Shown: in pieces, positions 1-64,000 of the stretch | Numbering within the stretch: the first letter of the stretch is position 1 | Layout of the letters: every line of letters starts with the position of its first letter | Source: Deltaproteobacteria bacterium | Lineage (GTDB): Bacteria > Myxococcota_A > UBA796 > JAFGLY01 | Direction: 5' to 3' | Assembly (NCBI GenBank): GCA_016927815.1 | Contig: JAFGLY010000170.1 | Location: 4,740-68,739 of the forward strand | DNA: 64,000 nt | Notes under the pieces: model-generated | Told to the model about the DNA's origin: nothing | Seen by the model: the letters and a program-made list of their open reading frames with translations, nothing else | The model's database searches: none | Position numbers and translations under genes: made by a program

Positions 1-98
1 TGTCGCTGGTGGCACCGTCCAGGCCCTCTCGATCCCGACCGGCCGGGCCGATCCCACGCGGAGCGCCCTAGCGCGTTCGATGCGGGCGCCGTGGGGGT

Positions 99-773
99 TC
101 AGCCGTCGCTGCCGTCGCAGTCCTGGTCGATCCCGTCGCCCTTGGGGTCGTCGGCGCCGGGGTGGATGTCCGGGTCGCTGTCATCGCAGTCGTCGCCGCC
201 GGCCGTGATCGCGTCGCACCCGTCACCGTCCGCGTCGTCGTCGCTGCCTCCGCTGCAGTCCTGGTCCACGCCGTCGTACCAGGTCTCCTCGGCGCCCGGG
301 TGGACGCTCGCGTTGAAGTCGTTGCAGTCGTCGCCCTCGGGTGCGGCTTCGTTGCGGTAGCCGTCGTCGTCGGCGTCGTCGTCGGTGGTGCCGTGGAGGT
401 CGAGCGAGACGACGCCCCCGGAGCCATCGTGGGCGACCTCGAGCACGGCGGCGGCCGGATCGAAGTCGGTCGGGGTGTAGGTCACCACGAGGTCGCGCGA
501 GGCGTGGGCATCGAGCAGCGCTTCTCCGGGCGTGACGGCGAAGCGTTCGTCGTTGGAGTCGAGATCGACGTGGAGAACGCCGTAGCCGGCGTTGTGAAGG
601 ACGACGGTGGCGGAAGCCTCGCGCCCGAAGGGAACGTCGTGGATGTCCAGGACGTCGCAGGCACCGGTGTCGGGCTCGCACGAGAGTTCGGGCCGCCCGA
701 TCCTCGAAGGGTAGACGTGCGCCTGGGGTCCGCACGCGACAGAGAGGAGCACAACGAGGAGGACGGCGCGCAT
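99..773 (-). CDS. Secreted lipoprotein: N-terminal beta-sandwich (choice-of-anchor-D-like) plus two Cys/Asp-rich putative metal-binding (MopE-type) repeats
   Basis: ATG at 773. Signal peptide MRAVLLVVLLSVAC with lipobox LSVAC. C-terminal repeats CNDFNASVHPGAEETWYDGVDQDC and CDDSDPDIHPGADDPKGDGIDQDCDG fit the C-x-D-x-[DN]...HPGA...DG[IV]DQDC pattern. Confidence 0.7.
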   Translation of the reverse strand: MRAVLLVVLLSVACGPQAHVYPSRIGRPELSCEPDTGACDVLDIHDVPFGREASATVVLHNAGYGVLHVDLDSNDERFAVTPGEALLDAHASRDLVVTYTPTDFDPAAAVLEVAHDGSGGVVSLDLHGTTDDDADDDGYRNEAAPEGDDCNDFNASVHPGAEETWYDGVDQDCSGGSDDDADGDGCDAITAGGDDCDDSDPDIHPGADDPKGDGIDQDCDGSDG

Positions 774-848
774 ACGGTGCCTGTTAACGCGGGCGCCGAA
801 GGGCGGAGGGGGAGGAGGCCGCCCGCCGTCCGACCTGTCCTATGGACC

Positions 849-856
849 GGGCAGGG
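849..856 (+). other. GGGCAGGG octamer (GGGNAGGG, KOPS-like class) pointing toward the candidate dif
   Basis: Exact GGGCAGGG on the + strand, 10 nt left of the dif-like 28-mer. The same octamer occurs on the - strand at 944-951. Confidence 0.3.
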
Positions 857-866
857 CGGATCCAGA

Positions 867-894
867 ACGTCTGATAAGATATATTATGTAAACT
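867..894 (+). other. dif: Candidate dif (XerC/XerD chromosome dimer resolution site)
   Basis: ACGTCTGATAA|GATATA|TTATGTAAACT. The right arm is identical to the XerD-side arm of B. subtilis dif and 9/11 to the E. coli arm TTATGTTAAAT. The 6-nt spacer is A/T-rich. The site is an isolated AT island in the intergenic gap between the nth stop (928) and the lipoprotein start (773). xerD lies 0.7 kb away. Confidence 0.65.
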
Positions 895-927
895 AATGCG
901 CAGGCGCGCCAAGGTACCCGGTACCCA

Positions 928-1578
928 TCAGGGATCGGCGCGTCCCTGCCCCACCGGGCACCAGGACCGCATCGGGCAGGTCTCGCACGGCGGACGACGC
1001 GCGGGGCAGCGGTAGCGACCGAACAGGACGCCGCGGTGACCGAACGCGTTCCAGGCGTCCCGGGGCACCAGGTCCATGAGGATCCGCTCCACCTTCTCGG
1101 GCGACGACTCCTGGTGCCAACCCCACCGCCGCGTGACCCGGAAGACGTGGGTGTCCACCACGACCCCCTCCGCAATCCCGAAGGCCGTGCCGAGCACCAC
1201 GTTTGCCGTCTTGCGGGCCACACCCGGCAGCGCCACGAGCGCGTCCATCTCGCGTGGCACGATGCCGGCGTGGCGCTCCAAGAGCGAGGCGGCCGCGCCC
1301 CGGATGGAGCGGGCCTTGGAGCGGAAGAAGCCCGTGGAGTGGATCACCTGCTCCACCTCGGAGGGGTCGGAGGCCGCGAGGGCCCGGGCATCGGGCCAGC
1401 GCCGGAACAGCTCGGGCGTGACCGCGTTGACCTGCGCATCCGTGCACTGGGCGGACAGGATCGTGGAGATCAAGAGCTCGAAGGCAGAAGCGTGGACGAG
1501 CTCGCAACCGGCGTCCGGGTACAGGGACGCCAGGGCGTCGAGGATGGCCAGGACGTTCTCGGGGCGGTGGGACGGCAT
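928..1578 (-). CDS. nth: Endonuclease III (DNA glycosylase/AP lyase)
   Basis: HhH-GPD core ILSAQCTDAQVN...LPGVARKTANVVLG. C-terminal 4Fe-4S motif CPARRPPCETCPMRSWC. ATG at 1578 (MPSHRPENV) gives 216 aa. The track extension to 1707 is rejected. Confidence 0.9.
   Translation of the reverse strand: MPSHRPENVLAILDALASLYPDAGCELVHASAFELLISTILSAQCTDAQVNAVTPELFRRWPDARALAASDPSEVEQVIHSTGFFRSKARSIRGAAASLLERHAGIVPREMDALVALPGVARKTANVVLGTAFGIAEGVVVDTHVFRVTRRWGWHQESSPEKVERILMDLVPRDAWNAFGHRGVLFGRYRCPARRPPCETCPMRSWCPVGQGRADP
944..951 (-). other. GGGCAGGG octamer on the minus strand pointing toward the candidate dif
   Basis: The plus strand reads CCCTGCCC. It converges with the 849-856 copy on the dif-like site. 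It lies inside the 3' end of nth. Confidence 0.3.
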
Positions 1579-1615
1579 GCGGACTCCTCGAAGGCAAGAC
1601 GCGGCAGGTCGCTGG

Positions 1616-2542
1616 CTATCGACCCCTGGGGTGGTGGCGGCCATGGATCTCCTTGAGCCGCGCCTGGGCGACGTGGGTGTAGATCTCGGTGGTGGAGATG
1701 TCGGCATGGCCCAGGAGCACCTGCACCACCCTCAAGTCCGCCCCGCCCTCGAGCAGGTGCGTGGCGAAGGAGTGGCGCAGGCGGTGCGGGGTCACCGCGT
1801 GTCGGATCCCCGCGACCCGGGCCCAGTGGACGATCCGCTTCCACGCGTTCTGCCTGGACATCTTTCGTCCGGTCCGCCCCAGGAACAGCGTCCGGCTGCG
1901 CTGCTGGGGATCCAGGAGCGTCCGGCCGTCGGCGAGCCAGGTGTCCAGGAGGGTCGTGGCCCGCTCACCGAGCGGGACCACCCGCTCCTTCCCGCCCTTG
2001 CCGCGGATCCGGAGGTAGCCCGCCCTCAAGTGGACGGCCTCGAGCGGCAGCGACACCACTTCGCTCACCCGCAGCCCGGTGGCGTACAGGAGCTGGAGCA
2101 GGGCCGCATCGCGCAGGCCGAGCGGCAGGTCCGTCGGATCCGGCGCTCCGAGGAGCGCCTCCACCTCGGACAGCGAGAGCACGTCCGGCAGCGGTCGTGC
2201 TGGCCGGGCGCCCTCGACCAGCAGGGTCGGATCCTCCCCGATGACACCTTCCTCTAGAAGATACTTGAAGAATTGTCGGATCGACACGCGGTGGCGGGCC
2301 AGGGAGCGCCCCGAGAGGCCCGCGTCGAGGAGGCCGGCCAGGTGCCCGTGGACGTCTTCCCGGGTGACGCGCGCCGGATCCTCCAGACCCCGCTCCGCCT
2401 GGCACCAGGACGCAAACCGCACGAGGTCGCGGTGGTAGCTCTCGAGCGTGTTGCGGGAAAGACCCCGCTCGACGCGCCCACGGCCGAGGAATCCCTCGAT
2501 GGCGAGTTCGAAGGGCGCGGTCCCCTCCCCTGCCCGGCTCAT
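1616..2542 (-). CDS. xerD: Tyrosine recombinase XerD
   Basis: [51 protein letters not shown] and the C-terminal [13 protein letters not shown] resemble E. coli XerD. ATG at 2542 overlaps the amidase stop (ATGA). 308 aa. Confidence 0.85.
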
Positions 2543-3735
2543 GGTCGCACCGCCTCGAGGTACCGCCCGACGCCCTCCACCACCGCATCGGCGGTTTCGC
2601 GCTGGAAGGCCGGCGTGCGCAGGCGCAGTTCCTCCTCGGGATGGGACAGGAACGAGGCCTCGAACAGGATGGCGGGCATCCGTGCGGCCACGAGCACGTG
2701 GAACATGGCGGACTTCACCCCCAGGTCCCGGATCTGGTCGGGCCCGAAGACGGTGGACAGGCGTCGGATCACCGCTTCCTGGACCTCGTGAGCCAGCCGC
2801 CGGGAAAGCGCGCTCGTCCCCGACACCCTGAGCTGGGACACCACCGCCGAGGTCGGATCCTCTGGGCCGGACACCGAGGCGTTCTCCCGTCGCGCCACGC
2901 GGGCCGCGTCCGCGTCGCTGGCCACGTCCAGGTAGTAGGTCTCGACGCCCCACAGAGCGGGCGTGGGGGCGGCATTGAGGTGGATGGAGAGGAAGAGATC
3001 CGCGTCCTGCCCGTTCGCCAGGGCGGCGCGGTCCTGCAGCGACACGAACCGATCGGCGTCGCGCGTGAGGAACACCTCTGCGCCCAGCCTGTGCTCGAGT
3101 TCGTCGGCCACGCGTTTCGCGAGTCCGAGGGCCACGTCCGACTCCCGCGTACCGGTGGGGCCCACGGCGCCCGTGTCCTCGCCGCCGTGACCCGCGTCCA
3201 CCACGATGCGGGGTCGGGAGCCGGGCAGAGCGGCCTCGTCCCTCACGAACCCCACGCCGTTGAGGAAGCGCGCCAGGACGTCCGGTCCGGGCAACGAGGG
3301 ATCCGGGGACGCTTGCGGGCTTCGGAGGTCCAGCAACAGCGCCCGGCGCCCGACCTTGAGGAGGGTCGCGGCCAGGGGCTCCGCGAGCGTGACCACGACC
3401 TCGCTCCCGCCGGACACCTCGCCGATCGCCAGCGCCGCGATGCCCCCCTGGTCCACGGGCATCTCCACGCCGCCCGGGATCGGACGGTAGGCGCTCGTGA
3501 GCGTGCCGGACGCCGTGGTACCCGGCAGCAGCACGCGGGCCCGTGGGGGAGCCCGCCCCACGCCCGGAGCGCTGGAGGTCCGGGGATCCTCGACCGCACC
3601 GTCCAGCACGAGGAGGACACGGGCGTGGTGGTGGCCCACGAAGACCAGGACCTGCTCCAGCACAACGGCGCCGGCAGTGCGAGGCCATGGGACCAGGATG
3701 GCGAACAGGACCAGGATGGCGAGGGACCGACGCAC
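2539..3735 (-). CDS. N-acetylmuramoyl-L-alanine amidase (Amidase_3, AmiC-like), exported
   Basis: Motifs [35 protein letters not shown]-terminal signal [17 protein letters not shown] at 3735 lies one nt after the mutS stop. The track extension to 4029 overlaps mutS and is rejected. Confidence 0.85.
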
Positions 3736-3736
3736 G

Positions 3737-6331
3737 TCAGACCATGCTCCGCAGGCGGTAGAGGACCTCGAGTGCCTCCCGGGGCGCCAGGGTATCGGGC
3801 CGGAGTGCCCGCACTGCGTCCACCAGGAGCTGGGCGGCGCCGTTCTCCGGAGCGTCGGGGGCGGCGTCCGCCCCTTCCTCGGGCTCGAGGTCGAAGAGGG
3901 AGAGCTGCCGGTCGTCTCGCGGCCGACGCTGCTCGAGCTCTCGGAGCAGGGTTCGGGCCCGGGCCACCACGTCCTCCGGCATGCCCGCGATCCGTGCGCA
4001 CTGGATGCCGTAGGAACGGCTCGTGGCACCTTCCTGGAGACGGCGCAGGAAGAGGATGCGGTCGCCCATCTCGCTCACGGCCACCCTGAGGTTCACGGTG
4101 GCCGGGTGCCGCCGCGCGAAGCCGACGAGCTCGTGGTAGTGCGTGGCGAAGATCGTACGGCAGCGTACGCGGTCGTGGAGCGCCTCCGCCACGGCCCAGG
4201 CGATGGCCAGGCCGTCGTAGGTGCTGGTGCCTCGACCGATCTCGTCGAGCAGGACCAGCGATCGCTGCGTGGCGTTGTGCAGGATGTTGGCCGTCTCGGC
4301 CATCTCGACCATGAAGGTCGAGCGGCCACGTGCCACGTCGTCGGTCGCCCCTACGCGGACGAAGATGCGGTCGCAGACGCCGATGCGGGCCCGTCGGGCC
4401 GGCACGAAGGCACCCATCTGCGCGAGCAGCACCACCAGGGCTGCCTGCCGCATGATGGTGGACTTGCCGGACATGTTGGGGCCCGTGAGCACGATCAGGC
4501 GCCGGGTGTCGGGCTCCATGCGCAGCGAGTTCGGGATGAACGGCTCGTCGAGGGCCATGGCCTCGACCACCGGGTGTCGGGCCTCCTCCAGGTCCAGGTC
4601 CACGCCGGTGTGGACCTCGGGTCGGACCCAGCGCTGGCGCACCGCCACCTCGGCGAGCGTGGACAGCACGTCGAGGTGTGCGAGCGCGGCGGCCAGGACC
4701 TGGAGGCGCACAAGAGCCTCGGACACGCGAATCCTCAACGCCTCGAAGATCTCCTGCTCGCGGGCCTTTCGTCGGGCGTCTGCGGTGAGCACCTGGTCCT
4801 CGAACTCCTGGAGCTCGGGCGTGACGAACCGGTCGCAGTTCGTGAGCGCCTGGACCCGCCGGTAGTGCTCCGGCACCTTCTTCGAGTTCGCATGGGTGAT
4901 CTCGAGGGTGTATCCCAGGGCCTTGTGGTGCCGGATGCGAAGGCTGCCGATGCCCGAGGCGATCCGCTCCCGGGCTTCCATCTCGGCGATGGCACCCCGT
5001 CCCTTGCGGGCGAGGAGCGCCAGGTGGTCGAGGTCCGGGTCGAAGCCTTCCCGGATCAGGCCCCCCTCGGTCAAGAGGACGGGCGGATCGTCGACGAGCG
5101 TGCGGGCGAGGTCGTCGCGGATGTCCTCGCAGAGGTCCTCGGGGAGGAGGGGGCCCAGGGCCTCCAGCGAGGCGAGCGTGCGCGCGAGGTCCGGCATGCG
5201 CTCGAGCGACTGCCGGAGGCCGGCCAGGTCGCGGGCATGGGCGCTGCCGAGCGCGATCTTGCCTCCGATCCGCTCGATGTCGGCCACCTCCTCGAGCGTG
5301 GCTCTGAGCGCATCACGGCCGGCGCCGTGCTGGAAGAGGATCTCCACGGCGTCGAGACGGGAGCGGATGTCGGCGGGATCCACGAGGGGCCAGGCGAGCC
5401 ACTCCCGCAGGAGCCGACCGCCCATGGACGTGGCCGTGCGGTCGAGCAGGCCCAGCAGGGAACCTCGACGCGCCCCGCCCACCAGCGAACGGTCCACCTC
5501 GAGGTTTCGGCGGGTGGCCGGGTCGAGGTGGAGGTGCCGGCTCGGCCGGACCACCCGGAGGCGATGCACGTTGCGGAGGTCCGAGCGGCTGTTCTCCCGT
5601 GCGTACGCGAGCAGCGCACCGGCCGCGCCCACCGCCGGTCCGGGCTCCTCCACGCCCTGCGAGGAGAGATCCGCGATGCCGCAGACGTCCTGGATCAGGC
5701 GCACCGCGGCCGGTACCGCGAACCGCTCGCGGGGAACGCGGTTGACGAAGGCGTCGCCCAGCGCCTGCACGAGGACGTCGCCCAGCGGCAGATCCGAGGG
5801 GACCACGGCCTCCCGGGCACCCAGGCGGCCGATCTCCACGGCCGCAGCGTCGCGTCCCCACACCTCGGTGGTCCTCAGGTCGCCGGTGGTCACGTCGAGC
5901 CAGGCGAGGCCCAGGCGGCCGTCCCGTCCGTCGAGAATCCCGGCCAGCCAGTTGGGCTCCCGGGCTTCCAGCCCCTCGGGATCCAGGACCACGCCGGGGC
6001 TCACCACCCGGATCACCCGCCGGTCCACCAGGCCCTTGGCGAGGCGCGGATCCTCCACCTGCTCGGCGATGGCGACCTTGTGGCCCGCGTCCACGAGGCG
6101 GCGGAGGTAGGTGTCGAGTGCCACCCTGGGCACGCCGCACATGGGAATCGGGTCCGGATCGTCCCTGTTGCGGCTGGTCAGTACGAGGTCCAGGAGGGGC
6201 GCGGCCCGCCGGGCATCGTCGAAGAACAACTCGAAGAAGTCGCCCATCCGGAACATGAGGAGGGCGTCCGGGTGCTGCTCCTTCAGGAGCAGGTACTGGC
6301 GGAACATGGGGGTGTCGCTGGCGGAGGGCAC
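3737..6331 (-). CDS. mutS: DNA mismatch repair protein MutS
   Basis: N-terminus TPMFRQYLLLKEQHPDALLMFRMGDFFELFFDDA. Walker A GPNMSGKST. 864 aa. GTG at 6331 (alternative ATG at 6307). Confidence 0.95.
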   Translation of the reverse strand: MPSASDTPMFRQYLLLKEQHPDALLMFRMGDFFELFFDDARRAAPLLDLVLTSRNRDDPDPIPMCGVPRVALDTYLRRLVDAGHKVAIAEQVEDPRLAKGLVDRRVIRVVSPGVVLDPEGLEAREPNWLAGILDGRDGRLGLAWLDVTTGDLRTTEVWGRDAAAVEIGRLGAREAVVPSDLPLGDVLVQALGDAFVNRVPRERFAVPAAVRLIQDVCGIADLSSQGVEEPGPAVGAAGALLAYARENSRSDLRNVHRLRVVRPSRHLHLDPATRRNLEVDRSLVGGARRGSLLGLLDRTATSMGGRLLREWLAWPLVDPADIRSRLDAVEILFQHGAGRDALRATLEEVADIERIGGKIALGSAHARDLAGLRQSLERMPDLARTLASLEALGPLLPEDLCEDIRDDLARTLVDDPPVLLTEGGLIREGFDPDLDHLALLARKGRGAIAEMEARERIASGIGSLRIRHHKALGYTLEITHANSKKVPEHYRRVQALTNCDRFVTPELQEFEDQVLTADARRKAREQEIFEALRIRVSEALVRLQVLAAALAHLDVLSTLAEVAVRQRWVRPEVHTGVDLDLEEARHPVVEAMALDEPFIPNSLRMEPDTRRLIVLTGPNMSGKSTIMRQAALVVLLAQMGAFVPARRARIGVCDRIFVRVGATDDVARGRSTFMVEMAETANILHNATQRSLVLLDEIGRGTSTYDGLAIAWAVAEALHDRVRCRTIFATHYHELVGFARRHPATVNLRVAVSEMGDRILFLRRLQEGATSRSYGIQCARIAGMPEDVVARARTLLRELEQRRPRDDRQLSLFDLEPEEGADAAPDAPENGAAQLLVDAVRALRPDTLAPREALEVLYRLRSMV

Positions 6332-6361
6332 GTGTGTCTCGGGTCCGTTCCGGGCGCTTCC

Positions 6362-7621
6362 CTATCCCCGCACCATCCGGACGGCCTGGAAGGCGTCCTC
6401 GTCGTCCTGGGGGGGAGCGCTCGTCCATGCGGCCTCGATCGCCAAGAACGGGTGGTCGGCCAGGAAGGCCGCCACCACCTCCGCCCCTTCCTCGGGCTCC
6501 GGGCTGCAGACCGCGTAGACCAGGCAGCCGCGGCGAGCCAGGCACCGGGCGGCCGCCCGGAGGATGGCCCCTTGCCTGGCGGCGTTTCGGGTGAGATCCT
6601 CGGGGGAGCGCCGCCAGCGGATCTCCGGGTGCCGCCGCATCGTCCCCAGCCCCGAGCAGGGCGCGTCCACCAGCACGGCGTCGAAGGACTCCACGAGGTC
6701 GTCCGGAGGGCCGTCCTCCCAGTCGTGCACGCGGAGATCCACGGACAGGCCCAGGCGTGTGGCACCCTCGGCCACCCGGGCCAGACGGTGGGCGTCGAGA
6801 TCCACCGCGAGCACCCGAGCGCCCCGGGCGGCCAGTCGAAAGGCCTTGCCTCCGGGTGCCGCGCACGCGTCCAGCACGCGCAGGCCAGCGGGTACGGGGA
6901 CCAGGTCCGCAACGGCCACGGCCGCGGGATCCTGGACCCAGAACCACCCCTCCCGCCATCCGGGCAGCTCCGTCACCGGTCCTGGTGCCCCCCCGATCCA
7001 CAAGACGTCCGGAACCGCCCTGCCGTTGGCACGCGCTTCGCGTACCTCCAGGCCCGCGTCCGCGAGGGCGCCCGGCAGCCGAGGGTCCCGGGCTACGAGG
7101 GCCAGCGGCGCCGGCTCGTTGCTGCGTCGTGCCCACGCCGCGGTCGCCTCCGACCCGTACCGCGCCTCCCACCGGTCCAGGATCCAGTCCGGGTGGGACA
7201 GGGCGTCCCGATCCGAGGGGGTCGGCGCCTCGGCGTGGCGCCTCAGCACGGCGTTGACCAGCCCCGCGGCGCGCGGAGCGCCCGCCTCGCGGCACAGCGT
7301 CACGGCCTCGTGCACCGCGGCCCGGGGGGGTGCGGTATGGGAGAGGATCTCCCACAAGCCGATCCGGAGCACCTCTCGGACCACGGGTTCGAGACGATGC
7401 AGGGGCCGGTGCGCCAGGGGCCCGAGCATGGCGTCCAGGGCGCGTTGCTGACGCAGGACTCCTCGAACCACGTTCCAGGCCAGGGCCCGGTCGGATCCTC
7501 GCTCCGGCGCTGTCCGGGCCAGCGCCTCCTCGGCGAACGCACCGCTCTCCACGGCCAGCAACGCGTCCAGAGCCGCTCGGCGGCCCGGTGAGACCGAGCC
7601 GGACCGGCGTGCGGGGGTCAC
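6362..7621 (-). CDS. rsmB: 16S rRNA (cytosine-C5)-methyltransferase RsmB/Sun family
   Basis: NusB-like N-terminus. SAM motif DACAAPGGK. Catalytic motifs DAPCSGLG and YAVCSPEPEE. The proposed GTG at 7621 overlaps the upstream gene stop (GTGA). The track extension to 8065 is rejected. Confidence 0.8.
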   Translation of the reverse strand: MTPARRSGSVSPGRRAALDALLAVESGAFAEEALARTAPERGSDRALAWNVVRGVLRQQRALDAMLGPLAHRPLHRLEPVVREVLRIGLWEILSHTAPPRAAVHEAVTLCREAGAPRAAGLVNAVLRRHAEAPTPSDRDALSHPDWILDRWEARYGSEATAAWARRSNEPAPLALVARDPRLPGALADAGLEVREARANGRAVPDVLWIGGAPGPVTELPGWREGWFWVQDPAAVAVADLVPVPAGLRVLDACAAPGGKAFRLAARGARVLAVDLDAHRLARVAEGATRLGLSVDLRVHDWEDGPPDDLVESFDAVLVDAPCSGLGTMRRHPEIRWRRSPEDLTRNAARQGAILRAAARCLARRGCLVYAVCSPEPEEGAEVVAAFLADHPFLAIEAAWTSAPPQDDEDAFQAVRMVRG

Positions 7622-8670
7622 TTCGCGTCCAGGTCCGTGAGCTCGGCGTCGATGATGCGGGTGAACGACTCCAGGGCTCGAGCGCCCTTGATGCGGTAGC
7701 CGTTCACGTAGAACGTGGGCGTGCTCCGGACGCGCAGGCGGCGGGCTTGCTGCTCGTCGAGGGACACCTTGCTCGCGGTGAGTTCCGAGGCGCGGTCCTT
7801 CTCCCACCGGGCGATGTCCAGGCCGACCTCCCGGGCGATCGCCTCGAGCGTGGTCTCCTGCTTCAACTCCCTCTGCCGCTCGAAGAGGAGACGCTTGTAC
7901 TCCCAGAACCTGCCCTGGTTGTGGGCCGCCATGGCTGCGAGGGCCGCTGGGCGGGCCGCCTTGTGGGTGTTGATGGGGTAGGACTTGTAGACGAACCGGA
8001 CCTTGTCGCCGTACCGATCTCGGATCTCGGTCAGGGTCTTCTGGGCGCGGGCGCAGTAGGGACACTGGAAATCGGTGAACTCGACGATGGTGACCGGCGC
8101 GTCGGCCGGGCCCTCGGTGGGGGAGGACCCCACGTCCACCCGTGCCCAGGGCCGTTCGAACGTGAGGGCCTGGGTGATGGCGATCCGATCCAGCCCCTGC
8201 TTGGAGAGGCGGACGGCCCGCGCCGCGAGGATCGGCATGTTCTCGCAGACGGGGCGCTCCAGGAGACAGATGGCGAAGCTCTGGCCGTTGTCCACGCAGG
8301 GCTCGCAGGGACCCGCAATCGTGTTGAACACCGCCATGAGTTCGTCGCGGGCCCGGGGCGGCAGGTCCGTGAGCCCGGGCACCTGGAGATCGGCGGCCGA
8401 GAAGGCCGTGGGCCTCACCGGGGGGATCTCGTCCGCCTGCTTCTTGGGCTTCTGGACCTGGGTCTTCTCCAGCGCCTTGGCCTGCTCGTCCAGTCGGGCC
8501 TGGAGGGTGGCCCGAGCCGCATCGTAGCCTGCATTATAGGCGATATAGGCTGCAATTCCTCCGCACACGACCGCCGCGACGAGCGCGACGGACAGCGCGA
8601 AGACCGCGCCCTTGGGCGCCGAAGGGGCGTTCGGATCCGGGGTCACCAGGCCTCCCTCATGTCCAGACAT
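7618..8670 (-). CDS. Membrane-anchored DsbA-family thiol:disulfide oxidoreductase
   Basis: Thioredoxin fold with FQCPYCARA active site. N-terminal TM helix AVFALSVALVAAVVCGGIAAYIAY. ATG at 8670 (MSGHEGG). Confidence 0.8.
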   Translation of the reverse strand: MSGHEGGLVTPDPNAPSAPKGAVFALSVALVAAVVCGGIAAYIAYNAGYDAARATLQARLDEQAKALEKTQVQKPKKQADEIPPVRPTAFSAADLQVPGLTDLPPRARDELMAVFNTIAGPCEPCVDNGQSFAICLLERPVCENMPILAARAVRLSKQGLDRIAITQALTFERPWARVDVGSSPTEGPADAPVTIVEFTDFQCPYCARAQKTLTEIRDRYGDKVRFVYKSYPINTHKAARPAALAAMAAHNQGRFWEYKRLLFERQRELKQETTLEAIAREVGLDIARWEKDRASELTASKVSLDEQQARRLRVRSTPTFYVNGYRIKGARALESFTRIIDAELTDLDAK

Positions 8671-8938
8671 CGTCCGTGCCGCCGGGGAGCGGAGCACCGG
8701 AGGGACTCGATCGGCCGCGCCTCGCGAGGAAACCGACGAGGATCCCCACCAGGAAACCGCCGAGGCCGGTCCACAGGAGAAGCCACGGGACCGACGCCGG
8801 GGACGAGAGGTGCCACATCCCGAACCCGAGGTTCAGGGACAGGTCGGTCACCCGTGCCTGGTTCTGCACGATGAAAAGGGCCAGCAGGAGGCCGACGATG
8901 ACGAGAACGAGGAGCCAGGCGACGATCTTGAAGCGCAT
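8657..8938 (-). CDS. Small membrane protein, LapA/DUF1049-like
   Basis: MRFKIVAWLLVLVIVGLLLALFIVQNQ plus a second TM helix WLLLWTGLGGFLVGILVGFL. ATG at 8938 preceded by GCAGGAGGATCGG. 93 aa. Confidence 0.55.
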   Translation of the reverse strand: MRFKIVAWLLVLVIVGLLLALFIVQNQARVTDLSLNLGFGMWHLSSPASVPWLLLWTGLGGFLVGILVGFLARRGRSSPSGAPLPGGTDDVWT

Positions 8939-9032
8939 CCGATCCTCCTGCGATCGGGGCACACCCTGGTGCCGGCCGCCGCTCCCCTCCCCTACCGGCG
9001 TCGTGCGGGCGCCGCAAGATACCAGGGGCGCG

Positions 9033-10955
9033 CTATCCCTCTTCCAGGAGAGAAGGCTCGACCGAGGGCTCGACGACGGGCTCGACGACGGGCTCGACGA
9101 CGGGCTCGACGACGGGCTCGACGACGGGCTCGACGACGGGCTCGACCGAGGGCTCGACGACGGGCTCGACCGAGGGCTCGACGACGGGCTCGACGACGGG
9201 CTCGGTCGCCGCCTCCGGCGCCCTCGTGGCCCCGGCGCCCGAGATCTTGCGGGAGATATCGCCCATGATGTCGCCCAGTCGTGCGGACGACTCCCCTTGA
9301 CGCGCGATGAAGTCCGAGACGGAACTGGTGTCCACGTTCCGGTCCTCGGCTCCCTTCTCGGACAGGCTGATCTTGCGGTCGTGTCCGTCGATGTTGATGA
9401 TCTCGGCCACGATCGGCTGTCCGACCTGGTACTGGTTCCCCCAGTCGTCGCCACCCTTGGAGAGTTCGGAGAGGTGCACGAGGCCCTCGACGCCCTCCTC
9501 CAGCTCCACGAAGATGCCGAAGTCCACCTTGTGGACGAGCGTGCCCCTCACGATCTGGCCGAGGAAGTAGCGGGCCTGTACCGAGAGCCATGGATCCTCG
9601 GAGAGTTGCTTGATGCCCAGCGAGAACCGCTCGTTCTCCTTGTCGATGTTGAGCACGCGGGCCTCGACCTCGTCGCCCTTCTTGAAGCGCTCCGCGGGGT
9701 GCTTGATCCGCTGGCCCCAGGACAGGTCCGAGATGTGGACCAGGCCGTCGATACCCTCCTCGATGCCCACGAAGATGCCGAAGTCGGTGACGTTGCGGAT
9801 CTTGCCCGTCACGATGGTCCCCACCGGGTACCGCTCCTCGACGACGTCCCAGGGGTTGGGCTCGAGCTGCCGCATGCCCAGGCTGATCCGCTTGTTCTCG
9901 ACGTCCACCCCCAGGACCTTGGCCTCGACGATGTCCCCGAGGTCGAGGACCTTGGAGGGGTGCTTGATGCGCTTGTTCCAGGTCATCTCGGAGATGTGGA
10001 CCAGACCCTCGATGCCGTCCTCCAGCTCCACGAAGGCGCCGTAGTCGGGAATGGAGACGACCTTCCCGCGCACGATGGCTCCCACCGGGTACTTGTACTC
10101 GACCTCCTCCCACGGATCGGGCCGGATCTGCTTGAAACCGAGGCTGACGCGCTGGGAGTCCTTGTCGAACTTGAGGATCTTGACCTCGATCGTGGCCCCG
10201 ATCTCGAACATCTCGGAGGGGTGGTTGATCCGGCCGTAGGACATGTCGGTGATGTGGAGGAGCCCGTCGATGCCACCGAGGTCCACGAAGGCGCCGTAGT
10301 CGGTGATGTTCTTGATGACGCCCTTCATGATGGAGCCGACCTGCAGGCGCTTGACGGTCTCGGCCCGCTTGCTCTCGCGCTCCTGCTCGAGGAGCACTCG
10401 GCGGGAAAGAACGATGTTCCCTCGCTTCTTGTTGAACTTGATGATCTTGAACTGGAAGGTTTCGCCGATCAGCTTGTCCAGGTTCTTCACCGGGCGCAGG
10501 TCCACCTGGGATCCGGGGAGGAACGCCTTGACGCCGATGTCCACCTGCAGTCCACCCTTGACCCGGCCGGTGATGGCGCCCGTGACGGTCTCGTCGCGGT
10601 CGACGGCCTTGGAGATCTCCTCCCAGGCCTTCATGAGGTCGGCCCGTTCCTTGGACAGGGTCAGCTGGCCGTCTTCCTGGTCCATGGCGTCGAGGTAGAC
10701 GTCCACCACATCGCCCAGAGCGATCGTGATCTCGCCCTCGGGGCTCACGAACTCCCTCCGGGGAATGATGCCCTCGGCCTTGAAGCCGATGTCGACGGTG
10801 ACGAATTCGCTGCCGACATCGATGACGGTCCCCTTGACGACCGAGTGCTCCTGGACCGCGCTTTCGGCGAGGTGGGAGTCGAACATCGCCTGGAACTGGT
10901 CGCGGTCGATCTCGTTGAGGGGTGCATCGAGGAGGGCGGGTGTATTGGATGCCAT
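9033..10955 (-). CDS. rpsA: 30S ribosomal protein S1 with repetitive C-terminal tail
   Basis: Six S1 domains (VVKGTVIDV..., GAITGRVKGG..., GVIKNITDYGAFVDL..., GKVVSIPDYGAFVEL..., GKIRNVTDFGIFVGI..., GTLVHKVDFGIFVEL...). ATG at 10955 (MASNTPALL). 640 aa. Confidence 0.95.
   Translation of the reverse strand: MASNTPALLDAPLNEIDRDQFQAMFDSHLAESAVQEHSVVKGTVIDVGSEFVTVDIGFKAEGIIPRREFVSPEGEITIALGDVVDVYLDAMDQEDGQLTLSKERADLMKAWEEISKAVDRDETVTGAITGRVKGGLQVDIGVKAFLPGSQVDLRPVKNLDKLIGETFQFKIIKFNKKRGNIVLSRRVLLEQERESKRAETVKRLQVGSIMKGVIKNITDYGAFVDLGGIDGLLHITDMSYGRINHPSEMFEIGATIEVKILKFDKDSQRVSLGFKQIRPDPWEEVEYKYPVGAIVRGKVVSIPDYGAFVELEDGIEGLVHISEMTWNKRIKHPSKVLDLGDIVEAKVLGVDVENKRISLGMRQLEPNPWDVVEERYPVGTIVTGKIRNVTDFGIFVGIEEGIDGLVHISDLSWGQRIKHPAERFKKGDEVEARVLNIDKENERFSLGIKQLSEDPWLSVQARYFLGQIVRGTLVHKVDFGIFVELEEGVEGLVHLSELSKGGDDWGNQYQVGQPIVAEIINIDGHDRKISLSEKGAEDRNVDTSSVSDFIARQGESSARLGDIMGDISRKISGAGATRAPEAATEPVVEPVVEPSVEPVVEPSVEPVVEPVVEPVVEPVVEPVVEPVVEPSVEPSLLEEG
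9054..9209 (-). repeat. 13 tandem copies of a 12-nt unit (GGGCTCGACGAC / GGGCTCGACCGA on the + strand) encoding (EP[VS][VL])13 at the S1 C-terminus
   Basis: Read directly from the sequence. Protein tail EPVVEPVVEPSVEPVVEPSVEPVVEPVVEPVVEPVVEPVVEPVVEPSVEPSL. Confidence 0.9.
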
Positions 10956-11163
10956 GGGATGGGAACCTGGGGTGCCGGCTGTCGGCGTCTCCGGTGAGGG
11001 AGAGGAATGGGGAAAGCGGCCGGAAAGGCGGTCCAAGACCCTCCTGGAAACCCGTCCGGCCGGGTGGCGGATCCCGTCGGAGGATCCGCGGGAGCGCCTG
11101 CCCTGGAGGCGTCCGGCGAGGTATCCGGGGGGATTGACCCCGTCAACTGCGGAATCCGCTTGA

Positions 11164-11838
11164 TCAGGCGCCCCTCGTGCGGGCCTCCGCCACGACGAGG
11201 TCTGCGGCCTGCTCGGCGGAGATCCCTGTGGTGTCGAGATACCAGGCATCCGGCAGGCGCACCAGGGGGGCCGTGTCGCGGCCCCGATCCTGTGCATCGC
11301 GTGCCTCCATCTCGGCCTCGATCTGGTCGAGGGGGATCTCCTGGCCGCGCTGGCGCATCTCCTCTTGTCGCCGCCGTGCCCGTTCGGAGGGGGATGCGTC
11401 CAGGAACACCTTGAGCTCGGCGTCCGGGACGATCACCGATCCCACGTCGCGTCCGTCCATCACCACCCCGCCTCGCGCTACCAGGGCGCGCTGGGCGTCG
11501 AGGAGCGCCGCTCTCACGGCGGGCAGCGCGGCAGCCCGGGACGCTGCGTACCCGATGGCCTCCGGACGGAGCGCGTCGGTGACGTCCTCCCCGTCCATGC
11601 GGACCTGAAGGCGATCCCCGTCCCAGGCCACCTCCAGGTGCAGCGCTCGAGCCAACGCGCCCACCGCCGGGTCGTCCTCGAGGTCCAATCCTCGCCGCAG
11701 GGCCGCCAGGGCCACGGCCCGGTACATGGTGCCCGTGTCCACCCAGGCGTAGCCGAGTCGCCGGGCTACGAGGCGTGCGACGGTGCCCTTGCCCGATGCG
11801 GCGGGGCCATCAATGGCGATGCGGAGGAGCCGGGGCAT
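11164..11838 (-). CDS. cmk: Cytidylate kinase
   Basis: P-loop IAIDGPAASGKGT at the N-terminus. MDGRDVGSVI. Conserved cmk-rpsA synteny. ATG at 11838. 224 aa. Confidence 0.9.
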   Translation of the reverse strand: MPRLLRIAIDGPAASGKGTVARLVARRLGYAWVDTGTMYRAVALAALRRGLDLEDDPAVGALARALHLEVAWDGDRLQVRMDGEDVTDALRPEAIGYAASRAAALPAVRAALLDAQRALVARGGVVMDGRDVGSVIVPDAELKVFLDASPSERARRRQEEMRQRGQEIPLDQIEAEMEARDAQDRGRDTAPLVRLPDAWYLDTTGISAEQAADLVVAEARTRGA

Positions 11839-12566
11839 GGGCTGCCTCCGTATGGGGGCCGACCCGGCGCGACAAGGCCCCAAGGATCGACGGGTCTGAT
11901 GTGCGCGACCGCGCCCGAGCCCTCTACGCGCGCCTCGCCGTCGAGGGTCGTGACCCGGATCAAGCGATCCACCGTGGGGTCGACCACGACGCCCAGCACC
12001 ACGGGTTCGAGCCCACCCCACCGGACGTCGTAGGAAGCGGCAGGGACCCGTGCGTGCACGTTCCCCTCCACCGAGGCGAGCACCACGCGCTGGGGGATCC
12101 GGATCCAGGAGGCTTCTACGGGACCTCGGACGACCTGCAGCATCGCCTCCTGGGAGGTGAGGCCTTTGGCCTCGATCGATCCGTTTCCCACGACGACCGA
12201 CAGAGAACCGAGTGGGCCGGAGAGGTGGGCCTCGCCCTCGCCCAGGTCGGTCTCGATCGCCACGCCCGCGGGAACGTCGAGCTCCAGGGCTCCGCCGCAC
12301 GGCACGGGGGTCCGGCACACGAGGGCGATCTCGAGGATCTCCGCGTCGCGGTGGTGATGGATCGCGATCGGCGCTTCGGGGCCCCAGGCCTCGGCGTGCA
12401 CCCGGACGGCGTCCGAGCCGCCCGCTCGGACACGGATCTCCCCCGAGGCCCAGCGCACGCGGATGCGATCCACGCGGCCGGCCTCCACGAAGGAGCGATC
12501 GACGTGGAGGCTCCCGCACGCAAGGAGCCCCAGCAGGGTCAGCAGGCTGGAGGGGACGTGCGCCAT
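11766..12566 (-). CDS. Lipoprotein with DUF4097-like (putative adhesin beta-helix) repeats
   Basis: ATG at 12566. Lipobox LLACG. Repetitive G-x-[IV]-x-[VA] strands (ASGEIRVRAGGSDAVRVHA..., GNGSIEAKG..., VEGNVHARV). The 3' end overlaps cmk by 73 nt in another frame. Confidence 0.65.
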   Translation of the reverse strand: MAHVPSSLLTLLGLLACGSLHVDRSFVEAGRVDRIRVRWASGEIRVRAGGSDAVRVHAEAWGPEAPIAIHHHRDAEILEIALVCRTPVPCGGALELDVPAGVAIETDLGEGEAHLSGPLGSLSVVVGNGSIEAKGLTSQEAMLQVVRGPVEASWIRIPQRVVLASVEGNVHARVPAASYDVRWGGLEPVVLGVVVDPTVDRLIRVTTLDGEARVEGSGAVAHIRPVDPWGLVAPGRPPYGGSPCPGSSASPLMAPPHRARAPSHAS

Positions 12567-12652
12567 CGGGTCGTTGCCTCGGGAGTCTGCATCTCAGGAC
12601 ACCGGACGGGGGAGGATGGGAATCCTTCAGGACGAATTTTTCTTAATGTAAG

Positions 12653-12680
12653 AATGTAGATATGTCTATGGACGTGTCAA
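12653..12680 (-). promoter_or_regulatory. Sigma70-type promoter candidate TTGACA-N16-TACATT for the lipoprotein-cmk-rpsA string
   Basis: On the minus strand, TTGACA is at 12680-12675 and TACATT at 12658-12653, inside a conspicuous AT-rich island about 85 nt upstream of ATG 12566. Inverted repeat GAATCTC-N3-GAGATTC lies just upstream at about 12691-12707. Confidence 0.45.
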
Positions 12681-12764
12681 GACTAAGTCGAATCTCCACG
12701 AGATTCCGCGCCTTTCAAGCGTGTAACGACATCCCTCCGGGTCCCGGGTACACGCCGGCCGGCG

Positions 12765-14285
12765 TCAGGCGCCCGAGGCGACCTCGTACACGTGGATGTA
12801 CCGGTTCCCCTCGATGGGTACGCGGCCGAGGTGGGTCGTTGCCAGGGAGAGCTGTTGGCGGCCCACCCCGGTGACCAGCACGCGACCCCGGTGCCCCGAC
12901 AGGTTCATCAGCCAGCGGGCCAGGTAGAAGGGACCCGCCAGCTCCCACCCCTCCTCGGGGCGGCGGGTGTCCGAGCGCAACCGGGCCACGCCGGGTGAGA
13001 CGCCAGCGGAGATCCGGTACCCCTCTTCGACCGCGATCCGGCCGAACTCGAGGGCGGTCGTGACGGCCTGCAGGATCGGCTCGCGGAGTCCTTCCGTCGC
13101 GAGCCAGACCACGAGCAGGGACCGCTCGCCGTGCTCCCAGATCTGCCCTTCGGCGTCTTCCACCACCGCCCGCCAGGTCGCGAGGAGGCTCGGGAGCGTG
13201 CTGCGGGGCGCGGCGATGGAGCGGGGGGGCATGTGCGCCTCTGCGGCGAGTACCACCAGGGCGCCCGGGGGCAGGGTCGGACCGCCGAGGAGGGGCTCGC
13301 GGTCCTTCTCCTCCGGACGGTCGGACCGTTCGAGGACCTCCCGCACGTACCGGGCGAGATCGCCGTGCGTGGCCCGGTGGCCCTCGCGGACCATCAGGAC
13401 CGAGAGGGCGTCCAGCATCTCGGCGGTGGTGGGGAATCGGTCCTTCGGGCGGCGGGCGAGGGAGCGGCGCACGATGGCCTCCAGATCCTCGCTGACCTCG
13501 GGCCGGATCGCGCGGATGCCCGGTACCTCCGCGCGGCGCACCCGGTGGAGCGTCTCGTCCCGGGTACGGGCCTTGAACAGGCGGCGTCCGGTGAGGAGTT
13601 CGAAGAGCACGATCCCGAGGCTGAACTGATCGCTGCTGGCGTCCAGATCCCGGCCCTCCACCTGCTCCGGGCTCATGTAGGCGTACTTGCCCCGCACGAC
13701 CTTGTGGGTGCCCCGGGCCTGCATGGCGGCCCGGCTGATGCCGAAATCGGTGATCTTCACCTCTCCCGCGAAAGACACCAGGATGTTCTGGGGAGAGACG
13801 TCACAGTGGACGATGTGGAGGGGCTGGCCCTCTTCGCCGGTCTTCTCGTGGGCGTACCGGAGGGCCTCGAGCACCTCGCACGCCACGCGCAGGGCCAGGG
13901 CGACCGGAACGGGGCCCATGCGGCGGGCCCGGGCCAGGATGCGGGAGAGATCCAGGCCGTGCACGTACTCCATGGCGATGTAGTACGCCCCGTGGGCCTG
14001 CTCGAACTCGAAGACCTGGACGATGTTGGCGTGGTGGAGCAGGTGCGCGATGTGCGCCTCGTAGGTGAAGAGCTGGATGAACTCTTCGTCTCGGGCGAGG
14101 CTGTCCAGGATGCGTTTCACGACGAGGGTCTTCTGGAAGCCCTCGACCCCGTGCGACCGGGCCCGGTAGACCTCCGCCATCCCGCCTGTCGCGATTTTCT
14201 CCAGGAGGTGGTACTTCCCGAAGGCCATGGGCTGGCTGGGCTCGGGCACGCGTTTCTCCACGCGGGGCTCACCCGTCGTCGGCAC
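12765..14285 (-). CDS. Ser/Thr protein kinase fused to a degenerate class III nucleotidyl-cyclase-like domain
   Basis: Gly loop IATGGMAEVY, VAIK-like LVVKRI, catalytic loop HCDVSPQN, DFG, SPE. The C-terminal 170 aa follow a cyclase-homology pattern (LVVLAAEAH..., RISAGVSPGVARL, GPFYLARWLMNLSGHRGRVLVTG) but lack the metal-binding Asp residues. GTG at 14285 is preceded by AGGAGGAGTTAAG. Confidence 0.85.
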   Translation of the reverse strand: MPTTGEPRVEKRVPEPSQPMAFGKYHLLEKIATGGMAEVYRARSHGVEGFQKTLVVKRILDSLARDEEFIQLFTYEAHIAHLLHHANIVQVFEFEQAHGAYYIAMEYVHGLDLSRILARARRMGPVPVALALRVACEVLEALRYAHEKTGEEGQPLHIVHCDVSPQNILVSFAGEVKITDFGISRAAMQARGTHKVVRGKYAYMSPEQVEGRDLDASSDQFSLGIVLFELLTGRRLFKARTRDETLHRVRRAEVPGIRAIRPEVSEDLEAIVRRSLARRPKDRFPTTAEMLDALSVLMVREGHRATHGDLARYVREVLERSDRPEEKDREPLLGGPTLPPGALVVLAAEAHMPPRSIAAPRSTLPSLLATWRAVVEDAEGQIWEHGERSLLVVWLATEGLREPILQAVTTALEFGRIAVEEGYRISAGVSPGVARLRSDTRRPEEGWELAGPFYLARWLMNLSGHRGRVLVTGVGRQQLSLATTHLGRVPIEGNRYIHVYEVASGA

Positions 14286-14320
14286 CTTAACTCCTCCTGC
14301 CCATCGCCCCCGAGGTCGCC

Positions 14321-15094
14321 ATGCCGCTCGATGCCCTCCTGGCCGTCGTGGATCGACTCAGGGGCGAGGGAGGCTGTCCGTGGGATCGGGCCCAGGATGC
14401 CCGATCGCTGCTTCCCTACCTCGTCGAGGAGACCTACGAGCTGGTGGATGCGGTGGAGCGCAACGACGACCAGGCCCAGGCGGACGAGATCGGAGATCTG
14501 CTCTACCTGGTCCTCCTGCTGGTCCGGATCGGCACGGAGTCCGGCGCGTTCGATCTCGAGCGCGTGGAGCGAGGCATCGTGGCCAAGATGGAGCGCCGGC
14601 ACCCGGGCCTCTTCTCGCGGGCGGACCCGGCTCCGGGCGCAGCCCCGATGGGGTCTCAGGAGGCCTGGGAGACGCACAAGGCCGAGGAGCGCGGCGATTT
14701 CCGGTCGGCGCTGGAGGGCCTGCCGCCCCACCTGCCTGCCCTGCTGCGTGCCCACCGGGTTGCCGAGAAGGCAGCCCGGGTCGGATTCGATTGGCCGGAC
14801 CGCGACGGGGTGCTGGCCAAGGTGGACGAGGAGCGGCGGGAGCTGGACGAGGCGCTGGCCTCCACGGACCCGTCCGCGGTGCGTTGGGAGTACGGCGACC
14901 TGCTGCTCGCGCTCGCCAACCTGGGCCGGTTTCTGGGGGTTCCGGGCGAGGATGCGTTGAGGGAGGCGAGCCGGAGGTTCGAGATCCGGTTCCGGGCGCT
15001 CGAGCGGTTGGCCGCCGCGCGGGGCCTGGACCTCCATCGGACGGATCTCGCGGTCTTGGAGCGTCTCTGGCAGGAGGTCAAGGCCGTCGGTTGA
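14321..15094 (+). CDS. mazG: Nucleoside triphosphate pyrophosphohydrolase MazG
   Basis: Tandem MazG domains: GCPWDRAQDARSLLPYLVEETYELVDA..EIGDLLY and RVGFDWPD...EYGDLLLALAN. ATG at 14321. Confidence 0.9.
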   Translation: MPLDALLAVVDRLRGEGGCPWDRAQDARSLLPYLVEETYELVDAVERNDDQAQADEIGDLLYLVLLLVRIGTESGAFDLERVERGIVAKMERRHPGLFSRADPAPGAAPMGSQEAWETHKAEERGDFRSALEGLPPHLPALLRAHRVAEKAARVGFDWPDRDGVLAKVDEERRELDEALASTDPSAVRWEYGDLLLALANLGRFLGVPGEDALREASRRFEIRFRALERLAAARGLDLHRTDLAVLERLWQEVKAVG

Positions 15095-15593
15095 GAGCCG
15101 GATCCCGTCCGAGGTGGAAGGCGTGGAACCGAGCGTTCTCGTCGCCAGGATCGAGCAGGGCGGCCTGCTGGAAGTGTTCCCCGGCCTCCTGGTGGAGCGC
15201 ACGCAGGCGTCCGGGTGGCCCGTGTACGGCTCCGTCCGCGTCCGCCTGCCGCAGGAGCACCTCCCCGAGCAGAGTGTGCGCCATGGCCAGGAGCACCTTC
15301 TCGGGGGGGTCCTCGAGCCATGCACCGCCGCCCTCGAGGATGCGGATCGCCTCTCGGGCCTCGGCCTCGGCGTCCTCCAGGCGACCCGAGGCCAGGAGAA
15401 GGTGAGCCTTCTCCATCCGGGGTTCCGCGAGGCGGGGCTCGGCCAGCAGGATGGCGGCGAACGCGTCGAGGGCCTCGTCGCCACGGCCATCGCGGACCAG
15501 GGCGCAAGCGGCCAGGAAGCGGTCGCCCAGGGCCTCGAGGTGCTCCTCGGGCGCCGTGAACAGGTCGGGGGGGTCGTCGGATGTGGGGTTCAC
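15078..15593 (-). CDS. Small TPR-like protein (last gene of the seven-gene operon)
   Basis: Helical repeat content (ALDAFAAILLAEPRLAEPRMEKAHLLLASGRLEDAEAEAREAIRI). The proposed GTG at 15593 overlaps the upstream kinase stop (GTGA). The track extension to 16316 is rejected. Confidence 0.55.
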   Translation of the reverse strand: MNPTSDDPPDLFTAPEEHLEALGDRFLAACALVRDGRGDEALDAFAAILLAEPRLAEPRMEKAHLLLASGRLEDAEAEAREAIRILEGGGAWLEDPPEKVLLAMAHTLLGEVLLRQADADGAVHGPPGRLRALHQEAGEHFQQAALLDPGDENARFHAFHLGRDPALNRRP

Positions 15594-16309
15594 GGGGACT
15601 CCGAGGGGGGATTCGAGGGGTAGTGGAGGGTGAACGAGGTGGAACCGGGTCGGGACGAAACCTCGATGCGACCGCCGGCCCCCTCCACGAGGCGGCGGGC
15701 GATGGCGAGCCCCAGACCCGTCCCCCGTCCCGGAGGCTTGGTGGTGAACCAGGCGTCGAACACCCGGGGCAGGTCCGCGGGCGGGATCGTGGGTCCGTCG
15801 TTCTCGACGCGGATGCGCACGGATGCGGGCACGGTGTCGACCGTGACCCGGATCCGCCCCGAGGCCTGCCCCTCCAGGGCGTCGAGGGCGTTCTGCAGGA
15901 GGTTGACGACCACCTGCTGGAGGACCTGAGGGTTGCCGTGGATCACGGGGAGGCCCGGGGCCAGGTCCAGCGTGCAGGCCACGCCCTGGCGTGCGGTCCG
16001 AGCCTCGAGCGTGGCCAGGGCAGCGCAGATCGGCTGATCCACCGGGAAGGGGACCTCCCAGTCGCCCGAGTGCTGGACGAGGCCCCCCTGCGTGGAGAGG
16101 ATCCGCTCCATGCGGTCCACCTGCTCCAGTGCCGTCGCGACGGTCGCGGGGTCGGGTGGCACCAAGGCACGCTCCTGGAGCAGCTGGAGGAGGGCCTTGA
16201 CCGCGAAGAGCGGCTGCCTCAGCTCGTGGACGAGCGTGGCCGAGAGGAGGCCCAGCTCGGCCAGCCGGCCCACCTCCATCCAGGTCCGATCGTCGCGGGT
16301 TTCGCTCAT
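15590..16309 (-). CDS. Soluble sensor-less histidine kinase (HisKA + HATPase_c only)
   Basis: H-box LVHELRQPL, N-box VVNLLQNALDA, G1-like ENDGPTI, F/G2 FDAWFTTKPPGRGTGLGLAIARR. No TM or sensor domain. ATG at 16309 overlaps the upstream stop (ATGA). 239 aa. Confidence 0.8.
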   Translation of the reverse strand: MSETRDDRTWMEVGRLAELGLLSATLVHELRQPLFAVKALLQLLQERALVPPDPATVATALEQVDRMERILSTQGGLVQHSGDWEVPFPVDQPICAALATLEARTARQGVACTLDLAPGLPVIHGNPQVLQQVVVNLLQNALDALEGQASGRIRVTVDTVPASVRIRVENDGPTIPPADLPRVFDAWFTTKPPGRGTGLGLAIARRLVEGAGGRIEVSSRPGSTSFTLHYPSNPPSESP

Positions 16310-19300
16310 GGCGCACCCACCAGGCGGTTGTCCACGGTCACCTCCACCTCGCAGGCCTCCCCCAGGTTCAGGTACGCATCGCAGGCCGCGATCTGCAGCA
16401 CGTAGGCCCCGTTGTCCACGACGATGCCGTCCTGGCCCACACCGTTCCAGATCACCTCGTCCGCGTCCGCGGCTGCGAGGGTCCACCAGGTGTACACCGC
16501 GTCGCCCGCCTCGTCCGTGACCGCCAGGCGCCACCCGTACGGCATGGCGCTGGCGACGACCTCCACGTGGACCTCGTCCGCCTCGGACGTTCCGGGGACG
16601 TCGTCTCCGTCCGGACGAAAGACCGCAGTGTCCGGCGTGCAGTCCAGGACGTCGGGAGCGGTGTCCTCCACCGCTCCGGTGTTCGTGCGGAAGGCCCCGG
16701 TGGTCCCCGACCAGGCGCCGTCGAGCCGGTTTCCCGCGGCGTCCCGCACCTGGGACGACACGACGATCTCGTACACGTCGAGAGAGAGGTCGATGGCGTC
16801 CTCGAGCGTGGCGGTGGCCTGGGTGGCATCGGCCGAGAGCGAGATGTCCGCGATCGCTCGGGCGCCGTAGCTGTCCGAGACGAGGATGCCCGCCGAGGGA
16901 TCCGTGAAGGACGACGACCACATGGCCTCGCTGAACGTCACGGTGACGGTGTCCGTGACGTCGTCGGACGTGCCCCGGGGATCGAGATCCAGGACCACGG
17001 GGCGGGCATTGTCGCCCTGGGCCTCTACCGTGGCCGCACCGATGGCGGTTCCCGTGCCGTTCCCGGCCAGGAGCGTCGCCGTGCCGCCGAAGGCCTCCAG
17101 CGCCACGGACCATGAGACCGTGGCCTCGCCCCCGGCGTCGAGCGTGACCGCGAGCCCGATCCCCGAGGCAGAGGCTCCCGACGTGTACTCGCCGAGGTCT
17201 GCCCGGACGAGCAGGCTGCCGCCGGAAGCCACGTCGCCCGAGCAGTCCCAGGCCGCCAGGTCCACGGGGGTGCTCCCCGTGGTGGCGCTGCCCACGGTGC
17301 GCGTGGTGAAGGTCGGCACCACGGACACCGGCCCGGCCGGCTGCCCGTCGTCGTGGGCCACGTACACGACGGCCTGGGCCAGGTCCCCGCAGGCCTCGGG
17401 CGTGAATGCCGCGACCTCGACCTGGACGGCGACGGGTTCCTCCCACGCGAAGAGGGGGGTGGCACTGGACCCCCGCGTGGTGTTTCCGGCGGAGTCCCAG
17501 AAGCTGTACGTGAGCGAGCTTCCCGTGCTGCCCGAGGCGTCCAGCATGGCGGACGCGCTGCCGGACGCGAGGCAGAGGACGGCCTCGGTCGCGCCGTCCA
17601 CGAGCAGGTCCGCCGTTACGCCACAGTCGTCCTCCAGGACGTCGATGGGCGTGAGAACGCCCATGATGGCGCTCGTTTCGGCCACGGCGATGAGCGAGTC
17701 CGCGACCCCGGGCGTGTCGAACAGGATCTCGCCGCTGGCCTCGCCATCGGTCCAGCTGTCCAGCACCACCCCGGGGGAGAGGGCGAACTCGCTCGTCACC
17801 GACACGACCTCGTCGAAGGTGAGAACCACGTTGCCCCACGCGTCGACCGCCTGGACCCGAACGGTGTAGGGAACGTCCAGGAACGCCCACGGGCGATCGA
17901 GCGAGATGGACAGTGAGGCGGGGTCGGAGGGCACCACGTCGAACGGATCGGAGGTGCCGAGCGAGGCGGCCCCCTGGCTGGCGGTGATCGTGTCGTCCTG
18001 CAGGGCGACGGTGATCGTGACCTCCACCTCGGCGTACCCATCGGGATCCAGGGTGGCCGTCAAGGGGAGCAGCGACCCGGTCTCGTCCTCCAGTTCCACG
18101 TACGGGTCGCTCTGCACGACGTAGGGATTGCCCCACGCATCCGTCCCCTCCAGCCCCACCGGGAAGGAGGCGCCCGCGGACACCTGGATGCCCGGTTCGA
18201 GATCGAAGGAGACCACCGCGAGATCTCCGTTCTGCACGATGAACGGGGTGGTGGTGCCGCTCACGCTCGGATCGAGGTCGTCCACCGACACGGTGAGGGT
18301 CTCCGCGTCCGTGGCCAGGGTCGCGATGCAGGAGAAACGACGGCTGCCGTCCGCTCGCATCACTTCGTCCCAGGTGCAGGTCGGCGTCCCCACACGTCCG
18401 CGGAAGCGATAGCCGTCCACGGATGGATCTGTAGAAATACCGTTTTTCAGGGCATCCTGTGGGGTGACGTCCAGCAGGAAGGGCTCACCGGCCGAGACCG
18501 GTCCCGGGCCCATGCCCACGAGGATCTTCGCCAGCGGACCCGGGCTCACCCCGAAGACCCCGGAGATGCCCTCCAGCCGATCGCTGCCCCGGGCTTGGAC
18601 CTGGTCGTCCGCTCCGGCGATCCATGGCCAGGCGACACAGACCTGGATGCCCTCGGAGAACCCCGGGCAGTCCTGCTCTCCGAGGCCGGCTTCGGGATCG
18701 AGGCCGCCCAGCGTGTCGTACAGGTCCAGTCGGACGTCGCTGCCATAGTCCAGGACCCGGTTCTCCCAGGCGTCCCGGGCGGTGACCACCACGTAGAGGG
18801 GGCTTTGCCCGGCTTCCACGGTGCTCGGGTAGACGGACACACCGTAGGACGAGGGCTCTGCGGGCTCCACCTGGAACCCCGGGCTGGATCCGGAGGTGGT
18901 TCCCGAGGCGAGGATGCGGTTCTCCTCGCAGGCATCGCCGGTGGCGCCGGTGACCGCGATGTCCAGGTCCAGGCGGCCGACCACGTCGACCGTCTGGGAA
19001 AAGCGCCCGCACGCCTCGGTCAACGAGAAACGGCCGATGGCCTCCTCCAGGAGGTTGCCGTAGATGTCGACCATGCGCAGGGTGACCGGGAACGGCTCCC
19101 CGGCGACCGCGGAAAACCCCAGGTACGGAAGGTCGATCGAGACCCCGGCCAGCTCGCCGGGAGTGACGGCGATGTCCACGGAGTCTCCCTCGACGACGGA
19201 GTCCGGCACGGCCGGCTCGACCTCGAGGGTGAGGATCTCGGGGGTCGAGTGGGTGAGCGACACCCAGCCGTGGCCGCTCTCGTCCAGGAACCCGACGACG

Positions 19301-19881
19301 ACCACGCCCTCGTCCACGCTGCCCTGCAGGGCGTCGTCGAGACCCGAGGCGTCCACCTCGAGACCGTGAAGTCGACTCGCAGCGGTGAGGGTCAGGACGA
19401 CCCGGAGAGGCTGGAACACCGGCCGATCCTCGGGGTCCAGGAGGTCGAAGGCCACGAGGAACGGGATGTTCACGTCGAACACGATGCTGTCGAGGTCAAA
19501 GGCGAGGTGGTCCGCTCGGCTGTCCGTGACGGTGAAGGCGTCCGCGAGGACGGCGGACAGGCCCGCGGGCGTGGTGACCCGGAGGGCGTAGAGGCCGACG
19601 GGCAACCCCTCGGGCACGACCGCGGCCAGGGACTCGTAGGAGTCCAATTCCACGCCTTGGAGTGCGTAGGTGCCCTCGGCGCCCTCGAGGCGGACCTGGA
19701 ACTGGCGGTCCAGGCGGCCGCCCTCGTCGCTCGAGGACAGCTCCATCGAGGGGTAGAAATGGCGTCCCCGCACCACCACGTCGGTGCGCTCCCCGTTGTA
19801 TCCCCAATCTGGTTCGGCCCCCTGCACCTCTGGATCCGGCAGGGGCGTCGAACACGCGACGAGGAGGAGGAGGAACGGCAA
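16306..19881 (-). CDS. 1191-aa lipoprotein built of Ig-like (Big/PKD/SbsA-like) modules with a FlgD-Ig-like C-terminus
   Basis: TTG at 19881 preceded by GGGAGA. Lipobox LLVAC. At least five modules carry a D-[AI]-[WY]-[GE]-N motif (VDIYGN, RDAWEN, TDAWGN, VDAWGN, degenerate QDALKN). Other modules: LTYSFWDSAGN (PKD-like), VTVTFSEAMWSSSF (SbsA-like), C-terminal WNGVGQDGIVVDNGAYVLQIAACD (FlgD-Ig-like). Confidence 0.8.
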   Translation of the reverse strand: MPFLLLLVACSTPLPDPEVQGAEPDWGYNGERTDVVVRGRHFYPSMELSSSDEGGRLDRQFQVRLEGAEGTYALQGVELDSYESLAAVVPEGLPVGLYALRVTTPAGLSAVLADAFTVTDSRADHLAFDLDSIVFDVNIPFLVAFDLLDPEDRPVFQPLRVVLTLTAASRLHGLEVDASGLDDALQGSVDEGVVVVGFLDESGHGWVSLTHSTPEILTLEVEPAVPDSVVEGDSVDIAVTPGELAGVSIDLPYLGFSAVAGEPFPVTLRMVDIYGNLLEEAIGRFSLTEACGRFSQTVDVVGRLDLDIAVTGATGDACEENRILASGTTSGSSPGFQVEPAEPSSYGVSVYPSTVEAGQSPLYVVVTARDAWENRVLDYGSDVRLDLYDTLGGLDPEAGLGEQDCPGFSEGIQVCVAWPWIAGADDQVQARGSDRLEGISGVFGVSPGPLAKILVGMGPGPVSAGEPFLLDVTPQDALKNGISTDPSVDGYRFRGRVGTPTCTWDEVMRADGSRRFSCIATLATDAETLTVSVDDLDPSVSGTTTPFIVQNGDLAVVSFDLEPGIQVSAGASFPVGLEGTDAWGNPYVVQSDPYVELEDETGSLLPLTATLDPDGYAEVEVTITVALQDDTITASQGAASLGTSDPFDVVPSDPASLSISLDRPWAFLDVPYTVRVQAVDAWGNVVLTFDEVVSVTSEFALSPGVVLDSWTDGEASGEILFDTPGVADSLIAVAETSAIMGVLTPIDVLEDDCGVTADLLVDGATEAVLCLASGSASAMLDASGSTGSSLTYSFWDSAGNTTRGSSATPLFAWEEPVAVQVEVAAFTPEACGDLAQAVVYVAHDDGQPAGPVSVVPTFTTRTVGSATTGSTPVDLAAWDCSGDVASGGSLLVRADLGEYTSGASASGIGLAVTLDAGGEATVSWSVALEAFGGTATLLAGNGTGTAIGAATVEAQGDNARPVVLDLDPRGTSDDVTDTVTVTFSEAMWSSSFTDPSAGILVSDSYGARAIADISLSADATQATATLEDAIDLSLDVYEIVVSSQVRDAAGNRLDGAWSGTTGAFRTNTGAVEDTAPDVLDCTPDTAVFRPDGDDVPGTSEADEVHVEVVASAMPYGWRLAVTDEAGDAVYTWWTLAAADADEVIWNGVGQDGIVVDNGAYVLQIAACDAYLNLGEACEVEVTVDNRLVGAP

Positions 19882-19899
19882 GGGGTCTCCCAGAGGAGT

Positions 19900-22410
19900 C
19901 TAGAACAGGACGCGCCATCCTGTCACGACCGAAAGGCCGCCGACGGTGCCTTCCCAGGCGAGCGCGTCCTCCCCGATCGTGGCGTAGAGGTAGCGCAACT
20001 CGAAGCCGAACTCGCCGGTGCCGGCTCTCCAGCCGGTGCCTGCGAAGAGGGTCAGCCCGGGTCCGGACACGCCGTGCAGGCGGACGGTGGTCTCGTCGCC
20101 GAAGGAGGCGGCGGCCGTCCAGCCGATTCCAGCCAGACCGGCACCCAGCCAGGACGCCCGGAGCCCCTGCTCCTGCCGGGCGAGGCCGGCGAGCGTGACG
20201 GGCAGGAAGACCTGTCGTACGGAGATCTCCTCCCCGGTGGCGTGGTCCTCCAGGACGGCGTCCGCTCCGTAGACTCCGGTGGAGGTGCGCAGCAGGATCC
20301 GCTCGGAACCGAACGGAAGGCGCATCTCCAGGTTGACGTCCGCGGTGGGTGAGGCCACGGAGCCGAGGTTGGACAGGAAGCCGCCGGTGATCCCGAGGGC
20401 GGCCCTCAAGGGACGGGGTGCGATGCGCAGCGTGGTCGAGGCGCCGAACGAGCCCTCCTGCCCCTGTACGGACAGGAGGACGTCTCCTGCCCGAAAGCCC
20501 GCGGGCGGCGTGTACCAGGCTTCGTAGGAACCGTCCGGGCGGATCTTCAGGGGGCTCACGGTGCCCACGTCCGCGCGTACCGTCGCATGGTCGTCGGTGA
20601 CGGCGCTGCCCGTTCGATCCTGCAGCCGGACGAGCACGCGTGCGGACGCCGAGGGTCCCGGGTGGAGCACCGAGGGCTCGGTAGCGATCGAGACCCGGCG
20701 CACGCGACCGGCCAGGATGGGGACCTCCACCACGGCCTCGACGTCGGGGGCCGACACATCGGCTGAGGGACCGGGGTCCTCGGGGAGATACGGCTCCCGG
20801 GCCTCCAGCAGGCCTGTCCGGGCGTGGAGGATCACGAGAGGGACGTCCGCGGGCAACGGGAACGTGGCACAAGCCCAGCCCCGGGCGTCGGTCGTGGCCG
20901 TCGATTCCGGACCCCGATCCAGAGCCAGGGCCACCCCGATCCCCTCGAGGGGCCGTCCTCGCCCGTCCAGAACCCGTGCATGCACGGGCAGCCGACCTCC
21001 TTCGGCGGTACCGTGGGTGACCTGGAGGGAGGCCGGGGGACCCGTGCCGGGGGCGATCGCCAGCCTCGCCCAGATCCGGTCCGATCCTTCGGCCGCTGCG
21101 GGTGCTCCGTTGTAGTCCGCCCGGATCGTGTGGGCGTCGGAGGACACCACGCGCACCTCGCCGAGGTCGGCGCCGACCTCGACCGCGTCGAGGGCGAGTC
21201 GGTCCCCGAGACGGTCCTCCAGGATGGCCTGGACCTGGGCCATCGGGAAGTCGGCGGACAGCACCTCCGGGTAGACCTTCAGGTGGAGCGTGTGGGGAAT
21301 TCCCTCGCCAACGGGCAGTCGGACCTGTGCTGCGGCGAGATCCCCTGGCAGCTCGCAGGACACGCGCAGGTACAGGAACCGTTCCTCCGAGGGCAGCGAG
21401 GGCAGGAGGCGCCAACGCCCGGGCCCCTCGGAGACCAGCGCGGGGCGTCCGCCGGGCACGGTCTCGCAGACGGGCAACGCCGCGGTCCACGGCGCCCCCG
21501 CAAAGTCCACGACGGCCAGGTGCACGGGGAACACCGCCCCACCCTGGAGGAGCACGGGTGCGGACAGGAGGGCCACGAGGGGGCGAGGGTCGCGCTGGAG
21601 GCTCACCGTGGTCGTCTGGACGTTGCCGAGATCGTCCTCGATGCGCATCGTGGCCGTGGCATCGCCGGGTCGGACCGGAAGGGTCGCGACGGCCTGCCCC
21701 TCGGCATCCGCCACGAACGGCCCGAACGTCCTCCCGCCGAGCGTCAGGTGCACCCGGGCGCCGGGTTCCGTCTGGATCGGGATGCGGGGGCGCCCTGCGA
21801 GGTGCACGACCCCCCAGGCCGGAGGGGCCACCGGGCGGCGAAGGTCGAGGAGGCCCACGAGCACCACCCGCGGAAAGCGCTCCTCGAGCGGTTCCAGGAC
21901 CACGTCGACCCCATCGGCCGTTCGCTCCACGGAGAGGATTCGGCCCTCGGTCGCGTAGGCCTGGAGGACATCGGGATTCACGGGTTCGGCCGAACGGAAC
22001 GGGACCCTGATGGGGCGATCCGCTCCGGCGGTGGCCTCCATCCGCACGGGACCCTCGAACGTGGGTACCACGGGGTCGCCCAGGGGGACGACCAGGCGGG
22101 TGGAGGTGTCCGGATCGGTGTGGACCGTGAAGGTCACGCTGCCCGAGGCCCCGGGCGGCGCGAGGTACCAGAAGGCATGGACCCCCGGTCGCCTCGCGCC
22201 CGTGCCCGGCGCGACATCGCCGATGGAGGCCCGGAGCGTGGGCCGGGGTGTGGACAGGGCCCGACCCGCTTCGTGGAGGACCACGTAGACGCGGTTCTCC
22301 ACGCCCGGTACCAACGGTCCGTCCGGGGTGACGAGCGCGACCTCTGCCCGGGCAGCCCGAGGGAGCCAGCCGAGGAGAAGGATCAGGAGCAGGACACGGA
22401 AGGCGGCCAC
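19900..22410 (-). CDS. 836-aa exported protein: N-terminal Ig-like repeats plus a C-terminal outer-membrane beta-barrel-like domain
   Basis: GTG at 22410. Signal peptide AAFRVLLLILLLGWLPRAARA. Ig-like modules such as VHARVLDGRGRPLEGIGVALALD...TTDARGWA and ARVLVRLQDRTGSAVTDDHATVRADVG. The last ~190 aa have alternating amphipathic strands ending GLSVVTGWRVLF, an aromatic terminal residue typical of OMPs. Confidence 0.7.
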   Translation of the reverse strand: MAAFRVLLLILLLGWLPRAARAEVALVTPDGPLVPGVENRVYVVLHEAGRALSTPRPTLRASIGDVAPGTGARRPGVHAFWYLAPPGASGSVTFTVHTDPDTSTRLVVPLGDPVVPTFEGPVRMEATAGADRPIRVPFRSAEPVNPDVLQAYATEGRILSVERTADGVDVVLEPLEERFPRVVLVGLLDLRRPVAPPAWGVVHLAGRPRIPIQTEPGARVHLTLGGRTFGPFVADAEGQAVATLPVRPGDATATMRIEDDLGNVQTTTVSLQRDPRPLVALLSAPVLLQGGAVFPVHLAVVDFAGAPWTAALPVCETVPGGRPALVSEGPGRWRLLPSLPSEERFLYLRVSCELPGDLAAAQVRLPVGEGIPHTLHLKVYPEVLSADFPMAQVQAILEDRLGDRLALDAVEVGADLGEVRVVSSDAHTIRADYNGAPAAAEGSDRIWARLAIAPGTGPPASLQVTHGTAEGGRLPVHARVLDGRGRPLEGIGVALALDRGPESTATTDARGWACATFPLPADVPLVILHARTGLLEAREPYLPEDPGPSADVSAPDVEAVVEVPILAGRVRRVSIATEPSVLHPGPSASARVLVRLQDRTGSAVTDDHATVRADVGTVSPLKIRPDGSYEAWYTPPAGFRAGDVLLSVQGQEGSFGASTTLRIAPRPLRAALGITGGFLSNLGSVASPTADVNLEMRLPFGSERILLRTSTGVYGADAVLEDHATGEEISVRQVFLPVTLAGLARQEQGLRASWLGAGLAGIGWTAAASFGDETTVRLHGVSGPGLTLFAGTGWRAGTGEFGFELRYLYATIGEDALAWEGTVGGLSVVTGWRVLF

Positions 22411-22467
22411 GGCGCCATCCTATCGCACTGCCGCCAGACCCCCGGCTCCGATGGGGCCGCGGACCCG

Positions 22468-23328
22468 TCAGTAGCGGACTTCGATCGTACTGGGGGGCGC
22501 CTTGGAGTCGCGCGTGAGGGAGGTCTCCACCCGTTGCGTCCGGCCCAGTGGATCCACGGCCACCACCTCCACCGGGTGTGTCCCCTCAGACAGCGGGATC
22601 GTAGCCTCGAACGTCCCGTCGCTGGCCGCGATGACCGTCATCCAGCGGCCCGGGGACCCCACCCGGACCTCTGCCCCGGGATCGGTACGGCCTCGCACCG
22701 TCACCTCGGCCTCCCGGGTGCGCGTCTGGTCGGGCCAGGCGACCTGCAGCAGCAGCGACTCTGGAACGGGGGCGAGGCGGGCCGACCCGTCGGGTGCGAG
22801 GCTCAGGCGCTGCCCTGGGTCGAGCCGGTCCAGGTCGGGTACGCCCCGAACCACCACGGTGCCCCGCTCAATCTCCGTCGCCAGGGCTCCGCCCTTCCCT
22901 ACCCCCACGGCGAAGTCCGCGTCCTGGGCCACCAGTTCGCGTCCGCGGTTCACGATGCCGAGGCTGCCCCGACCGGGGCGTACCGTGGCCGTGACCCGGC
23001 CGCCGTCCAGCTCCATGCGAACGCCCTCGCGCGTCACGCCGAGCACGCGCACCGTGGACCCCGGGTGGACGACGATGGTGTTCGATCCTCCGAAGGAAAC
23101 ATCCGCCCGTCCGTTCTCGGAGGTTTCGAGGTGCTCGGACGGGCTCAAGGCCAGGCCGGGCCGGGCCTCGGACCGGCTGCCGCCGGCCGTGATGTGGACC
23201 ACGTCCCCCTGTACGGACTGGACCAGCAGCGGATCCGCGGGCTCGGGCCCGAACAGGAGGCGGTACCCGATCCAGCCCGCCAGGAGGACGAGCAGGAGGG
23301 CAAGGAGGGTCTTGACCGCGTCGCGCAT
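22468..23328 (-). CDS. Membrane-anchored FecR-domain protein with C-terminal Ig-like domain
   Basis: N-terminal TM helix LLALLLVLLAGWIGYRLLF. FecR-like core GRADVSFGGSNTIVVHPGSTVRV...ELDGGRVTATV. C-terminal beta-sandwich-like EVTVRGRTDPGAEVRV...DGTFEATIPLSEGTHPVEVVAVD. ATG at 23328. Confidence 0.65.
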   Translation of the reverse strand: MRDAVKTLLALLLVLLAGWIGYRLLFGPEPADPLLVQSVQGDVVHITAGGSRSEARPGLALSPSEHLETSENGRADVSFGGSNTIVVHPGSTVRVLGVTREGVRMELDGGRVTATVRPGRGSLGIVNRGRELVAQDADFAVGVGKGGALATEIERGTVVVRGVPDLDRLDPGQRLSLAPDGSARLAPVPESLLLQVAWPDQTRTREAEVTVRGRTDPGAEVRVGSPGRWMTVIAASDGTFEATIPLSEGTHPVEVVAVDPLGRTQRVETSLTRDSKAPPSTIEVRY

Positions 23329-23331
23329 GGA

Positions 23332-25143
23332 TCAGGCCCCGGGCAGATCGACCAGGTAACGGGCGGGTCCACCGGGCACCGGCTCCGTGAGCGCGGCCCC
23401 CTGCTCGGCCAGGACCCGTCGCGACAACCAGAGGGACATCCCGGACGCGAGCCAGTCGTCGCGCGAGGCGCCCGCGGGGGCCTCGGGGGCGTCGAGTTCG
23501 AAGGCGAGGCGGGCCCTGCCCTCCACCGATTCGCCCTGGACGACTATAGTCCCGCCCGACGGCACCAGGGCGCGCAGGCTGGTGAGCAGGCCGGCGAGCG
23601 CTTGTCCGAGCCGGACCCGATCCGCGTGGACCCGGAGCGCGCGCGGTACGTGCCCGAGGCGAAGACCCACTCCGCGCTGCCGGAAGGAAGGGGCCACGAG
23701 GCTCTCGACCTCCGAGACCAGGACGCGCAGATCCACGGGCGCGCGTTCGTCGATTTCCGTGGCGTCTTTCGTGAACGAGAGGAGGGTGCGGACGATGTCG
23801 GCGCAGCGTGCCGCCTCGGACTCCATGGCGGCCAGGAGGGCATCGTCCGGTCCGCCCCGGGTACGCTGGCGGAGGATCTGGGCGCTGCCGAGGATGCCGG
23901 CCAGCGGGTTGTTGAGCTCGTGAGCCACGCCGGCTCCGATCTCGGCCACGGCCGCGAGCTTGCCGGACTCGACGAGGCGAGCCTGGGCTTCCCTGAGCTC
24001 TCGCGTGCGATCTTCGACCCGCTCCTGCAGTTCGACGTTGAAGGCTTCGATCTCCTGCCTCTGGCGCAGGATCTCGTCCCGATTGGCCTCGAGGTGGCTG
24101 GACATGGTGTTGAAGACGCTCCCCAACTCCGCCAGCTCCCGGATCGGCCCCGTGACCACGCGGCGATCGAGCCTCCCCTCCCCCACGTCCCGAGCAGCCT
24201 GGGCCAGGTCCCGGACGGGCTGGTGGATCCTGCGCGCTGCGTAGTGGCCGACGATGGCCGACAGGCAGAGGGCCAGGAGCGCGATGTAGGCTGCCTGGTT
24301 CCGGAGGGTTCGGAGGGCTCGGATGGCGTGGCGGGAGGGCTCCACCACCACGGCCAGCCAGCCGGTGCAGGGAACGGTCGCACTCGCGCCCTGGATCCGC
24401 TCCCCGTCCTCCAGCTCGTAGCTGACGTTGTTGATGAGGGGACTGCCGAGGAAGAAGGTGAACCGGTCCGGCCGGATGAGTTCGGGCCCGCCGTGGGCGA
24501 AGAGGCTCCCCCCGGCATCCAGGAGACCGACCGCGACCCCCTCGTCCACGAGCCCGTGGAGATGCTGCACCACGGGCGCGAGCGAAAGCTCCACCGCGAC
24601 GAGCGGCCGCTGGGGGACCGGATCGGCGAGGACGATGGGGACCACCGGGAAGTCGCCGTCCGGGGGCTGGTACGGGACGCCCATGGCCGTCGCGCCGCTC
24701 CGGACCGCCGACCAGACGGGCAAACGCTCCCGGAACGCCTCGTACCGGGCCCGGGAGACGGACTCGTGGGAACCCGTGGGATCGTCCCCGGCCTCCAGGC
24801 TGGCCATCTGGCTGTGGGCGAGGTCCGTTCCCTCCGGGGTCAGGAGGCTCACGATGTTCACGTGGTCGAACTGGTTGTAGACCAGGCGCTCGAACCCGAC
24901 CCGCTCCGCGTCGTCCAGAAGGTCCAGGTCGAAGGTGCTGCGCATCAGGCGGATGCCCTTCAACTGGCCCGTCATCCACGTGTCCGCGAACGTCGCCAGG
25001 TTGGAAGCCTTCAAGGGCTGGATCTCGGAGGCCTGTCTCGACATGGACCGGATCGTCTCGCGCGTCGCGGCGAATCCGAGCAGGAGGAGCGGTGGGACGG
25101 CCGCGCCGGTGATGCCGAGGACGAGGAGCGTCCGCAGGCGCAC
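23332..25143 (-). CDS. Sensor histidine kinase: 2 TM helices, ~270-aa periplasmic (Cache-like) domain, HAMP, HisKA, degenerate HATPase_c
   Basis: TM1 LLVLGITGAAVPPLLLLGFAA, TM2 AAYIALLALCLSAIVGHYAA. HAMP RDLAQAARDVGEGRLDRRV. H-box GVAHELNNPLAGI. The CA domain lacks the N-box Asn (LAGLLTSL), the DxGxG box (ELDAPEAP) and the GxGLG box (ASGMSLWLS). GTG at 25143. Confidence 0.85.
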   Translation of the reverse strand: MRLRTLLVLGITGAAVPPLLLLGFAATRETIRSMSRQASEIQPLKASNLATFADTWMTGQLKGIRLMRSTFDLDLLDDAERVGFERLVYNQFDHVNIVSLLTPEGTDLAHSQMASLEAGDDPTGSHESVSRARYEAFRERLPVWSAVRSGATAMGVPYQPPDGDFPVVPIVLADPVPQRPLVAVELSLAPVVQHLHGLVDEGVAVGLLDAGGSLFAHGGPELIRPDRFTFFLGSPLINNVSYELEDGERIQGASATVPCTGWLAVVVEPSRHAIRALRTLRNQAAYIALLALCLSAIVGHYAARRIHQPVRDLAQAARDVGEGRLDRRVVTGPIRELAELGSVFNTMSSHLEANRDEILRQRQEIEAFNVELQERVEDRTRELREAQARLVESGKLAAVAEIGAGVAHELNNPLAGILGSAQILRQRTRGGPDDALLAAMESEAARCADIVRTLLSFTKDATEIDERAPVDLRVLVSEVESLVAPSFRQRGVGLRLGHVPRALRVHADRVRLGQALAGLLTSLRALVPSGGTIVVQGESVEGRARLAFELDAPEAPAGASRDDWLASGMSLWLSRRVLAEQGAALTEPVPGGPARYLVDLPGA

Positions 25144-25149
25144 GGGAGG

Positions 25150-26319
25150 TCAGGCGTCCGAGGGGAACCGCATCCGGAACACCGTGCCGCCCGCCTCGGC
25201 TGCGTCCACCTGGATGGTCCCGCGGTACTTGGTGACGATGCGGTAGACGATGTTGAGGCCCAGGCCGGTGCCCTTGCCCGGCTGCTTCGTGGTGTAGAAG
25301 GGGTCGAACACGAGCGACCGGGACGCCTCTGGGATGCCCGGGCCGTCGTCTTCCACTTCGGCCCACACGTGGCCGGAGTCCCCCCCGCACCGGATGCGGA
25401 CGTGGGCCGGCAGGCCCGTGTCCCTCTGCGGTGCGAGTGCCTCGATCGCGTTCTTGACCAGGTTGACGAACACCTGCTGGATCTCGTTGGTCCGAGCCTG
25501 GACGAAGGTCTCGGGTGCGAGGTCGAGCGCGATGTCGATGCCTCGCACGTCGGTCGAGCGTTCCACCAGCCTCACGGCATCCTCGATGACGTGCGGGAGG
25601 TCCACCGTGGTGAGGTACTCGGACCGGGCGGCCCGGCTGTATCCCGAGAGATCCTGCACGATGCTCCGGATGGTCTGGCAGTACTCCACGATGTCGCCAG
25701 CGTAGCTGCGGACGAGGTCCGGGCGGTCCTCCTCCAGGATGGCCTCGGCCAGGCCCAGGATGCCGAACAGCGGGCTCGACACCTCGTGGGCGATGCCCGC
25801 GGCCAGCGTACCGATGCCCGCCAGCTTCTCGGACTGGATGAGCTCGGCCTGGAGGCGCCGCGTCTCCTCGAGGCTCGACTCCAGGGCCTGGTTCTTGTCC
25901 TGCAGGTCGATGAGAAGGTCGCGGTTCTCCCGAACGATGCGCTGCTTCTCGAGGGCGCGGCGCACCTTCTTGCGGATGTCGAAGACGTTGTTGAGCGGCT
26001 TGAGCACGTAGTCGAAGGCATCCAGCTCGATGGCCGCCAGCGCCGTCTCCAGCGAGGCGTACCCGGTGAGGATGATCACCTCGGCATCCGGGTTGACCTC
26101 CTTCGCCACCTTGAGGAGATCGAGGCCGTTCATGTCCGGCAGGTTCTTGTCCGTCAGGAGGATGTCCACCCCCTTCTCCTGAAACACGTCTCGGGCCTCC
26201 GATCCCGTGGCCGCGAGCGTGAGCCGGTAGGGCTCGTCCTCGAAGACCGCCTTGAGGATCTGGAGGATGACGGGCTCGTCGTCAACGATGACGAGGTGCG
26301 GGGCCACGTCGGCGTCCAT
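25150..26319 (-). CDS. Hybrid response regulator-histidine kinase (REC-coiled coil-HisKA-HATPase_c)
   Basis: REC: LVIVDDEPV...ILLTDKNLPDMNG...VLKP. H-box AGIAHEVSSPL. Intact N, G1 (DDGPGI), F (FDPFYTTK) and G2 (GTGLGL) boxes. ATG at 26319 preceded by CCGGAGGGCCC. The track extension to 26658 is rejected. Confidence 0.9.
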   Translation of the reverse strand: MDADVAPHLVIVDDEPVILQILKAVFEDEPYRLTLAATGSEARDVFQEKGVDILLTDKNLPDMNGLDLLKVAKEVNPDAEVIILTGYASLETALAAIELDAFDYVLKPLNNVFDIRKKVRRALEKQRIVRENRDLLIDLQDKNQALESSLEETRRLQAELIQSEKLAGIGTLAAGIAHEVSSPLFGILGLAEAILEEDRPDLVRSYAGDIVEYCQTIRSIVQDLSGYSRAARSEYLTTVDLPHVIEDAVRLVERSTDVRGIDIALDLAPETFVQARTNEIQQVFVNLVKNAIEALAPQRDTGLPAHVRIRCGGDSGHVWAEVEDDGPGIPEASRSLVFDPFYTTKQPGKGTGLGLNIVYRIVTKYRGTIQVDAAEAGGTVFRMRFPSDA

Positions 26320-26414
26320 GGGCCCTCCGGGGCGGGGGGCAGCGTAGCACGACCCGGGCCTCGCTGCCGCGCCCCCCTCCCCCGGGGGGAGGCTGGCGGC
26401 CGGCCTCTCGCGGT

Positions 26415-26442
26415 TTGACACCCCAGCAGGAGGCACTATGCT
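26415..26442 (+). promoter_or_regulatory. Sigma70-type promoter candidate TTGACA-N16-TATGCT
   Basis: TTGACA at 26415-26420 and TATGCT at 26437-26442, 55 nt upstream of ATG 26498, in the divergent gap. Confidence 0.45.
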
Positions 26443-26497
26443 GTGCCACCGCGGGCGTCGGCAGCCCGCCCTCCTCCCTCGCACGGAGCCTCGCGTC

Positions 26498-27049
26498 ATG
26501 CGCGTTCTCCTCCTCGCAGCGCTCCTCCTGGGTGGCTGCGCCGCCCGGCACGGCAGCTCCGCCGCCGGGAGTCCCGAGGGTCCGGTCCGCCAGCAGGCCG
26601 CTGCCGACGGGACCCTCCTCGTCCAGGTGGACGTCAACAACGACGGTCGGTCGGACATCTACAACCACTATCGTTCAGAGGGCGAAGCCCGGATCCTCTC
26701 GAAGAAGGAGATGGATCTCAACCGGGACGGCCGGCTCGACGTCTGGTCCTGGTACACAGGGACGGGCATCCTGGAGAAGGAGGAGATGGACGGAGATTTC
26801 GACGGCGTGGTGGACTGGGTGGACCACTACCAGGGCGGACGGCGCGTGATGAGCGAGGTCTCGACGCAGGCGACCGGACGGTTCGACCTCTTCAAGTACT
26901 ACGAGAACGGGCAGATCCGTCGCAAGGAGCGCGACACCAACGGCGACGGCAAGGTGGACTTCTGGGAGTATTTCGACGACCAGGGCCACGTCAGCAAGGT
27001 AGGCTGGGATATCGACGGGGACGGCCAGATGGACATCCGCGAGGAGTAG
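26498..27049 (+). CDS. Lipoprotein with five D-x-[ND]-x-DG Ca-binding-like repeats (FG-GAP/EF-hand-like)
   Basis: ATG at 26498. Lipobox LLGGC. Repeats DVNNDGRSDIYNHY, DLNRDGRLDVWSWY, DGDFDGVVDWVDHY, DTNGDGKVDFWEYF, DIDGDGQMDI. Confidence 0.7.
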   Translation: MRVLLLAALLLGGCAARHGSSAAGSPEGPVRQQAAADGTLLVQVDVNNDGRSDIYNHYRSEGEARILSKKEMDLNRDGRLDVWSWYTGTGILEKEEMDGDFDGVVDWVDHYQGGRRVMSEVSTQATGRFDLFKYYENGQIRRKERDTNGDGKVDFWEYFDDQGHVSKVGWDIDGDGQMDIREE

Positions 27050-27106
27050 CCCGGCCCCCCGGGTCGCCGGGGTCGCCGTGGCCCTCACCCGACCCCCGAA
27101 ACACCC

Positions 27107-28183
27107 TCACAGGTACTGCTTGAGCCCCCTGCGTTCCATCTCGGCGATGAGGGCCTTCAGATCCTGAGCCCGGTCCCGACGCGCGACGAGCAGGGCATCG
27201 GCAGTGTCCACCACCACGAGGTCTTCGACGCCCAGGAGGGCCACGAGGCGATCCGGGGCATGGACCACGTTGCCCTGGGCGCCCAGGGCCACCCGCTCGC
27301 GGGCCACCACCCAGCCGCCCTCCGTCGCGGGAACGACCTCCGGAAGGGCGGACCAGGACCCGACGTCGGACCAGCCGAACCGGCCGGGGACCGTGAGCAC
27401 GCCCCGGGATCGCTCCATGACGCCGTAGTCCACCGAGGTGGCGTCGAACGACTCCCAGAGATCCTCGAGGAGATGAGGATCGTGGGCGAGGTGCTCCATG
27501 GCTGCCCAGGTGCCCGGCAGGTACTCCCGGTAGGCGTCCCGGATGGCGTCCACGGTCCAGCAGAACATGCCCGCGTTCCAGAGGTAGTCGCCCCGATCCA
27601 CGAACGACCGGGCATGGGCCTGGTCGGGCTTCTCGACGAAGCGCTTGACCCGGTGGAACGGCATGTCGCCCCAGCGCCCGAGTTCGCCCCCCACCCAGAG
27701 GTACCCGTAGGCCGTCTCGGCGTGCGTGGGCTGGATGCCGATGGTGACCAGGGCGTTGGTCTGGGCCGCGGCGCGCGTGGCTGCGGCGAGCGTCCGGCGA
27801 AAGAGCGGCTCGCCGGTGACCAGGTGGTCCGCGGGCAGCACCGCCATGACGGCTTCGCCCCCCGAACGCCGGGCGATCTCGACGGTGCCCCACGCGATGC
27901 AGGGAGCCGTGTTGCGCCCTCGAGGCTCGACCAGGAAGTTGCCCGCCGGGATCCCGGGAAGCTGGGCCTGTGCGTCGTCCGCCATCTCACGGCTCGTGGC
28001 CACCAGGATGGCCTCGGGTCCCACGAGGCCCTCGAGCCGGTCCACGGTACGCTGCAGGAACGTGCGCCCCCCCATGAACTCCAGAAACTGCTTGGGGCGG
28101 TGGTTCCTGGACAGGGGCCAGAAGCGCGTGCCACGGCCGCCGGCCATGATCAGCACATAGAGCGGGGGCATCGGGGGCTTCAT
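27107..28183 (-). CDS. manC: Mannose-1-phosphate guanylyltransferase
   Basis: N-terminus LIMAGGRGTRFWPLSRNHRPKQFL. VEPRGRNTAPCIAW. LPADHLV. WSDVGSW. ATG at 28183 (alternative 28171). Confidence 0.85.
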   Translation of the reverse strand: MKPPMPPLYVLIMAGGRGTRFWPLSRNHRPKQFLEFMGGRTFLQRTVDRLEGLVGPEAILVATSREMADDAQAQLPGIPAGNFLVEPRGRNTAPCIAWGTVEIARRSGGEAVMAVLPADHLVTGEPLFRRTLAAATRAAAQTNALVTIGIQPTHAETAYGYLWVGGELGRWGDMPFHRVKRFVEKPDQAHARSFVDRGDYLWNAGMFCWTVDAIRDAYREYLPGTWAAMEHLAHDPHLLEDLWESFDATSVDYGVMERSRGVLTVPGRFGWSDVGSWSALPEVVPATEGGWVVARERVALGAQGNVVHAPDRLVALLGVEDLVVVDTADALLVARRDRAQDLKALIAEMERRGLKQYL

Positions 28184-28238
28184 CGAACGCCTCCAGGGCG
28201 CCAGGGGCCTCCAAGGTATCGCCTCCAGCCACCGGACG

Positions 28239-28730
28239 TCAGCGGGAGACGGGCCCCTCCTGTGGCGTGAAGAGGGCGGGCTCGAGCTGCCGGAGTGCCT
28301 CGTACGCCGCCACGGCCACGGCATTGGAGAGATTCAGGCTCCGGATGGGTCCGGGGATCGGAATGCGCCAGGACGGGTCGTGACCTCGGAGGGCTGGCGG
28401 GAGTCCGGTGCTCTCCTTGCCGAACACGAGCACGTCGCCCCGTGTGAACACGGCCATGGACACGGGCCGAGCCGCGTGGCGGGTCAGGACGTGCACCCTC
28501 CGTCCGTCGGTCCATCGGAGAAAGGCCTCCAGGCTCGGCCACTCCTGGAGATCCACCTGTCGCCAGTGGTCGATGCCCGCTCGCCTCACGGCCTTCTCGT
28601 CGGTCCGGAACCCGAGGGGATGCACGAGGTGCAGCCTCAGGCCCAATCCCACGCAGAGACGCCCCACGTTGCCCGTGTTCTGGGGGATCTCGGGGTGGAT
28701 GAGCGCGATGTGGACGACGGGCTCGGGCAG
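28239..28730 (-). CDS. trmL: tRNA (cytidine/uridine-2'-O)-methyltransferase TrmL (SpoU/SPOUT), apparent non-canonical start
   Basis: HIALIHPEIPQNTGNVGRLCVGLGLRLHLVHPLGF aligns with the E. coli TrmL N-terminus ([35 protein letters not shown]). C-terminal SLNLSNAVAVAAYEALRQ. The track start (GTG 28667) would delete the conserved IPxNTGN motif. The only start-like codon upstream in frame is CTG at 28730. Confidence 0.75.
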   Translation of the reverse strand: MPEPVVHIALIHPEIPQNTGNVGRLCVGLGLRLHLVHPLGFRTDEKAVRRAGIDHWRQVDLQEWPSLEAFLRWTDGRRVHVLTRHAARPVSMAVFTRGDVLVFGKESTGLPPALRGHDPSWRIPIPGPIRSLNLSNAVAVAAYEALRQLEPALFTPQEGPVSR

Positions 28731-28735
28731 ACGGT

Positions 28736-29398
28736 CTACTCCTCGCCCGGCGTCGGCGGGTCGGCCACCTCGCGGTAGCGACCGATGACGACGCGCGCGG
28801 GCTGGACGAGGTGGGTCCCGATGCGGTACCCCACGTCGAACACCTGGACGACCATGCCGTCCATGCCCGCCATGGGGACGTCCACGGTGGCCAGGGCCTC
28901 GTGCAGGCCCGGATCGAACGGAACGCCGGCGGTGGAGATCTCCTCGAGGCCCAGATCCTTGAGGGCGGCCTGGAACTGCTCGAGGATGAGCTGGAACCCC
29001 TGGATCACCTCGGCGGGAACCTCCATCCGGCTCAACGCCTCGATGGACCGACGGAGGTTCTGCATCGGCTCGAAGACGGTCGTGACCACGCGAGCCCGCT
29101 GGTGACGCTCCCGCTCGTCCTGCAAACGCTCGGTGCGCTCACGGAAAGCGCTCATCTCGGACTGCAGCTCCTGGTAGGCGGAGGAGACCCGACGGAGACG
29201 AGACTCCATCTCGGCCAGCACCCGGGCCTCGGGCTCCTCGGCGCCCTCGTCGACCGCGAGGGGTGGGCTCTCGGCGGGCGGAGCCACCGCCCCGCCGGCC
29301 TCGTCGGGCTCGACGTCGGGCGACGGTAGCGACAGGGTGGATGCGTCGGGAGCCTGGACGTCGCCGGGTCCAGGGTCGGCGCGCTTCCCCTTGGACAT
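28736..29398 (-). CDS. grpE: Nucleotide exchange factor GrpE
   Basis: Coiled-coil N-terminal region followed by FDPGLHEALATVDVP...VVQVFDVGYRIGTHLVQPARVVI. ATG at 29398 (MSKGKR). The track extension to 30463 is rejected. Confidence 0.9.
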   Translation of the reverse strand: MSKGKRADPGPGDVQAPDASTLSLPSPDVEPDEAGGAVAPPAESPPLAVDEGAEEPEARVLAEMESRLRRVSSAYQELQSEMSAFRERTERLQDERERHQRARVVTTVFEPMQNLRRSIEALSRMEVPAEVIQGFQLILEQFQAALKDLGLEEISTAGVPFDPGLHEALATVDVPMAGMDGMVVQVFDVGYRIGTHLVQPARVVIGRYREVADPPTPGEE

Positions 29399-29429
29399 GG
29401 AACGGACCTCCCGGGGGTTTGGAACCTCC

Positions 29430-29457
29430 ACAGTAATCCGGGCCCCGGCTCCGTCAA
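29430..29457 (-). promoter_or_regulatory. Sigma70-type promoter candidate TTGACG-N16-TACTGT upstream of grpE
   Basis: Minus-strand TTGACG at 29457-29452 and TACTGT at 29435-29430. SD GGGAGG lies in the short leader. I found no CIRCE element. Confidence 0.4.
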
Positions 29458-29530
29458 TGCTGCCCGAGACGCCGTTTCCGGCACCGGCGGCCGCGGTTAC
29501 CTTCCGCCCCCCCTCCAAGGAGGAGCCGTC

Positions 29531-30790
29531 ATGCATCCCCGCCAGATCCGCGTCATGGGCGTCCTGGCTGCCGTCCTGCTGGTCCTGGTCGCCCTGCTCG
29601 TGTACGTCGACCCCCCGGAGGACCGGGACGAGGACGGGCACCCCGGACCCGCACGGGTCTGGACCGGGCTCCAGGCCGAGGACGTGACGCGGATCGAGGT
29701 GGAACGCGCCCAGGACGGGATTCGCATGGTCGTCGAACGGGACGGGGACGGCTGGCGGCTGGTCGAGCCGTTCCAGGCCCCGGCGGACCGTTGGCATGTG
29801 GAGGACATGGCCAGCCGGCTGGCCTCCCTCGAGGCGGGCGATCCCATCGATGCGCCGGATCCCGAGCCGTTCGGTTTGGGGGATCCACCACGGGCGACGG
29901 CCACGTTCACGGATGCCGAGGGGGAGGTCAGGGTCCTGGTGATCGGAGACGTCGCCCCGGTGGGCAGCAACACCTACGTCCGGACGTCCTCGGACGGACC
30001 GGTCCGAGCCGCCGCGGGTCAGGTGGACCAGGACTTCCTGAGGCCCCTGGACGACTACCGGTCCCGCGATCCCTGGAAGGTGGCCGCCCGGGACGTGGAC
30101 GCCGTCCAATGGCGGTCGCCCACCGGCGGGGGAGCGCTGAAGCAGGACGAACACGGCTGGTGGCTCGCCTCTGGGAGACGGGCGGACGAGGCGGCGGTGG
30201 ACGCCCTCCTCAAGGAGGCCGAGAACCTGCGCATCGCCTCCTTCTCCGGATCGCCCGAGGGCGCGACGTTCGAAAGGGGCACCATCGTCCTCGTGGTGGA
30301 CGGAGCGGAACACCGGATCGAGGTCGGCGACCCCGTGGACGGAGGCGTCCCCGCACGGATCCCGCTCTCCGAGACCCCGGTCCTGCTGGAGGACGGCGTG
30401 CTGGCCCTCGTGGACCGGGACGAGCGTGACCTCCCCCTGTCCCCTCCCCTGCCCGTCCGGCACGGATCCCTGGACGCCCTCCAGGTCACGCTGGGGGACC
30501 TCTCGTTTCAGGACACCCGCAAGGACGGCCTCTGGCAGGAGGAGGCCACGTTGGGCTTCCTGGACGCGTTCTCGGCAGCCGTCGTGGATCGTGGGCAGGA
30601 TCGAGCCGTCGACACCCCCTGGGGCCGGATCGAGCTCACCGAGAAAGAGGGTCGAAAGGAGATCCTCTTGATCGGTGCCGCCGCCGCCGACGGGAGCTGC
30701 CCGGCGAGGGACGAGGCCGGCGGCCCTCCCATGGTGATCGATGCGTCCACGATCCAGGCGTGGAGAGACGCCTTGGGCCAGAGCCCCTGA
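29531..30790 (+). CDS. Membrane-anchored DUF4340-like protein
   Basis: N-terminal TM helix VMGVLAAVLLVLVALLVYV. Repeated ~100-aa modules with W-x-L...P...AD motifs (GWRLVEPFQAPAD, HGWWLASGRRADEAAVDALL). SD-like AAGGAGGAG upstream. The family call rests on pattern memory only. Confidence 0.6.
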   Translation: MHPRQIRVMGVLAAVLLVLVALLVYVDPPEDRDEDGHPGPARVWTGLQAEDVTRIEVERAQDGIRMVVERDGDGWRLVEPFQAPADRWHVEDMASRLASLEAGDPIDAPDPEPFGLGDPPRATATFTDAEGEVRVLVIGDVAPVGSNTYVRTSSDGPVRAAAGQVDQDFLRPLDDYRSRDPWKVAARDVDAVQWRSPTGGGALKQDEHGWWLASGRRADEAAVDALLKEAENLRIASFSGSPEGATFERGTIVLVVDGAEHRIEVGDPVDGGVPARIPLSETPVLLEDGVLALVDRDERDLPLSPPLPVRHGSLDALQVTLGDLSFQDTRKDGLWQEEATLGFLDAFSAAVVDRGQDRAVDTPWGRIELTEKEGRKEILLIGAAAADGSCPARDEAGGPPMVIDASTIQAWRDALGQSP

Positions 30791-30799
30791 ACGCGCCCA

Positions 30800-32170
30800 T
30801 CACTGGATGTTCCGCGTGTCCGCCCGGCTTCGGAATCCGAGGCGCGGTCCCGGCTCGTCGGGCAGCAGGAGCGATGGAGGGGCCGGATCGCTGCTGGGGG
30901 CGTTGCGCAGGAGTCCCCAGGCGAGCACCGCGACCGCCACCGCCAGGACCCACCCGGGCGTCCAGCCCGCCAGTCCGGCGATCAGGGCCGCCAGGGTGGC
31001 GAGCCCGGCCAATGCGAGGTGCCGACGCCTGCGGACGATCCTTCGCAGGAGCTGGTCCAGGGCGGCGAGCAGTTCGCGTTGCTCGGGATCGGCCCCCGTC
31101 TCCGCTTCACCCAGGTGTTGACGGGCGCGGGTCGTGTGTCCGCGGTGCAGTTCCAGCAGGATGAGCAGGAACCGGGCGCCGAAGAGGCGTGGATCCAGCC
31201 CGAGGGCCGCCTCCAGCGAGGCCTGGGCCTCCACGAGGCGCCCCTGGTGGACCAGGACCACCGCGAGCTGGTGCTCGAGGGCGGCGTCTCTGGGGTGGTG
31301 ACGGCAGGCCAGCCGCGCGTAGAGCTCAGCCTCCTCGCGGCGACCCAACAGGTCCGCGGCGAGCGACGCGGCGAGGGCCGCATCCCGGTGGTCCGGATGG
31401 CGCTCCAGCAGGGCGGCCAGGGCCTCCAGGGCCGGCTCGGCGTCGCCCTCGCGGAGGTCTTTGAGTGCACTCGCGAACGGATCCCCCACCCGATCCGGGT
31501 CGAGCGAGGGGATCTGGGAGGCCTCGGACCCATCCGGGTCTTCCCCCGCGTCGGCCCGGGTGGTGAGCAGGATGCCGCAGTCCACCGCCTGCCACGCGGC
31601 CAGGAGACGCTCGGTGGCCTCCGCCAGGGGTCGGGCGTGGTGCAGCGCGACGACGAAGCGCTCGAACGCCTCACGGGCCACGCCCCCCTGGGTGCCCTCG
31701 AAGCGGTAGACGTAGAGCAGGCGCGGGCGGCCCTCGTCGCGGGTGAGCCAGTAGATGCGAGCGGGACCCTCGCGCTGGATCGCAGCGAACCGGTATGCCT
31801 CCGGATCCTCGCCCCGGCGGGCCGTGAATCGCCTCAGGAACGCGGCCACTTCGGCCGCCATCTCTCCGCCGAGATCGTCCCGGCTCCCCAGCGACCGGAT
31901 GGAGGCCCACGCGTGGTGCAGGAGGTAGGACCGGCGGAGCTGGCGGATGCGGCGGCGGCAGTGGAAGACCTCGGCCTGGACGACCTCCGTGTCGCCGAAG
32001 CGTTCGTGCGCGGACAGGATGCGCCGCTGGTACAGGCGGACCGCGTCCTCGAAGGTGAAGGCGCGGATCACTCCGTCCCGCCCGACGATCTCCACGGGGA
32101 ACTCCACGAGCGAGGAGTAGTCCTTCAGCTGGTACTGCCGGAGCCTGTGCTGTTTCTCGGGATGCGCCAT
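30800..32170 (-). CDS. Hypothetical protein: unknown N-terminal domain, TPR-like middle, two C-terminal TM helices
   Basis: TPR-like ALEALAALLERHPDHRDAALAASLAADLLGRREEAELYARLACRHHPRDAALEHQLAVVLVHQGRLVEAQASLEAAL. TM helices HLALAGLATLAALIAGLAGW and WVLAVAVAVLAWGLL. Start uncertain (ATG 32170, 32200 or track 32266). Confidence 0.55.
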   Translation of the reverse strand: MAHPEKQHRLRQYQLKDYSSLVEFPVEIVGRDGVIRAFTFEDAVRLYQRRILSAHERFGDTEVVQAEVFHCRRRIRQLRRSYLLHHAWASIRSLGSRDDLGGEMAAEVAAFLRRFTARRGEDPEAYRFAAIQREGPARIYWLTRDEGRPRLLYVYRFEGTQGGVAREAFERFVVALHHARPLAEATERLLAAWQAVDCGILLTTRADAGEDPDGSEASQIPSLDPDRVGDPFASALKDLREGDAEPALEALAALLERHPDHRDAALAASLAADLLGRREEAELYARLACRHHPRDAALEHQLAVVLVHQGRLVEAQASLEAALGLDPRLFGARFLLILLELHRGHTTRARQHLGEAETGADPEQRELLAALDQLLRRIVRRRRHLALAGLATLAALIAGLAGWTPGWVLAVAVAVLAWGLLRNAPSSDPAPPSLLLPDEPGPRLGFRSRADTRNIQ

Positions 32171-32385
32171 GGCCACCGGTGCCCCGGGGGGCAGGTCCAT
32201 TGTACCCGCACCGGCCGGCAACCGGGAGGGGGCGCGTGCGCTGGACGTCGCCGCTCGAGGCTGCAATAAAGGGCCCCATGCAGAGGTATGACCGCCGGAC
32301 CGCCCTTCGAGGAGAGCCCTCCCGGGTCGCTTCGGACGCCACCCTGGCGGGGCTCGACGAGACCCACGTGTCGCTTCACCTCGCC

Positions 32386-32943
32386 ATGGCTCCCGACGCA
32401 GAGGAAGCGGCCGTGTGCTCCGCCGGGAGGGGCGACGAGGCGGCCCGGGCCTGGATCGTGCGGACGTACACGCCGCTGGTCCACCGCTTCTCCTTGCGGA
32501 TGCTCGGGAACGAAGAGGATGCCCGTGACGCCACCCAGGAGACGATGGTCAAGGTGCTGCGCCACCTGGATCGCTACGACCCGTCCCGACGCTTCGCCAC
32601 GTGGGTGTTCGGCATCGCCCGAAACACGTGCATCGACGAGCATCGCCGTCGCCTGCGCCGTCGCACGTCGCCCGAGGTCGAGACCGTGGACCCGGCGGAC
32701 GGCGCCTTCGAACGGACCGAACGGGAGCAACGGGCCGCTCGGCTGCTCGCCGCGCTTCAACGTCTCCCGCCGCGCTACCGCGAGATCCTGCTGCTCTACC
32801 ACTTCGAGCTCCTCAAGTACCGCGAGATCGCCGACATCCTCCATCTGCCGCTCGGCACGGTGATGAACCGGATCTTCCGGGCGCGGTCGAGGCTCAGGGA
32901 GCTCTACCTCGCCCTCGAACCCGAGACCGGAGTCCGGCCATGA
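32386..32943 (+). CDS. ECF (group 4) sigma-70 factor
   Basis: Region 2 IVRTYTPLVHRFSLRMLGNEEDARDATQETMVKVLRHLDRYD...FATWVFGIARNTCIDEHRR. Region 4 LPPRYREILLLYHFELLKYREIADILHLPLGTVMNRIFRARSRL. Start uncertain (ATG 32386 preferred, 32278 possible). Confidence 0.85.
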   Translation: MAPDAEEAAVCSAGRGDEAARAWIVRTYTPLVHRFSLRMLGNEEDARDATQETMVKVLRHLDRYDPSRRFATWVFGIARNTCIDEHRRRLRRRTSPEVETVDPADGAFERTEREQRAARLLAALQRLPPRYREILLLYHFELLKYREIADILHLPLGTVMNRIFRARSRLRELYLALEPETGVRP

Positions 32944-33416
32944 AGGGTCACCTCTCGGACGATCTCCTCGAACGCTTCGACACCGGTCGCCTGTCCCGTG
33001 CGGAGGCGGCCCGCGTGGCGGTGCACCTCGACGCCTGTTCCCCCTGCGCCGGACGGGCCCACGCGCTGGATCCCCTCGCCTCCGTGTTCTCGGCCGTGGA
33101 GGATCCCCCCGTCCCCGAGGGGCTGGAGCGTGCAATCCTCGAAGCGGCCGCCCGGCCGCCCCGGACCGAGATGGACCTGGCCTGGCCGGTGGCAGGCGCA
33201 TTGCTGGCGGCTGCAGCCGTCCTCTTCGTCTCGGGGGGCGATCCGACGGGCCTCGCCACGGCCGGCGCGCGGATCGCGGGTGCGGCCCTCTTGGTCGGGG
33301 ACGTCGTGACCGGCTTGTGTTCCCCCGTGTTCCTCCTGTTCGTCTGCGCCACGACAGGTCTCGTGTCGAGCGTCGCGGCATTCGGCCTGCTCGGGCTTTC
33401 CAGGGAGGTGTCATGA
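32940..33416 (+). CDS. Anti-sigma factor, zf-HC2 (ZAS) type, membrane-spanning
   Basis: The ATG overlaps the sigma stop (ATGA). H-x3-C-x2-C motif HLDACSPC. TM segment WPVAGALLAAAAVLFV plus a hydrophobic C-terminus. Confidence 0.75.
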   Translation: MKGHLSDDLLERFDTGRLSRAEAARVAVHLDACSPCAGRAHALDPLASVFSAVEDPPVPEGLERAILEAAARPPRTEMDLAWPVAGALLAAAAVLFVSGGDPTGLATAGARIAGAALLVGDVVTGLCSPVFLLFVCATTGLVSSVAAFGLLGLSREVS

Positions 33417-34513
33417 TCCCGCTGCTCCTCGTCGTTCCCTTGGCCCTTTCCACCTGGGGGCTCGAAGAGGTCTCGGAGCCGACCCAGCCGGCGCCCACAG
33501 CGGCCTCCGAGGCGGCCGAAGCCCCGTCTCCGTCCGCCCCGCCGGCCGTGGAGACGCCCCCCACCGCCCCGCGGGCTCCCGCAGAGCCAGCCCGTCGCAG
33601 AACGGGAACGTCCTCGGCCGTGGCCGCGCTCCAGGAACGGGTCGATGGCCAGGAGGCCCGCCTGGTCGCGTTGGAGACCCGGCTTTCCGAGTTGGAGACC
33701 CTGGCGCCCGAGGCAGCCGCTCCTCCCGAGGCGCCCGACGACGGGGCCGACCAGCGGCGGCTCCAGTCGTTCGGCCGTCCCTTGAGGGTGGCCGAGGGCG
33801 AGCGCGTGGCTGAGGCCGTAGCCTTCGGTGCCGCCGTGGAGGTGGCCGGAGACGTGACCGGGGACGTGGTGTCCTTCGGAGGGGACGTAGACGTCCGGGC
33901 CACCGGTCGGGTGGAGGGCGACGCGGTGTCCTTCGGCGGAGAGGTCCGCGTCGAGGACGGCGGGACGGTCCTGGGGGACCGCACCGGCATCGCCCAGGTG
34001 CCGACCCGCCTGGACCCCTCCTCCGTCACGTCCTTCCTCGCGCGCGGCGGATCCTGGATCCAGGGCCAGGTGCGCCGCCTCGTCCTCTTGTTCAGCCTCG
34101 CGGGGACGGCGGTGCTGGTGCTCGGCCTTGCCCCGGATCGCGTGCAAGGGGTCGCACGAGGGCTACGCGAGCACCCTGTCCGCTACGGGTTCGCCGGGCT
34201 CCTGCTCACGCTCGCCGTGACGTTCGTCGCCTCTCTACTGGCCATCACGCTCGTCGGCCTGCCGGTTTCCCTGGTCCTCCTGTCGTTCGTGGCGTTCTCG
34301 TGGCTGCTGGGATTCACGGCCCTGGCCCTGGCCACGGGAGGGCTGATTCCCCTCCCGTCCAGCGGCGGTGGCAGGCTCGCGGCGCTCCTCCTCGGGCTCC
34401 TCCTCCTGGCCCTGGTGAGCATGGTTCCCTACGTCGGAAAGGCCATCCTGGTGCTCGCGCTGTTCCCCTGCGTGGGCGCAGCGGTCGGCACGCGGTTCGG
34501 CACGCAGTCCTGA
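33413..34513 (+). CDS. Polytopic membrane protein with extracytoplasmic coiled coil and bactofilin-like beta-helix repeats
   Basis: The ATG overlaps the anti-sigma stop (ATGA), with GGGAGG upstream. Signal-like MIPLLLVVPLALSTWG. Coiled coil LQERVDGQEARLVALETRLSELE. Repeats GDVTGDVVSFGGDVDVRATGRVEGDAVSFGGEVRVEDGGTVLGD. 4-5 C-terminal TM helices. Confidence 0.6.
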   Translation: MIPLLLVVPLALSTWGLEEVSEPTQPAPTAASEAAEAPSPSAPPAVETPPTAPRAPAEPARRRTGTSSAVAALQERVDGQEARLVALETRLSELETLAPEAAAPPEAPDDGADQRRLQSFGRPLRVAEGERVAEAVAFGAAVEVAGDVTGDVVSFGGDVDVRATGRVEGDAVSFGGEVRVEDGGTVLGDRTGIAQVPTRLDPSSVTSFLARGGSWIQGQVRRLVLLFSLAGTAVLVLGLAPDRVQGVARGLREHPVRYGFAGLLLTLAVTFVASLLAITLVGLPVSLVLLSFVAFSWLLGFTALALATGGLIPLPSSGGGRLAALLLGLLLLALVSMVPYVGKAILVLALFPCVGAAVGTRFGTQS

Positions 34514-34533
34514 GGGGCGCCGTCGCGGCGCCC
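34514..34533. terminator. GC hairpin between convergent genes (possible bidirectional terminator, no U-tract)
   Basis: GGGCGCCG-TCG-CGGCGCCC, a perfect 8-bp stem, starts directly after the + gene stop (34511-34513) and ends 5 nt before the - gene stop (34539). Confidence 0.4.
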
Positions 34534-34538
34534 GACCG

Positions 34539-37500
34539 TCACCTGCGCGAGGAGGAGATCCGCTCGCCCAGCACGGACAGGATCTCGCTGGCGTTCGTGG
34601 GGTCGACCACGGCGAGGGCGTCGCTCACGGCCGCATCGCACTGGGTGGCCTCCATGAGGGCGCTCCGGGCGGCATCGAGATCCTCCGCCATCAGGCGCAC
34701 GATCCCGCGGGCGAGCAGCAGGTCGGCCTTGAGCCCCGGTTCCAGGGTTTCCACGCCGAGCGCCTGGTCCACGAGCGTGCCGGCCTCGCTCCAGGTCCCC
34801 TTGCGCAGCGAGAGTTCGGCGAGGCGGAGCAGCGCGCGCGGTTCGCTCACGTCGAAGTTCAGGCTCTTGCGGTAGTGGTCCGCGGCCTTCTCGGCCAGGT
34901 TCATCTTCCGATCCAGGACGAAGCCCTTGGCCAGGTAGGCATTCACCACCTCGGCCCGTTCCCGAGCGTGGAAGATGACGTTGTTGTAGACGTTCAGGAG
35001 GGCGTTCCACTCGCCGCGATCGAAGAGGATGTCCGCGAGACCCAACAGGGCGGGCACGTCGTTCGGGTGGAACTCGAGCGCCTTGTTGAAGCGCTTCTGG
35101 GCCTTGTCGAGATCGCCGAGTTGTCGCTGCACGTGGCCCAACTGCGTGTAGACGCGCGCCAGGAAAGCCGGATCGCCCTGCCCGCCCGTGAGCTGGAGCA
35201 GCGTGCGGAGGGCGTTGTCGGCCTGCTCCCACCGGCCCATCTCGACGTAGATGGGGGCGACGGCCTCGAGGGACGGGAGGTGGGACTGGTTGAGCTCCAG
35301 CGTCCGCTCGTAGCGAGCCAGGGCATCGTCGGTCCGACCCAGCCCCCGGAGGGTCTCCCCGTACCGGAAGTAGAACTGGGCCACCTCCATCTGCTCGTCG
35401 AAGTCCTCCAGGTCCCGGGTAGCCTCCACGGGCTCGAGGCGTTCGAAGAGCGGGACCGCCTCGGCCCAGGCTCCCTTCTCGAACAGGTAGGCGCACTGGA
35501 ACGAGAGGGCCTCGGTGCAGTCCGGCTGCTCCTCGAGCATCCGTGCGTAGATCTCGCTGGCTTGTTCGCGGTTCCGCAACGTCGCGTCCCGGATGTGGGC
35601 CGCGTGGGCCAGGGCCTCCATCCGCTCGTCGCCTTCCACGGCATCGGCGATGGCCAGCAGGGCGTGCACCGCCTCCTCCCAGTCGCCACGGGCGGAGTGG
35701 ATACGCTCCAGCATCCGGGCCGCCTCGACGTCCGGGGCGTCTCCATAGGCCGCTGCCTCGAGGAGGTGGATGGCGTCCGCGGGTCGATCCAGCTCCTCCT
35801 CGTAGGCCGTGCCCACGCGGCGCAGCACCGCGGAGCGTTCGGCACCCCCGAGCACCTGGGCCAGGGCTTCGCCGTGGTCCACGAAGGCCTTCCAGTCCCG
35901 GGCCGCCTCGGCGAGTCCCATGAGGCGCTCGTGTGCCTCCTGGTGGCTCGGGTCGAGGTCGAGGACCTTGCGCCAGGCATCCGCTGCTACCGGCGGCTCC
36001 TCGAGGCGATCCTGCCAGATGCGGGCGATGTCTGCGTACAGGGCCGTCTGCCGCGCCCCTTCCGCCAGCACGGCCCGGCGCGAGAGGATGCCCACGAGGC
36101 TTCGCCAGTCCTCGCCTTCCTCGGCGAGGGACTGCAAGCCCCCCAGGGCGGCGAGATCCTCGGGCACGAGGTTGAGGACCCTGAGCCAGACGTCCCTGGC
36201 CTGCTCGCCACGACCGAACGCCTTGTGGAGTTGGGCCAGGCGGTGGAGCACCTCCGCACGTTCCGGGTCCGACGTGGCCACGGCCTCGCGCTGCTCCAGG
36301 TACCGTACGGCCAGCTCGTCGTCCCCCCGGGCGGCCGCGATGCCCGCCATGGCATCGAGGATCTCCGGGTCCTTCGGGTTCTGGTCGAGAAGCTGGCGGT
36401 AGAAGTCCCAGGCCTCCTCGGTGCTGGCGAGGTGGTCGGCCAGGACGCGACGCTGGGAACGGTCGACCGTTGCCTGGACCTCGGGATTCCGAACCATGGA
36501 GCGGATCCGCGTGAGGTTCTCGAACACCGCCGGCCAGTCGCCGCTCGACTCCAGCCAGCGCCCGAGGAGGAACAGGCTGGGCAAGGGGTCCTCCTCGGAC
36601 TCGAGGCCGGTCTTGAGCGCAGCGACTGCTCCCTCCGTGTCCTCGATGTCCAGCAGGACCCCGGCGAGTTCCACACCGCCCGTGATGCCCACGCGAGCGA
36701 ACAGGTCCCGGATCCCCGCACCGTCCCGGGCCGCGACGAGCATGCGCTGGAGCCCGTCGAAGGCCTTGCCACGGCCAGGTCTCGCCTCCAGCGCGGCCTC
36801 GTAGAGGGCCCGCGCCTCCTCGGACATGCCGCCCATCTCGTACCGGTGGGCGCTCAGCAAGGCGTGGAGGCCTCGGACCGCAGGCGTGGGCGAAGCCTCC
36901 ATCAGGGCGCGCTGCACCTGGGCCAGGGACGCGTGGTCGCCGGACGCCGTGAGGAGTCGCTCCAGGCCGACCCAGGCCGGGAAGTCGTCCGTACGGACCG
37001 CTACGGCGGCCTGGTAGGCCGCCAGCGCTCCTGGCGCGTCGTGGAGGTAGACCTCGCGCAGGCGGCCGAGGTCCCGGTACCGGTCGCCGCTCGAGGACTG
37101 CTCGAGCAGGCGGGCCGCCGGCTCCCAGTACCCGAGACCCTCGCAGAGCCGTGCGAGCGCCCCCGACGGGAGATCCGTCCCACTGGCGATCATCGGATCC
37201 AGGATCTGCACGGCGGCCACGTCGTCGCCGGACTCGGTGCGGAGCAGTACGGTCTGGAGGCGCGCGGCCTGGGCCAGGGCCTCGTCCGAGGACGCGGTGG
37301 CCCACGCGACCAGGCGCTCGGCCTCGGCCGGGCGATCGCCCCGAGCGGCGGCGAGACGGATCAGCATCTCGAAGGCGGCACCGTGATCGGCCTGGACGGC
37401 CAGGATGCCCTCGGCGAGGGGCTTCAGGTCCATCTCGGGCAGCGAGGTGGCCAGGAGCAGGGCCTGGTACAGCAGCCACGCCTTGTGCCCGGGGTCCTCG

Positions 37501-39707
37501 GTGGCATCGGCCTCGGCCCTCAAGAGACCCAGGCAGGAGGAGGCGTCGCCGAGCTGGGTCAGGACGTCGCGGAGCACGACCCGTGCCGGGTGGAAGTCGG
37601 GCGACAGCTCGAGAGAGTTCTTCAGGCACTTGACGGCGGTGTCGCGGTCCCCCCCGTGCTCGGCCAGCAACCGGCCAGCGAGGTGCCAGAGGCCGGCGGC
37701 ACGGGCTCCGTCGCGGGTGGCCTGCGCGGCGCGCTGGGCCACGGTGGCCAGCTCACCCCATTTCTCCTGGGCCTCCAGCATGCGGCCCAGGGCGTCGAAG
37801 GCCAGGACGTGGTCGGGTGCGGCATCGAGGGCCCGGCGGTAGAGCTCGGCGGCCTCTGGCGCCGGAGCGCCCAGCTCCCAGGCGAGACCGGAGCGGTACA
37901 GGTGGAGGGCCGAGACCTCGGGGTCGGCCCCCGTGGCGGCCCGCTGCTCGAGCAGGGCCGCGCGCTCGCGGGTCAGGCCCATGCGCCGGTACACCCGATC
38001 CAGCCCCTCGATGGCGGGCAGGAACGCGGCCGATCGATCGAGGATGGTCTCGTAGAACGCACGGGCGCGGGCGTCGTCCAGGAGGTGGTACTCGCAGGCC
38101 ACCGCGGCCTGGTACAGGAGGGAGATCGCGAGGTTGGCGTTCGGGGTCCGTGCGGCCTGGGTTTCCCAGAGGGCCACTCGCCCCTCGTGGTCGCCCTTGG
38201 CCTGGAGCAGGCGCGCGATGGCCTCCACGGCCGGCAGGCTCTCGGGATCCGCCTTGAGCGCGGCCCGGTAGGCCTTCAGGGCCTCGTCGGGCTTGCCGAT
38301 CCGGGACTCGAGCAGGAAGCCCGCCTCGAACGAGGCCAGGGCCGAGGTGGGGCCCTTGACGTGCCGGGCTTCTGCCTGAAGCGCGCGCACCAGCTCATCC
38401 CAGCGCTGGAGGGCATGGAGGAAAGCGCGGTGTTCCACGCGATCCGCGACGGTGGGATTCGCCTTGGCGACCTCGTCCCAGGCGGAGCTCGCGCTCGCGG
38501 TGTCGGCCACGCGGGTCCACCACACGCGGGCCGCACGCACGAACCATGTCCGCGCGTCGGCACCGGTGCTTCGTTCGGCCTCCGACTGGTAGAGGCGGGC
38601 GAGATCCGCCCAGGAGCCGAGGCGGAGAAAATGGCGTTCAAGGGAGAGAAAAGCAGGAGTATAGGCTGGATCGGCAGCGCGTGCTGCCTGGTACGCGGCT
38701 AGAGCCTCCTCGTCACGTCCGAGCCGGCTCTCGAGAATCTGTCCTTGCTCCACGTAGTACTCGGCGGCCAGCGATCCGGTGGCCAGCTGGGCCATCCGTC
38801 CCAGGACGGGAGGCAGGGAGGGCCAGGACTGGAGCCGGAGGTAGAGGTCCCTCAAGAGGCGGCAGGAGAAGTAGTCTTCGGAGTCGGCGGCGGACGAGGT
38901 CTCCAGGAGCCGCACGGCCAGCGCGTCGTCCCGGAGGTTGTTGCGGGCCACCAGGGCGGCATCCTGCAACGCCTCGGCCCGTGCCCGGGGTTCCTCGACG
39001 AGCGCGGCGCGTTCCTCGAAGACCCGGCAAAGCTCGGCGAAGTCCCCGCGTTCGGCCACCAGGTCGGCGAGGTCCCGCAACAAGGCGGGTGTCGCGTGGC
39101 CGGCCTGTTGGGCTGCTTTGAGCAGCGACTCGGCGCGTGCGTGGTCTCCCACCCAGTCCCGGTAGAGGACCGCAGCTGCGGCCAGGCGGTGAGCCCGTAC
39201 CCCGGGTTCTCCGTCTTCCGCCTCGAGTTCGAGCGTCCGGGCCACCTCCAGCCACGAACGGGCCTCGGGGGACATCTCGGCGGAAGAGGGTGGCGGCTGG
39301 GGAGCAGGCCGCGCCGCGAGGGGGGGAAGATCCTCTGGAGCCGGCCCGGGAAGGGGCTCGACGGGTTGTGCGACAAGAACGCCCGGTCCAGCGGGCGGGA
39401 GCGGCTCGGGCGCCCGGGCCTCCTCGGGAGGAACCGGCTCGGGCGGGAGCGGCTCGGGCGGGAGCGGCTCGGGCGCCCGGGCCTCCTCGGGCGGAGGCGG
39501 GGACAGGGGGGGCTCGATGGCCAGACTGCTGGGGACCGGCTCTTCGGCGCCGGGGACCCCCTCGTCGGCGGCGGTTCCCCAGCCGGAAGCCTCCTCGGGG
39601 GTTCCGAAGCTGTCTCCAGTTGCGAAAAAGTCGGCTTCGACGTCGTCGAAACCGCCTTCCTGCACCGGGTCCTCGGTCGGGGTTGCGGGCTTCTTCGGCT
39701 TGGCCAT
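34539..39707 (-). CDS. 1722-aa TPR-repeat protein with acidic/Pro-rich repetitive N-terminus
   Basis: ATG at 39707 (MAKPKKPATP). N-terminal ~170 aa are low complexity (EEARAPEPLPPEPLPPEPVPPEEARAPEPLPP). The rest is an uninterrupted array of TPR-like helical hairpins (e.g. AEYYVEQGQILESRLGRDEEALAAYQAARAADPAYTPAF, AQFYFRYGETLRGLGRTDDALARYERTLELNQSHLPS). Confidence 0.8.
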   Translation of the reverse strand: MAKPKKPATPTEDPVQEGGFDDVEADFFATGDSFGTPEEASGWGTAADEGVPGAEEPVPSSLAIEPPLSPPPPEEARAPEPLPPEPLPPEPVPPEEARAPEPLPPAGPGVLVAQPVEPLPGPAPEDLPPLAARPAPQPPPSSAEMSPEARSWLEVARTLELEAEDGEPGVRAHRLAAAAVLYRDWVGDHARAESLLKAAQQAGHATPALLRDLADLVAERGDFAELCRVFEERAALVEEPRARAEALQDAALVARNNLRDDALAVRLLETSSAADSEDYFSCRLLRDLYLRLQSWPSLPPVLGRMAQLATGSLAAEYYVEQGQILESRLGRDEEALAAYQAARAADPAYTPAFLSLERHFLRLGSWADLARLYQSEAERSTGADARTWFVRAARVWWTRVADTASASSAWDEVAKANPTVADRVEHRAFLHALQRWDELVRALQAEARHVKGPTSALASFEAGFLLESRIGKPDEALKAYRAALKADPESLPAVEAIARLLQAKGDHEGRVALWETQAARTPNANLAISLLYQAAVACEYHLLDDARARAFYETILDRSAAFLPAIEGLDRVYRRMGLTRERAALLEQRAATGADPEVSALHLYRSGLAWELGAPAPEAAELYRRALDAAPDHVLAFDALGRMLEAQEKWGELATVAQRAAQATRDGARAAGLWHLAGRLLAEHGGDRDTAVKCLKNSLELSPDFHPARVVLRDVLTQLGDASSCLGLLRAEADATEDPGHKAWLLYQALLLATSLPEMDLKPLAEGILAVQADHGAAFEMLIRLAAARGDRPAEAERLVAWATASSDEALAQAARLQTVLLRTESGDDVAAVQILDPMIASGTDLPSGALARLCEGLGYWEPAARLLEQSSSGDRYRDLGRLREVYLHDAPGALAAYQAAVAVRTDDFPAWVGLERLLTASGDHASLAQVQRALMEASPTPAVRGLHALLSAHRYEMGGMSEEARALYEAALEARPGRGKAFDGLQRMLVAARDGAGIRDLFARVGITGGVELAGVLLDIEDTEGAVAALKTGLESEEDPLPSLFLLGRWLESSGDWPAVFENLTRIRSMVRNPEVQATVDRSQRRVLADHLASTEEAWDFYRQLLDQNPKDPEILDAMAGIAAARGDDELAVRYLEQREAVATSDPERAEVLHRLAQLHKAFGRGEQARDVWLRVLNLVPEDLAALGGLQSLAEEGEDWRSLVGILSRRAVLAEGARQTALYADIARIWQDRLEEPPVAADAWRKVLDLDPSHQEAHERLMGLAEAARDWKAFVDHGEALAQVLGGAERSAVLRRVGTAYEEELDRPADAIHLLEAAAYGDAPDVEAARMLERIHSARGDWEEAVHALLAIADAVEGDERMEALAHAAHIRDATLRNREQASEIYARMLEEQPDCTEALSFQCAYLFEKGAWAEAVPLFERLEPVEATRDLEDFDEQMEVAQFYFRYGETLRGLGRTDDALARYERTLELNQSHLPSLEAVAPIYVEMGRWEQADNALRTLLQLTGGQGDPAFLARVYTQLGHVQRQLGDLDKAQKRFNKALEFHPNDVPALLGLADILFDRGEWNALLNVYNNVIFHARERAEVVNAYLAKGFVLDRKMNLAEKAADHYRKSLNFDVSEPRALLRLAELSLRKGTWSEAGTLVDQALGVETLEPGLKADLLLARGIVRLMAEDLDAARSALMEATQCDAAVSDALAVVDPTNASEILSVLGERISSSRR
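39393..39491 (-). repeat. Exact 36-nt direct repeat (39393-39428 and 39456-39491) plus 15-nt sub-repeats encoding the PEPLP/EEARAPEPLPP repeats
   Basis: GGGCGGGAGCGGCTCGGGCGCCCGGGCCTCCTCGGG occurs twice, 63 nt apart. GGGCGGGAGCGGCTC occurs three times. Confidence 0.85.
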
Positions 39708-39993
39708 GTCGCACCTGCACTGGACGGTGGCTCGAAACACGGAGGCGCGGGCATTCCCGGGGAAATCCCCACGCGTACGACGATGGGTTCTCATACCACC
39801 CGTTCACGGTCACGGGCAAGACGAGAAACCGGGGAGTCGCGCCGCTCCCCCCGAAGCCCCGGCGGAGGGACGGACGTGGAGCCACCGGCCCTGCCCCCTC
39901 TCCCCCCGGCAGAGGGGGCCGCCGACAGGCACCGGGTGGGGGGCGCCCGCCACCGCCGCCCGCGAACCGCCGAGACGCTCCTCCCCCCGGTCT

Positions 39994-40016
39994 CCTACAG
40001 TCTACAGCCTACAGCC
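39994..40016 (-). repeat. Three tandem heptamers (minus strand GGCTGTAG-GCTGTAG-ACTGTAGG) in a long intergenic region
   Basis: The plus strand reads CCTACAGTCTACAGCCTACAGCC. The 16-mer GGCTGTAGACTGTAGG is shared exactly with 61163-61178. Confidence 0.8.
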
Positions 40017-40107
40017 TCTCTCTGGTCTGGGGGGCTCTCCCCTGACCGCCACGACCCCGCGGCGGGGCTGCCGGACCTGTTGGATCTTCGGGGAAGCAGG
40101 CCCGAGT

Positions 40108-41244
40108 CTAGCCCGCCGAACCCTCGTGGCGGCGCGGGACGCGCTCCGAGAAGCCGCAGAGGATCTCGTAGGGGACCGTGCCGGCGTGCCGCGCCAGCTC
40201 CTCGGCGGTGACGCGCTCTTCGCCCTGCTGGCCGAGCAGGACCACCTCGTCGCCCGCCGAAACGGTCTCGTGGACGTCGGTCACGTCCACGAGGGTGAGG
40301 TCCATGCAGACGGTGCCGCGTACGGGTGCCCTGCAGCCGTGGACGAGCACCTCGGCATGGTTGGACAGCGCCCTCGGGTAGCCGTCGGCGTAGCCCACCG
40401 GGAGGGTGGCGATGCGGGAGGGCCGGGGGGTCACGAACCGGCGGTCGTAGCAGAGCCCCACGCCCGCCGGGAGGTCCTTCACGAAGAGAACCCGCGTGGT
40501 GACGGTCATCACCGGTTCGAGCGAGATCCGTGCGGCCGTGGCCGGGCTGGGATGGATCCCGTACAGGGCCAGACCCGGGCGCACGAGGTCGAACCTGAGC
40601 CGCGGGTGGAGGATCGCGCCCTCCGAGTTGGCCAGGTGCAGCAACGAGGGGTGGAACCCGCGCACCCGGGCGGCCTGCAGGGCCACCAGGAATCGCCGGC
40701 CCTGCTCCTCGGTCGAGACCCCCTCCCCCGCTCCTCCGAGGTGGGAGCACAGGCCGTCCACCTTGAGCCACCGGAAGCCCGCGAACCGGTCCAGGAACCC
40801 CTCCCACTGGGGAAGCGGGACCCCGAGCCGTCCCATGCCGGTGTCTACCTTCAGGTGGATGCCGTACGGCTCGCGCCTCCGGGCTGCTTCCTGCTCGATG
40901 CGCTCGGCGTCGGAGAGATCGTAGACCACGGGAGTCAGGCGGTGGGCGATCGCGTCTGCGGCCCCGCCCGGTCCGGCCCCGCCGAGGCAGAGGATGGGGG
41001 CGATGATGCCCGCTTCGCGCAGCCGGATGCCCTCCTCGACCAGCGCCACGCCGAACCACTCGCACCCGGCGGCTTGGAGGGCCCGTGCGACGGGCACGGC
41101 ACCGTGCCCGTAGGCATCGCCCTTCACGGCGGCCAGGATGCCCACGGACGGTCCCACGAGTGCCCTCAGGGCCATGAGGTTGCCCTTCAGGCGCGACAGG
41201 TCCACGGTGGCCAGGGTGGGACGGATGGGGCGGGGGTCGGACAT
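40108..41244 (-). CDS. alr: Alanine racemase
   Basis: PLP-lysine motif AAVKGDAYGHG. C-terminal VCMDLTLVDVT...GTVPYEILCG. ATG at 41244. 378 aa. Confidence 0.9.
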   Translation of the reverse strand: MSDPRPIRPTLATVDLSRLKGNLMALRALVGPSVGILAAVKGDAYGHGAVPVARALQAAGCEWFGVALVEEGIRLREAGIIAPILCLGGAGPGGAADAIAHRLTPVVYDLSDAERIEQEAARRREPYGIHLKVDTGMGRLGVPLPQWEGFLDRFAGFRWLKVDGLCSHLGGAGEGVSTEEQGRRFLVALQAARVRGFHPSLLHLANSEGAILHPRLRFDLVRPGLALYGIHPSPATAARISLEPVMTVTTRVLFVKDLPAGVGLCYDRRFVTPRPSRIATLPVGYADGYPRALSNHAEVLVHGCRAPVRGTVCMDLTLVDVTDVHETVSAGDEVVLLGQQGEERVTAEELARHAGTVPYEILCGFSERVPRRHEGSAG

Positions 41245-41389
41245 GGGGTGCGCCGGCCCAGGCGGCGACGGTCGCGGGGGCGTTGCCCGTCCCTAACGCG
41301 AGCCGGCCACGGGCATCAGGCGGACCCTTGCCCTGGCGTCGTCCTCTCCGGCCCACGGACCGGGATAGGGGCTGCCCTGGAGGCCCGCC

Positions 41390-41935
41390 ATGCACCTGCT
41401 CCTGGTCGTTTCGGGCGGAATCGCGGCCTACAAGGCCTGCGAGGTCGCAAGCCTCGCCGTCCGTGCAGGCCACCGGGTGCGCGTCGCCATGACCCCCAAC
41501 GCGACCCGTTTCGTCTCCCCTCTCACCTTTCGGGCCTTGTCCGGTCAGCACGTCTTCGTCGATTGCTTCCGGGAACCCCCGGACGAGGGCATCGACCACG
41601 TGGAGTGGGCCCGGTGGGCGTCCGTCGCGGTGGTGGCTCCCGCCACGGCCAACCTCCTGGGGAAGCTGGCCTGTGGCATCGCCGACGACGCGGCCAGCAC
41701 GGTGCTCATCGCGCTGCCTCGCGAGGTGCCGGTGGTGCTGGCCCCGGCCATGAACACCGCCATGTGGCTCAACCCCGTGGTGCAGCGCAACCTGGGCTGG
41801 CTCGCGGACCTGGGGCGCTTCCACGTGGTGGAACCGATCGAGAAGCGCCTGGCCTGCGGCGACGTGGGACCGGGCGCGATGGCCGATCCCGCAGAGGTGC
41901 TGGCCCGCGCTGAGGCCCTCGCCCGCCCCGAGTGA
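41390..41935 (+). CDS. coaC: Stand-alone phosphopantothenoylcysteine decarboxylase-type flavoprotein (CoaC / HFCD family)
   Basis: VSGGIAAYKA, PATANLLGKLACGIADD, APAMNTAMW, RLACGDVGPGAM. 181 aa with no fused CoaB domain. Confidence 0.8.
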   Translation: MHLLLVVSGGIAAYKACEVASLAVRAGHRVRVAMTPNATRFVSPLTFRALSGQHVFVDCFREPPDEGIDHVEWARWASVAVVAPATANLLGKLACGIADDAASTVLIALPREVPVVLAPAMNTAMWLNPVVQRNLGWLADLGRFHVVEPIEKRLACGDVGPGAMADPAEVLARAEALARPE

Positions 41936-41938
41936 GCG

Positions 41939-42502
41939 TCAGGCGTCTTGCGTGGGGCCCGATCGGCCCAGGCGGCTGGCCTCCTCCATCCGCGCCCACC
42001 AGTGGTCGGGGTCCTCGTTCTCCTGCGGGTCGAGCAGGGGCACCGCGCAGCGGTCGTCCTCCAGCACCACCGCGGCGGGTCCGGTGGACACCCGTTCGTC
42101 CAGGAGGACGAGGCGACCGTCCGACAGGATCAGCCCGCAAAGCGCGTGGGTCGCGTCATCGAACATGAGGTCGCCGACGGTCCCGAGGGCCGTCCCATCG
42201 CGCGAGAGCACCTTGCTCCCCAGGTAGCGGCTCGCCCAGGCCCGGCCTTCCTCGGGGTTTCGGGCTGCCCCCGACCACACGACCTGAGACTCGGCGCGGA
42301 TGAAGACCACGTCACGACCGACCTTGTCGAGGTCTTCCGCCGCCACGCCGCCTGCACGGCCGAAGACGTGGAGGGGTTTCAGGCGGTATCCGAAGATGCG
42401 CCATGTCCGGATGTCGAACTGGAAGTCGTCGAACTTGCCGATCATCGCCCCCTCCTCGAGGGTGACGACCTGCCGGCCTCGGGTTGCTTCGTAGCGGTGC
42501 AT
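41939..42502 (-). CDS. PRC-barrel domain protein (two PRC-like modules)
   Basis: GRQVVTLEEGAMIGKFDDFQFD and LGSKVLSRDGTALGTVGDLMFDDATHALCGLIL. ATG at 42502 preceded by GGGAGG. The track TTG at 42514 is rejected. Confidence 0.6.
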   Translation of the reverse strand: MHRYEATRGRQVVTLEEGAMIGKFDDFQFDIRTWRIFGYRLKPLHVFGRAGGVAAEDLDKVGRDVVFIRAESQVVWSGAARNPEEGRAWASRYLGSKVLSRDGTALGTVGDLMFDDATHALCGLILSDGRLVLLDERVSTGPAAVVLEDDRCAVPLLDPQENEDPDHWWARMEEASRLGRSGPTQDA

Positions 42503-42592
42503 GGGACCTCCCAAGACGGGATCCAGGTCCTATCACGGAACCTTCCGAGGGACCGCGCCGAGCGGCCCGGCCGGCGGGATAGGCCGTCCCGG

Positions 42593-43627
42593 ATGTGTGC
42601 GCACCCGTCCGATCCCGGTGGCGACATCCTCGACCTCGCCCACCTGCCGGTCGAGGAGGAGGCCGAGGTCAAGCGCCTGAGGGTGGAGCGCGCGCTGGCG
42701 GCCATGGGGATCCGGGCGGAGGTCCCGGCACCGCCGCCGCCGCCGGTGCGGGAGGGCGCACGGGCCCGCATCCGCCTCCACGTGGGACGGGGTGGACGTC
42801 TCGTGATGTTCCGGCGCCGCACCCACGAAACCGTCTCCCCGCCCCTCGACCGGATGGCTCGGCCCCGTGTGGCGACCGCGGCTCGTGGGCTCGAGGAGGG
42901 CCTGTCCGCGCTGCCCGAGATGGAGGGGGGCCAGGTGGAGGTCCGGGCCGATGCACATCACGCGGTGGCCGTCCTGTACCCTCTGGCCGCTCGCCGGATC
43001 CGGCAGGCCGCCGACCTGGCTCGCCCGATGGGGCCGGCCGGAGCCGTCGCCCTGAGAGACCGCGCCGTCGTGGGCGATCCGCGCGTGGAGTTCCGGGTGG
43101 CCGGGCTCGCCCTCCGGTTCGGCCCGGTGACGTTCTTCCAGGTCCACCCGGAGGCCAACGACCGGCTCGTGGCCGATGTCGTGGCTCGGATCCTCGCGCT
43201 CGGGCCCGCCCGTGTCCTCGATCTCTTCGGCGGGGCTGGAAACTTTTCGCTCCCGCTGGCCGCTGCCGGGACCCAGGTGGAACTGGTCGAGGCCTCGGGT
43301 CCGGCGGTGTCCGACGCCCGGCAGAACGCCGCGCGCCTGGGCCTCGACGTCCAGGTGGTCCGCTGGGATGCCACCCGCTTCGACCCGGGCAGATCGTTCT
43401 TCGACGTGGCCGTGCTCGACCCCCCGCGGAGCGGCGGTGGCGAGACTTTGGCCAGAGTCCTCGTGACCCGTCCTCGCGCCGTGGTGCTGGTGTCCTGCCA
43501 CCCGCCGTCCCTGGCCCGCGACCTCCGGGTCGCCTCGGATCGGGGCTACCGCGTCGAGGACCTCCGCCTGCACGATCTCTTTCCCCTCACCTCCCACGTC
43601 GAGGTGGTGGCCACCCTGCGTCGATAG
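42593..43627 (+). CDS. SAM-dependent RNA (uracil-5)-methyltransferase, TrmA/RlmC/RlmD family, without TRAM domain or Fe-S cysteines
   Basis: FFQVHPEAN, LDLFGGAGNFSLPLA, VLDPPRSG, catalytic VLVSCHPPSLARD, DLFPLTSHVEVV. ATG at 42593. The track extension to 41948 is rejected. Confidence 0.75.
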   Translation: MCAHPSDPGGDILDLAHLPVEEEAEVKRLRVERALAAMGIRAEVPAPPPPPVREGARARIRLHVGRGGRLVMFRRRTHETVSPPLDRMARPRVATAARGLEEGLSALPEMEGGQVEVRADAHHAVAVLYPLAARRIRQAADLARPMGPAGAVALRDRAVVGDPRVEFRVAGLALRFGPVTFFQVHPEANDRLVADVVARILALGPARVLDLFGGAGNFSLPLAAAGTQVELVEASGPAVSDARQNAARLGLDVQVVRWDATRFDPGRSFFDVAVLDPPRSGGGETLARVLVTRPRAVVLVSCHPPSLARDLRVASDRGYRVEDLRLHDLFPLTSHVEVVATLRR

Positions 43628-43648
43628 CGACCCTGCCGTGCGGATCCG

Positions 43649-44437
43649 TCAGGGGACCGGTGCGGCGGGAGTCTCGTCCCTGCGGGTCCGACGCCATCCC
43701 ACGAGCGCGAGCCCTACGGCTACCAGCACGATGCAGCCGTACTGGGCCGGGGTGAGCCCGGCGTAGCGGAGGTCGGAGCCGGCCAGGTCTTCGGCTCGGA
43801 GGAAGTCGAGGAGGAAGCGTGCCGGTCCGTACAGGAAGCACCAGAGGAGGATGAAGGTGGCCTCGGCCCGCTCCCGCCGTCCCACCACCCAGAAGACGAT
43901 GGCGATGCCCAGCGTCAGGATCGCCTCGTACAACCCGAGGTCGTGGCGGGGTCCGATCTCGGGGAAGCGGATGGCGAGCGGGAACGTGGACAGGCGCCCG
44001 AGATGGTCGTGGACCGACGCGCACCCGAGCCGCCCGAAGAACCAGCCGAACGGCAGGCCGTACATGATGACGTCGGCGTGGGGCCAGAACGGGCGCTTCC
44101 TCAGGACGCGGTAGAACAGCACCACCCCCAGGAGCGCACCCAGGAAGCCTCCGAACGAGGAGAAGCCGGCCCACAGCTTCAGCAGGACGATCGGGCCCTG
44201 CTCGCGGAGCTGCTCCGGGTGGTAGGCCAGCACGTGGACGAGGTGGCCCACGAGGAAGCCGAACCCGACGGTGAACACCACGCCATCCACCACGTCGCGT
44301 ACGTCCAGCCCGAGGCGGCGGCCGCGGGCACGCGCCACTTCCATCCCGACCACGAAGCCCACGCACACGAAGGCTGCCCACGGATCGATGGGAATCGGGC
44401 CGAGGTCGATGACCGGTATGCGGTAGTAGGGAATCAC
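43649..44437 (-). CDS. lgt: Prolipoprotein diacylglyceryl transferase
   Basis: FGWFFGRLGC, HDLGLYEAIL, YGPARFLLDFLR, GLTPAQY. Polytopic. 262 aa. Confidence 0.9.
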   Translation of the reverse strand: MIPYYRIPVIDLGPIPIDPWAAFVCVGFVVGMEVARARGRRLGLDVRDVVDGVVFTVGFGFLVGHLVHVLAYHPEQLREQGPIVLLKLWAGFSSFGGFLGALLGVVLFYRVLRKRPFWPHADVIMYGLPFGWFFGRLGCASVHDHLGRLSTFPLAIRFPEIGPRHDLGLYEAILTLGIAIVFWVVGRRERAEATFILLWCFLYGPARFLLDFLRAEDLAGSDLRYAGLTPAQYGCIVLVAVGLALVGWRRTRRDETPAAPVP

Positions 44438-44481
44438 GGTGCCTCCCTCGGGCGTGGTATCCTGTAGGACGAGGGTGCGAC

Positions 44482-44934
44482 ATGCCCGTCATCACACACG
44501 ACGTCACCATCGGGGGCCTGCGCCGCGACGCGGTCTACGCGTGGCTGGGCGAGCCCGGGAACCACCTGCATCTCCTCGAGGGGGCGTTCCGACACGTGCA
44601 GCCCCGAGGCGTGGGGGTCTTCGAGATCGAGATCGGAATCCCGATGGCCGGGGGCCGCCTCACGTACGAGATCGCCGGCCAGGACGGCAGCCACGGCGGG
44701 CGTCGTGTCCACGTGCGCCTCACGGGACCCCGGATCACCGGAAGGCTCCACTGGTCCCTCCGGACCGCCAAGCCCTCCACGGACACGCTGGTCACGCTCC
44801 ACGTGGACTACGAGCCCACCGGATCGCTCTGGCGCGTGGCGGACGCGCTGCTCATGCGCCGGCGACTGGAGGAGGCCTGGCAACGGATGGCCGACGGCCT
44901 CGCGGCCGCCCTCCAGGCCCACCCGCCCGAGTAG
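44482..44934 (+). CDS. SRPBCC (START/polyketide cyclase-like) superfamily protein
   Basis: 150 aa with a beta-rich core and a long C-terminal helix (LWRVADALLMRRRLEEAWQRMADGLAAAL). The fold call is by pattern only. Confidence 0.5.
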   Translation: MPVITHDVTIGGLRRDAVYAWLGEPGNHLHLLEGAFRHVQPRGVGVFEIEIGIPMAGGRLTYEIAGQDGSHGGRRVHVRLTGPRITGRLHWSLRTAKPSTDTLVTLHVDYEPTGSLWRVADALLMRRRLEEAWQRMADGLAAALQAHPPE

Positions 44935-44966
44935 GTCGGCTCGTCCCAGGACCGCGAGGCGGGTCG

Positions 44967-45533
44967 TCACCGGAACCGGATCCCGGCCAGCAGGGCCGCC
45001 GTGGCCTCCCGGGCCTCCACGAGGCGACCCGCAGGCACGGTCGACTCCACGTGGTAGGCGATGCCGCCCAGCACGGTGAAGGTGTCGAGCACGAGGTCCC
45101 CGGACGGATCGTCGGGCACGCAGGTGGCGACTCCCACGGGGCCCGGGATGCGCAGGTCTCCGAAGGCGCCGTCGGCCTCGAAGGTCCAGGTGCAGCCCTG
45201 GCGGGGGCGAGGTCCGGACGCGTCCTCCCGGAAGACCCAGACCTGGGCAGCCGTCCCCGTGGCCACGTGGCGCGCCTCCAACCGGAGCATGCCGTCCGCG
45301 GCTCCGGGCGCGAGGGTCCAGCCCTCCGGGGCCGTGACCGAGAAGGGGTAGGAGCCGTCCTCGTACACGCCCTCCCTCACGGTGCCCGCCGGGGAGATGG
45401 CCACGGTCTCCTCGGCCACCGGGGGCAGGGAGGCCGGCGGAAGGGGCAACGTGCCGCCCGGACACCCGGTCAGGCACGAGAGTGCGCTGCCTGCGAAGAG
45501 GAGGTTACGTGTCCTCCCGGAGGAACCTGACAT
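44967..45533 (-). CDS. Putative lipoprotein (188 aa)
   Basis: MSGSSGRTRNLLFAGSALSCLTGC signal plus lipobox if ATG 45533 is used. The track ORF extends to 45656 but that N-terminus has no signal peptide. Confidence 0.55.
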   Translation of the reverse strand: MSGSSGRTRNLLFAGSALSCLTGCPGGTLPLPPASLPPVAEETVAISPAGTVREGVYEDGSYPFSVTAPEGWTLAPGAADGMLRLEARHVATGTAAQVWVFREDASGPRPRQGCTWTFEADGAFGDLRIPGPVGVATCVPDDPSGDLVLDTFTVLGGIAYHVESTVPAGRLVEAREATAALLAGIRFR

Positions 45534-46008
45534 GCGCTTCCTGCTTCCCCTGCTCGCCCTTTCCGCCTGTGGAGGCGCCGGAGCCAACCTGGAAGGATCG
45601 GTCGGCGGCATCGATTTCGAAGACGTGAACGTGGTGTTCTTCGGAGGGCCCTTCATCTTCTTCTCGAACGTGACCTGGAGCTGCCTGGACGTCTACTGGG
45701 TCTCCCGAACCTACAACGAGGGATCCGAGGTCGCCGACGGGCGGGACTTCAGCGCAATCCAGTTCGCGTACTCGGATCCCGAGGTGGCGGAGGGCCTGTG
45801 GAACGTGGCCGGCGAGGCTGCGGTGTCCTCGGCCTTCTTGAGCCAGCAGGGCGGGGCGCTCCGCGTCTGGGAGGGCCGCGGCGGGAGCCTGGACGTGGTG
45901 TCGGTGGACGACGACTTCGTGGATGGAAGCTTCAACATCACCTTCGAGGCCGGGGCCGTGTCGGGGACGTTCACGGCCGAGTGGTGCCGGAACCTCAAGG
46001 ACAACTAG
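45532..46008 (+). CDS. Putative lipoprotein (158 aa)
   Basis: ATG at 45532 preceded by CGGAGGAACCTGAC. MRFLLPLLALSACGG lipobox. The stop overlaps the fumarase stop (CTAG). Confidence 0.65.
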   Translation: MRFLLPLLALSACGGAGANLEGSVGGIDFEDVNVVFFGGPFIFFSNVTWSCLDVYWVSRTYNEGSEVADGRDFSAIQFAYSDPEVAEGLWNVAGEAAVSSAFLSQQGGALRVWEGRGGSLDVVSVDDDFVDGSFNITFEAGAVSGTFTAEWCRNLKDN

Positions 46009-47555
46009 AACACAGGATCGGCAAGCGCTTTCAGCCGATCGAGCGAGGCCGTCTCCACCTCGGCGTGCAGGCTCTGGCCGTGGCTGTCCATGGTGACGAA
46101 GACCGGGAAATCCCGGACCTCGAAGTGCCACATCGCCTCGGGGATGCCGAACTCGAGACAGTGGACGCCTTGGACGGCGCGAACGCGACGGGCGTAGTAC
46201 TGGGCCGCGCCTCCCACGGCCACCGCGTACACCGCTCCGACGTCCTGCAGGCCCCGAAGGGTCCGGGCGCCCATGCCCCCCTTGCCGATGACCACGCGGA
46301 ATCCCGTTTTTCGTAGGATGTCCGCCTGGTAGGGCTCCTCGCGGATCGAGGTGGTGGGGCCTGCAGCCATCACGCGCCAGGTGTCGCCCTCCTTCAACAT
46401 GACCGGCCCGCAGTGGTAGATCGCGCTGCCACGGACGTCCACGGGCAGATCCTCCTTGAGGAAGTGGGCGTGGAACCGGTCGCGACCGAGGTGGAGGGTC
46501 CCGTCGAGCAGGACCACGTCCCCGACGCGGAGGCTCCGGGCCTCCTCCTCCGAGATGGGGAGGCGGAGCCGCCGGACGGATCCATCGGAGAAGCCCCCCT
46601 CGTCCGAAGCGGTGGAGAGGACGTCGGGCGCGGCGGGATCGAGGTAGTCCCAGCCGAGGACGTCGAACGACTGCGCGTCGAGATGGACCGCCTGGCGGCG
46701 GAACGCCCAGCAGTTGTAGGCGACGGAGACGAAGAAGCAGGCGGGCAGACGGTTCCGGGCTCCCACCTTGCAGCCGAGCACGGTGATGTCTCCGCCGAAC
46801 CCCATGGTCCCGATGCCGAGGCGGTTGCCGGCCTCGAGGACGTAGGCTTCGAGGCGGGCGAGCGAGGGCTCGGGATTCACGTCGTTGAGAGGCCGGAAGA
46901 GCTGGGCCTTGGCGAGTTCGTGGGAGGAGGTGCGATCCCCCCCGATGCACACGCCGAGGAAGCCCGGCGAGCAGCCCTTGCCCTGGGCCTTCCAGAGCGC
47001 GTTAAGGACGCACTTGCGGACGCCGTCGAGGTCCCGGCCGGCCCGGCCCAGTCCCTCGAGCTCCGCCGGCAGCGAGTACTGGGTGCTCATGTTCTCGCAG
47101 CCGCCCCCCTTGAGGAGGAGCCGGACCCGAACGTGGGGTTCCTGCCAGGTGTGCACGTGGATCACGGGGTAGCCGGTGCCCGCGTTGCCCTGGTTCTCTC
47201 CGGTGAGGGAGTCCACCGAGTTGCGGCGCAGGATCCCAGCCTCGGTCGCCCGAGCGAGCGCGCGGTGAATGCAGGCTTCGGCTTCCAGCGCATCGAACCC
47301 CAAGGGCGCGTGGATCTCGAACGTGGGCATGCCGGTGTCCTGGCAGATGGCCGCGACGTCCCGGCGGGCCATGTCCACGTTGATCGCCACGGTCTGGAGC
47401 GCGATGGCGCTGCGCGTGGCTGCATCCTCTCGGGCCCGGCCCTCGGCCAGGGCGCGCATCGCGTCATCGGGCAGCCGGCTGGAGGTGCGTTCCACCAGTT
47501 CGACCATCCGCTCTTCGAATGCCTGCATCGGATCCTCCTCGTGGATTCGGCTCAT
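46005..47555 (-). CDS. fumA: Class I (Fe-S) fumarate hydratase, fused alpha/beta
   Basis: ICQDTGMPTF, GCENMSTQYSLPA, C-terminal beta-domain GKGGMGARTL. 516 aa. The start overlaps the upstream stop (ATGA). Confidence 0.9.
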   Translation of the reverse strand: MSRIHEEDPMQAFEERMVELVERTSSRLPDDAMRALAEGRAREDAATRSAIALQTVAINVDMARRDVAAICQDTGMPTFEIHAPLGFDALEAEACIHRALARATEAGILRRNSVDSLTGENQGNAGTGYPVIHVHTWQEPHVRVRLLLKGGGCENMSTQYSLPAELEGLGRAGRDLDGVRKCVLNALWKAQGKGCSPGFLGVCIGGDRTSSHELAKAQLFRPLNDVNPEPSLARLEAYVLEAGNRLGIGTMGFGGDITVLGCKVGARNRLPACFFVSVAYNCWAFRRQAVHLDAQSFDVLGWDYLDPAAPDVLSTASDEGGFSDGSVRRLRLPISEEEARSLRVGDVVLLDGTLHLGRDRFHAHFLKEDLPVDVRGSAIYHCGPVMLKEGDTWRVMAAGPTTSIREEPYQADILRKTGFRVVIGKGGMGARTLRGLQDVGAVYAVAVGGAAQYYARRVRAVQGVHCLEFGIPEAMWHFEVRDFPVFVTMDSHGQSLHAEVETASLDRLKALADPVF

Positions 47556-48931
47556 GGAGAACAGGGATCGTTGGGTGCGCCCGGCGTGCCGAGGTCACCG
47601 TCGCCATAGGGGCTCACCGCCGCGCACCAGCGATGGCCGTCGTCGTTGAGGGCCGCATCCATGGCCTCCGGGTCGAGGCTCATCGAGGCGCCATCGAGTG
47701 CGGGAAAGGCCCCCCCGTCGTCCCAGGCCACCTCGTCCACCACGGTGTCGCCGAACCCGAGGACGAGCGTGTCGGCGCCGTTGGCCAGGGCGCATTCGCT
47801 GTAGCCGTAGGCGGCATCGAGCGAGACCCCGCCGTTCTCCCAGGGGAAGGGATCGGGGCCGAGGACGGCATGCTCCTCGGGTGCGAGGACGAGACTCTCC
47901 CGGATGGCGAACGCCGGATAGCCGTCGGCGTCGGTGACCTCCAGGCCCACCAGGTCCACGGGGACCTCGAGAGCGCTGGAGATCTCGAACCACTCGCCGA
48001 CATCGTCCGGAACGCTCTCGGGATTCCGCATGACCTCGCTCACCACGAGGTCGCCGGGCACGAGATCCCAGGCGCACAGATCCGCCCGGCAGTCCCATGG
48101 AGGCTCGGAGTAGTCCTGGAGGTCGTCGCTGGAACGGGGCTCGAGGGCGAACTCGGCCCCGGTCCAGTACAGCAGGCCCCGCAGCGCGAAGAGGGTGGCA
48201 CCCGTGACGGTGGTGGTGGAGACGTAGAGGTCGTCCACGAGGACCCCTCCGTCTATCCTCCACTCCCCCTTCCCACCCTTCGTGACCTCGGGGCTCTGCA
48301 CCTGAAGGAGCATGCCCTCGTAGGGTTCCGCCGCGTCGGGGTCCGCGAGCCGGGCCACGTCCACTGTCTGCGGGGCGGGGACCTCGGCTTCTCCCGTGAC
48401 GGTCACGACGTCGGCCTCCAACTGGGTGAGCGTGCCGTCCTTGCGCGACGCCGCGTACTCAGCGGTGATCCCGTGCAGCGTGACCTCGAGGCCCTCGGAC
48501 ACCGTGACGCCCACGCGCTCGGGCGAGGCGTGGATCCAGAGCCCGGCGTACGAGGTGCCGCCGTCGGGGTCGGCCACGTGGAACCCCAAGGGGATGTGGC
48601 CGCCGACGACCACGACCCCGGCCACCCGAACCCGGGTGCCTGCGGCCACGCTGCCATCCTGGATCTCCCGGATCGTGGCCTCCAGGTCCACGTCGGTGTC
48701 GGTGTCGGCGTCGGCGTCGGTGTCGGTGTCCGCGGCGGTCTCCTCGATCGGGGCGCTGTCGTCCGGGAGAGGATGCGCGCTGTCCTGCGGATCGCTGCAC
48801 CCGGCCGCGGCGCAGACGAGGATCAGACCGAAGCGGGGCGCGGCGCGGCGGTGCCCCTGCGGCGTTCCCGAGGGCCGTACGGACCGAGGTTCCGTGCCGC
48901 TACCGGGGCTCCACGAGGTGCCGGGATCCAC
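47552..48931 (-). CDS. Lipoprotein with OB-like N-terminal region and C-terminal lamin-tail domain (LTD)
   Basis: Lipobox LVCAAAGC. Acidic (TD/AD)n linker. LTD pattern LVVSEVMRNPESVPDDVGEWFEI...NGADTLVLGFGDTVVDEVAWDD...GASMSLDP. GTG at 48931. Confidence 0.7.
   Translation of the reverse strand: MDPGTSWSPGSGTEPRSVRPSGTPQGHRRAAPRFGLILVCAAAGCSDPQDSAHPLPDDSAPIEETAADTDTDADADTDTDVDLEATIREIQDGSVAAGTRVRVAGVVVVGGHIPLGFHVADPDGGTSYAGLWIHASPERVGVTVSEGLEVTLHGITAEYAASRKDGTLTQLEADVVTVTGEAEVPAPQTVDVARLADPDAAEPYEGMLLQVQSPEVTKGGKGEWRIDGGVLVDDLYVSTTTVTGATLFALRGLLYWTGAEFALEPRSSDDLQDYSEPPWDCRADLCAWDLVPGDLVVSEVMRNPESVPDDVGEWFEISSALEVPVDLVGLEVTDADGYPAFAIRESLVLAPEEHAVLGPDPFPWENGGVSLDAAYGYSECALANGADTLVLGFGDTVVDEVAWDDGGAFPALDGASMSLDPEAMDAALNDDGHRWCAAVSPYGDGDLGTPGAPNDPCSP
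48692..48733 (-). repeat. Seven tandem hexamers GTCGGY (+ strand) encoding DTDTDADADTDTDV
   Basis: Read directly: GTCGGT GTCGGT GTCGGC GTCGGC GTCGGT GTCGGT GTCCGC. Confidence 0.85.
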
Positions 48932-48944
48932 CGCGGAGGATCCC

Positions 48945-49754
48945 CTATCGCCCGGCCAGGAGGGTCCGGGCGTCGGCGAACCCGGCGATGAGGCGGCGTT
49001 CGCCGGTATCGAGCCACAAGAGGTAGTCCTGGGCCTTCGTGACCACGTGCGCGACCGAGAGCCGGTTCTCCGGGACCTGGTCCAGCGCGTCGAGCACCGC
49101 AGCGGCGGCCACCGCCGAGTCCAGCCGGCCTTCTGAAGCGAACCGTGTCCGGTGGGCCTTCCAGAGCGCCTTGAGCACCTGCCGAGGCTCAGCCCGCACG
49201 CAGTTGGCCACCCGGTAGTCGGACAGTCCCTTCACCTTCCCGGTGAGCATCTCCTGGACCTCGCCCACCGACGTGCCGGCGGGTGTGCTGGCGGGGCGGG
49301 GTGTGGGAGGAGCGGGGCGATGGGCCATGTCGGCCAGTACCTCCTCGGCGGTCCGTGGACGCAGGTCGCGTCGGGCCAGTTCCTCGAGGCGGGTGCCCGA
49401 GCGGCCCGCGGGCTCGACGACCGGGGAGGGCTCGGGGGGGGTGCGCGTCTTCCTGGGGGCGGAGCCCGGGGGACCGGCCCGAGCGGCAGCGGTCCGTGCG
49501 AGGATGCGAGCCAGGGCGACCGGATCCACCGGAGGCGGCGTGGGGCCGGCAGGCGCGGGTGGAGCCACTCGGGACACCGGAGCGCGGGGTCCGCTGGTGG
49601 GCGCGCTGAAGAACGAATCCGTCGGTTCGAGCACGGGGGAGAACTCGGGCGAGCCGGTGTCGAGGGGCGTTCGCGCCACCTCCTCCGACGCTTCGGGCTC
49701 GGTCGGTTCGAAGAGGCTGGCGAGGGGATCGAAGCCCTTGGGACGGCTCGGCAT
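48945..49754 (-). CDS. Hypothetical protein: Pro-rich disordered N-terminal 160 aa plus ~100-aa C-terminal globular domain of unknown family
   Basis: Open frame with GC3-rich codon usage. The C-terminal EVQEMLTGKVKGLSDYRVANCVRAEPRQVLKALWKAHRTRF...YLLWLDTGERRLIAGF is not recognised. Confidence 0.5.
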   Translation of the reverse strand: MPSRPKGFDPLASLFEPTEPEASEEVARTPLDTGSPEFSPVLEPTDSFFSAPTSGPRAPVSRVAPPAPAGPTPPPVDPVALARILARTAAARAGPPGSAPRKTRTPPEPSPVVEPAGRSGTRLEELARRDLRPRTAEEVLADMAHRPAPPTPRPASTPAGTSVGEVQEMLTGKVKGLSDYRVANCVRAEPRQVLKALWKAHRTRFASEGRLDSAVAAAAVLDALDQVPENRLSVAHVVTKAQDYLLWLDTGERRLIAGFADARTLLAGR

Positions 49755-49803
49755 GGCGGAGGTCCTTCGTCTGGCGTCCGAATCAGGCGTTAACGTAGCC
49801 GGG

Positions 49804-50514
49804 ATGACGACGGGCGCGCCAGGACGGCCGGGTCTTTCGTTCGAATCGCTCTTGGGCGACGGGTGGCTGCCCCTGCTCGTGGCCCGTCACGGGAGGACCA
49901 CGGCGAACGCCGAACGACGCATGGTGGGCCGGCTCGATGTCCCTCTCGACGACCTGGGGCGTGCGCAGGCCCGAGCGCTCGGCCGTCGCCTCGCGGGCGT
50001 CCCCTTCCAGGCGGCCTGCTCCAGCCCGCTCGCCCGGGCTCGGGAAACGCTGGACCTGGTGCTGGACGAGGCGGATCTGGACCTCCCGATCCGGATCGTG
50101 GCCGATCTGGCCGAATGGGACCAGGGGGTGCTCGAGGGTCGCCTGGAGCGCGACCTCGCCACCGGTCCGTTCGCGGCGATGCGCGAGGCCTGGAAGCAGG
50201 ATCCGGCGTCCATCGAGATCCCGGGCGCCGAGCCGCTTTCCGGCTGCCAGGCGCGTGTCCTGGCGGCGCTCGAGTCCATCGTCCGGATGCACGGCCCCCC
50301 CCGTCCCGTCCTGGTGGTGGGCCACCAGGTGGCCCTCGCGAGCGCGCTGTGCGGCCTCGTGGGCCGGCCGCTCTCCGATCTCCGCTCCTGGATCGCCTCC
50401 AACGCAGCCCTGCACGTGCTCGGGTGGCGGGAGGGGACGTGGCGGGTGGTCGTCTTCAACGACACGGAGCACCTTGCCACGCTCGATGGATCCGTCAGGC
50501 CCGGGGCCGCCTGA
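49804..50514 (+). CDS. Histidine phosphatase family protein (phosphoglycerate mutase-like)
   Basis: RHG motif LLVARHGRTTAN, SSPLARARET, VVGHQVAL. ATG at 49804. The track extension to 49243 is rejected. Confidence 0.8.
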   Translation: MTTGAPGRPGLSFESLLGDGWLPLLVARHGRTTANAERRMVGRLDVPLDDLGRAQARALGRRLAGVPFQAACSSPLARARETLDLVLDEADLDLPIRIVADLAEWDQGVLEGRLERDLATGPFAAMREAWKQDPASIEIPGAEPLSGCQARVLAALESIVRMHGPPRPVLVVGHQVALASALCGLVGRPLSDLRSWIASNAALHVLGWREGTWRVVVFNDTEHLATLDGSVRPGAA

Positions 50515-51343
50515 GCGCCTCGGCCTCGAGCCGCTCGAGCTGCTCGGCGGGCACCACGTAGCGCCGACCGCACCACTGGCACGTCATCTCGGCCTGCCCG
50601 TACGCCTCGAGGAGCGATCGGATCTCGCCGGCGCCCAGCCCCAGCAGGATGGCCTCGCACCGGGCCTGCGAGCAGGGGCAGGCGAACCGCACCCCGCGAC
50701 GTTCGAGGACCTCGACCGGAAAGCCCCTCAGGGTCTTGGCCGCGAGGTCCTGCTGCACCGACCGGAGATCGCATGCAGCGAGATCCCCGAAGAGGTCCGC
50801 GAACACCTCGGTCGATGCGTCGGGCAGCTTCTCGACGAGCAGGCCCGCTGCGAGGGCCACCTCGCCGTCCGAACCGAGGCGGGAGGCGATGCGGACCCCC
50901 CCCACCGTCTGCTGGGATCGCACGAGGTAGGCTTGCAGGGCGCCCTGGAAGTCGCCGTGTTCGAGCGGAGCGGTGCCCCGGTAGAGCTCGCGGCCCGGGA
51001 GGTGCTTGATGACGAGCACCAGGCCCGAGAGCGGTCGGGCCGCGGGCAGGGTGGCGGGCGAGAAGCGGGCCCGCACCCTGCCGTCGGCGTCCACGTCGGC
51101 CGCGAAGGAGAAGCGCGGCCGTTCCCCCTGGACCTGGAAGGTGATCCGCTCCTCGCCCTTGGTGTAGGCGCTCATGAGCAGGGCCGCGACGAGGCCCTCG
51201 GCGGCCACCTGGGCCGCCTCCTTCCAGAGCCCGTGCCGGACGCGTACCTCCTCTGCGGCTGTGGTGGCGTCCACGGCCAGGAGGCGTACGCCCGCGGGGT
51301 CGGAGATCCCGATGAGAAAGGCGTCGCGGAGCGGCGGATCCAC
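50495..51343 (-). CDS. hslO: Redox-regulated chaperone Hsp33
   Basis: C-terminal zinc centre FACPCSQARC...TCQWCGRRY. 282 aa. The 3' end overlaps the convergent phosphatase gene by 20 nt. Confidence 0.9.
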   Translation of the reverse strand: MDPPLRDAFLIGISDPAGVRLLAVDATTAAEEVRVRHGLWKEAAQVAAEGLVAALLMSAYTKGEERITFQVQGERPRFSFAADVDADGRVRARFSPATLPAARPLSGLVLVIKHLPGRELYRGTAPLEHGDFQGALQAYLVRSQQTVGGVRIASRLGSDGEVALAAGLLVEKLPDASTEVFADLFGDLAACDLRSVQQDLAAKTLRGFPVEVLERRGVRFACPCSQARCEAILLGLGAGEIRSLLEAYGQAEMTCQWCGRRYVVPAEQLERLEAEALRRPRA

Positions 51344-51352
51344 GAGGGGTGC

Positions 51353-53617
51353 CTACGAGCCGCGGGTGGCGGCCAGCGCGGCCTCCATGCGGGTCAGGAA
51401 GTCCGTGGGCGGGAGGAACCCGGTGACCGTGAGATCGGAGAGGGGGGTGCCGTCGGGTCTCAGGAAGAGGACCGTGGGCAGACCCTTCACCTGGTACCGG
51501 GAGAGCACATCCGCCACGGCGGGGTCGGAAGCGCGCGTGGCGTCCACGTAGAGCGCGACGAACGCCTCCGCCGCCTCGACCACCCGGGCATCTACGTACG
51601 TGATGTGCTCGAGTTCCTTGCAGGCCGCGCACCAGTCCGCGCCGAAGTCGATGATCACGGGCTTGCCCTCGGACGCTGCGCGGGCCAGCACCGCCTTCTC
51701 GTCCAACTCGAACCGGATGCCTTCAGAGACCGCCCCGACCGCAGCCGGGCTCTCGGTGCCCGACGAGGTCGTGCGCACGGCGAGCGGCGGGATCCAGCCC
51801 TCCGAGGAGAGCACGCCCAGGAGCAGCCAGGCGCCCAGGAGGCCGCCGACGATGCCGTAGAGGCGCCGGATGCGCACGACCCCGCTGTCGCCCTCTTCTC
51901 CGGAGGGCCATCCGAAGACCGCCGTGGTGAGCAGGATGCCGGCCACGAGCAGCAGGGTCAGCCATTCCGGGAGATGGGCATGTACGTAGTAGACGGCACC
52001 AAGGAGCAAGAGCACGCCGAAGGCGTGCTTCACGGTTTCCATCCAGGCACCCGGTCTCAAGACCGAGGACGCGAAGACGCCGGCCAACAGGAAGATCACC
52101 CCCATGCCGAGGGAGAACGCCAGCATGAGGACCACACCGAGGAGCGCCTGGCCCTGGGTGCCGATGAGGACCATGAGGCTCACGATCACCGGGCCCGAGC
52201 AGGGCCCTGCCACGATGGCCCCCACCATGCCGATCACCAGGGCGCCGGCGTATCCGACCCCGCCGATCCGGTTCAGGCGCGTGGCGAGACCGCCGGGCAA
52301 GGCCACGTCGAACCACCCGAACATGGACAGGCCCATGGCGGCGAAGAACACGCCCACCAACCCGACCACCCAGGGATTCTGCATCCATCCGCCGAAGAGA
52401 CTGCCCGTGAGCCCTGAGATCACGCCGAGGGCGGTGTAGACCAGGGCCAACCCCACCACGTACGTGAGGGAGAGCGTGAACCCCTTCCATCGGCTTCCCG
52501 CCGTCTGGACGCCGATGATGCCCATGGTGATGGGCACGAGGGGGAGCACGCAGGGCGTGAGGCTCACGAGAAATCCTGCTCCAAAAACAAAAAGAACGAG
52601 CCAAATCAAACCCTTCTGCTGCATTTTCTCGAAGGTGCCCACAGGGGCTCCGGGCGCAGCGGCGACGCCGTCGGAGGCCCCGGTTCCCTCGACCTCCACC
52701 TGGAGTTCCACGGTGCGGGGCATATGACAGAGATCCGCTTTACAAGCCTGGTAGCGTGCAATCACCGAAACCGGGTGGCGTCCGGCGGGTCCGGTCACCG
52801 GGAGCCGAACGAGGAAGTCGCCCCCGATCTCCACGCGGTCGATGCCCAGGGCTGCGTTCGTCACGCGCTCGCCGGCGGGCCAGACGGCCTCTTTGGCCTG
52901 CACGGGGGCGTCCGGACCGAGTTCGACCCCCGACAGGTCTCGGTTCACATGCCATCCGTCGAGCAGGTACCAGGCCACGAGGATCTCGCCGGGCCCACCC
53001 GGGGCGGCCCTCACGGCCACCGGATCCTGCTCCGTGACCTCGGGGCGCGCCCCGAAGACCGCGGCGTCGAGGGTGGCTTCGGGAGCGGGGGCGTTGGCCG
53101 GCTCGGACGCCGTTGGAGGGTCCAGGGGTGCGGGCGGCACGGGCGCGGCGCCGGCAGGCAGGACCGTCAGGAGGGTGGACAGCGTGTGGTCGACGGGCAG
53201 GAAGCAGAGGTTCCCTCGGCAGGACTGGAACCGGACCTGCAGGTCCACAGGCCAGTCGTCCGGTGGGGTGTCCCCGGGTACCGCCACGTCGACCGACACC
53301 CCGAAGTCGCCGTCGTACATCTCCCGCGTCTGCTCGGGGAATGCAGGGTCGGGGCCGAGCGTCCCCATGGGGAACTCGGGGGCTGCGAACCGGAAGGACC
53401 CGGGCCGGTCTACGCGGACCTCGGTCATGTCGCGGTAGACGTGGTACCCGTGGGGCACCTCGAACCGCACCGTGAACGTTCCCGTGCCACCAGCCGCCAC
53501 CTGGACGGCGTCCACGTATGCTTTGACGGGATTCTCCTCGATCGCGGCGTGTGCGGTGGCCGGAAGGACGGCGAGGACGAGCGCGAGAAGGCGGAGGAAC
53601 AGGCGGGGGCGTGTCAT
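51353..53617 (-). CDS. Thiol:disulfide interchange protein, DsbD/ScsB-like (two N-terminal Ig-like domains, CcdA-type TM core, C-terminal thioredoxin)
   Basis: Two alpha-type domains end FQSCRGNLCFLP and YQACKADLCHMP. TM core LVSLTPCVLPLVP and IVAGPCSGP. Thioredoxin DFGADWCAACKELE. ATG at 53617 (MTRPRLFLRLLALVLAVLPATAHA), track start 53647. Confidence 0.85.
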   Translation of the reverse strand: MTRPRLFLRLLALVLAVLPATAHAAIEENPVKAYVDAVQVAAGGTGTFTVRFEVPHGYHVYRDMTEVRVDRPGSFRFAAPEFPMGTLGPDPAFPEQTREMYDGDFGVSVDVAVPGDTPPDDWPVDLQVRFQSCRGNLCFLPVDHTLSTLLTVLPAGAAPVPPAPLDPPTASEPANAPAPEATLDAAVFGARPEVTEQDPVAVRAAPGGPGEILVAWYLLDGWHVNRDLSGVELGPDAPVQAKEAVWPAGERVTNAALGIDRVEIGGDFLVRLPVTGPAGRHPVSVIARYQACKADLCHMPRTVELQVEVEGTGASDGVAAAPGAPVGTFEKMQQKGLIWLVLFVFGAGFLVSLTPCVLPLVPITMGIIGVQTAGSRWKGFTLSLTYVVGLALVYTALGVISGLTGSLFGGWMQNPWVVGLVGVFFAAMGLSMFGWFDVALPGGLATRLNRIGGVGYAGALVIGMVGAIVAGPCSGPVIVSLMVLIGTQGQALLGVVLMLAFSLGMGVIFLLAGVFASSVLRPGAWMETVKHAFGVLLLLGAVYYVHAHLPEWLTLLLVAGILLTTAVFGWPSGEEGDSGVVRIRRLYGIVGGLLGAWLLLGVLSSEGWIPPLAVRTTSSGTESPAAVGAVSEGIRFELDEKAVLARAASEGKPVIIDFGADWCAACKELEHITYVDARVVEAAEAFVALYVDATRASDPAVADVLSRYQVKGLPTVLFLRPDGTPLSDLTVTGFLPPTDFLTRMEAALAATRGS

Positions 53618-53766
53618 CGGACACCCGGGGCGCGAAGGAGCGGACACGCTAACGCGGACGGCCGCCAGGAGGGGGCGACGGGCGCCCGAGACCCTTGCCG
53701 CGTCGGGGTCCTCGTGTGACTCCAGCCCTCCTGGGTACCCTCCCCGATTCGCCCCCAGAGCCCTTC

Positions 53767-55242
53767 ATGCCCCTTCTCGGCGACACGCTCCCCTCCCCCC
53801 TGCACACCGTGCACATCATGGGCATCTGCGGAACCGCGATGGGCGCGCTCGCCGCCATGCTCAAGGACGCCGGCTACACGGTCACCGGCAGCGACACCGG
53901 CATCTACCCCCCCATGAGCGACGTGCTCGCGGGCCTGGGCATCCGGGTGATGGAGGGATTCAAGGCCACCAACCTCGACCACCGTCCCGATCTCGTGGTG
54001 GTGGGCAACGTGGTTCGGGGTGTCTACGAGGAAGCCCGGGCGCTGGTCGCGTCCGACCTGACCTGGTGTTCCTTCCCCCAGCTCCTGGGCGCGTGTTTCC
54101 TCGAGGGCACGCGCCCTCTCGTTGTCGCCGGAACGCACGGGAAAACCACCGTCACCGCGATCTGCACCTGGCTTCTCGAGTCCGCCGGACGCGCACCGGG
54201 GTACCTGGTCGGGGGTGTGCCTGCGAACCTCGACCGCACCGCTCGGGCCTGCCGCGCCGCTCCGGGGGTGCCCCGGCACTTCGTGGTGGAGGGGGACGAG
54301 TACGACACGGCCTTCTTCGACAAGCGCCCCAAGTTCCTCCACTACCGGCCGCAGACGGCGATCGTCACGAGCGTGGAGTTCGACCACGCGGACATCTACC
54401 GCGATCTGGACCACGTCAAGAGCGCCTTCGGCGCGTTCGTGGAGCTGATTCCGCCGGAAGGAGGGTGCCTCGTCGCCTCCTGGGCCGATCCCGAGGTGCG
54501 GGAGGTGGTCGGGCAGGCCCGGTGCGAGGTGCGGCGCTACGGCCCGGACTGCCCCTGGGACGGTCGGATCCTGGAGGTGGATCCCCACGCGGGGACCATG
54601 CGCTTCGAGGTACTCCACGCGGGCCACCCCTACGGCACCTTCACCTCCTGCATGGTGGGGACCCACAACCTCTGGAACCAGGTGGCAGCGGTGGCCGCCC
54701 TGGATCGAGAGGGTCTCACGCCCGCTCAGATGGCCGAGGGGTTTGCCCGTTTCCGTGGGATCCGACGGCGCCAGGAGCTCATCGGAGAGCCCGGGGGCGT
54801 CGCGGTGATCGACGACTTTGCCCATCATCCCACGGCGGTGCGGGTCACGCTCGACGCTCTCAAGATGCGTTTCGGCGGGCGGAGACTGTGGGCGGTGTTC
54901 GAGCCGCGTTCCAACACGAGCCGCAGGGCCGTCTTCCAGCAGGCCTATGCGGAGGCCTTCGACCGGGCCGACGTGGTGGTCGTCGCGGATCCGGGTCGAG
55001 CCGATGTGCTCCCCGACGAGGAGCGTTTCCATCCCGAGGCATTGGTGCAGGCGCTGCTCGGTCGCGGCATCGAGGCCCACCACGTCCCCACACCCGCCGA
55101 GATCGCCGTCACGGTCTCGGCCAACGCCATGCCCGGCGACGTGGTGGCCCTCCTCTCCAACGGGGGCTTCGGAGGGCTTCGGGCCCTGCTGCCCGAAGCC
55201 CTCGCACGCCGCTTCGAGACAGGAGCGGATCCGTCGCGGTGA
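53767..55242 (+). CDS. mpl: UDP-N-acetylmuramate:L-alanyl-gamma-D-glutamyl-meso-DAP ligase (murein peptide ligase)
   Basis: HIMGICGTAMGALAAMLKDAGYTVTGSD..YPPMS aligns with the E. coli Mpl N-terminus. AGTHGKTT P-loop. ATG at 53767. The track extension to 53695 is rejected. Confidence 0.85.
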   Translation: MPLLGDTLPSPLHTVHIMGICGTAMGALAAMLKDAGYTVTGSDTGIYPPMSDVLAGLGIRVMEGFKATNLDHRPDLVVVGNVVRGVYEEARALVASDLTWCSFPQLLGACFLEGTRPLVVAGTHGKTTVTAICTWLLESAGRAPGYLVGGVPANLDRTARACRAAPGVPRHFVVEGDEYDTAFFDKRPKFLHYRPQTAIVTSVEFDHADIYRDLDHVKSAFGAFVELIPPEGGCLVASWADPEVREVVGQARCEVRRYGPDCPWDGRILEVDPHAGTMRFEVLHAGHPYGTFTSCMVGTHNLWNQVAAVAALDREGLTPAQMAEGFARFRGIRRRQELIGEPGGVAVIDDFAHHPTAVRVTLDALKMRFGGRRLWAVFEPRSNTSRRAVFQQAYAEAFDRADVVVVADPGRADVLPDEERFHPEALVQALLGRGIEAHHVPTPAEIAVTVSANAMPGDVVALLSNGGFGGLRALLPEALARRFETGADPSR

Positions 55243-55266
55243 GCGACGTGCGCCGGAGGGGGCCGG

Positions 55267-56595
55267 CTACCCGCCCAGGCCCATCTCCGCGATCCACCGA
55301 TCCAGGGTGGCGGCCAGAGACGGCTGGCCGTGCATCTCGGCCAGGTCGTACTGGACGTTCACGATGGGTCGGCCGGGATGCACGAGCCCGGCCAGGTCGA
55401 TGGGCGTGCCCGAGAGCACCAGGTCGGCGGGTACGGCCTTCAGGGTGGCGTCGAGGTCGGCCACCTGGTCGGGGGAGTAGCCCATGGCGGGCACGAGTGG
55501 GCCGATATTCGGGTACTTCCGGTACGTCTCGGCGATCTCGCCCTTGAAGTGCGGCCGGGGATCGACCACGACCGCACCGGCGCGGCGAGCCAGGAGCGTG
55601 GCCGCACCGTAGGCCATGCCGCCGTGCGTGGTGGTCGGACCGTCCTCCACACACACCACCCGCCGGCCAGCGAGGGACGCCTCGTCCACGTCCACCGTCC
55701 GGAGAATCGAATCCACGGCGATCACCTCTGCGCGGGGTGCGAGCTCGCGTGCGAGGGCCCGCTCGGCCTCGATGGCCTCGGCCGGAGCGCTGCCGCTCTT
55801 GGAGATCAGGACGACGTCCGCCAGGCGCACCTGGGCCTCGGAGGGCCAGTACGCACGGGCGTGGCCGGGTCGGTGTGGATCCATCAGGACCAGGTGGAGG
55901 TCGGGTTCCACGAACGGCAGGTCGTTGTTCCCTCCATCCCACAGGATGAGGTCGGCCTCTTCCTCTGCCTGGGCCAGGATGCGGGCGTAGTCCACGCCTG
56001 CGTAGACCACCCGGCCCCGGGCGATGTACGGCTCGTACTCCTCGCGTTCCTCGATGGTGCAGCGGTGCCGCAGGAGGTCCTCCTCCGAGGCGAAGCGCTG
56101 GACGACCTGGGCCGAGAGGTCACCGTAGGGCATGGGATGACGGATGCCCACGGCCTTGAGCCCGCGCTCGCCCAGGAGGTCGAGCAGGTACCGGGTGGTC
56201 TGGCTCTTGCCGCAGCCCGTGCGTACGGCGCCGATGCCGAGCACCGGCTTGCGGCTGTGCAGCATGGTGCGGGTACCCGGCAGCACGAGGTCGGCCCCCA
56301 CGGCGTTGGCTCGGGCGGCCAGCGAAGCCACGTGCCCCACGGTCACGTCGGAGTAGGAGAACACGAACTGCTTGACACCCTGCTCCAGGGCCAGGCGTTC
56401 GAGATCCTGCTCGGGGACGATGGGGATGCCCTCAGGATACCGGGGGCCGGCCAGGTCCGGTGGGAACCGGCGATCCTCGATGCCGGGGATCTGGGTGGCG
56501 GTGAAGGCCACGACCTCGGCCTGGGGATCGTCCCGGTAGAGCACGAGGAAGTTGTGGAAGTCGCGACCGGCAGCACCGAGGATCGCGATGCGCAT
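55267..56595 (-). CDS. COG2403-type P-loop NTPase (cyclic 2,3-diphosphoglycerate synthetase-like 'predicted GTPase' family)
   Basis: Walker A GAVRTGCGKSQTT, Walker-B-like LILWDGGNNDLPF. 442 aa. The family assignment comes from motif memory, not a search. Confidence 0.55.
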   Translation of the reverse strand: MRIAILGAAGRDFHNFLVLYRDDPQAEVVAFTATQIPGIEDRRFPPDLAGPRYPEGIPIVPEQDLERLALEQGVKQFVFSYSDVTVGHVASLAARANAVGADLVLPGTRTMLHSRKPVLGIGAVRTGCGKSQTTRYLLDLLGERGLKAVGIRHPMPYGDLSAQVVQRFASEEDLLRHRCTIEEREEYEPYIARGRVVYAGVDYARILAQAEEEADLILWDGGNNDLPFVEPDLHLVLMDPHRPGHARAYWPSEAQVRLADVVLISKSGSAPAEAIEAERALARELAPRAEVIAVDSILRTVDVDEASLAGRRVVCVEDGPTTTHGGMAYGAATLLARRAGAVVVDPRPHFKGEIAETYRKYPNIGPLVPAMGYSPDQVADLDATLKAVPADLVLSGTPIDLAGLVHPGRPIVNVQYDLAEMHGQPSLAATLDRWIAEMGLGG

Positions 56596-56710
56596 GAAGA
56601 CTCCGGGGCTCGGGGGACCCCGTGGGCGGCGCCCGTCGGGGCGGGAGCCCTCCTCTAGGGTGGACCCCGTGGGCTGTCAACCGGCCCGGCCTCCAGAAAG
56701 CGGATCCCGG

Positions 56711-57703
56711 TCAGGAGGGGTCCGGACCCTCGGGGGGGGGCGCGTTCCGGAGCACCTCGGTGGGCTCGTCCGCCGTGTCCTTCTCGGCCTTCGGCCCGAA
56801 CAGGGACGCCAGCACCGTGATGGCCAGCACCCCGGCCACGACGCCCAGCGACGCCGCGACCGGGATGTGGAAGAGATCGGTCACCAGCATCTTCCCCCCG
56901 ACGAAGACCAGGATGACCGCGAGTCCGTACCTCAGGTACCGGAACAGGCCCATCACGCCCTGCAGCAGGAAGTAGAGGGATCTCAGGCCCAGGACCGCGC
57001 AGATGTTCGACGAGAAGACGAGGAACGGGTCGGTGGTGACCGAGAACACCGCCGGGATGGAGTCCACGGCGAACATCACGTCCGTGGTCTCGATCACGAG
57101 GAGGGCCACCAGCATGGGGGTGGCGCACAGGCGGCCGTAGAGGCGGATGAAGAAGCGGTCGGTTCCGATCTCCGTACAGACCGGCACCACCTTCCGGAAC
57201 AGCCGAACGAAGAGGTTCTGGTCCGGGTCCACCTTGGTGTCCTGGTGGAATCCCATGCGGGCACCGGTGACCACGAGGAAGAGGCCGAACAGGTAGAGGA
57301 TCCAGTGGAAGCGCTCCACGAGGGCGGTACCCGCGAGGATGAAGATCCCGCGGAACACGATGGCACCGAGGATGCCCCAGAAGAGGACCCGGTGCTGCCG
57401 GGCGGGAGGAATCCCGAAGTACGAGAAGATCGTGAGGATCACGAAGAGGTTGTCGACGGACAGCGACTCCTCGAGGAGGTAGCCGGTGAAGAACTGGAGT
57501 CCGGCCTGGGGCCCCGCCCACCACCAGACGAAGACGTTGACCAGCAGGCCCCCCGCGATCCAGAAGGCGCTCCACCGCGCGGCGGAGCGCAGCGAGACCG
57601 TGGTCTGCCCGCGGTGGGCCAGCAGGCTCACCACGAGCATGACGAAGACGTAGGCGTTGAAGGCTACCCATGCCCAGATCGGCCAGTCGTGGTGTTCGGT
57701 CAT
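56711..57703 (-). CDS. terC: TerC-family integral membrane protein
   Basis: YLLEESLSVDNLFV and LVIETTDVMFAVDSIPAVF signature pair. Polytopic. ATG at 57703 (alternative 57715). Confidence 0.85.
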   Translation of the reverse strand: MTEHHDWPIWAWVAFNAYVFVMLVVSLLAHRGQTTVSLRSAARWSAFWIAGGLLVNVFVWWWAGPQAGLQFFTGYLLEESLSVDNLFVILTIFSYFGIPPARQHRVLFWGILGAIVFRGIFILAGTALVERFHWILYLFGLFLVVTGARMGFHQDTKVDPDQNLFVRLFRKVVPVCTEIGTDRFFIRLYGRLCATPMLVALLVIETTDVMFAVDSIPAVFSVTTDPFLVFSSNICAVLGLRSLYFLLQGVMGLFRYLRYGLAVILVFVGGKMLVTDLFHIPVAASLGVVAGVLAITVLASLFGPKAEKDTADEPTEVLRNAPPPEGPDPS

Positions 57704-57825
57704 CGAACGCCCCATCGGCCCTGCGTGATGCACCCCCCGCCAGTCCGGGCGGAGGCTGGCACGACGAGAACGAAGCACTCGCCGGTGGGGACGGACACCG
57801 AGGGTGTGTACGACACCGGGTTCCT

Positions 57826-58380
57826 CTATCCTTCACCGGAGCGGTCGATCGGGGCGAGGAGGCGGGCCAGCGCGGCCCGTCCATCCTCGCATCGACGCGC
57901 AGCCGTCACGATGTTCGCGCAGGCCTCCGCATCGGAGGCCGGATCGTGATGCACGAGGGGGATGCCGAGTCGACCGCACACGTCGGGCAGGCGGGTGGGG
58001 AAGATGCCGAACGCCGCCCGCGCGAGTCGCACGGTGCACAGGAAGGGCAACCTGGGCGGGGCGAGGCCTGCGGCGGCGCAGCAGGCCAGGAGCACCTGAC
58101 GGTCGAAGGGAGCGTTGTGGGCGGCGAGGAAGGCCGCTCCGTCGAGCATCGGCTGGGCCTCCTGCCAGACGGAGGCGAACGTCGGCTGGTCGACGACCTG
58201 GTCCCACGTGATGCCGTGGACCCACGTGAAGCGGAACACGGATCGCGGCGGGCGGACGAGCCGCCGGAACACCGGCCTCAGGCGGCCGTCCTCCACGCGC
58301 ACCAGGGCCACGGCACAGGCGCTGTCGGGACCCTCGTCGGCCGTCTCGAAATCGATGGCCACGAACGGGTCGTCGGTCAC
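57826..58380 (-). CDS. DEDDh 3'-5' exonuclease (DnaQ/RNase T-like)
   Basis: ExoI FVAIDFETA, ExoII FLAAHNAPFDRQVL, ExoIII HHDPASDAEA. GTG at 58380 overlaps the typA stop (GTGA). The rest of the 831-aa track ORF is an out-of-frame shadow of typA. Confidence 0.8.
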   Translation of the reverse strand: MTDDPFVAIDFETADEGPDSACAVALVRVEDGRLRPVFRRLVRPPRSVFRFTWVHGITWDQVVDQPTFASVWQEAQPMLDGAAFLAAHNAPFDRQVLLACCAAAGLAPPRLPFLCTVRLARAAFGIFPTRLPDVCGRLGIPLVHHDPASDAEACANIVTAARRCEDGRAALARLLAPIDRSGEG

Positions 58381-60203
58381 GTGACCGTCTCCTCGTTCCG
58401 CGCCGGACCCCGTACCACCGAGCGCATGTTCGCGGCGAGGATGCGCTTTCGCAGGCGGATCACCGTGGGAGTGACCTCCACGAGTTCGTCCTCGGCGATG
58501 AACTCGAGGGCCGACTCCAGCGTGTGCATCACGGCGGGGGTGAGGATGAGCTTCTCGTCCGCACCCGCGGCACGGATGTTGGTCAGGTGCTTCTCTCGGC
58601 AGACGTTGACGTTCATGTCGTTGCCGCGCGCGTTTTCCCCCACGACCATGCCCTCGTAGCAGTCGGTCCCTGGGGACACGAACAGCCGACCTCGCGGCTG
58701 CAGGTGGAACAGCGCATAGGTCGTGGCGCTGCCCGGCCGGTCGGCCACCAGGGCGCCGGATGCGCGGTAGCAGATGTACCCCGCCTGCCCGTCCCACCCG
58801 TCGAAGAGCGTGTGGAGGAGGCCCATGCCGCGGGTATCGTTGAGGTACTCGCCCCGGAACCCGATGAGCCCGCGCGCGGGGATGCGGTACGCGAGCCGCA
58901 CCCGGCCGCTCCCATCGCGTTTCATCTCCTCCATCCGTCCCTTTCGGAAGGCCACCTTCTGCGTGACCACCCCCATGAAGGCTTCGGGGAAGTCCAGGAC
59001 CGCAATCTCGTAGGGTTCCTGGATCTGCCCGCCCGTCTCCTTGAGCCGGACCTCGGGCTTGGACATGCACAGCTCGAAGCCCTCGCGCCGCATCTGCTCC
59101 ACGAGGATGCACAGCTGCAGCTCTCCTCGTCCGAAGACGCGCACCGAGGCCGTGTCGTCCATGTCCTCGAGCCGGATGGCCACGTTGTGGAGGGACTCCT
59201 TCTCCAGCCGCTCGCGGATCCTCCGCGCGGTCAGGTACTTCCCGTCGCGGCCGGAGAGGGGGCCGTCGTTGTGGGTGAAGACCACGCCGATGGTCGGCTC
59301 GTCCACCCGGACCCGCGGAAGGGGGCGGGGGTTCTCGAGATCGGTGAGCGTGTCCCCGATGGACAACGCGGCGATGCCGGCGATGGCCACGATCTCGCCC
59401 GCGAGGGCCTCCTGCACCTGGACCCGCTTGAGCCCCACGTGTCGGAACAGGAGGTTGACCCGCACCGGCTGGACCACGCCGTCGCCTGCGACGAGGCCCA
59501 GTTCGTCGCGCTCCCGGATGGTGCCGTTGCGGACGCGGCCGATGGCGAGCCGTCCGACGTACGGATCGTGGTCGAGCTGGGTGACGAGCAGCTGGAGAGG
59601 GGCATCCGGGTCGCCCGTCGGAGGCGGGGTGTGGGCCAGCACGGCCTCGAACAGGGGCACGAGATCCTGCTGATGATCGGGCGTGGGTCCGGCGGTCCCG
59701 GCCTTGGCGCAGGCATAGAGCAGCGGGAACTCGATCTGCTGGTCGTCGGCTCCGAGGTCGATGAAGAGGTCGTACACCTCCTGGACCACCTCGGGGATGC
59801 GGGCGTCGGGTCGGTCGATCTTGTTGATGACGACCACGATCGTGAGACCGCTGGCGAGGGCTTTCTGGAGCACGAAGCGGGTCTGGGGAAGCGGCCCCTC
59901 CGAGGCGTCCACCAGGAGCAGGGCCGCATCCACCATCGACAGGATCCGCTCGACCTCGCCCCCGAAGTCGGCATGGCCCGGCGTGTCCACGATGTTGATC
60001 CGGGTGCCCTTCCACGCGACGGCGGTGCACTTGGACAGGATCGTGATGCCCCGCTCGCGCTCCAGGTCGAGCGAGTCCATGACCCGATCCTGGACGATTT
60101 CGTGCGCCGCCCACGCGCCGGCCTGGCGCAGCATGTGATCCACGAGCGTGGTCTTGCCGTGGTCCACGTGGGCGATGATGGCGATGTTCCGGATGTCGTT
60201 CAC
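58377..60203 (-). CDS. typA: Translational GTPase TypA/BipA
   Basis: IRNIAIIAHVDHGKTTLVD, DTPGHADFGGEVER, NKIDR. 608 aa. Confidence 0.95.
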   Translation of the reverse strand: MNDIRNIAIIAHVDHGKTTLVDHMLRQAGAWAAHEIVQDRVMDSLDLERERGITILSKCTAVAWKGTRINIVDTPGHADFGGEVERILSMVDAALLLVDASEGPLPQTRFVLQKALASGLTIVVVINKIDRPDARIPEVVQEVYDLFIDLGADDQQIEFPLLYACAKAGTAGPTPDHQQDLVPLFEAVLAHTPPPTGDPDAPLQLLVTQLDHDPYVGRLAIGRVRNGTIRERDELGLVAGDGVVQPVRVNLLFRHVGLKRVQVQEALAGEIVAIAGIAALSIGDTLTDLENPRPLPRVRVDEPTIGVVFTHNDGPLSGRDGKYLTARRIRERLEKESLHNVAIRLEDMDDTASVRVFGRGELQLCILVEQMRREGFELCMSKPEVRLKETGGQIQEPYEIAVLDFPEAFMGVVTQKVAFRKGRMEEMKRDGSGRVRLAYRIPARGLIGFRGEYLNDTRGMGLLHTLFDGWDGQAGYICYRASGALVADRPGSATTYALFHLQPRGRLFVSPGTDCYEGMVVGENARGNDMNVNVCREKHLTNIRAAGADEKLILTPAVMHTLESALEFIAEDELVEVTPTVIRLRKRILAANMRSVVRGPARNEETVT

Positions 60204-60330
60204 AAGATGGGTCTCGGGAGGGTCGCTCGGATTCCGGGGGCACCCTATTGCCCCGGCGGAGGTCCGATGTCGAGGACCGCCGCTGGACGGGTGCGGTTAG
60301 GTCCTTCGGGTCCCTTGCCACGGAGGCCTC

Positions 60331-60594
60331 ATGCCGGCCACCACCTTCGACGAAGCCGTGACGCTCTCACGGACCCTCCCTGCGCCTCAGCCCCCCGAGG
60401 TGCTCCTCGCCCTGTACGGCCTCTTCAAGCAGGCCACAGAGGGCGACGTGAGCGGAGGACGACCCGGGGCGTTCGACTTCAAGGGCCGTGCCAAGTGGGA
60501 CGCCTGGGCCGCCCACCGAGGCCTGGGCACCGACGCGGCGAAGGCCGCCTACGTCGCGTTCGTCAACCAGCACCTCGAGGCAGCGAAGCGGTAG
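60331..60594 (+). CDS. Acyl-CoA-binding protein (ACBP/DBI family)
   Basis: LLALYGLFKQATEGDV...PGAFDFKGRAKWDAWAAHRGLGTDAAKAAY matches the ACBP signature (YxxxKQAxxGD...KWDAW). 87 aa. Confidence 0.8.
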   Translation: MPATTFDEAVTLSRTLPAPQPPEVLLALYGLFKQATEGDVSGGRPGAFDFKGRAKWDAWAAHRGLGTDAAKAAYVAFVNQHLEAAKR

Positions 60595-60653
60595 AGCGCA
60601 ACACCGCCTGGCGCCGCTGGATCGATTGCGGCACGTCTCTCGAAGGAGGATCC

Positions 60654-61160
60654 ATGGCGTCGTCCCCCGTCACGCAGGCGATCGAGAAGGCCATCGAGGC
60701 CGAGATCGAGGGGCACCACTTCTACCGGATGGCCGCCGGGGCCACGACCGATCCCCGGGGACGGGAGGTCTTCGAGACCCTCGCCGCCGAGGAGATGCGA
60801 CACGCGGACTACCTCCGTGCCCAGCACCGCGCTCTGATCGACACGGGCCGGGTGGACGCCTCCGCGAGCCTCGGCGACGCGTTCCCCCTCACGGGGTCGA
60901 GCCCCATCTTCTCGGAACGGCTCAAGGCCAGGGTGACGCAGGCCCACTTCGAGATGACGGCGCTCACCATCGGAATCCAACTCGAGGCCGACGCCGAGGC
61001 GTTCTACCGGCGCTCCGCCGAGACGGCCGAGGACCCTGAGGTGAAGGCGTTCTTGCTGCGCCTCGCCGAGTGGGAGTCGGGCCACTACCATGGGCTTCTC
61101 GCCCAGCAGCAGGCGCTGCAGGAGGACTACTGGGCGGCCAACCGATTCGCGCCGTTCTGA
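60654..61160 (+). CDS. Ferritin-like/rubrerythrin-type diiron protein
   Basis: Two E-x(n)-E-x2-H half-sites (EAEIEGHHFY...AAEEMRHADYL and QLEADAEAFY...AEWESGHYHGL). ATG at 60654 preceded by GAAGGAGGATCC. Confidence 0.7.
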   Translation: MASSPVTQAIEKAIEAEIEGHHFYRMAAGATTDPRGREVFETLAAEEMRHADYLRAQHRALIDTGRVDASASLGDAFPLTGSSPIFSERLKARVTQAHFEMTALTIGIQLEADAEAFYRRSAETAEDPEVKAFLLRLAEWESGHYHGLLAQQQALQEDYWAANRFAPF

Positions 61161-61162
61161 TA

Positions 61163-61178
61163 GGCTGTAGACTGTAGG
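61163..61178 (+). repeat. Two tandem heptamers GGCTGTAG-ACTGTAGG, 2 nt after the diiron-protein stop
   Basis: Exact 16-mer match to the minus strand of 39994-40009. G-rich GGGAGG repeats follow at both loci. Confidence 0.8.
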
Positions 61179-61227
61179 CGGGAGGCGGGAGTGTTGCGGG
61201 ACGAAACGCCCGTCGACGGGGTTCTTC

Positions 61228-62346
61228 TCACCACCCACGCGCCAGGGACCAGGTGACCTCCACGCGACCTCGACGGACCCCGTGGATCCGCTCGTGGCAG
61301 GCCACCGCGAGGCAGGCGTGGTTGGGGATCACCCGGACGCGAGAGCCCCAGGGAAGGAGGCCGTGCGTCAGGGGGCCGTGGACGACGGCATGCTCCTGGG
61401 TGAGGCCCACGAGGCGGAAGGCGGGGATCGGGGCTCCGGCGAGGTCGAGGAGCACCCCGAAACCGCAGTCCGGATCCACGTGTCGGGGACCGGGGTCGGC
61501 CGAGAGGGCCAGCGTGCCGGCGTCGAGCACCGCGGCGTCGCGAGCCGGGTGGCGCCCGATCACGGTGGCCATCACGGACACCGCGCAGTCGGCGAGGCCG
61601 CACGTGCCCACGGCGACCTGGAAGGCATCGTGGTAGACGGAATTGCCCGGACGAATCTCGGTGACCCCCACGAGGTGGTCCACGGCCGCGACCGTGGGGG
61701 TGGAGCCGACGCTCACGACCGGCACCTCCAAGCCGGCCCTGCGCAGCCTGTCGGCGAACGCCACGGTCTCGTCGCGCTCGTGGGCCGCCACCCCGGCGGC
61801 TTCGGCGCGGGAGCGACACCGGTAGGCGTGGCCGGCATGGGCCAGCACGCCTGCGAAGCGGAGGTGGGGGGCGGTGGCGATGGCTACGGCGAGATCGATC
61901 GCAGCGGGATCCAGGGGGTCGACCCCCGCACGGTGGGCGCCGCAGTCCACCTTGAGGAGCACGCTCGCGCTGCGGGCGGCCGCGTCGAGGGTCGTGACCG
62001 CGTCGGGATGGTCCGCGACGAGGTGGAGCGCACCCCCGCCCACCGCGAGGTCGGCGGCGAGGTCGAGCGCCTCGCCGACTCGGGAAACCGGGACGGGCAA
62101 GGCCCAGGTGAGATCCTGTACCCCAGCTGCGGCAAAGGCCCGCACCTCGGCCAGGGTGGATGCGGTCAGGCCCACCGCGCCGGCCAGGAGTTGCATCCGG
62201 GCGATCTCGGGGCACTTGTGCGTCTTTCCGTGGGGCCGCCAGGCCACCTCGAGATCCCGGGCCCGGGCCGAGGCGTGGGCGATGTTGGCCTCGAGCACGT
62301 CCAGATCCACCAGGAGCGCGGGGGTGGGCAGGTCGGTGAGGCGCAC
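61228..62346 (-). CDS. PLP-dependent D-serine dehydratase-like / D-threonine aldolase-like enzyme (alanine-racemase-N fold, COG3616 type)
   Basis: N-terminal PTPALLVDLDVLEANI and PLP-lysine motif RPHGKTHK. C-terminal LTQEHAVV...IPNHACL. Confidence 0.75.
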   Translation of the reverse strand: MRLTDLPTPALLVDLDVLEANIAHASARARDLEVAWRPHGKTHKCPEIARMQLLAGAVGLTASTLAEVRAFAAAGVQDLTWALPVPVSRVGEALDLAADLAVGGGALHLVADHPDAVTTLDAAARSASVLLKVDCGAHRAGVDPLDPAAIDLAVAIATAPHLRFAGVLAHAGHAYRCRSRAEAAGVAAHERDETVAFADRLRRAGLEVPVVSVGSTPTVAAVDHLVGVTEIRPGNSVYHDAFQVAVGTCGLADCAVSVMATVIGRHPARDAAVLDAGTLALSADPGPRHVDPDCGFGVLLDLAGAPIPAFRLVGLTQEHAVVHGPLTHGLLPWGSRVRVIPNHACLAVACHERIHGVRRGRVEVTWSLARGW

Positions 62347-62480
62347 GGATCAGACCTTCGTGAGGGCACCCGTACGCAAGCAGGCCGTGCGCACGAGGGC
62401 GTCGGACACGAGGGGAAGGTATCCGTCCGCGAACCTCGACCGGAGGGGGTTACATCCCCGCCCCCTCCAGGCGTGTCGAC

Positions 62481-63755
62481 ATGACCGGATCCGACCTGCC
62501 CCTGCTCCTCACCCCGATCCCCGGCCCCCGATCGCAGGGCTGGGTGGATCGCCTCTCCCAGCGCGAGTGCCCGGCCATCACCGCCCGCCGGGCGCGCCGG
62601 GCCGCGCTCCTCGGCCGGGCCGACGACGACCCTCCCGTGTGGGTCGCTGCGCGTGGCTGCAACGTGGAAGATGTCGACGGGAACGTGCTCGTGGACCTCA
62701 CGGCGGGCTTCGGGGCGGCGCTGGTGGGCCACGCCCATCCGGACGTGGTGTCCGCGGCGCAGGACCAGGTCCAGGTGCTGGTCCACGCCATGGGCGACGC
62801 CTTCTTCCATCCGGGGCGCGTGCGGCTCCTGGAGCGGATCGCCGAGATCACCGGTCTCGATCGGTCCATCCTGGGGTGCTCGGGCTCAGACGCCGTGGAC
62901 GCGGCCTTGAAGACGGCCCGCGTCGCCACGGGACGCGACCGGGTGCTGGCCTTCGAGGGGGCCTACCACGGCCTGTCCTCCAGCGTGCTCGCAGCCACGG
63001 CCTTCATGGCACCCGCCATGCGCGCGCCGTTTCAGAACATGCTGGGGCACCACGTCACCCACGTCCCGTTCGGTGGTGAACTGCCCCCGCTCGAGGGGTT
63101 CGCGGCCGTCCTGCTCGAACCCATCCAGGGTCGGGGCGGCGTGAACGTCCCTCCTACCGGATGGCTGGAGACGGTCGCACGTCGCACCCGCGAAGCCGGG
63201 GCACTGCTCGTCTTGGACGAGGTCTTCACGGGATTGGGGCGATGCGGTGCGTGGTCGCTCGGTCGCTCCTGGGGCGTCCTCCCCGACCTGTTGTGCATCG
63301 GCAAGGGGCTCGCCGACGGCTTCCCGATCTCGGCGTGCGTGGGCACGGCCGCGGTCATGGACGCGTGGGGCGCCTCCACGGGGCCTGCGCTTCACACGCA
63401 GACGTTTCTGGGCCAGCCGGTGGGGTGCGCCATGGCGCTCGCCACGCTCAACGTGCTGGAACGCGAGGATCTTCCGGCCCGAGCAGCGGCCGTGGGAACG
63501 CGTTTCATGGAGGCGCTGCGCGCCGTGCCCGGCGTGCGGGCCGTGCGTGGCCGAGGCCTTCTGGTCGGGGCGGTCCTGGCAGACGGTCGCACCGCGCTCG
63601 CTGCGAGCCGTGCGCTCTTGCGGCGGGGGTGGATCGTGCTGCCGGCCGGTGAGCGGGGCGACGTGCTCGAGTTCACCCCTCCCCTCACGATCCCGACCGC
63701 GCTGCTCGACGCCGCCGTGGAGGCGCTCACCGAGGTCCTCCGGGAGGGCCCGTGA
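62481..63755 (+). CDS. Class III (acetylornithine/GABA-type) PLP aminotransferase
   Basis: DLTAGFGAALVGHAHPDV, GSDAVDAALK, LVLDEVFTGLGRCG, PLP lysine in LLCIGKGLADG. 424 aa. Confidence 0.85.
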   Translation: MTGSDLPLLLTPIPGPRSQGWVDRLSQRECPAITARRARRAALLGRADDDPPVWVAARGCNVEDVDGNVLVDLTAGFGAALVGHAHPDVVSAAQDQVQVLVHAMGDAFFHPGRVRLLERIAEITGLDRSILGCSGSDAVDAALKTARVATGRDRVLAFEGAYHGLSSSVLAATAFMAPAMRAPFQNMLGHHVTHVPFGGELPPLEGFAAVLLEPIQGRGGVNVPPTGWLETVARRTREAGALLVLDEVFTGLGRCGAWSLGRSWGVLPDLLCIGKGLADGFPISACVGTAAVMDAWGASTGPALHTQTFLGQPVGCAMALATLNVLEREDLPARAAAVGTRFMEALRAVPGVRAVRGRGLLVGAVLADGRTALAASRALLRRGWIVLPAGERGDVLEFTPPLTIPTALLDAAVEALTEVLREGP

Positions 63756-63777
63756 GGACACACCGCCGGAGACCCAG

Positions 63778-64000
63778 GTGACGGACCGCGTCCTCGCCTT
63801 CCTCCGCGCCTGCCTGGGGCCCGTGCCTCCCGGCCCGGACGACGTGGAGGCCGAGGCCCTCGCCCTCTACCACTGGCAGGTGACGCGTTCGCCCGCGTAT
63901 GCGTCGTTTGCGGCCGGCAGGCAGCCGAGGTCCCTTGACGAGATCCCTGCCGTTCCCGTCGCGCTCCTCCGGGACGTGCCCTTCACCTGCTTCCCTCCGA
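63778..64000 (+). CDS. Partial (5' end only) LuxE-like acyl-protein synthetase / adenylate-forming enzyme
   Basis: GTG at 63778 preceded by GGAGA. The frame is open to the window edge. EALALYHWQVTRSPAYASFAAGRQPRSLDEIPAVPVALLRDVPF resembles the LuxE-family N-terminus (F..Q...n..Y..f.......s...IP.lP...FK). It is absent from the ORF track because it has no stop. Confidence 0.4.
   Translation, partial: MTDRVLAFLRACLGPVPPGPDDVEAEALALYHWQVTRSPAYASFAAGRQPRSLDEIPAVPVALLRDVPFTCFPP

Follow-up and report, generated by a model that had tools for sequence, protein, structure and literature searches.

The classical dif site, which is served by two recombinase genes, has been contrasted by Carnoy and Roten with the single-recombinase modules of XerS and XerH (PMC2731167). 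In their description, the two classical recombinase genes are scattered over the chromosome, and the sites of the single-recombinase modules, difSL and difH, are treated as distinct from canonical dif. The deltaproteobacterial dif sites predicted in the same work, published in 2009, were called on their position in the GC skew and on being single-copy. These predictions, together with the dif sites of Escherichia coli and Bacillus subtilis, are the closest described counterparts of the locus reported here.

The window, which is the whole 64-kb stretch of DNA analysed, comes from an uncultured high-GC bacterium carrying the NCBI label 'Deltaproteobacteria bacterium'. An intergenic 28-mer near its left end, ACGTCTGATAAGATATATTATGTAAACT, is very probably the chromosomal dif of this organism. 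The full sequence was read directly from the window, and its parts are listed with the surrounding features in Table 1. The site is built as 11+6+11 bp, with the inner ends of the arms inverted (ATAA/TTAT).

Table 1. Coordinates of the dif site, its candidate accessory motifs and the neighbouring genes in the window.
Feature	Position	Strand	Basis or remark
dif site, 28 bp: ACGTCTGATAA GATATA TTATGTAAACT	867..894	+	read from sequence
Left arm ACGTCTGATAA, putative XerC-binding half-site	867..877	+	homology with E. coli dif
6-bp centre GATATA, putative site of strand exchange	878..883	+	varies across clade
Right arm TTATGTAAACT, putative XerD-binding half-site	884..894	+	arm identities
GGGCAGGG octamer toward dif from left, KOPS-like, function doubtful	849..856	+	sequence
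GGGCAGGG octamer toward dif from right, KOPS-like, function doubtful	944..951	-	complement CCCTGCCC
Overlapping GGGCAGGGGAGGG array at xerD 5' end, toward dif; possibly KOPS-like, uncertain	2523..2535	-	sequence
xerD, tyrosine recombinase, 308 aa	1616..2542	-	TIGR02225 XerD equivalog
nth (endonuclease III), context only	928..1578	-	TIGR01083, 234 bits (cutoff 211.7)
MopE-type lipoprotein gene, context only	99..773	-	ORF; start 94 nt from dif
PQQ-repeat protein gene, 3' end	3..71	+	translation SLVAPSRPSRSRPAGPIPRGAP followed by stop

The first-pass annotation had drawn attention to a 28-nt AT island in the gap between nth and the lipoprotein gene, and the sequence confirms it. The gap spans 154 nt, from the lipoprotein start (773) to the nth stop (928). 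GC content across the window is 71%, and the site is one of just three spots in it with a 28-nt stretch of eight or fewer G+C. It is also the sole match to the 28-mer in the window at up to three mismatches, where shuffled sequences gave an expectation of zero, and the only spot to reach a score of 12 of 18 or more against the arm consensus of the clade. A terminator-like site, an Rfam hit and a tRNA were all searched for, and none was found.

Comparison with published sites places the 28-mer firmly among canonical dif sequences. It is identical at 22–25 of 28 positions to five published deltaproteobacterial predictions (PMC2731167 Table 1), with 25/28 for Geobacter sulfurreducens (ACGTCCCATAAGATATATTATGTAAAGT), 23/28 for S. 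aciditrophicus, and 22/28 each for Myxococcus xanthus (AGGTCCGATAACATGCGTTATGTAAACT) and Anaeromyxobacter dehalogenans (ACGTCCGATAATATGGATTATGGTAACT). The right arm of the M. xanthus prediction is identical throughout (11/11), and the left arm of the window site agrees at 9–10 of 11 positions with the predicted left arms of A. dehalogenans, M. xanthus, and G. sulfurreducens. Shared features extend to the 28-bp 11+6+11 layout, the arm patterns ACGTCYGATAA (left) and TTATGTAAAnT (right), intergenic placement, and a classical XerD encoded in the genome. One difference from the deltaproteobacterial predictions is that throughout the window's clade the site lies 0.1–0.7 kb from xerD.

For the more distant comparisons the B. 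subtilis dif, ACTTCCTAGAATATATATTATGTAAACT, was taken from PMC3025954 and the E. coli dif from PMC2731167. The identities originally reported were rechecked and are correct: against B. subtilis, 11/11 in the right arm, 5/6 in the centre, and 7/11 in the left arm, and against E. coli, 9/11 in the right arm. Overall the window dif matches that of B. subtilis at 23/28; the left arm is the weaker part, and the deltaproteobacterial sites match the window dif better. The E. coli site has the same inner arms (ATAA...TTATG), a 6-bp centre and an orthologous XerD, but agrees at only 18/28 positions overall and 5/11 in the left arm.

The site is conserved among relatives. A dif-like 28-mer occupies the same syntenic place in seven related lineages, whose XerD proteins are 61–80% identical to that of the window. 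In lineage L001 (XerD 80% identical) the 28-mer is identical and the surrounding intergenic DNA is unalignable. The six further lineages (XerD 61–65% identical) carry, also in synteny, nnnTCCGATAA-N6-TTATG(T/G)WAAnT with differing centres; the consensus arms of the whole clade are nnnTCYGATAA and TTATG(T/G)WAAnT. The central region is constantly 6 bp long, with GATATA, GTAACA, and GGGATA among the clade sequences. Fixed length combined with variable sequence is what a Xer central region would be expected to show. Across all eight lineages, counting that of the window, the blocks TC-GATAAG, A-ATTATG, and AA-T are invariant, with differing centres and unalignable flanks. Such a pattern indicates arms under purifying selection, a freer centre and unconstrained flanks, as expected of dif.

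A wider sample was obtained by a pattern scan of metagenomes, from which 80 unrelated contigs of 29–70% GC were examined, each with one site of the dif family. The exact 28-mer occurs in 11 of the 80 and is the commonest variant, and at positions that the search pattern did not fix, the bases found in the window are still favoured. Contigs with the exact site, centre included, range from 37 to 57% GC, and those with close variants from 29 to 70%. The spread of exact and close copies over such a range of base composition points to strong conservation of this dif among distant bacteria. Among the loci and contigs examined there is one dif-like copy per related locus, one per metagenome contig and one in the window. 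Architecture, match to published dif sites, synteny, the metagenome family and the neighbouring XerD gene all agree with the original assignment to the XerC/XerD type. The dif sequence itself is ordinary and of the textbook kind; the sole unusual point is its closeness to xerD in this lineage.

The recombinase gene had been called XerD-type, and its product passes the NCBI equivalog model for XerD (TIGR02225) with 343 bits against a cutoff of 329.6, covering profile positions 3–289 of 290. On the XerC model the same protein reaches 295 bits, below the cutoff of 335, and on the XerS model 103 bits, below the cutoff of 267. It shows the catalytic motifs, including LLGH...IYTH, and is 100% identical to NCBI MBN1337077.1. 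A tblastn search with XerD found no second tyrosine recombinase, XerC included, in the 64-kb window, and no FtsK domain was found among the large window ORFs scanned against Pfam.

By homology with E. coli, XerC would bind the left arm and XerD, encoded 0.7 kb away, the right arm. Two sister dif sites would be synapsed at the division septum, where FtsK, translocating along the DNA, would activate XerD; dependence on FtsK is carried over from the same model. The first pair of strands would then be exchanged by XerD at the borders of GATATA, the order of cleavage again following the model, and XerC would subsequently resolve the Holliday junction, converting the chromosome dimer to monomers. 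In this scheme XerC is presumably encoded elsewhere in the genome.

The linkage of xerD and dif is the feature that sets the clade apart. From the xerD stop to the site the distance is 110–729 nt in all eight lineages. No such linkage was seen at any of 80 control XerD loci among the matches listed from a contig scan with XerD, which are all at most 56% identical, mostly from Pseudomonadota, and none from the clade; nor was it seen at any of 80 control dif loci on metagenome contigs. Among the loci compared, the linkage is clade-specific. Within the literature searched, there was no relevant report of adjacency between xerD and dif in classical systems. The first-pass annotation had remarked that close linkage is untypical of XerC/XerD systems, which holds (PMC2731167), although it had likened the arrangement to XerS and XerH systems and both recombinase and site are nonetheless classical. 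The gene nth lies between xerD and dif in the lineages of the window and L001 only, and no called gene separates the two in L002, L004, L006, L088, and L212.

As in XerS/difSL of streptococci and XerH/difH of epsilon-proteobacteria, the recombinase gene of the clade adjoins its site near the probable terminus, and does so across related species. The locus might thus be read as a module of that single-recombinase kind, in which XerC has been lost and XerD acts on both arms. The XerS and XerH systems are marked out by gene-site linkage (PMC2731167), the presence of such linkage in 8/8 lineages and in 0/80 of either set of control loci is as such a module would have it, and XerC is unseen both in the window and in the flanks of the relatives. 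This reading is nevertheless very unlikely. The recombinase is XerD by equivalog and falls far short of the XerS model, and the site is a 28-bp dif of canonical type whose two arms clearly differ, the left one closely resembling the Geobacter, Anaeromyxobacter, and Myxococcus left arms. It has 22–25/28 identity to classical predictions, and difSL and difH stand apart from canonical dif in Carnoy and Roten's description. Unlike in the XerS and XerH modules, gene and site are variably spaced, and an insertion of nth separates them in one sub-lineage; the xerD-dif pair is therefore not a tight module. Moreover, the whole 20-kb neighbourhood is syntenic, so the linkage needs no special explanation, and the closeness of xerD to a classical dif is probably inherited gene order and not a distinct mechanism. 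It is also unlikely, though somewhat less so, that xerD, dif, and the lipoprotein promoter region form a conserved unit at the point of replichore convergence with a functional linkage. XerD could then be made beside its sole chromosomal target, or dif-bound XerCD could control the lipoprotein gene; the clade could also have dispensed with XerC.

The proximity of the lipoprotein gene, whose orthologues carry PF11617, raises a further reading, namely that the AT-rich 28-mer serves chiefly as promoter or operator of this gene and resembles dif incidentally. In all eight lineages the site lies 37–94 nt upstream of the lipoprotein start, a tighter spacing than the 110–729 nt to xerD. Hexamers resembling a -10 element are present within the site, and one sigma-70-like match takes CATAAT as its -10; its -35, however, falls in the unconserved flanks. 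What is conserved is the pair of dif arms around a variable 6-bp centre, rather than two hexamers 17 bp apart. Unlike a lineage-specific promoter, the sequence belongs to a family found in 80 unrelated contigs and comes within 22–25 of 28 positions of published dif sites. A purely regulatory role is accordingly extremely unlikely, although the site may serve the promoter in addition to functioning as dif. Elements that exploit Xer recombination, and plasmids, carry dif-like sites as well. The 28-mer could on that basis be a secondary Xer site, either the attachment junction of an IMEX or a resolution site of plasmid type, but nothing specific to the locus points that way and the reading deserves almost no credence. 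The 64 kb hold no second dif-like site, and no tRNA, other integrase, phage, or plasmid gene lies nearby. The neighbours are instead housekeeping genes (mutS, rpsA, cmk, rsmB, grpE, and a Mur ligase) in an order conserved over the eight lineages, hence the locus is chromosomal and not on a plasmid. The centre is 6 bp long, as in chromosomal dif, and not 8 bp as in the ColE1-type site (PMC2731167). The reading as the chromosomal dif of a classical XerC/XerD system is the one carried forward here.

Evidence from KOPS-like octamers is less clear. The two GGGCAGGG copies said to bracket the site stand where they had been placed, but the pair is conserved in no relative, where the flanks are unalignable. 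The right-hand copy falls within the coding sequence of nth and is absent from the L001 equivalent. The G-rich octamer GGGNAGGG gives a more general signal and, as in E. coli, tends toward the site from both sides. Its excess on the minus strand to the right of dif, noted at first by eye, is borne out by the count of 18 minus to 7 plus; the minus-strand copies point toward the site and the plus-strand copies away from it (one-sided p = 0.003 against the base-composition expectation). Over the eight lineages together, with overlaps collapsed, the xerD side gives 38:26 and the opposite side 5:15 (Fisher p = 0.01, with lineages that are non-independent). Where the local gene points away from dif the octamer still points toward it by 18:8, in small counts drawn from homologous loci. 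The polarity of GGGNAGGG thus inverts at dif, as the first-pass annotation had proposed to check, but modestly, with about 63–72% of copies directed toward the site. The corresponding skew of 0.63–0.72 in the clade compares with 0.91–1.0 for KOPS in E. coli (PMC3384302). The word GGGGAGGG additionally includes the Shine-Dalgarno core GGAGG.

An unbiased polarity scan of 6- to 8-mers ranked other words highest, such as CTGGCC and CAAGGT and not GGGNAGGG; these are codon-driven, because the genes are co-oriented, and at this scale such a scan is unable to pick out a KOPS motif. At the start of xerD, where the GGGCAGGGGAGGG copies overlap in an array, comparable (GGGNA)n GGG runs also occur in L001, L002, L004, L006, and L088. 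The array was considered as a case of DNA-level selection across reading frames, and this was withdrawn. Most copies share a Gly-Glu-Gly frame, so conservation at the protein level is possible.

Gene orientation bears more directly on the position of the terminus. It switches at about 72–98, some 0.8 kb to the left of dif, just beyond the end of the PQQ-repeat protein gene, whose encoded C-terminus matches that of the PQQ-repeat protein in L001. Genes converge at the same junction in L001, L002, L004, L006, L088, and L212. On the xerD side, almost all genes are oriented toward dif across at least 26 kb. The minus strand had been said to carry 18 of 19 genes from 928 to 26319, which is approximately right; codon-position GC patterns give about 16–17 of 18–19. 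A MazG gene at about 14.3–15.6 kb, perhaps together with one neighbour, departs from this by lying on the plus strand. As the site lies where gene orientation converges, dif most probably marks the terminus region, and the terminus reading is consistent with the evidence. The exact position at which replication terminates is placed only presumptively by these features.

The proposal of a probable terminus is consistent with convergent gene orientation about 0.8 kb away from dif, both in the window and among its relatives, but draws no support from the local GC skew. The skew analysis suggested earlier was run on the local sequence and gave a sign opposite to that of a classical terminus, and opposite to that of E. 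coli. On the xerD side the strand presumed to be leading is rich in C (skew -0.02 to -0.055), and the skew on the opposite side of dif is close to 0. Third codon positions are C-rich, with a skew of -0.15 to -0.27 in the coding sense, and the local GC skew consequently follows gene orientation. Separation of the replication and coding components of the skew was attempted; both sides gave negative estimates, which gene-specific codon bias confounded, and no replication-linked component of the expected sign could be extracted from the local sequence. The C-rich third positions give the local skew at dif the look of an origin-type minimum, which would mislead skew-based terminus calls.

This inversion is a practical warning for the automatic prediction of origins and termini in any genome whose third codon positions are C-biased. 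That a classical xerD lies so near dif throughout a clade is, for its part, uncommon. For an uncultured lineage that is known just from fragmented metagenome assemblies, the dif described here provides a confident landmark of the terminus region, which aids the ordering of contigs and the interpretation of coverage-based growth estimates.

The 28-mer between the lipoprotein gene and nth very probably serves an uncultured deltaproteobacterial lineage of high GC as its chromosomal dif. It occupies a 154-nt gap separating these two minus-strand genes in DNA of 70.8% G+C and is the sole match across the window at up to 3 mismatches (shuffle expectation 0). Scanning the window with the arm consensus of the clade found only this position at ≥12 of 18. 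The arm and centre identities to B. subtilis and E. coli dif quoted in the first-pass annotation are correct, and its main reading as a chromosomal dif is upheld by the deltaproteobacterial match, conservation within the clade and the adjoining XerD gene. The window has a second strongly AT-rich island (gaatttttcttaatgtaagaatgtagatatgtctatgg...) separating cmk from a Ser/Thr kinase gene; it scores below 12 of 18, is unlike dif and may be a promoter region.

Coordinates of features in the window and at other loci (L001, L002, L004, L006, L088 and L211, related lineages at the same syntenic locus; L090, a more distant XerD locus; L026 and L050, actinobacterial XerD loci)
Locus	Feature	Position	Strand	Remark
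Window	PQQ-repeat protein C-terminus	3-71	+	left edge
Window	lipoprotein gene	99-773	-	orthologues with MopE copper-binding motif PF11617
Window	GGGCAGGG octamer	849-856	+	left of dif
Window	dif-like 28-mer	867-894	+	11-bp arms, 6-bp centre
Window	nth	928-1578	-	TIGR01083 234 bits, cutoff 211.7
Window	GGGCAGGG octamer	944-951	-	right of dif, within nth coding sequence
Window	xerD	1616-2542	-	TIGR02225 343 bits, cutoff 329.6; full-length
Window	(GGGNA)n GGG run	2519-2537	-	
Window	cmk	11766-12593	-	
Window	AT-rich island	12,620-12,680		
Window	Ser/Thr kinase gene	12765-14357	-	
Window	very large gene(s)	16306-22419	-	
Window	very large gene	34539-39803	-	
L002	(GGGNA)n GGG run	10027-10060		
L004	(GGGNA)n GGG run	10019-10050		
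L006	(GGGNA)n GGG run	~6735-6770		
L088	(GGGNA)n GGG run	~10025-10055		
L001	VGEGRYPDLI codons	~12827		
L002	VGEGRYPDLI codons	~12375		
L004	VGEGRYPDLI codons	~12504		
L006	VGEGRYPDLI codons	~9222		
L088	VGEGRYPDLI codons	~12495		
L211	stretch with no called gene	10945-11566		620 nt
L090	xerD and xerC-like gene	7807-8700 and 11475-12410		same strand, 2.8 kb apart
L026	common sequence	8833-8860		Planktophila MAG
L050	common sequence	14125-14152		MAG labelled Bifidobacterium breve

Carnoy and Roten (PLoS One 2009, PMC2731167, Table 1) predicted proteobacterial dif sites that are homologous, lie at the GC-skew maximum and occur in single copy. The window site matches their predictions at 25/28 positions for Geobacter sulfurreducens, 23/28 for Syntrophus aciditrophicus and 22/28 each for Myxococcus xanthus, Anaeromyxobacter dehalogenans and Bdellovibrio bacteriovorus; the values for Bacillus subtilis and Escherichia coli dif are 23/28 and 18/28. 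Its left arm is 9–10/11 identical to those of Geobacter, Myxococcus and Anaeromyxobacter. From these identities, the deltaproteobacterial dif type fits better than the two references used originally.

A scan of JGI metagenome contigs with the pattern TCYGATAAGNNANATTATGTWAANT gave at least 120 matching stretches, of which 80 loci were examined. Among the matches listed, every locus holds exactly one pattern match and the contigs span 29% to 70% G+C. The exact window 28-mer occurs in 11 of the 80 listed (L092, L096, L101, L112, L113, L117, L147, L149, L165, L166 and L167; 37–57% G+C), and 30 of them lie within one mismatch of it. The exact copies keep the 6-bp centre too, a stronger central conservation than a 'variable centre' rule would suggest. 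Positions left free by the pattern favour the window bases (A1 58, G3 69, A13 65, T14 66, T16 71 and C27 57 of the 80 sites listed). Taken with the exact copies, this preference makes the window site the commonest form, among the matches listed, of a dif family with a very broad distribution, and the site itself is thus unremarkable.

Seven further lineages were found via XerD homologues of 61–80% identity. They share the order cmk, rpsA, small ORF, DsbA-like, rsmB, mutS, usually an amidase, xerD, the site and the MopE lipoprotein gene. Past the latter, genes for PQQ-repeat, TPR, PEGA and radical-SAM proteins converge from the opposite strand in all but L211, whose contig stops short. Every lineage carries a dif-like 28-mer in unchanged orientation between xerD and the lipoprotein gene. 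In a site-centred 128-nt alignment of six lineages, 24 columns are invariant, only three of them outside the 28-mer, and the flanks show no alignable similarity. Conserved arms, a centre of fixed 6-bp length and varying sequence, and free flanks are the pattern that would be expected for a Xer recombination site. Two versions of the locus (L007 and L088), with XerD 65% and 61% identical to that of the window, lie on separate contigs of GCA_046766155.1, so this assembly mixes at least two related organisms.

The dif-like site in the window and related lineages
Lineage	Left arm	Centre	Right arm
Window, L001	ACGTCTGATAA	GATATA	TTATGTAAACT
L002/3	AGATCCGATAA	GTAACA	TTATGTAAAGT
L004/5	TGATCCGATAA	GGGATA	TTATGTTAAAT
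L006/7	CGATCCGATAA	GGGATA	TTATGTAAAGT
L088	TGTTCCGATAA	GGGATA	TTATGTTAAAT
L211, L212	AGATCCGATAA	GGGATA	TTATGGTAAAT

The neighbouring recombinase was confirmed as XerD-type: it passes the XerD model and falls under the cutoffs of the XerC (295 vs 335 bits) and XerS (103 vs 267 bits) models, and its translation shows the catalytic motifs. The recombinase matches NCBI MBN1337077.1 at 100% identity; that entry, encoded on a 73,349-bp contig, is annotated 'MAG: ... [Deltaproteobacteria bacterium]', and the MAG itself bears only the label 'Deltaproteobacteria bacterium'. Both the XerD score and the canonical, asymmetric dif make it unlikely that a single recombinase acts on both arms as a XerD-only module. 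An IMEX or plasmid Xer site is very improbable, as window searches returned no second dif-like site, tRNA, other integrase, Rfam element or terminator; housekeeping genes nearby (mutS, AmiC-type amidase, rsmB, rpsA, cmk, grpE and a Mur ligase) indicate that the DNA is chromosomal. The window also encodes a TPR-rich protein of 1,754 aa and two proteins with Ig-like domains, ~1,200 and ~840 aa long; a gene content that combines these with Ser/Thr kinases and lipoproteins bearing the MopE motif recalls Myxococcota.

The 28-mer could instead serve as a promoter or operator of the lipoprotein gene, whose start lies 37–94 nt downstream in all lineages, and a weak sigma-70-like match takes CATAAT of the site as its -10 element. 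However, the -35 part of this match is not conserved, and both the conservation pattern and the spread over distant bacteria are unlike a lineage-specific promoter. This function is very improbable as an explanation of the site, while a secondary promoter overlapping dif is possible.

With the site read as a chromosomal dif, its identity and the convergence of genes make this a likely terminus. The first-pass annotation had counted 18 of 19 genes to the right on the minus strand; the strong bias stands at a corrected ~16–17 of 18–19 genes pointing at the site over the first 26 kb, and about three quarters of coding sequence does so over 63 kb. The end of a PQQ-repeat gene at the left edge places the orientation switch within the window, at ~72–98, some 0.8 kb from dif; L001, L002, L004, L006, L088 and L212 share this switch. 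The suggested GC-skew check, run locally, proved uninformative at this scale. The presumed leading strand on the xerD side is C-rich (skew -0.017 to -0.055, ~0 on the far side), opposite to a classical terminus. Third codon positions are much richer in C than in G (coding-sense skew -0.15 to -0.27 in the window, L001–L006, L088 and L212), so total skew tracks gene orientation, and attempted separation isolated no replication component. Plotted naively, cumulative skew would reach a minimum at this dif locus, as at an origin.

The KOPS-type argument for a terminus is suggestive only. The two octamers said to bracket the site lie where described and are conserved in none of the relatives. The proposed inversion of octamer polarity is modest, with a skew of 0.63–0.72, far lower than the 0.91–1.0 of E. 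coli octamers (PMC3384302). To the right of the site, 18 copies of GGGNAGGG point toward it and 7 away (two-sided binomial p 0.043; one-sided p 0.003 against base composition, which favours the other strand). When overlapping copies are collapsed, eight lineages together give 38:26 for the xerD side and 5:15 for the opposite side (Fisher p = 0.01, its significance overstated since the loci are homologous), and the motif keeps its polarity in stretches whose gene is directed away from dif (18:8). GGGGAGGG includes the Shine-Dalgarno core GGAGG, and codon effects dominate an unbiased k-mer scan.

Runs of (GGGNA)n GGG at the very start of xerD all point at dif. For the most part their translation is Gly-Glu-Gly...Leu-Pro in a single frame, so DNA-level and peptide-level selection are indistinguishable. 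A C-rich inverted complement follows in 4/6 lineages (GGGGAGGGG...CCCCTCCCC) and could form a hairpin with the run. Past dif by 1.2–1.3 kb, the PQQ-repeat gene encodes a conserved peptide, VGEGRYPDLI, that uses GGG-GAG-GGG codons in 5/5 lineages, GGG being only 19–33% of glycine codons. The resulting GGG(N)AGGGGAGGGG is aimed at dif from the side opposite xerD; it may act like KOPS or reflect no more than common descent.

According to Carnoy and Roten (PMC2731167), the classical Xer genes lie at scattered places on the chromosome, and linkage is typical of XerS and XerH. Across the clade, dif lies 110–729 nt from the xerD stop codon, with nth between them in the window and L001 lineages only; at its place L211 has a stretch that may be what is left of nth or a gene missed in calling. 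Among the matches listed, none of 80 XerD loci of other lineages (10 kb flank searched) shows a dif-like core 1 kb or less from xerD, and 3/80 have a weak ATAA-N6-TTATG match 3.8–5.8 kb away. Conversely, no xerD-like gene was found in the contig DNA examined around the 80 listed metagenome sites of this dif type. These two control sets indicate that the closeness is not general, and the published pattern bears out the earlier remark that it is atypical for XerC/D. No dif was found near xerD in the more distant L089 (XerD 55% identical) or L090 (52%), and no account of classical xerD-dif adjacency turned up in the literature searched. In L090 the second, xerC-like tyrosine recombinase gene is directly upstream of hslV-hslU, with no dif-like site nearby. 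Two actinobacterial loci share CCGTAG(A/G)ATAAGG(G/A)TCATTATGGGCATA 5.4–5.8 kb downstream of xerD, perhaps a Xer-type site under conservation, perhaps some other element.

Synteny across the entire 20-kb block and the insertion of nth between xerD and dif speak against a selected module. On the simplest reading, the closeness is probably gene order from a common ancestor. The dif type is already well known and this site adds another member; the sole unusual feature is the clade-wide proximity of dif to xerD and to the 5' region of the lipoprotein gene.

Follow-up and report, generated by a model that had tools for sequence, protein, structure and literature searches.

In the Rcs system (RcsF, outer-membrane proteins, IgaA, RcsC, RcsD, and RcsB), an outer-membrane lipoprotein and a barrel protein signal to a relay protein in the inner membrane, and this protein governs a relay of several kinases. 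RcsD carries an inactive kinase domain, and Rcs signaling depends on the distance across the periplasm. An outer-membrane lipoprotein also controls a kinase in the NlpE-CpxA pair. The outer-membrane lipoprotein QseG is reported to activate the kinase QseE (PMC12691602). By comparative genomics only, a cluster has been identified in Campylobacterota where a FecR-domain outer-membrane protein is encoded with a CHASE2 adenylate cyclase, a phosphodiesterase, and a TPR protein, providing a precedent for FecR-domain proteins acting outside sigma/anti-sigma pairs (PMC9239204).

The locus described here lies within a 64,000-nt stretch of contig JAFGLY010000170.1 from a Deltaproteobacteria bacterium (the window) and represents a real and strongly conserved cluster, so far uncharacterized, from Myxococcota that have not been cultured. 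Through it, two very long Ig proteins at the outer membrane (D and E) appear to be coupled, via a FecR-type protein (C), to a membrane sensor (B) and two soluble kinases (A and F). Judging from profile searches and feature tests, no characterized system among those tested matches the cluster, in agreement with a preliminary description of the locus which had found it not assignable to a known system.

Gene order and its conservation

Seven open reading frames, A to G, are located on the minus strand between positions 15078 and 26319, and the codon-position GC of each fits a real gene (GC3 0.84–0.94 in a genome of 70% GC). The spacing amounts to 6 nt between A and B, 3 nt between B and C, 57 nt between C and D, and 18 nt between D and E, while E and F as well as F and G overlap by 4 nt (ATGA and GTGA, respectively). 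These small gaps and overlapping stop and start codons indicate co-translation, and the ORFs, their coordinates, and their codon-position GC bear out the previously noted run of seven co-directional, closely spaced genes. Three terminator-like sites were found between positions 14000 and 27500, all of them within coding sequence, which is no enrichment over the 2.3 expected from shuffles. The cluster is bordered by the divergent gene U on one side and a convergent MazG gene on the other. Upstream of A, the motif TGCTACGCT (26341–26349, minus strand) sits 21 nt from the ATG, resembles an extended −10 element, and is identical in the window and three further loci (L001, L002, and L014) amid an otherwise poorly conserved intergenic region, making it a candidate promoter of the operon. 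A sigma-70-like promoter candidate for U (26415–26442, plus strand; TTGACA, 16-nt spacer, TATGCT) was found by a consensus scan with 10 of 12 positions matching, and its TTGACA block is invariant in 5/5 aligned genomes.

A lack of synteny in any relative had been named beforehand as a refutation of the grouping, and this refutation clearly fails: the order A-B-C-D-E(-F-G) was found to recur in about 30 loci, all from MAGs and mostly labeled Myxococcota. Including U, it is kept in L001–L033 wherever the contig is long enough, at protein identities down to 29–35%, and C always lies between the sensor B and D/E. The conserved unit consists of U and A–E, usually with F. U (26498–27049, plus strand) is an eighth conserved gene of the neighborhood, beyond the seven noted at first: its orthologue adjoins A in all loci which include A, except L015 and L025, and the inner ATG at 26498 agrees with the orthologue starts. 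It encodes a predicted lipoprotein with an LLGGC lipobox and five to six DxDxDG Ca-binding-like repeats, with weak matches to EF-hand_5 and FG-GAP_3. At the other end, G (15078–15593, minus strand) encodes a small, putatively cytoplasmic TPR protein (Pfam TPR_2 and TPR_19) whose orthologues adjoin the cluster in most loci. Its place as the seventh member stands insofar as its translation is coupled to that of F in the window; its membership is nevertheless doubtful because two genomes (L007 and L027) carry it in the opposite orientation and some loci lack it, among them L004 and the distant variants.

Such an arrangement might reflect lineage gene order only, with the two-component genes (A, B, and F) and the envelope genes (C, D, and E) being functionally unrelated. 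Within-lineage synteny is indeed weaker evidence than it appears because the housekeeping flanks (ManC, SpoU, GrpE, MazG, and Pkinase) are conserved too in many loci. Moreover, the close relatives are without exception MAGs from a single group, and one genome (L028) contains D-E-F-G without adjoining A-B-C. The argument for linkage depends mainly on three distant variants whose flanks and gene order differ from the main cluster: homologues of B, C, D, and E occur all four together on a low-GC contig (L035), those of C, B, and D in L036, and those of D, E, and B in an Archangium sp. assembly (L037). The persistence of these sets points to a functional link and away from collinearity within a lineage. 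In addition, the core is intact in L007, L008, L025, and L027 although the flanks are altered, and the overlapping and closely spaced reading frames speak for co-translation. Gene order without functional connection is thus considered very unlikely, and a functional connection between sensor and envelope genes is preferred.

Envelope proteins C, D, and E

Protein C (22468–23328, minus strand) carries a hydrophobic transmembrane segment spanning residues 2–28, leaving no cytoplasmic domain, and the same applies to its orthologues. In the window, C itself falls under the Pfam FecR cut-off (18.5 vs. 24 bits); FecR (PF04773) is matched by 17/17 family members tested (best E 1.2e-10). Among known structures, the family profile picks up the putative anti-sigma factors 4M0N/4M0H, which are FecR-like (E 7e-4), with a borderline match to PupR 6OVK (E 0.05). 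An Ig-like domain of the Big_6/Glucodextran_B type follows at the C-terminus and matches Bap-type Ig domains. C is therefore best described as a probable inner-membrane protein with a predicted periplasmic FecR domain and one Ig domain; its transmembrane segment and the family-wide FecR matches uphold its earlier designation as a membrane-anchored FecR-like protein.

Protein D (19900–22410, minus strand) combines a signal peptide ending in AxA with seven Ig-like domains (approximately residues 23–663) and a C-terminal barrel (approximately residues 670–836) that ends in Phe. Its AlphaFold2 model (mean pLDDT 87.4) displays eight long C-terminal strands, the D homologue of L035 matches Pfam OMP_b-brl, an OmpA-like eight-stranded family, and the last residue is Y, F, or W in 108 of 139 full-length family representatives. 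The model thus points to anchoring of D in the outer membrane through an eight-stranded OmpA-type barrel, and since a barrel with an even number of strands has its two termini on the periplasmic side, the Ig array would be periplasmic. The signal peptide, the Ig domains, and the model agree with the earlier notion of an exported Ig-repeat protein with a C-terminal barrel. Of the two locations originally envisaged for the Ig scaffold, surface or periplasm, the eight strands and the aromatic end favor the periplasm, and surface exposure of D is unlikely.

Protein E (16306–19881, minus strand) is a putative lipoprotein of 1191 aa starting with TTG, preceded by a Shine-Dalgarno-like GGGAG. It contains approximately eleven Ig-like domains, the C-terminal ones being of the Big_5 and FlgD_ig types. 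The Cys of its lipobox is shared by 7/7 aligned orthologues and its AlphaFold2 model is all-beta (pLDDT 89.0), confirming the Ig-repeat lipoprotein of the preliminary description. Of 13 further Cys, ten do not vary among 19 homologues and another two hardly vary, a pattern as would be expected outside the cytoplasm. For both D and E, the matches are limited to generic Ig arrays, e.g., invasin and alpha-2-macroglobulin MG domains. The Foldseek matches to alpha-2-macroglobulin reach TM-scores of only ~0.1, so they too reflect generic Ig arrays. A bacterial alpha-2-macroglobulin was rejected for D and E, as the CxEQ thioester motif was not found in either protein and both models are essentially without helix. 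Lengths are fixed at 820 ± 21 aa for D (139 representatives), 1191 ± 18 aa for E, and 277–289 aa for C, and the constant domain number of D and E is unlike that of variable-length adhesins.

The FecR domain of C, together with the invasin-type Ig domains and C-terminal barrel of D, could also indicate a divergent Fec-type signaling system or an autotransporter/adhesin export system with missing parts elsewhere in the genome. However, Pfam searches detected no Plug, TonB_dep_Rec, or STN match in D or E, nor in any other of the seven proteins, and no ECF sigma factor (Sigma70_r2/Sigma70_r4) in the seven proteins or their immediate neighbors; the earlier distinction from FecR/ECF/TonB-receptor signaling accordingly holds. 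Furthermore, C has no cytoplasmic anti-sigma segment, and the barrel of D comprises 8 strands, not the 22 of TonB-dependent receptors. An autotransporter was likewise rejected for D, which lacks both the 12 strands (or trimeric 3 × 4) and, in the model, the linker helix. Either system is considered extremely unlikely.

Kinases, sensor B with its degenerate ATP-binding domain, and the input signal

Protein A (25150–26319, minus strand) is a predicted soluble hybrid kinase (Pfam Response_reg 1.7e-24, HisKA 5e-08, HATPase_c 1.6e-24), with the receiver residues DD, D, T, and K and the kinase H, N, G1, F, and G2 boxes conserved in seven orthologues. A starts at the ATG at 26319, as originally assigned, because a longer ORF (26658) would overlap U and because all orthologues start equivalently. 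Protein F (15590–16309, minus strand) is a predicted soluble kinase without a sensor domain (HATPase_c 3.6e-26, HisKA 8e-09) whose core is nearest to that of A (35% identity). F is accessory and lost or decayed in some genomes: five aligned orthologues are intact, L004 retains only a remnant of 148 aa, and L008, L024, and L029 have no F. A is the most conserved kinase of the cluster, its core being 57% identical between the window and L007, as compared with 37% for F. By their motifs, both appear catalytically intact, and the Pfam matches uphold their initial description as a REC-HisKA-HATPase hybrid and a sensor-less soluble kinase. The REC domain of A, fused to its kinase, is the sole receiver of the cluster, and a domain search revealed no DNA-binding or enzymatic output domain in the cluster or in the nearby genes scanned, in line with the one receiver and lack of output first reported.

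The picture differs for protein B (23332–25143, minus strand), previously regarded as a sensor kinase with two transmembrane segments, a periplasmic domain, and HAMP. Topology and HAMP are retained in the revised assignment (transmembrane residues 3–27 and 284–303), whereas kinase activity is not. HAMP and HisKA are the only Pfam matches in B of the window, with none to HATPase_c. In 7/7 aligned orthologues, B retains its phospho-acceptor His together with the neighboring ExxN motif (HELNNPL), while LLTSLRA stands in place of the N box, DxGxG is missing, and a conserved DDWLASGM motif occupies the position of G2. B is therefore probably not a working kinase, having lost the nucleotide-binding motifs of its CA domain. 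Measured by the DHp His and the N, G1, F, and G2 boxes, A and F qualify as histidine kinases and B does not, which reduces the three kinases originally counted to two intact ones and one with a decayed ATP-binding domain. In the distant variants, B-like proteins possess an intact HATPase_c and dCache_1. L035 encodes such an intact B-like kinase followed by five receiver proteins, one of which is a REC-HD-GYP protein, and all five REC domains give strong matches to the REC profile of A (i-E 1e-25 to 1e-43). This layout, with a B-like kinase beside A-like receivers, suggests that B and A are partners.

The periplasmic part of B bears on the nature of the signal. It gives no direct Pfam dCache_1 match in the window, even at E ≤ 1; a profile of the region aligns end to end with dCache_1-carrying kinases (E 9e-44 and 4.5e-28), and it may thus represent a diverged dCache_1 domain. 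As dCache_1 domains usually bind small ligands, B may bind a ligand itself instead of depending on the Ig scaffold alone. Taken further, the cluster might be an ordinary ligand-sensing relay in which a small molecule binds the dCache of B, and D and E are structural or adhesive targets or cargo, not inputs. A dCache domain homologous to those of other kinases could sense a soluble ligand without D or E, which themselves match generic Ig arrays only and could be regulated products, given that regulators often adjoin the genes they regulate. However, the cluster contains no DNA-binding regulator to make D and E local targets, and their fixed domain number is unlike that of adhesins. C, a membrane FecR-type protein without other recognizable function, invariably separates the sensor from D/E. 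Furthermore, B, D, and E stay together in L035 and L037 despite changed cytoplasmic partners and order, and C and D remain with B in L036. A relay of this kind is considered rather unlikely, and the coupling of B to envelope accessories is taken up again below.

A possible trans-envelope path and its relation to known systems

The cluster was initially viewed as envelope-spanning and sensory, and this view is sustained by the predicted inner-membrane sensor and FecR-like protein, the outer-membrane barrel protein, and the lipoprotein. About an even chance is given to a trans-envelope, accessory-protein-coupled two-component sensor, in which B gates phosphorylation of the A receiver and A signals to an unlinked regulator. 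Co-occurrence and topology suggest that B, C, D, and E are in contact. With their constant lengths, the Ig arrays of D and E would extend from the outer to the inner membrane and contact C there, and C, acting from the side of the periplasm or the membrane, would in turn change how B is folded or arranged, resembling the action of outer-membrane partners on FecR, IgaA, or QseE. B may additionally bind a small ligand through its Cache domain. Presumably unable to autophosphorylate, B would set the phosphorylation state of the A receiver by means of its DHp helix (His and adjacent ExxN phosphatase-type motif). It could do so as a phosphatase gated by the signal, or it could serve A or F as a partner for phosphotransfer or docking. 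In the next step, the receiver would switch the A kinase, leading to phosphorylation of a response regulator encoded elsewhere, and F would supply extra phosphoryl input where present. The sensed signal would most likely be the envelope state (outer-membrane integrity, periplasmic width, or contact) and not a nutrient.

A more specific version, proposed tentatively and regarded as doubtful, is a new type of trans-envelope sensor. Here, two fixed-length Ig rods, anchored in the outer membrane by a barrel (D) and a lipid (E), would serve as a ruler or mechanical link across the periplasm, read by a sigma-uncoupled FecR-type domain which drives a Cache-type pseudokinase that gates a REC-kinase by dephosphorylation. 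If true, the FecR domain would serve generally to relay signals from outer to inner membrane, and a dedicated protein machine of Myxococcota would sense envelope geometry or cell contact.

Among known systems, the branched kinase pairs of the LvrA/LvrB type resemble the cluster in its cytoplasmic part: A shares the REC-HisKA-HATPase architecture without output and aligns full-length with NCBIfam hybrid_RR_LvrB. A was rejected as an LvrB orthologue, as it scores 137 bits vs. a cut-off of 500. To our knowledge, no envelope accessory proteins have been described for Lvr. With FecA/FecR/FecI, the cluster shares a single-pass inner-membrane FecR-type protein encoded beside an outer-membrane barrel protein and the presumed signal direction from the outer to the inner membrane. 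In contrast to FecA/FecR/FecI, it has no TonB-dependent transducer, STN domain, or ECF sigma factor, C is without a cytoplasmic anti-sigma domain, the inner-membrane partner is a histidine-kinase-like sensor, and D is an eight-stranded anchor with seven Ig domains instead of a 22-stranded barrel.

The likeness to Rcs, which comprises an outer-membrane lipoprotein and barrel as well as a kinase-like member with an inactive kinase domain, is one of analogy and not of homology. The components are not homologous to those of Rcs, NCBIfam RcsC reaching at best 81 bits vs. a cut-off of 920 (a generic kinase-core match), and Pfam and NCBIfam searches of the cluster proteins gave no HPt, RcsF-type, or IgaA-type matches. 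There is also no RcsB-type output, and the outer-membrane parts are long Ig arrays, not a small lipoprotein. As in QseG-QseE and NlpE-CpxA, a lipoprotein would act from the periplasm on a histidine kinase of the inner membrane; however, the components are not homologous, the membrane sensor B is without a working ATP-binding domain, and there are up to four candidate extracytoplasmic accessories (C, D, E, and possibly U). The Campylobacterota cluster, itself uncharacterized, is without Ig-array proteins, and its sensor is a CHASE2 cyclase with cAMP as output, unlike the dCache kinase-like protein found here. Nevertheless, in both clusters a FecR-domain envelope protein is accompanied by a TPR protein and an enzyme serving as membrane sensor instead of by a sigma factor (PMC9239204).

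Gene content and borders of the cluster

The GC content of the window is about 70%, so spurious long ORFs are frequent in it. All seven minus-strand ORFs of the cluster, designated A to G in order of transcription, combine a GC3 of 0.84–0.94 with a low GC2, which is the codon-position pattern of real genes. Gene A (25150–26319) encodes a REC-HisKA-HATPase_c protein and gene B (23332–25143) a protein with two transmembrane segments, HAMP and HisKA. These are followed by C (22468–23328; transmembrane segment, FecR and an Ig-like domain), D (19900–22410; signal peptide, Ig domains and a C-terminal barrel), E (16306–19881; a lipoprotein with Ig domains), F (15590–16309; HisKA-HATPase_c) and G (15078–15593; TPR). 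The intergenic gaps from A to E measure 6, 3, 57, and 18 nt, and E/F and F/G share 4-nt overlaps. No terminator-like sites were found between the cluster genes, and the frequency of such sites in the region does not exceed that in shuffled sequences. The ATG at 26319 is taken as the start of A because orthologues begin at the equivalent position; E starts with a TTG preceded by GGGAG. Codon-position pattern, spacing and Pfam domains confirm the seven ORFs of the preliminary description, and the domains named there are all matched in Pfam, the FecR match of the window's C lying under the Pfam threshold. That account is largely right; its “three kinases,” the surface exposure that it allowed for the Ig scaffold and its “seven genes” need correcting. 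A 220-aa ORF antisense to G (14961–15623, plus strand) has a GC3 of 0.85 and no Pfam match, and G is considered the real gene due to its TPR matches and conserved orthologues.

The cluster is bordered downstream by a convergent MazG gene and upstream by a divergent gene, U (26498–27049, plus strand). The product of U is a lipoprotein that contains five to six DxDxDG Ca-binding-like repeats and has weak EF-hand and FG-GAP matches. An orthologue of U adjoins A in all related loci that include A except two (L015 and L025), and U is a possible eighth component of the system. A TTGACA-type promoter candidate of U (26415–26442, plus strand) is conserved across genomes. On the minus strand, the motif TGCTACGCT (26341–26349) precedes the ATG of A by 21 nt, and four of five aligned genomes share it unchanged, the rest of the intergenic region being divergent. 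It resembles an extended -10 element and is a candidate operon promoter. The A/U intergenic region contains no match to a sigma-54 promoter (TGG-N9-TGC), as the TGGCAC found there has the wrong spacing.

Elsewhere in the window, a 1754-aa protein consisting mostly of TPR repeats is encoded at 34539–39803 (minus strand), and envelope-biogenesis genes for a DsbA-like thioredoxin protein with a long N-terminal extension, the lipoprotein diacylglyceryl transferase Lgt and DsbD occupy 7618–8832, 43649–44488, and 51353–53764 (all minus strand). The 575-aa GrpE ORF (28736–30463, minus strand) has its GrpE domain confined to the last 150 residues and overlaps an opposite-strand DUF4340 gene (29531–30790, plus strand); its true start is probably well downstream of the ORF's first start codon.

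Kinases and envelope proteins

In B, Pfam identifies HAMP and HisKA and does not detect HATPase_c. The ATP-binding domain has decayed: after the phospho-acceptor (DHp) helix, LLTSLRA stands at the N box, DxGxG is missing and DDWLASGM(S/G)xW stands at the G2 box. This degenerate region is conserved and common to seven aligned orthologues, all of which retain the H box HELNNPL, where the His is followed by E-x-x-N. In HisKA kinases, an E/D-x-x-N/T motif beside the His is associated with phosphatase activity. Judged by its motifs, B is an incomplete kinase, a conserved pseudokinase, and of the three kinases initially counted only A and F are intact, with all catalytic boxes retained. The cluster offers a natural example of a histidine kinase turning into a pseudokinase beside soluble kinases. 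F was considered as the detached ATP-binding half of B; against this, its core shares 35% identity with that of A and 29% with B-like kinases, and several genomes lack F. F is missing from three loci (L008, L024, and L029) and reduced to a 148-aa remnant in L004, so in several genomes it is, by gene content, dispensable.

Hydrophobic segments of B at residues 3–27 and 284–303 enclose a periplasmic domain (~28–283). While Pfam does not directly detect dCache_1 in this domain of the window's B, its profile aligns end to end with the B-like kinases of the distant variants L035 and L037 (E 9e-44 and 4.5e-28), which carry Pfam dCache_1 and an intact HATPase_c. By profile similarity, the periplasmic domain of B is probably a diverged dCache_1.

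C has a transmembrane segment at residues 2–28 and no cytoplasmic domain. FecR is matched by all 17 C-family members tested (best E 1.2e-10), and a C-family profile searched against the PDB retrieves the FecR-like structures 4M0N/4M0H (E 7e-4) and PupR (6OVK, E 0.05).

D was modeled with AlphaFold2 from 14 homologues (mean pLDDT 87.4). The model exhibits a signal peptide, seven beta-sandwich domains (~23–663) and eight long antiparallel strands (~670–836). Its last residue is Phe, and Y, F or W ends 108 of 139 full-length family representatives; a C-terminal aromatic residue is the usual outer-membrane beta-signal. In addition, the L035 homologue of D matches OMP_b-brl in Pfam. An even-stranded barrel has both ends on the periplasmic side, and one of eight strands leaves no channel through which a passenger could pass. 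The Ig array of D, for which the preliminary account allowed surface or periplasmic exposure, is therefore most likely periplasmic, as far as outer-membrane protein topology can be applied to the model. The eight strands predicted for the barrel likewise argue against an autotransporter.

The predicted model of E, built from 19 homologues (pLDDT 89.0), is wholly beta with about eleven Ig-like domains. The lipobox Cys is kept in all seven aligned orthologues. Beyond this lipid-modified residue E contains 13 Cys, ten of them invariant and another two almost so throughout the family, which fits an extracytoplasmic protein. A Foldseek search of D and E against PDB folds found no specific fold relative; the matches (alpha-2-macroglobulin MG domains, titin, gp210, invasin) have TM-scores near 0.1 and are Ig arrays of a generic kind. 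An alpha-2-macroglobulin-like protease trap was rejected, as both the thioester motif and the helical domain are missing. Lengths are fixed at 820 ± 21 aa for D, 1191 ± 18 aa for E and 277–289 aa for C. Such constancy is unlike adhesins of variable repeat number and fits a defined architecture.

Close relatives and distant variants

In a word-index search of 5.8 billion proteins, D had only 16 homologues, E 21 and C 15. HMMER with a D profile, run on representatives clustered at 50% identity, yielded 353 matches below 1e-30; most of the best 150 of these align end to end (~800–850 aa), indicating a sizeable family, with none from studied organisms among the matches listed. A scan of one genome per species, queried with a closer alignment (A1), identified 26 loci, all in metagenome-assembled genomes mostly labeled Myxococcota and none in an isolate. 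A weak relative of D (P0016) was set aside, since it lies in an unrelated context and adjoins a VWA/DUF58 protein.

HMMs for A to G and U, built from seven loci and mapped onto all loci, revealed the order U (divergent), A, B, C, D, E, F, G in nearly every long-enough locus, down to ~30% identity. Two loci, L007 and L027, carry G in inverted orientation and L004 lacks it, which, together with U as a possible eighth member, revises the count of seven genes. In L025, about 2 kb are inserted between C and D (7812–9974). L028 (1–12082) contains D-E-F-G behind unrelated upstream genes, with no A-B-C there, which points to either a split cluster or a misassembly. In many loci the housekeeping flanks are conserved as well, so lineage synteny alone is not strong proof of function. 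Collinearity within the lineage would account for these conserved flanks, yet as the sole explanation it is quite improbable given the distant variants, which by their gene content provide a stronger argument for linkage.

One such variant lies on a low-GC metagenome contig (L035, 5412–18166), where an intact dCache_1-HAMP kinase is followed by a C-like protein, a 99-aa HisKA-only protein, a REC-HD-GYP protein, two single REC proteins, a triple-REC protein, and D-like and E-like proteins. All receivers of this locus strongly match the REC profile of A, which supports the proposal that B-type sensors communicate with A-type receivers. The REC-HD-GYP protein contains the HDIGK and GYP motifs and hints at c-di-GMP turnover as an output of this module family. 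In L036, a C-like protein, a B-like kinase and a hybrid kinase are encoded divergently from a D-like gene. An Archangium sp. assembly (L037, 7738–14190) encodes a D-like protein (WP_309893796), a 764-aa E-like protein (WP_309893795) and a B-like kinase of the intact dCache_1 type (WP_309893794). The contig ends just past the kinase, and a C-like gene could lie beyond that end. Archangium is a genus with cultured members, and this simpler D-E-B version may make the idea testable experimentally. No counterparts of U and G were found in L035, L036 or L037.

At least three of the four genes B, C, D, and E remain together in these differing genomes, while flanks, gene order and cytoplasmic partners vary. 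The probable dCache_1 domain of B would suit an ordinary Cache relay that senses a ligand, D and E being neighbors or targets; set beside this recurrence of D and E, such a relay is an unlikely reading.

Proposed signaling and comparison with known systems

Genuine, conserved and uncharacterized, the cluster is best read as an accessory-protein-coupled two-component sensor. We give about even weight to the reading in which B, C, D, and E together make up a single trans-envelope sensor that feeds A. D and E, held at the outer membrane, would stretch their Ig arrays through the periplasm to C; by the general size of an Ig domain (~4 nm), seven domains would span an estimated ~25–30 nm. C would act on B from the periplasm or at the membrane. 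B, predicted to be incapable of autophosphorylation, would set the phosphorylation of A's receiver through its DHp helix, most simply as a signal-gated phosphatase, and this specific activity is put forward only tentatively. A would pass the signal on to a regulator encoded elsewhere, with F, whose core is closest to that of A, as an optional extra phosphodonor. By analogy with L035, an HD-GYP c-di-GMP phosphodiesterase would be the first candidate for the unlinked output.

To our knowledge, signaling from the outer to the inner membrane is achieved by bacteria in only a few ways, such as a TonB-dependent transducer with FecR and a sigma factor. Other routes pair RcsF with IgaA and couple NlpE and QseG each to its own kinase. 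A divergent Fec-type or autotransporter system would share with the present cluster the FecR-like C or the barrel of D; it is very improbable, since the cluster contains no TonB-dependent transducer, ECF sigma factor or anti-sigma domain, and the barrel is predicted to be of eight strands. Homologues of Rcs are likewise missing from the cluster. The claim that the cluster is not assignable to a known system thus holds against the defining features of Fec-type, autotransporter, alpha-2-macroglobulin and Rcs systems. NCBIfam returned generic kinase-core matches alone, far under the cut-offs, and the literature searched on FecR, kinases, Ig-like proteins and Myxococcus yielded no description of such a system.

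In function, the cluster is closest to outer-to-inner-membrane relays with accessory proteins, namely Rcs, NlpE-Cpx and QseG-QseE (PMC12691602). The only comparable use of FecR outside sigma factors found in the literature searched is an uncharacterized Campylobacterota cluster of a FecR-domain protein, a CHASE2 cyclase, a phosphodiesterase and a TPR protein (PMC9239204). Notable in the present cluster are its proposed sigma-free FecR relay, its constant-length and probably periplasmic Ig rods and its conserved pseudokinase. It would add to the known systems another solution, in which a FecR-type relay without an anti-sigma part and two outer-membrane-anchored Ig-domain proteins of constant length are combined with a membrane sensor that has retained its phospho-acceptor helix and lost ATP binding.
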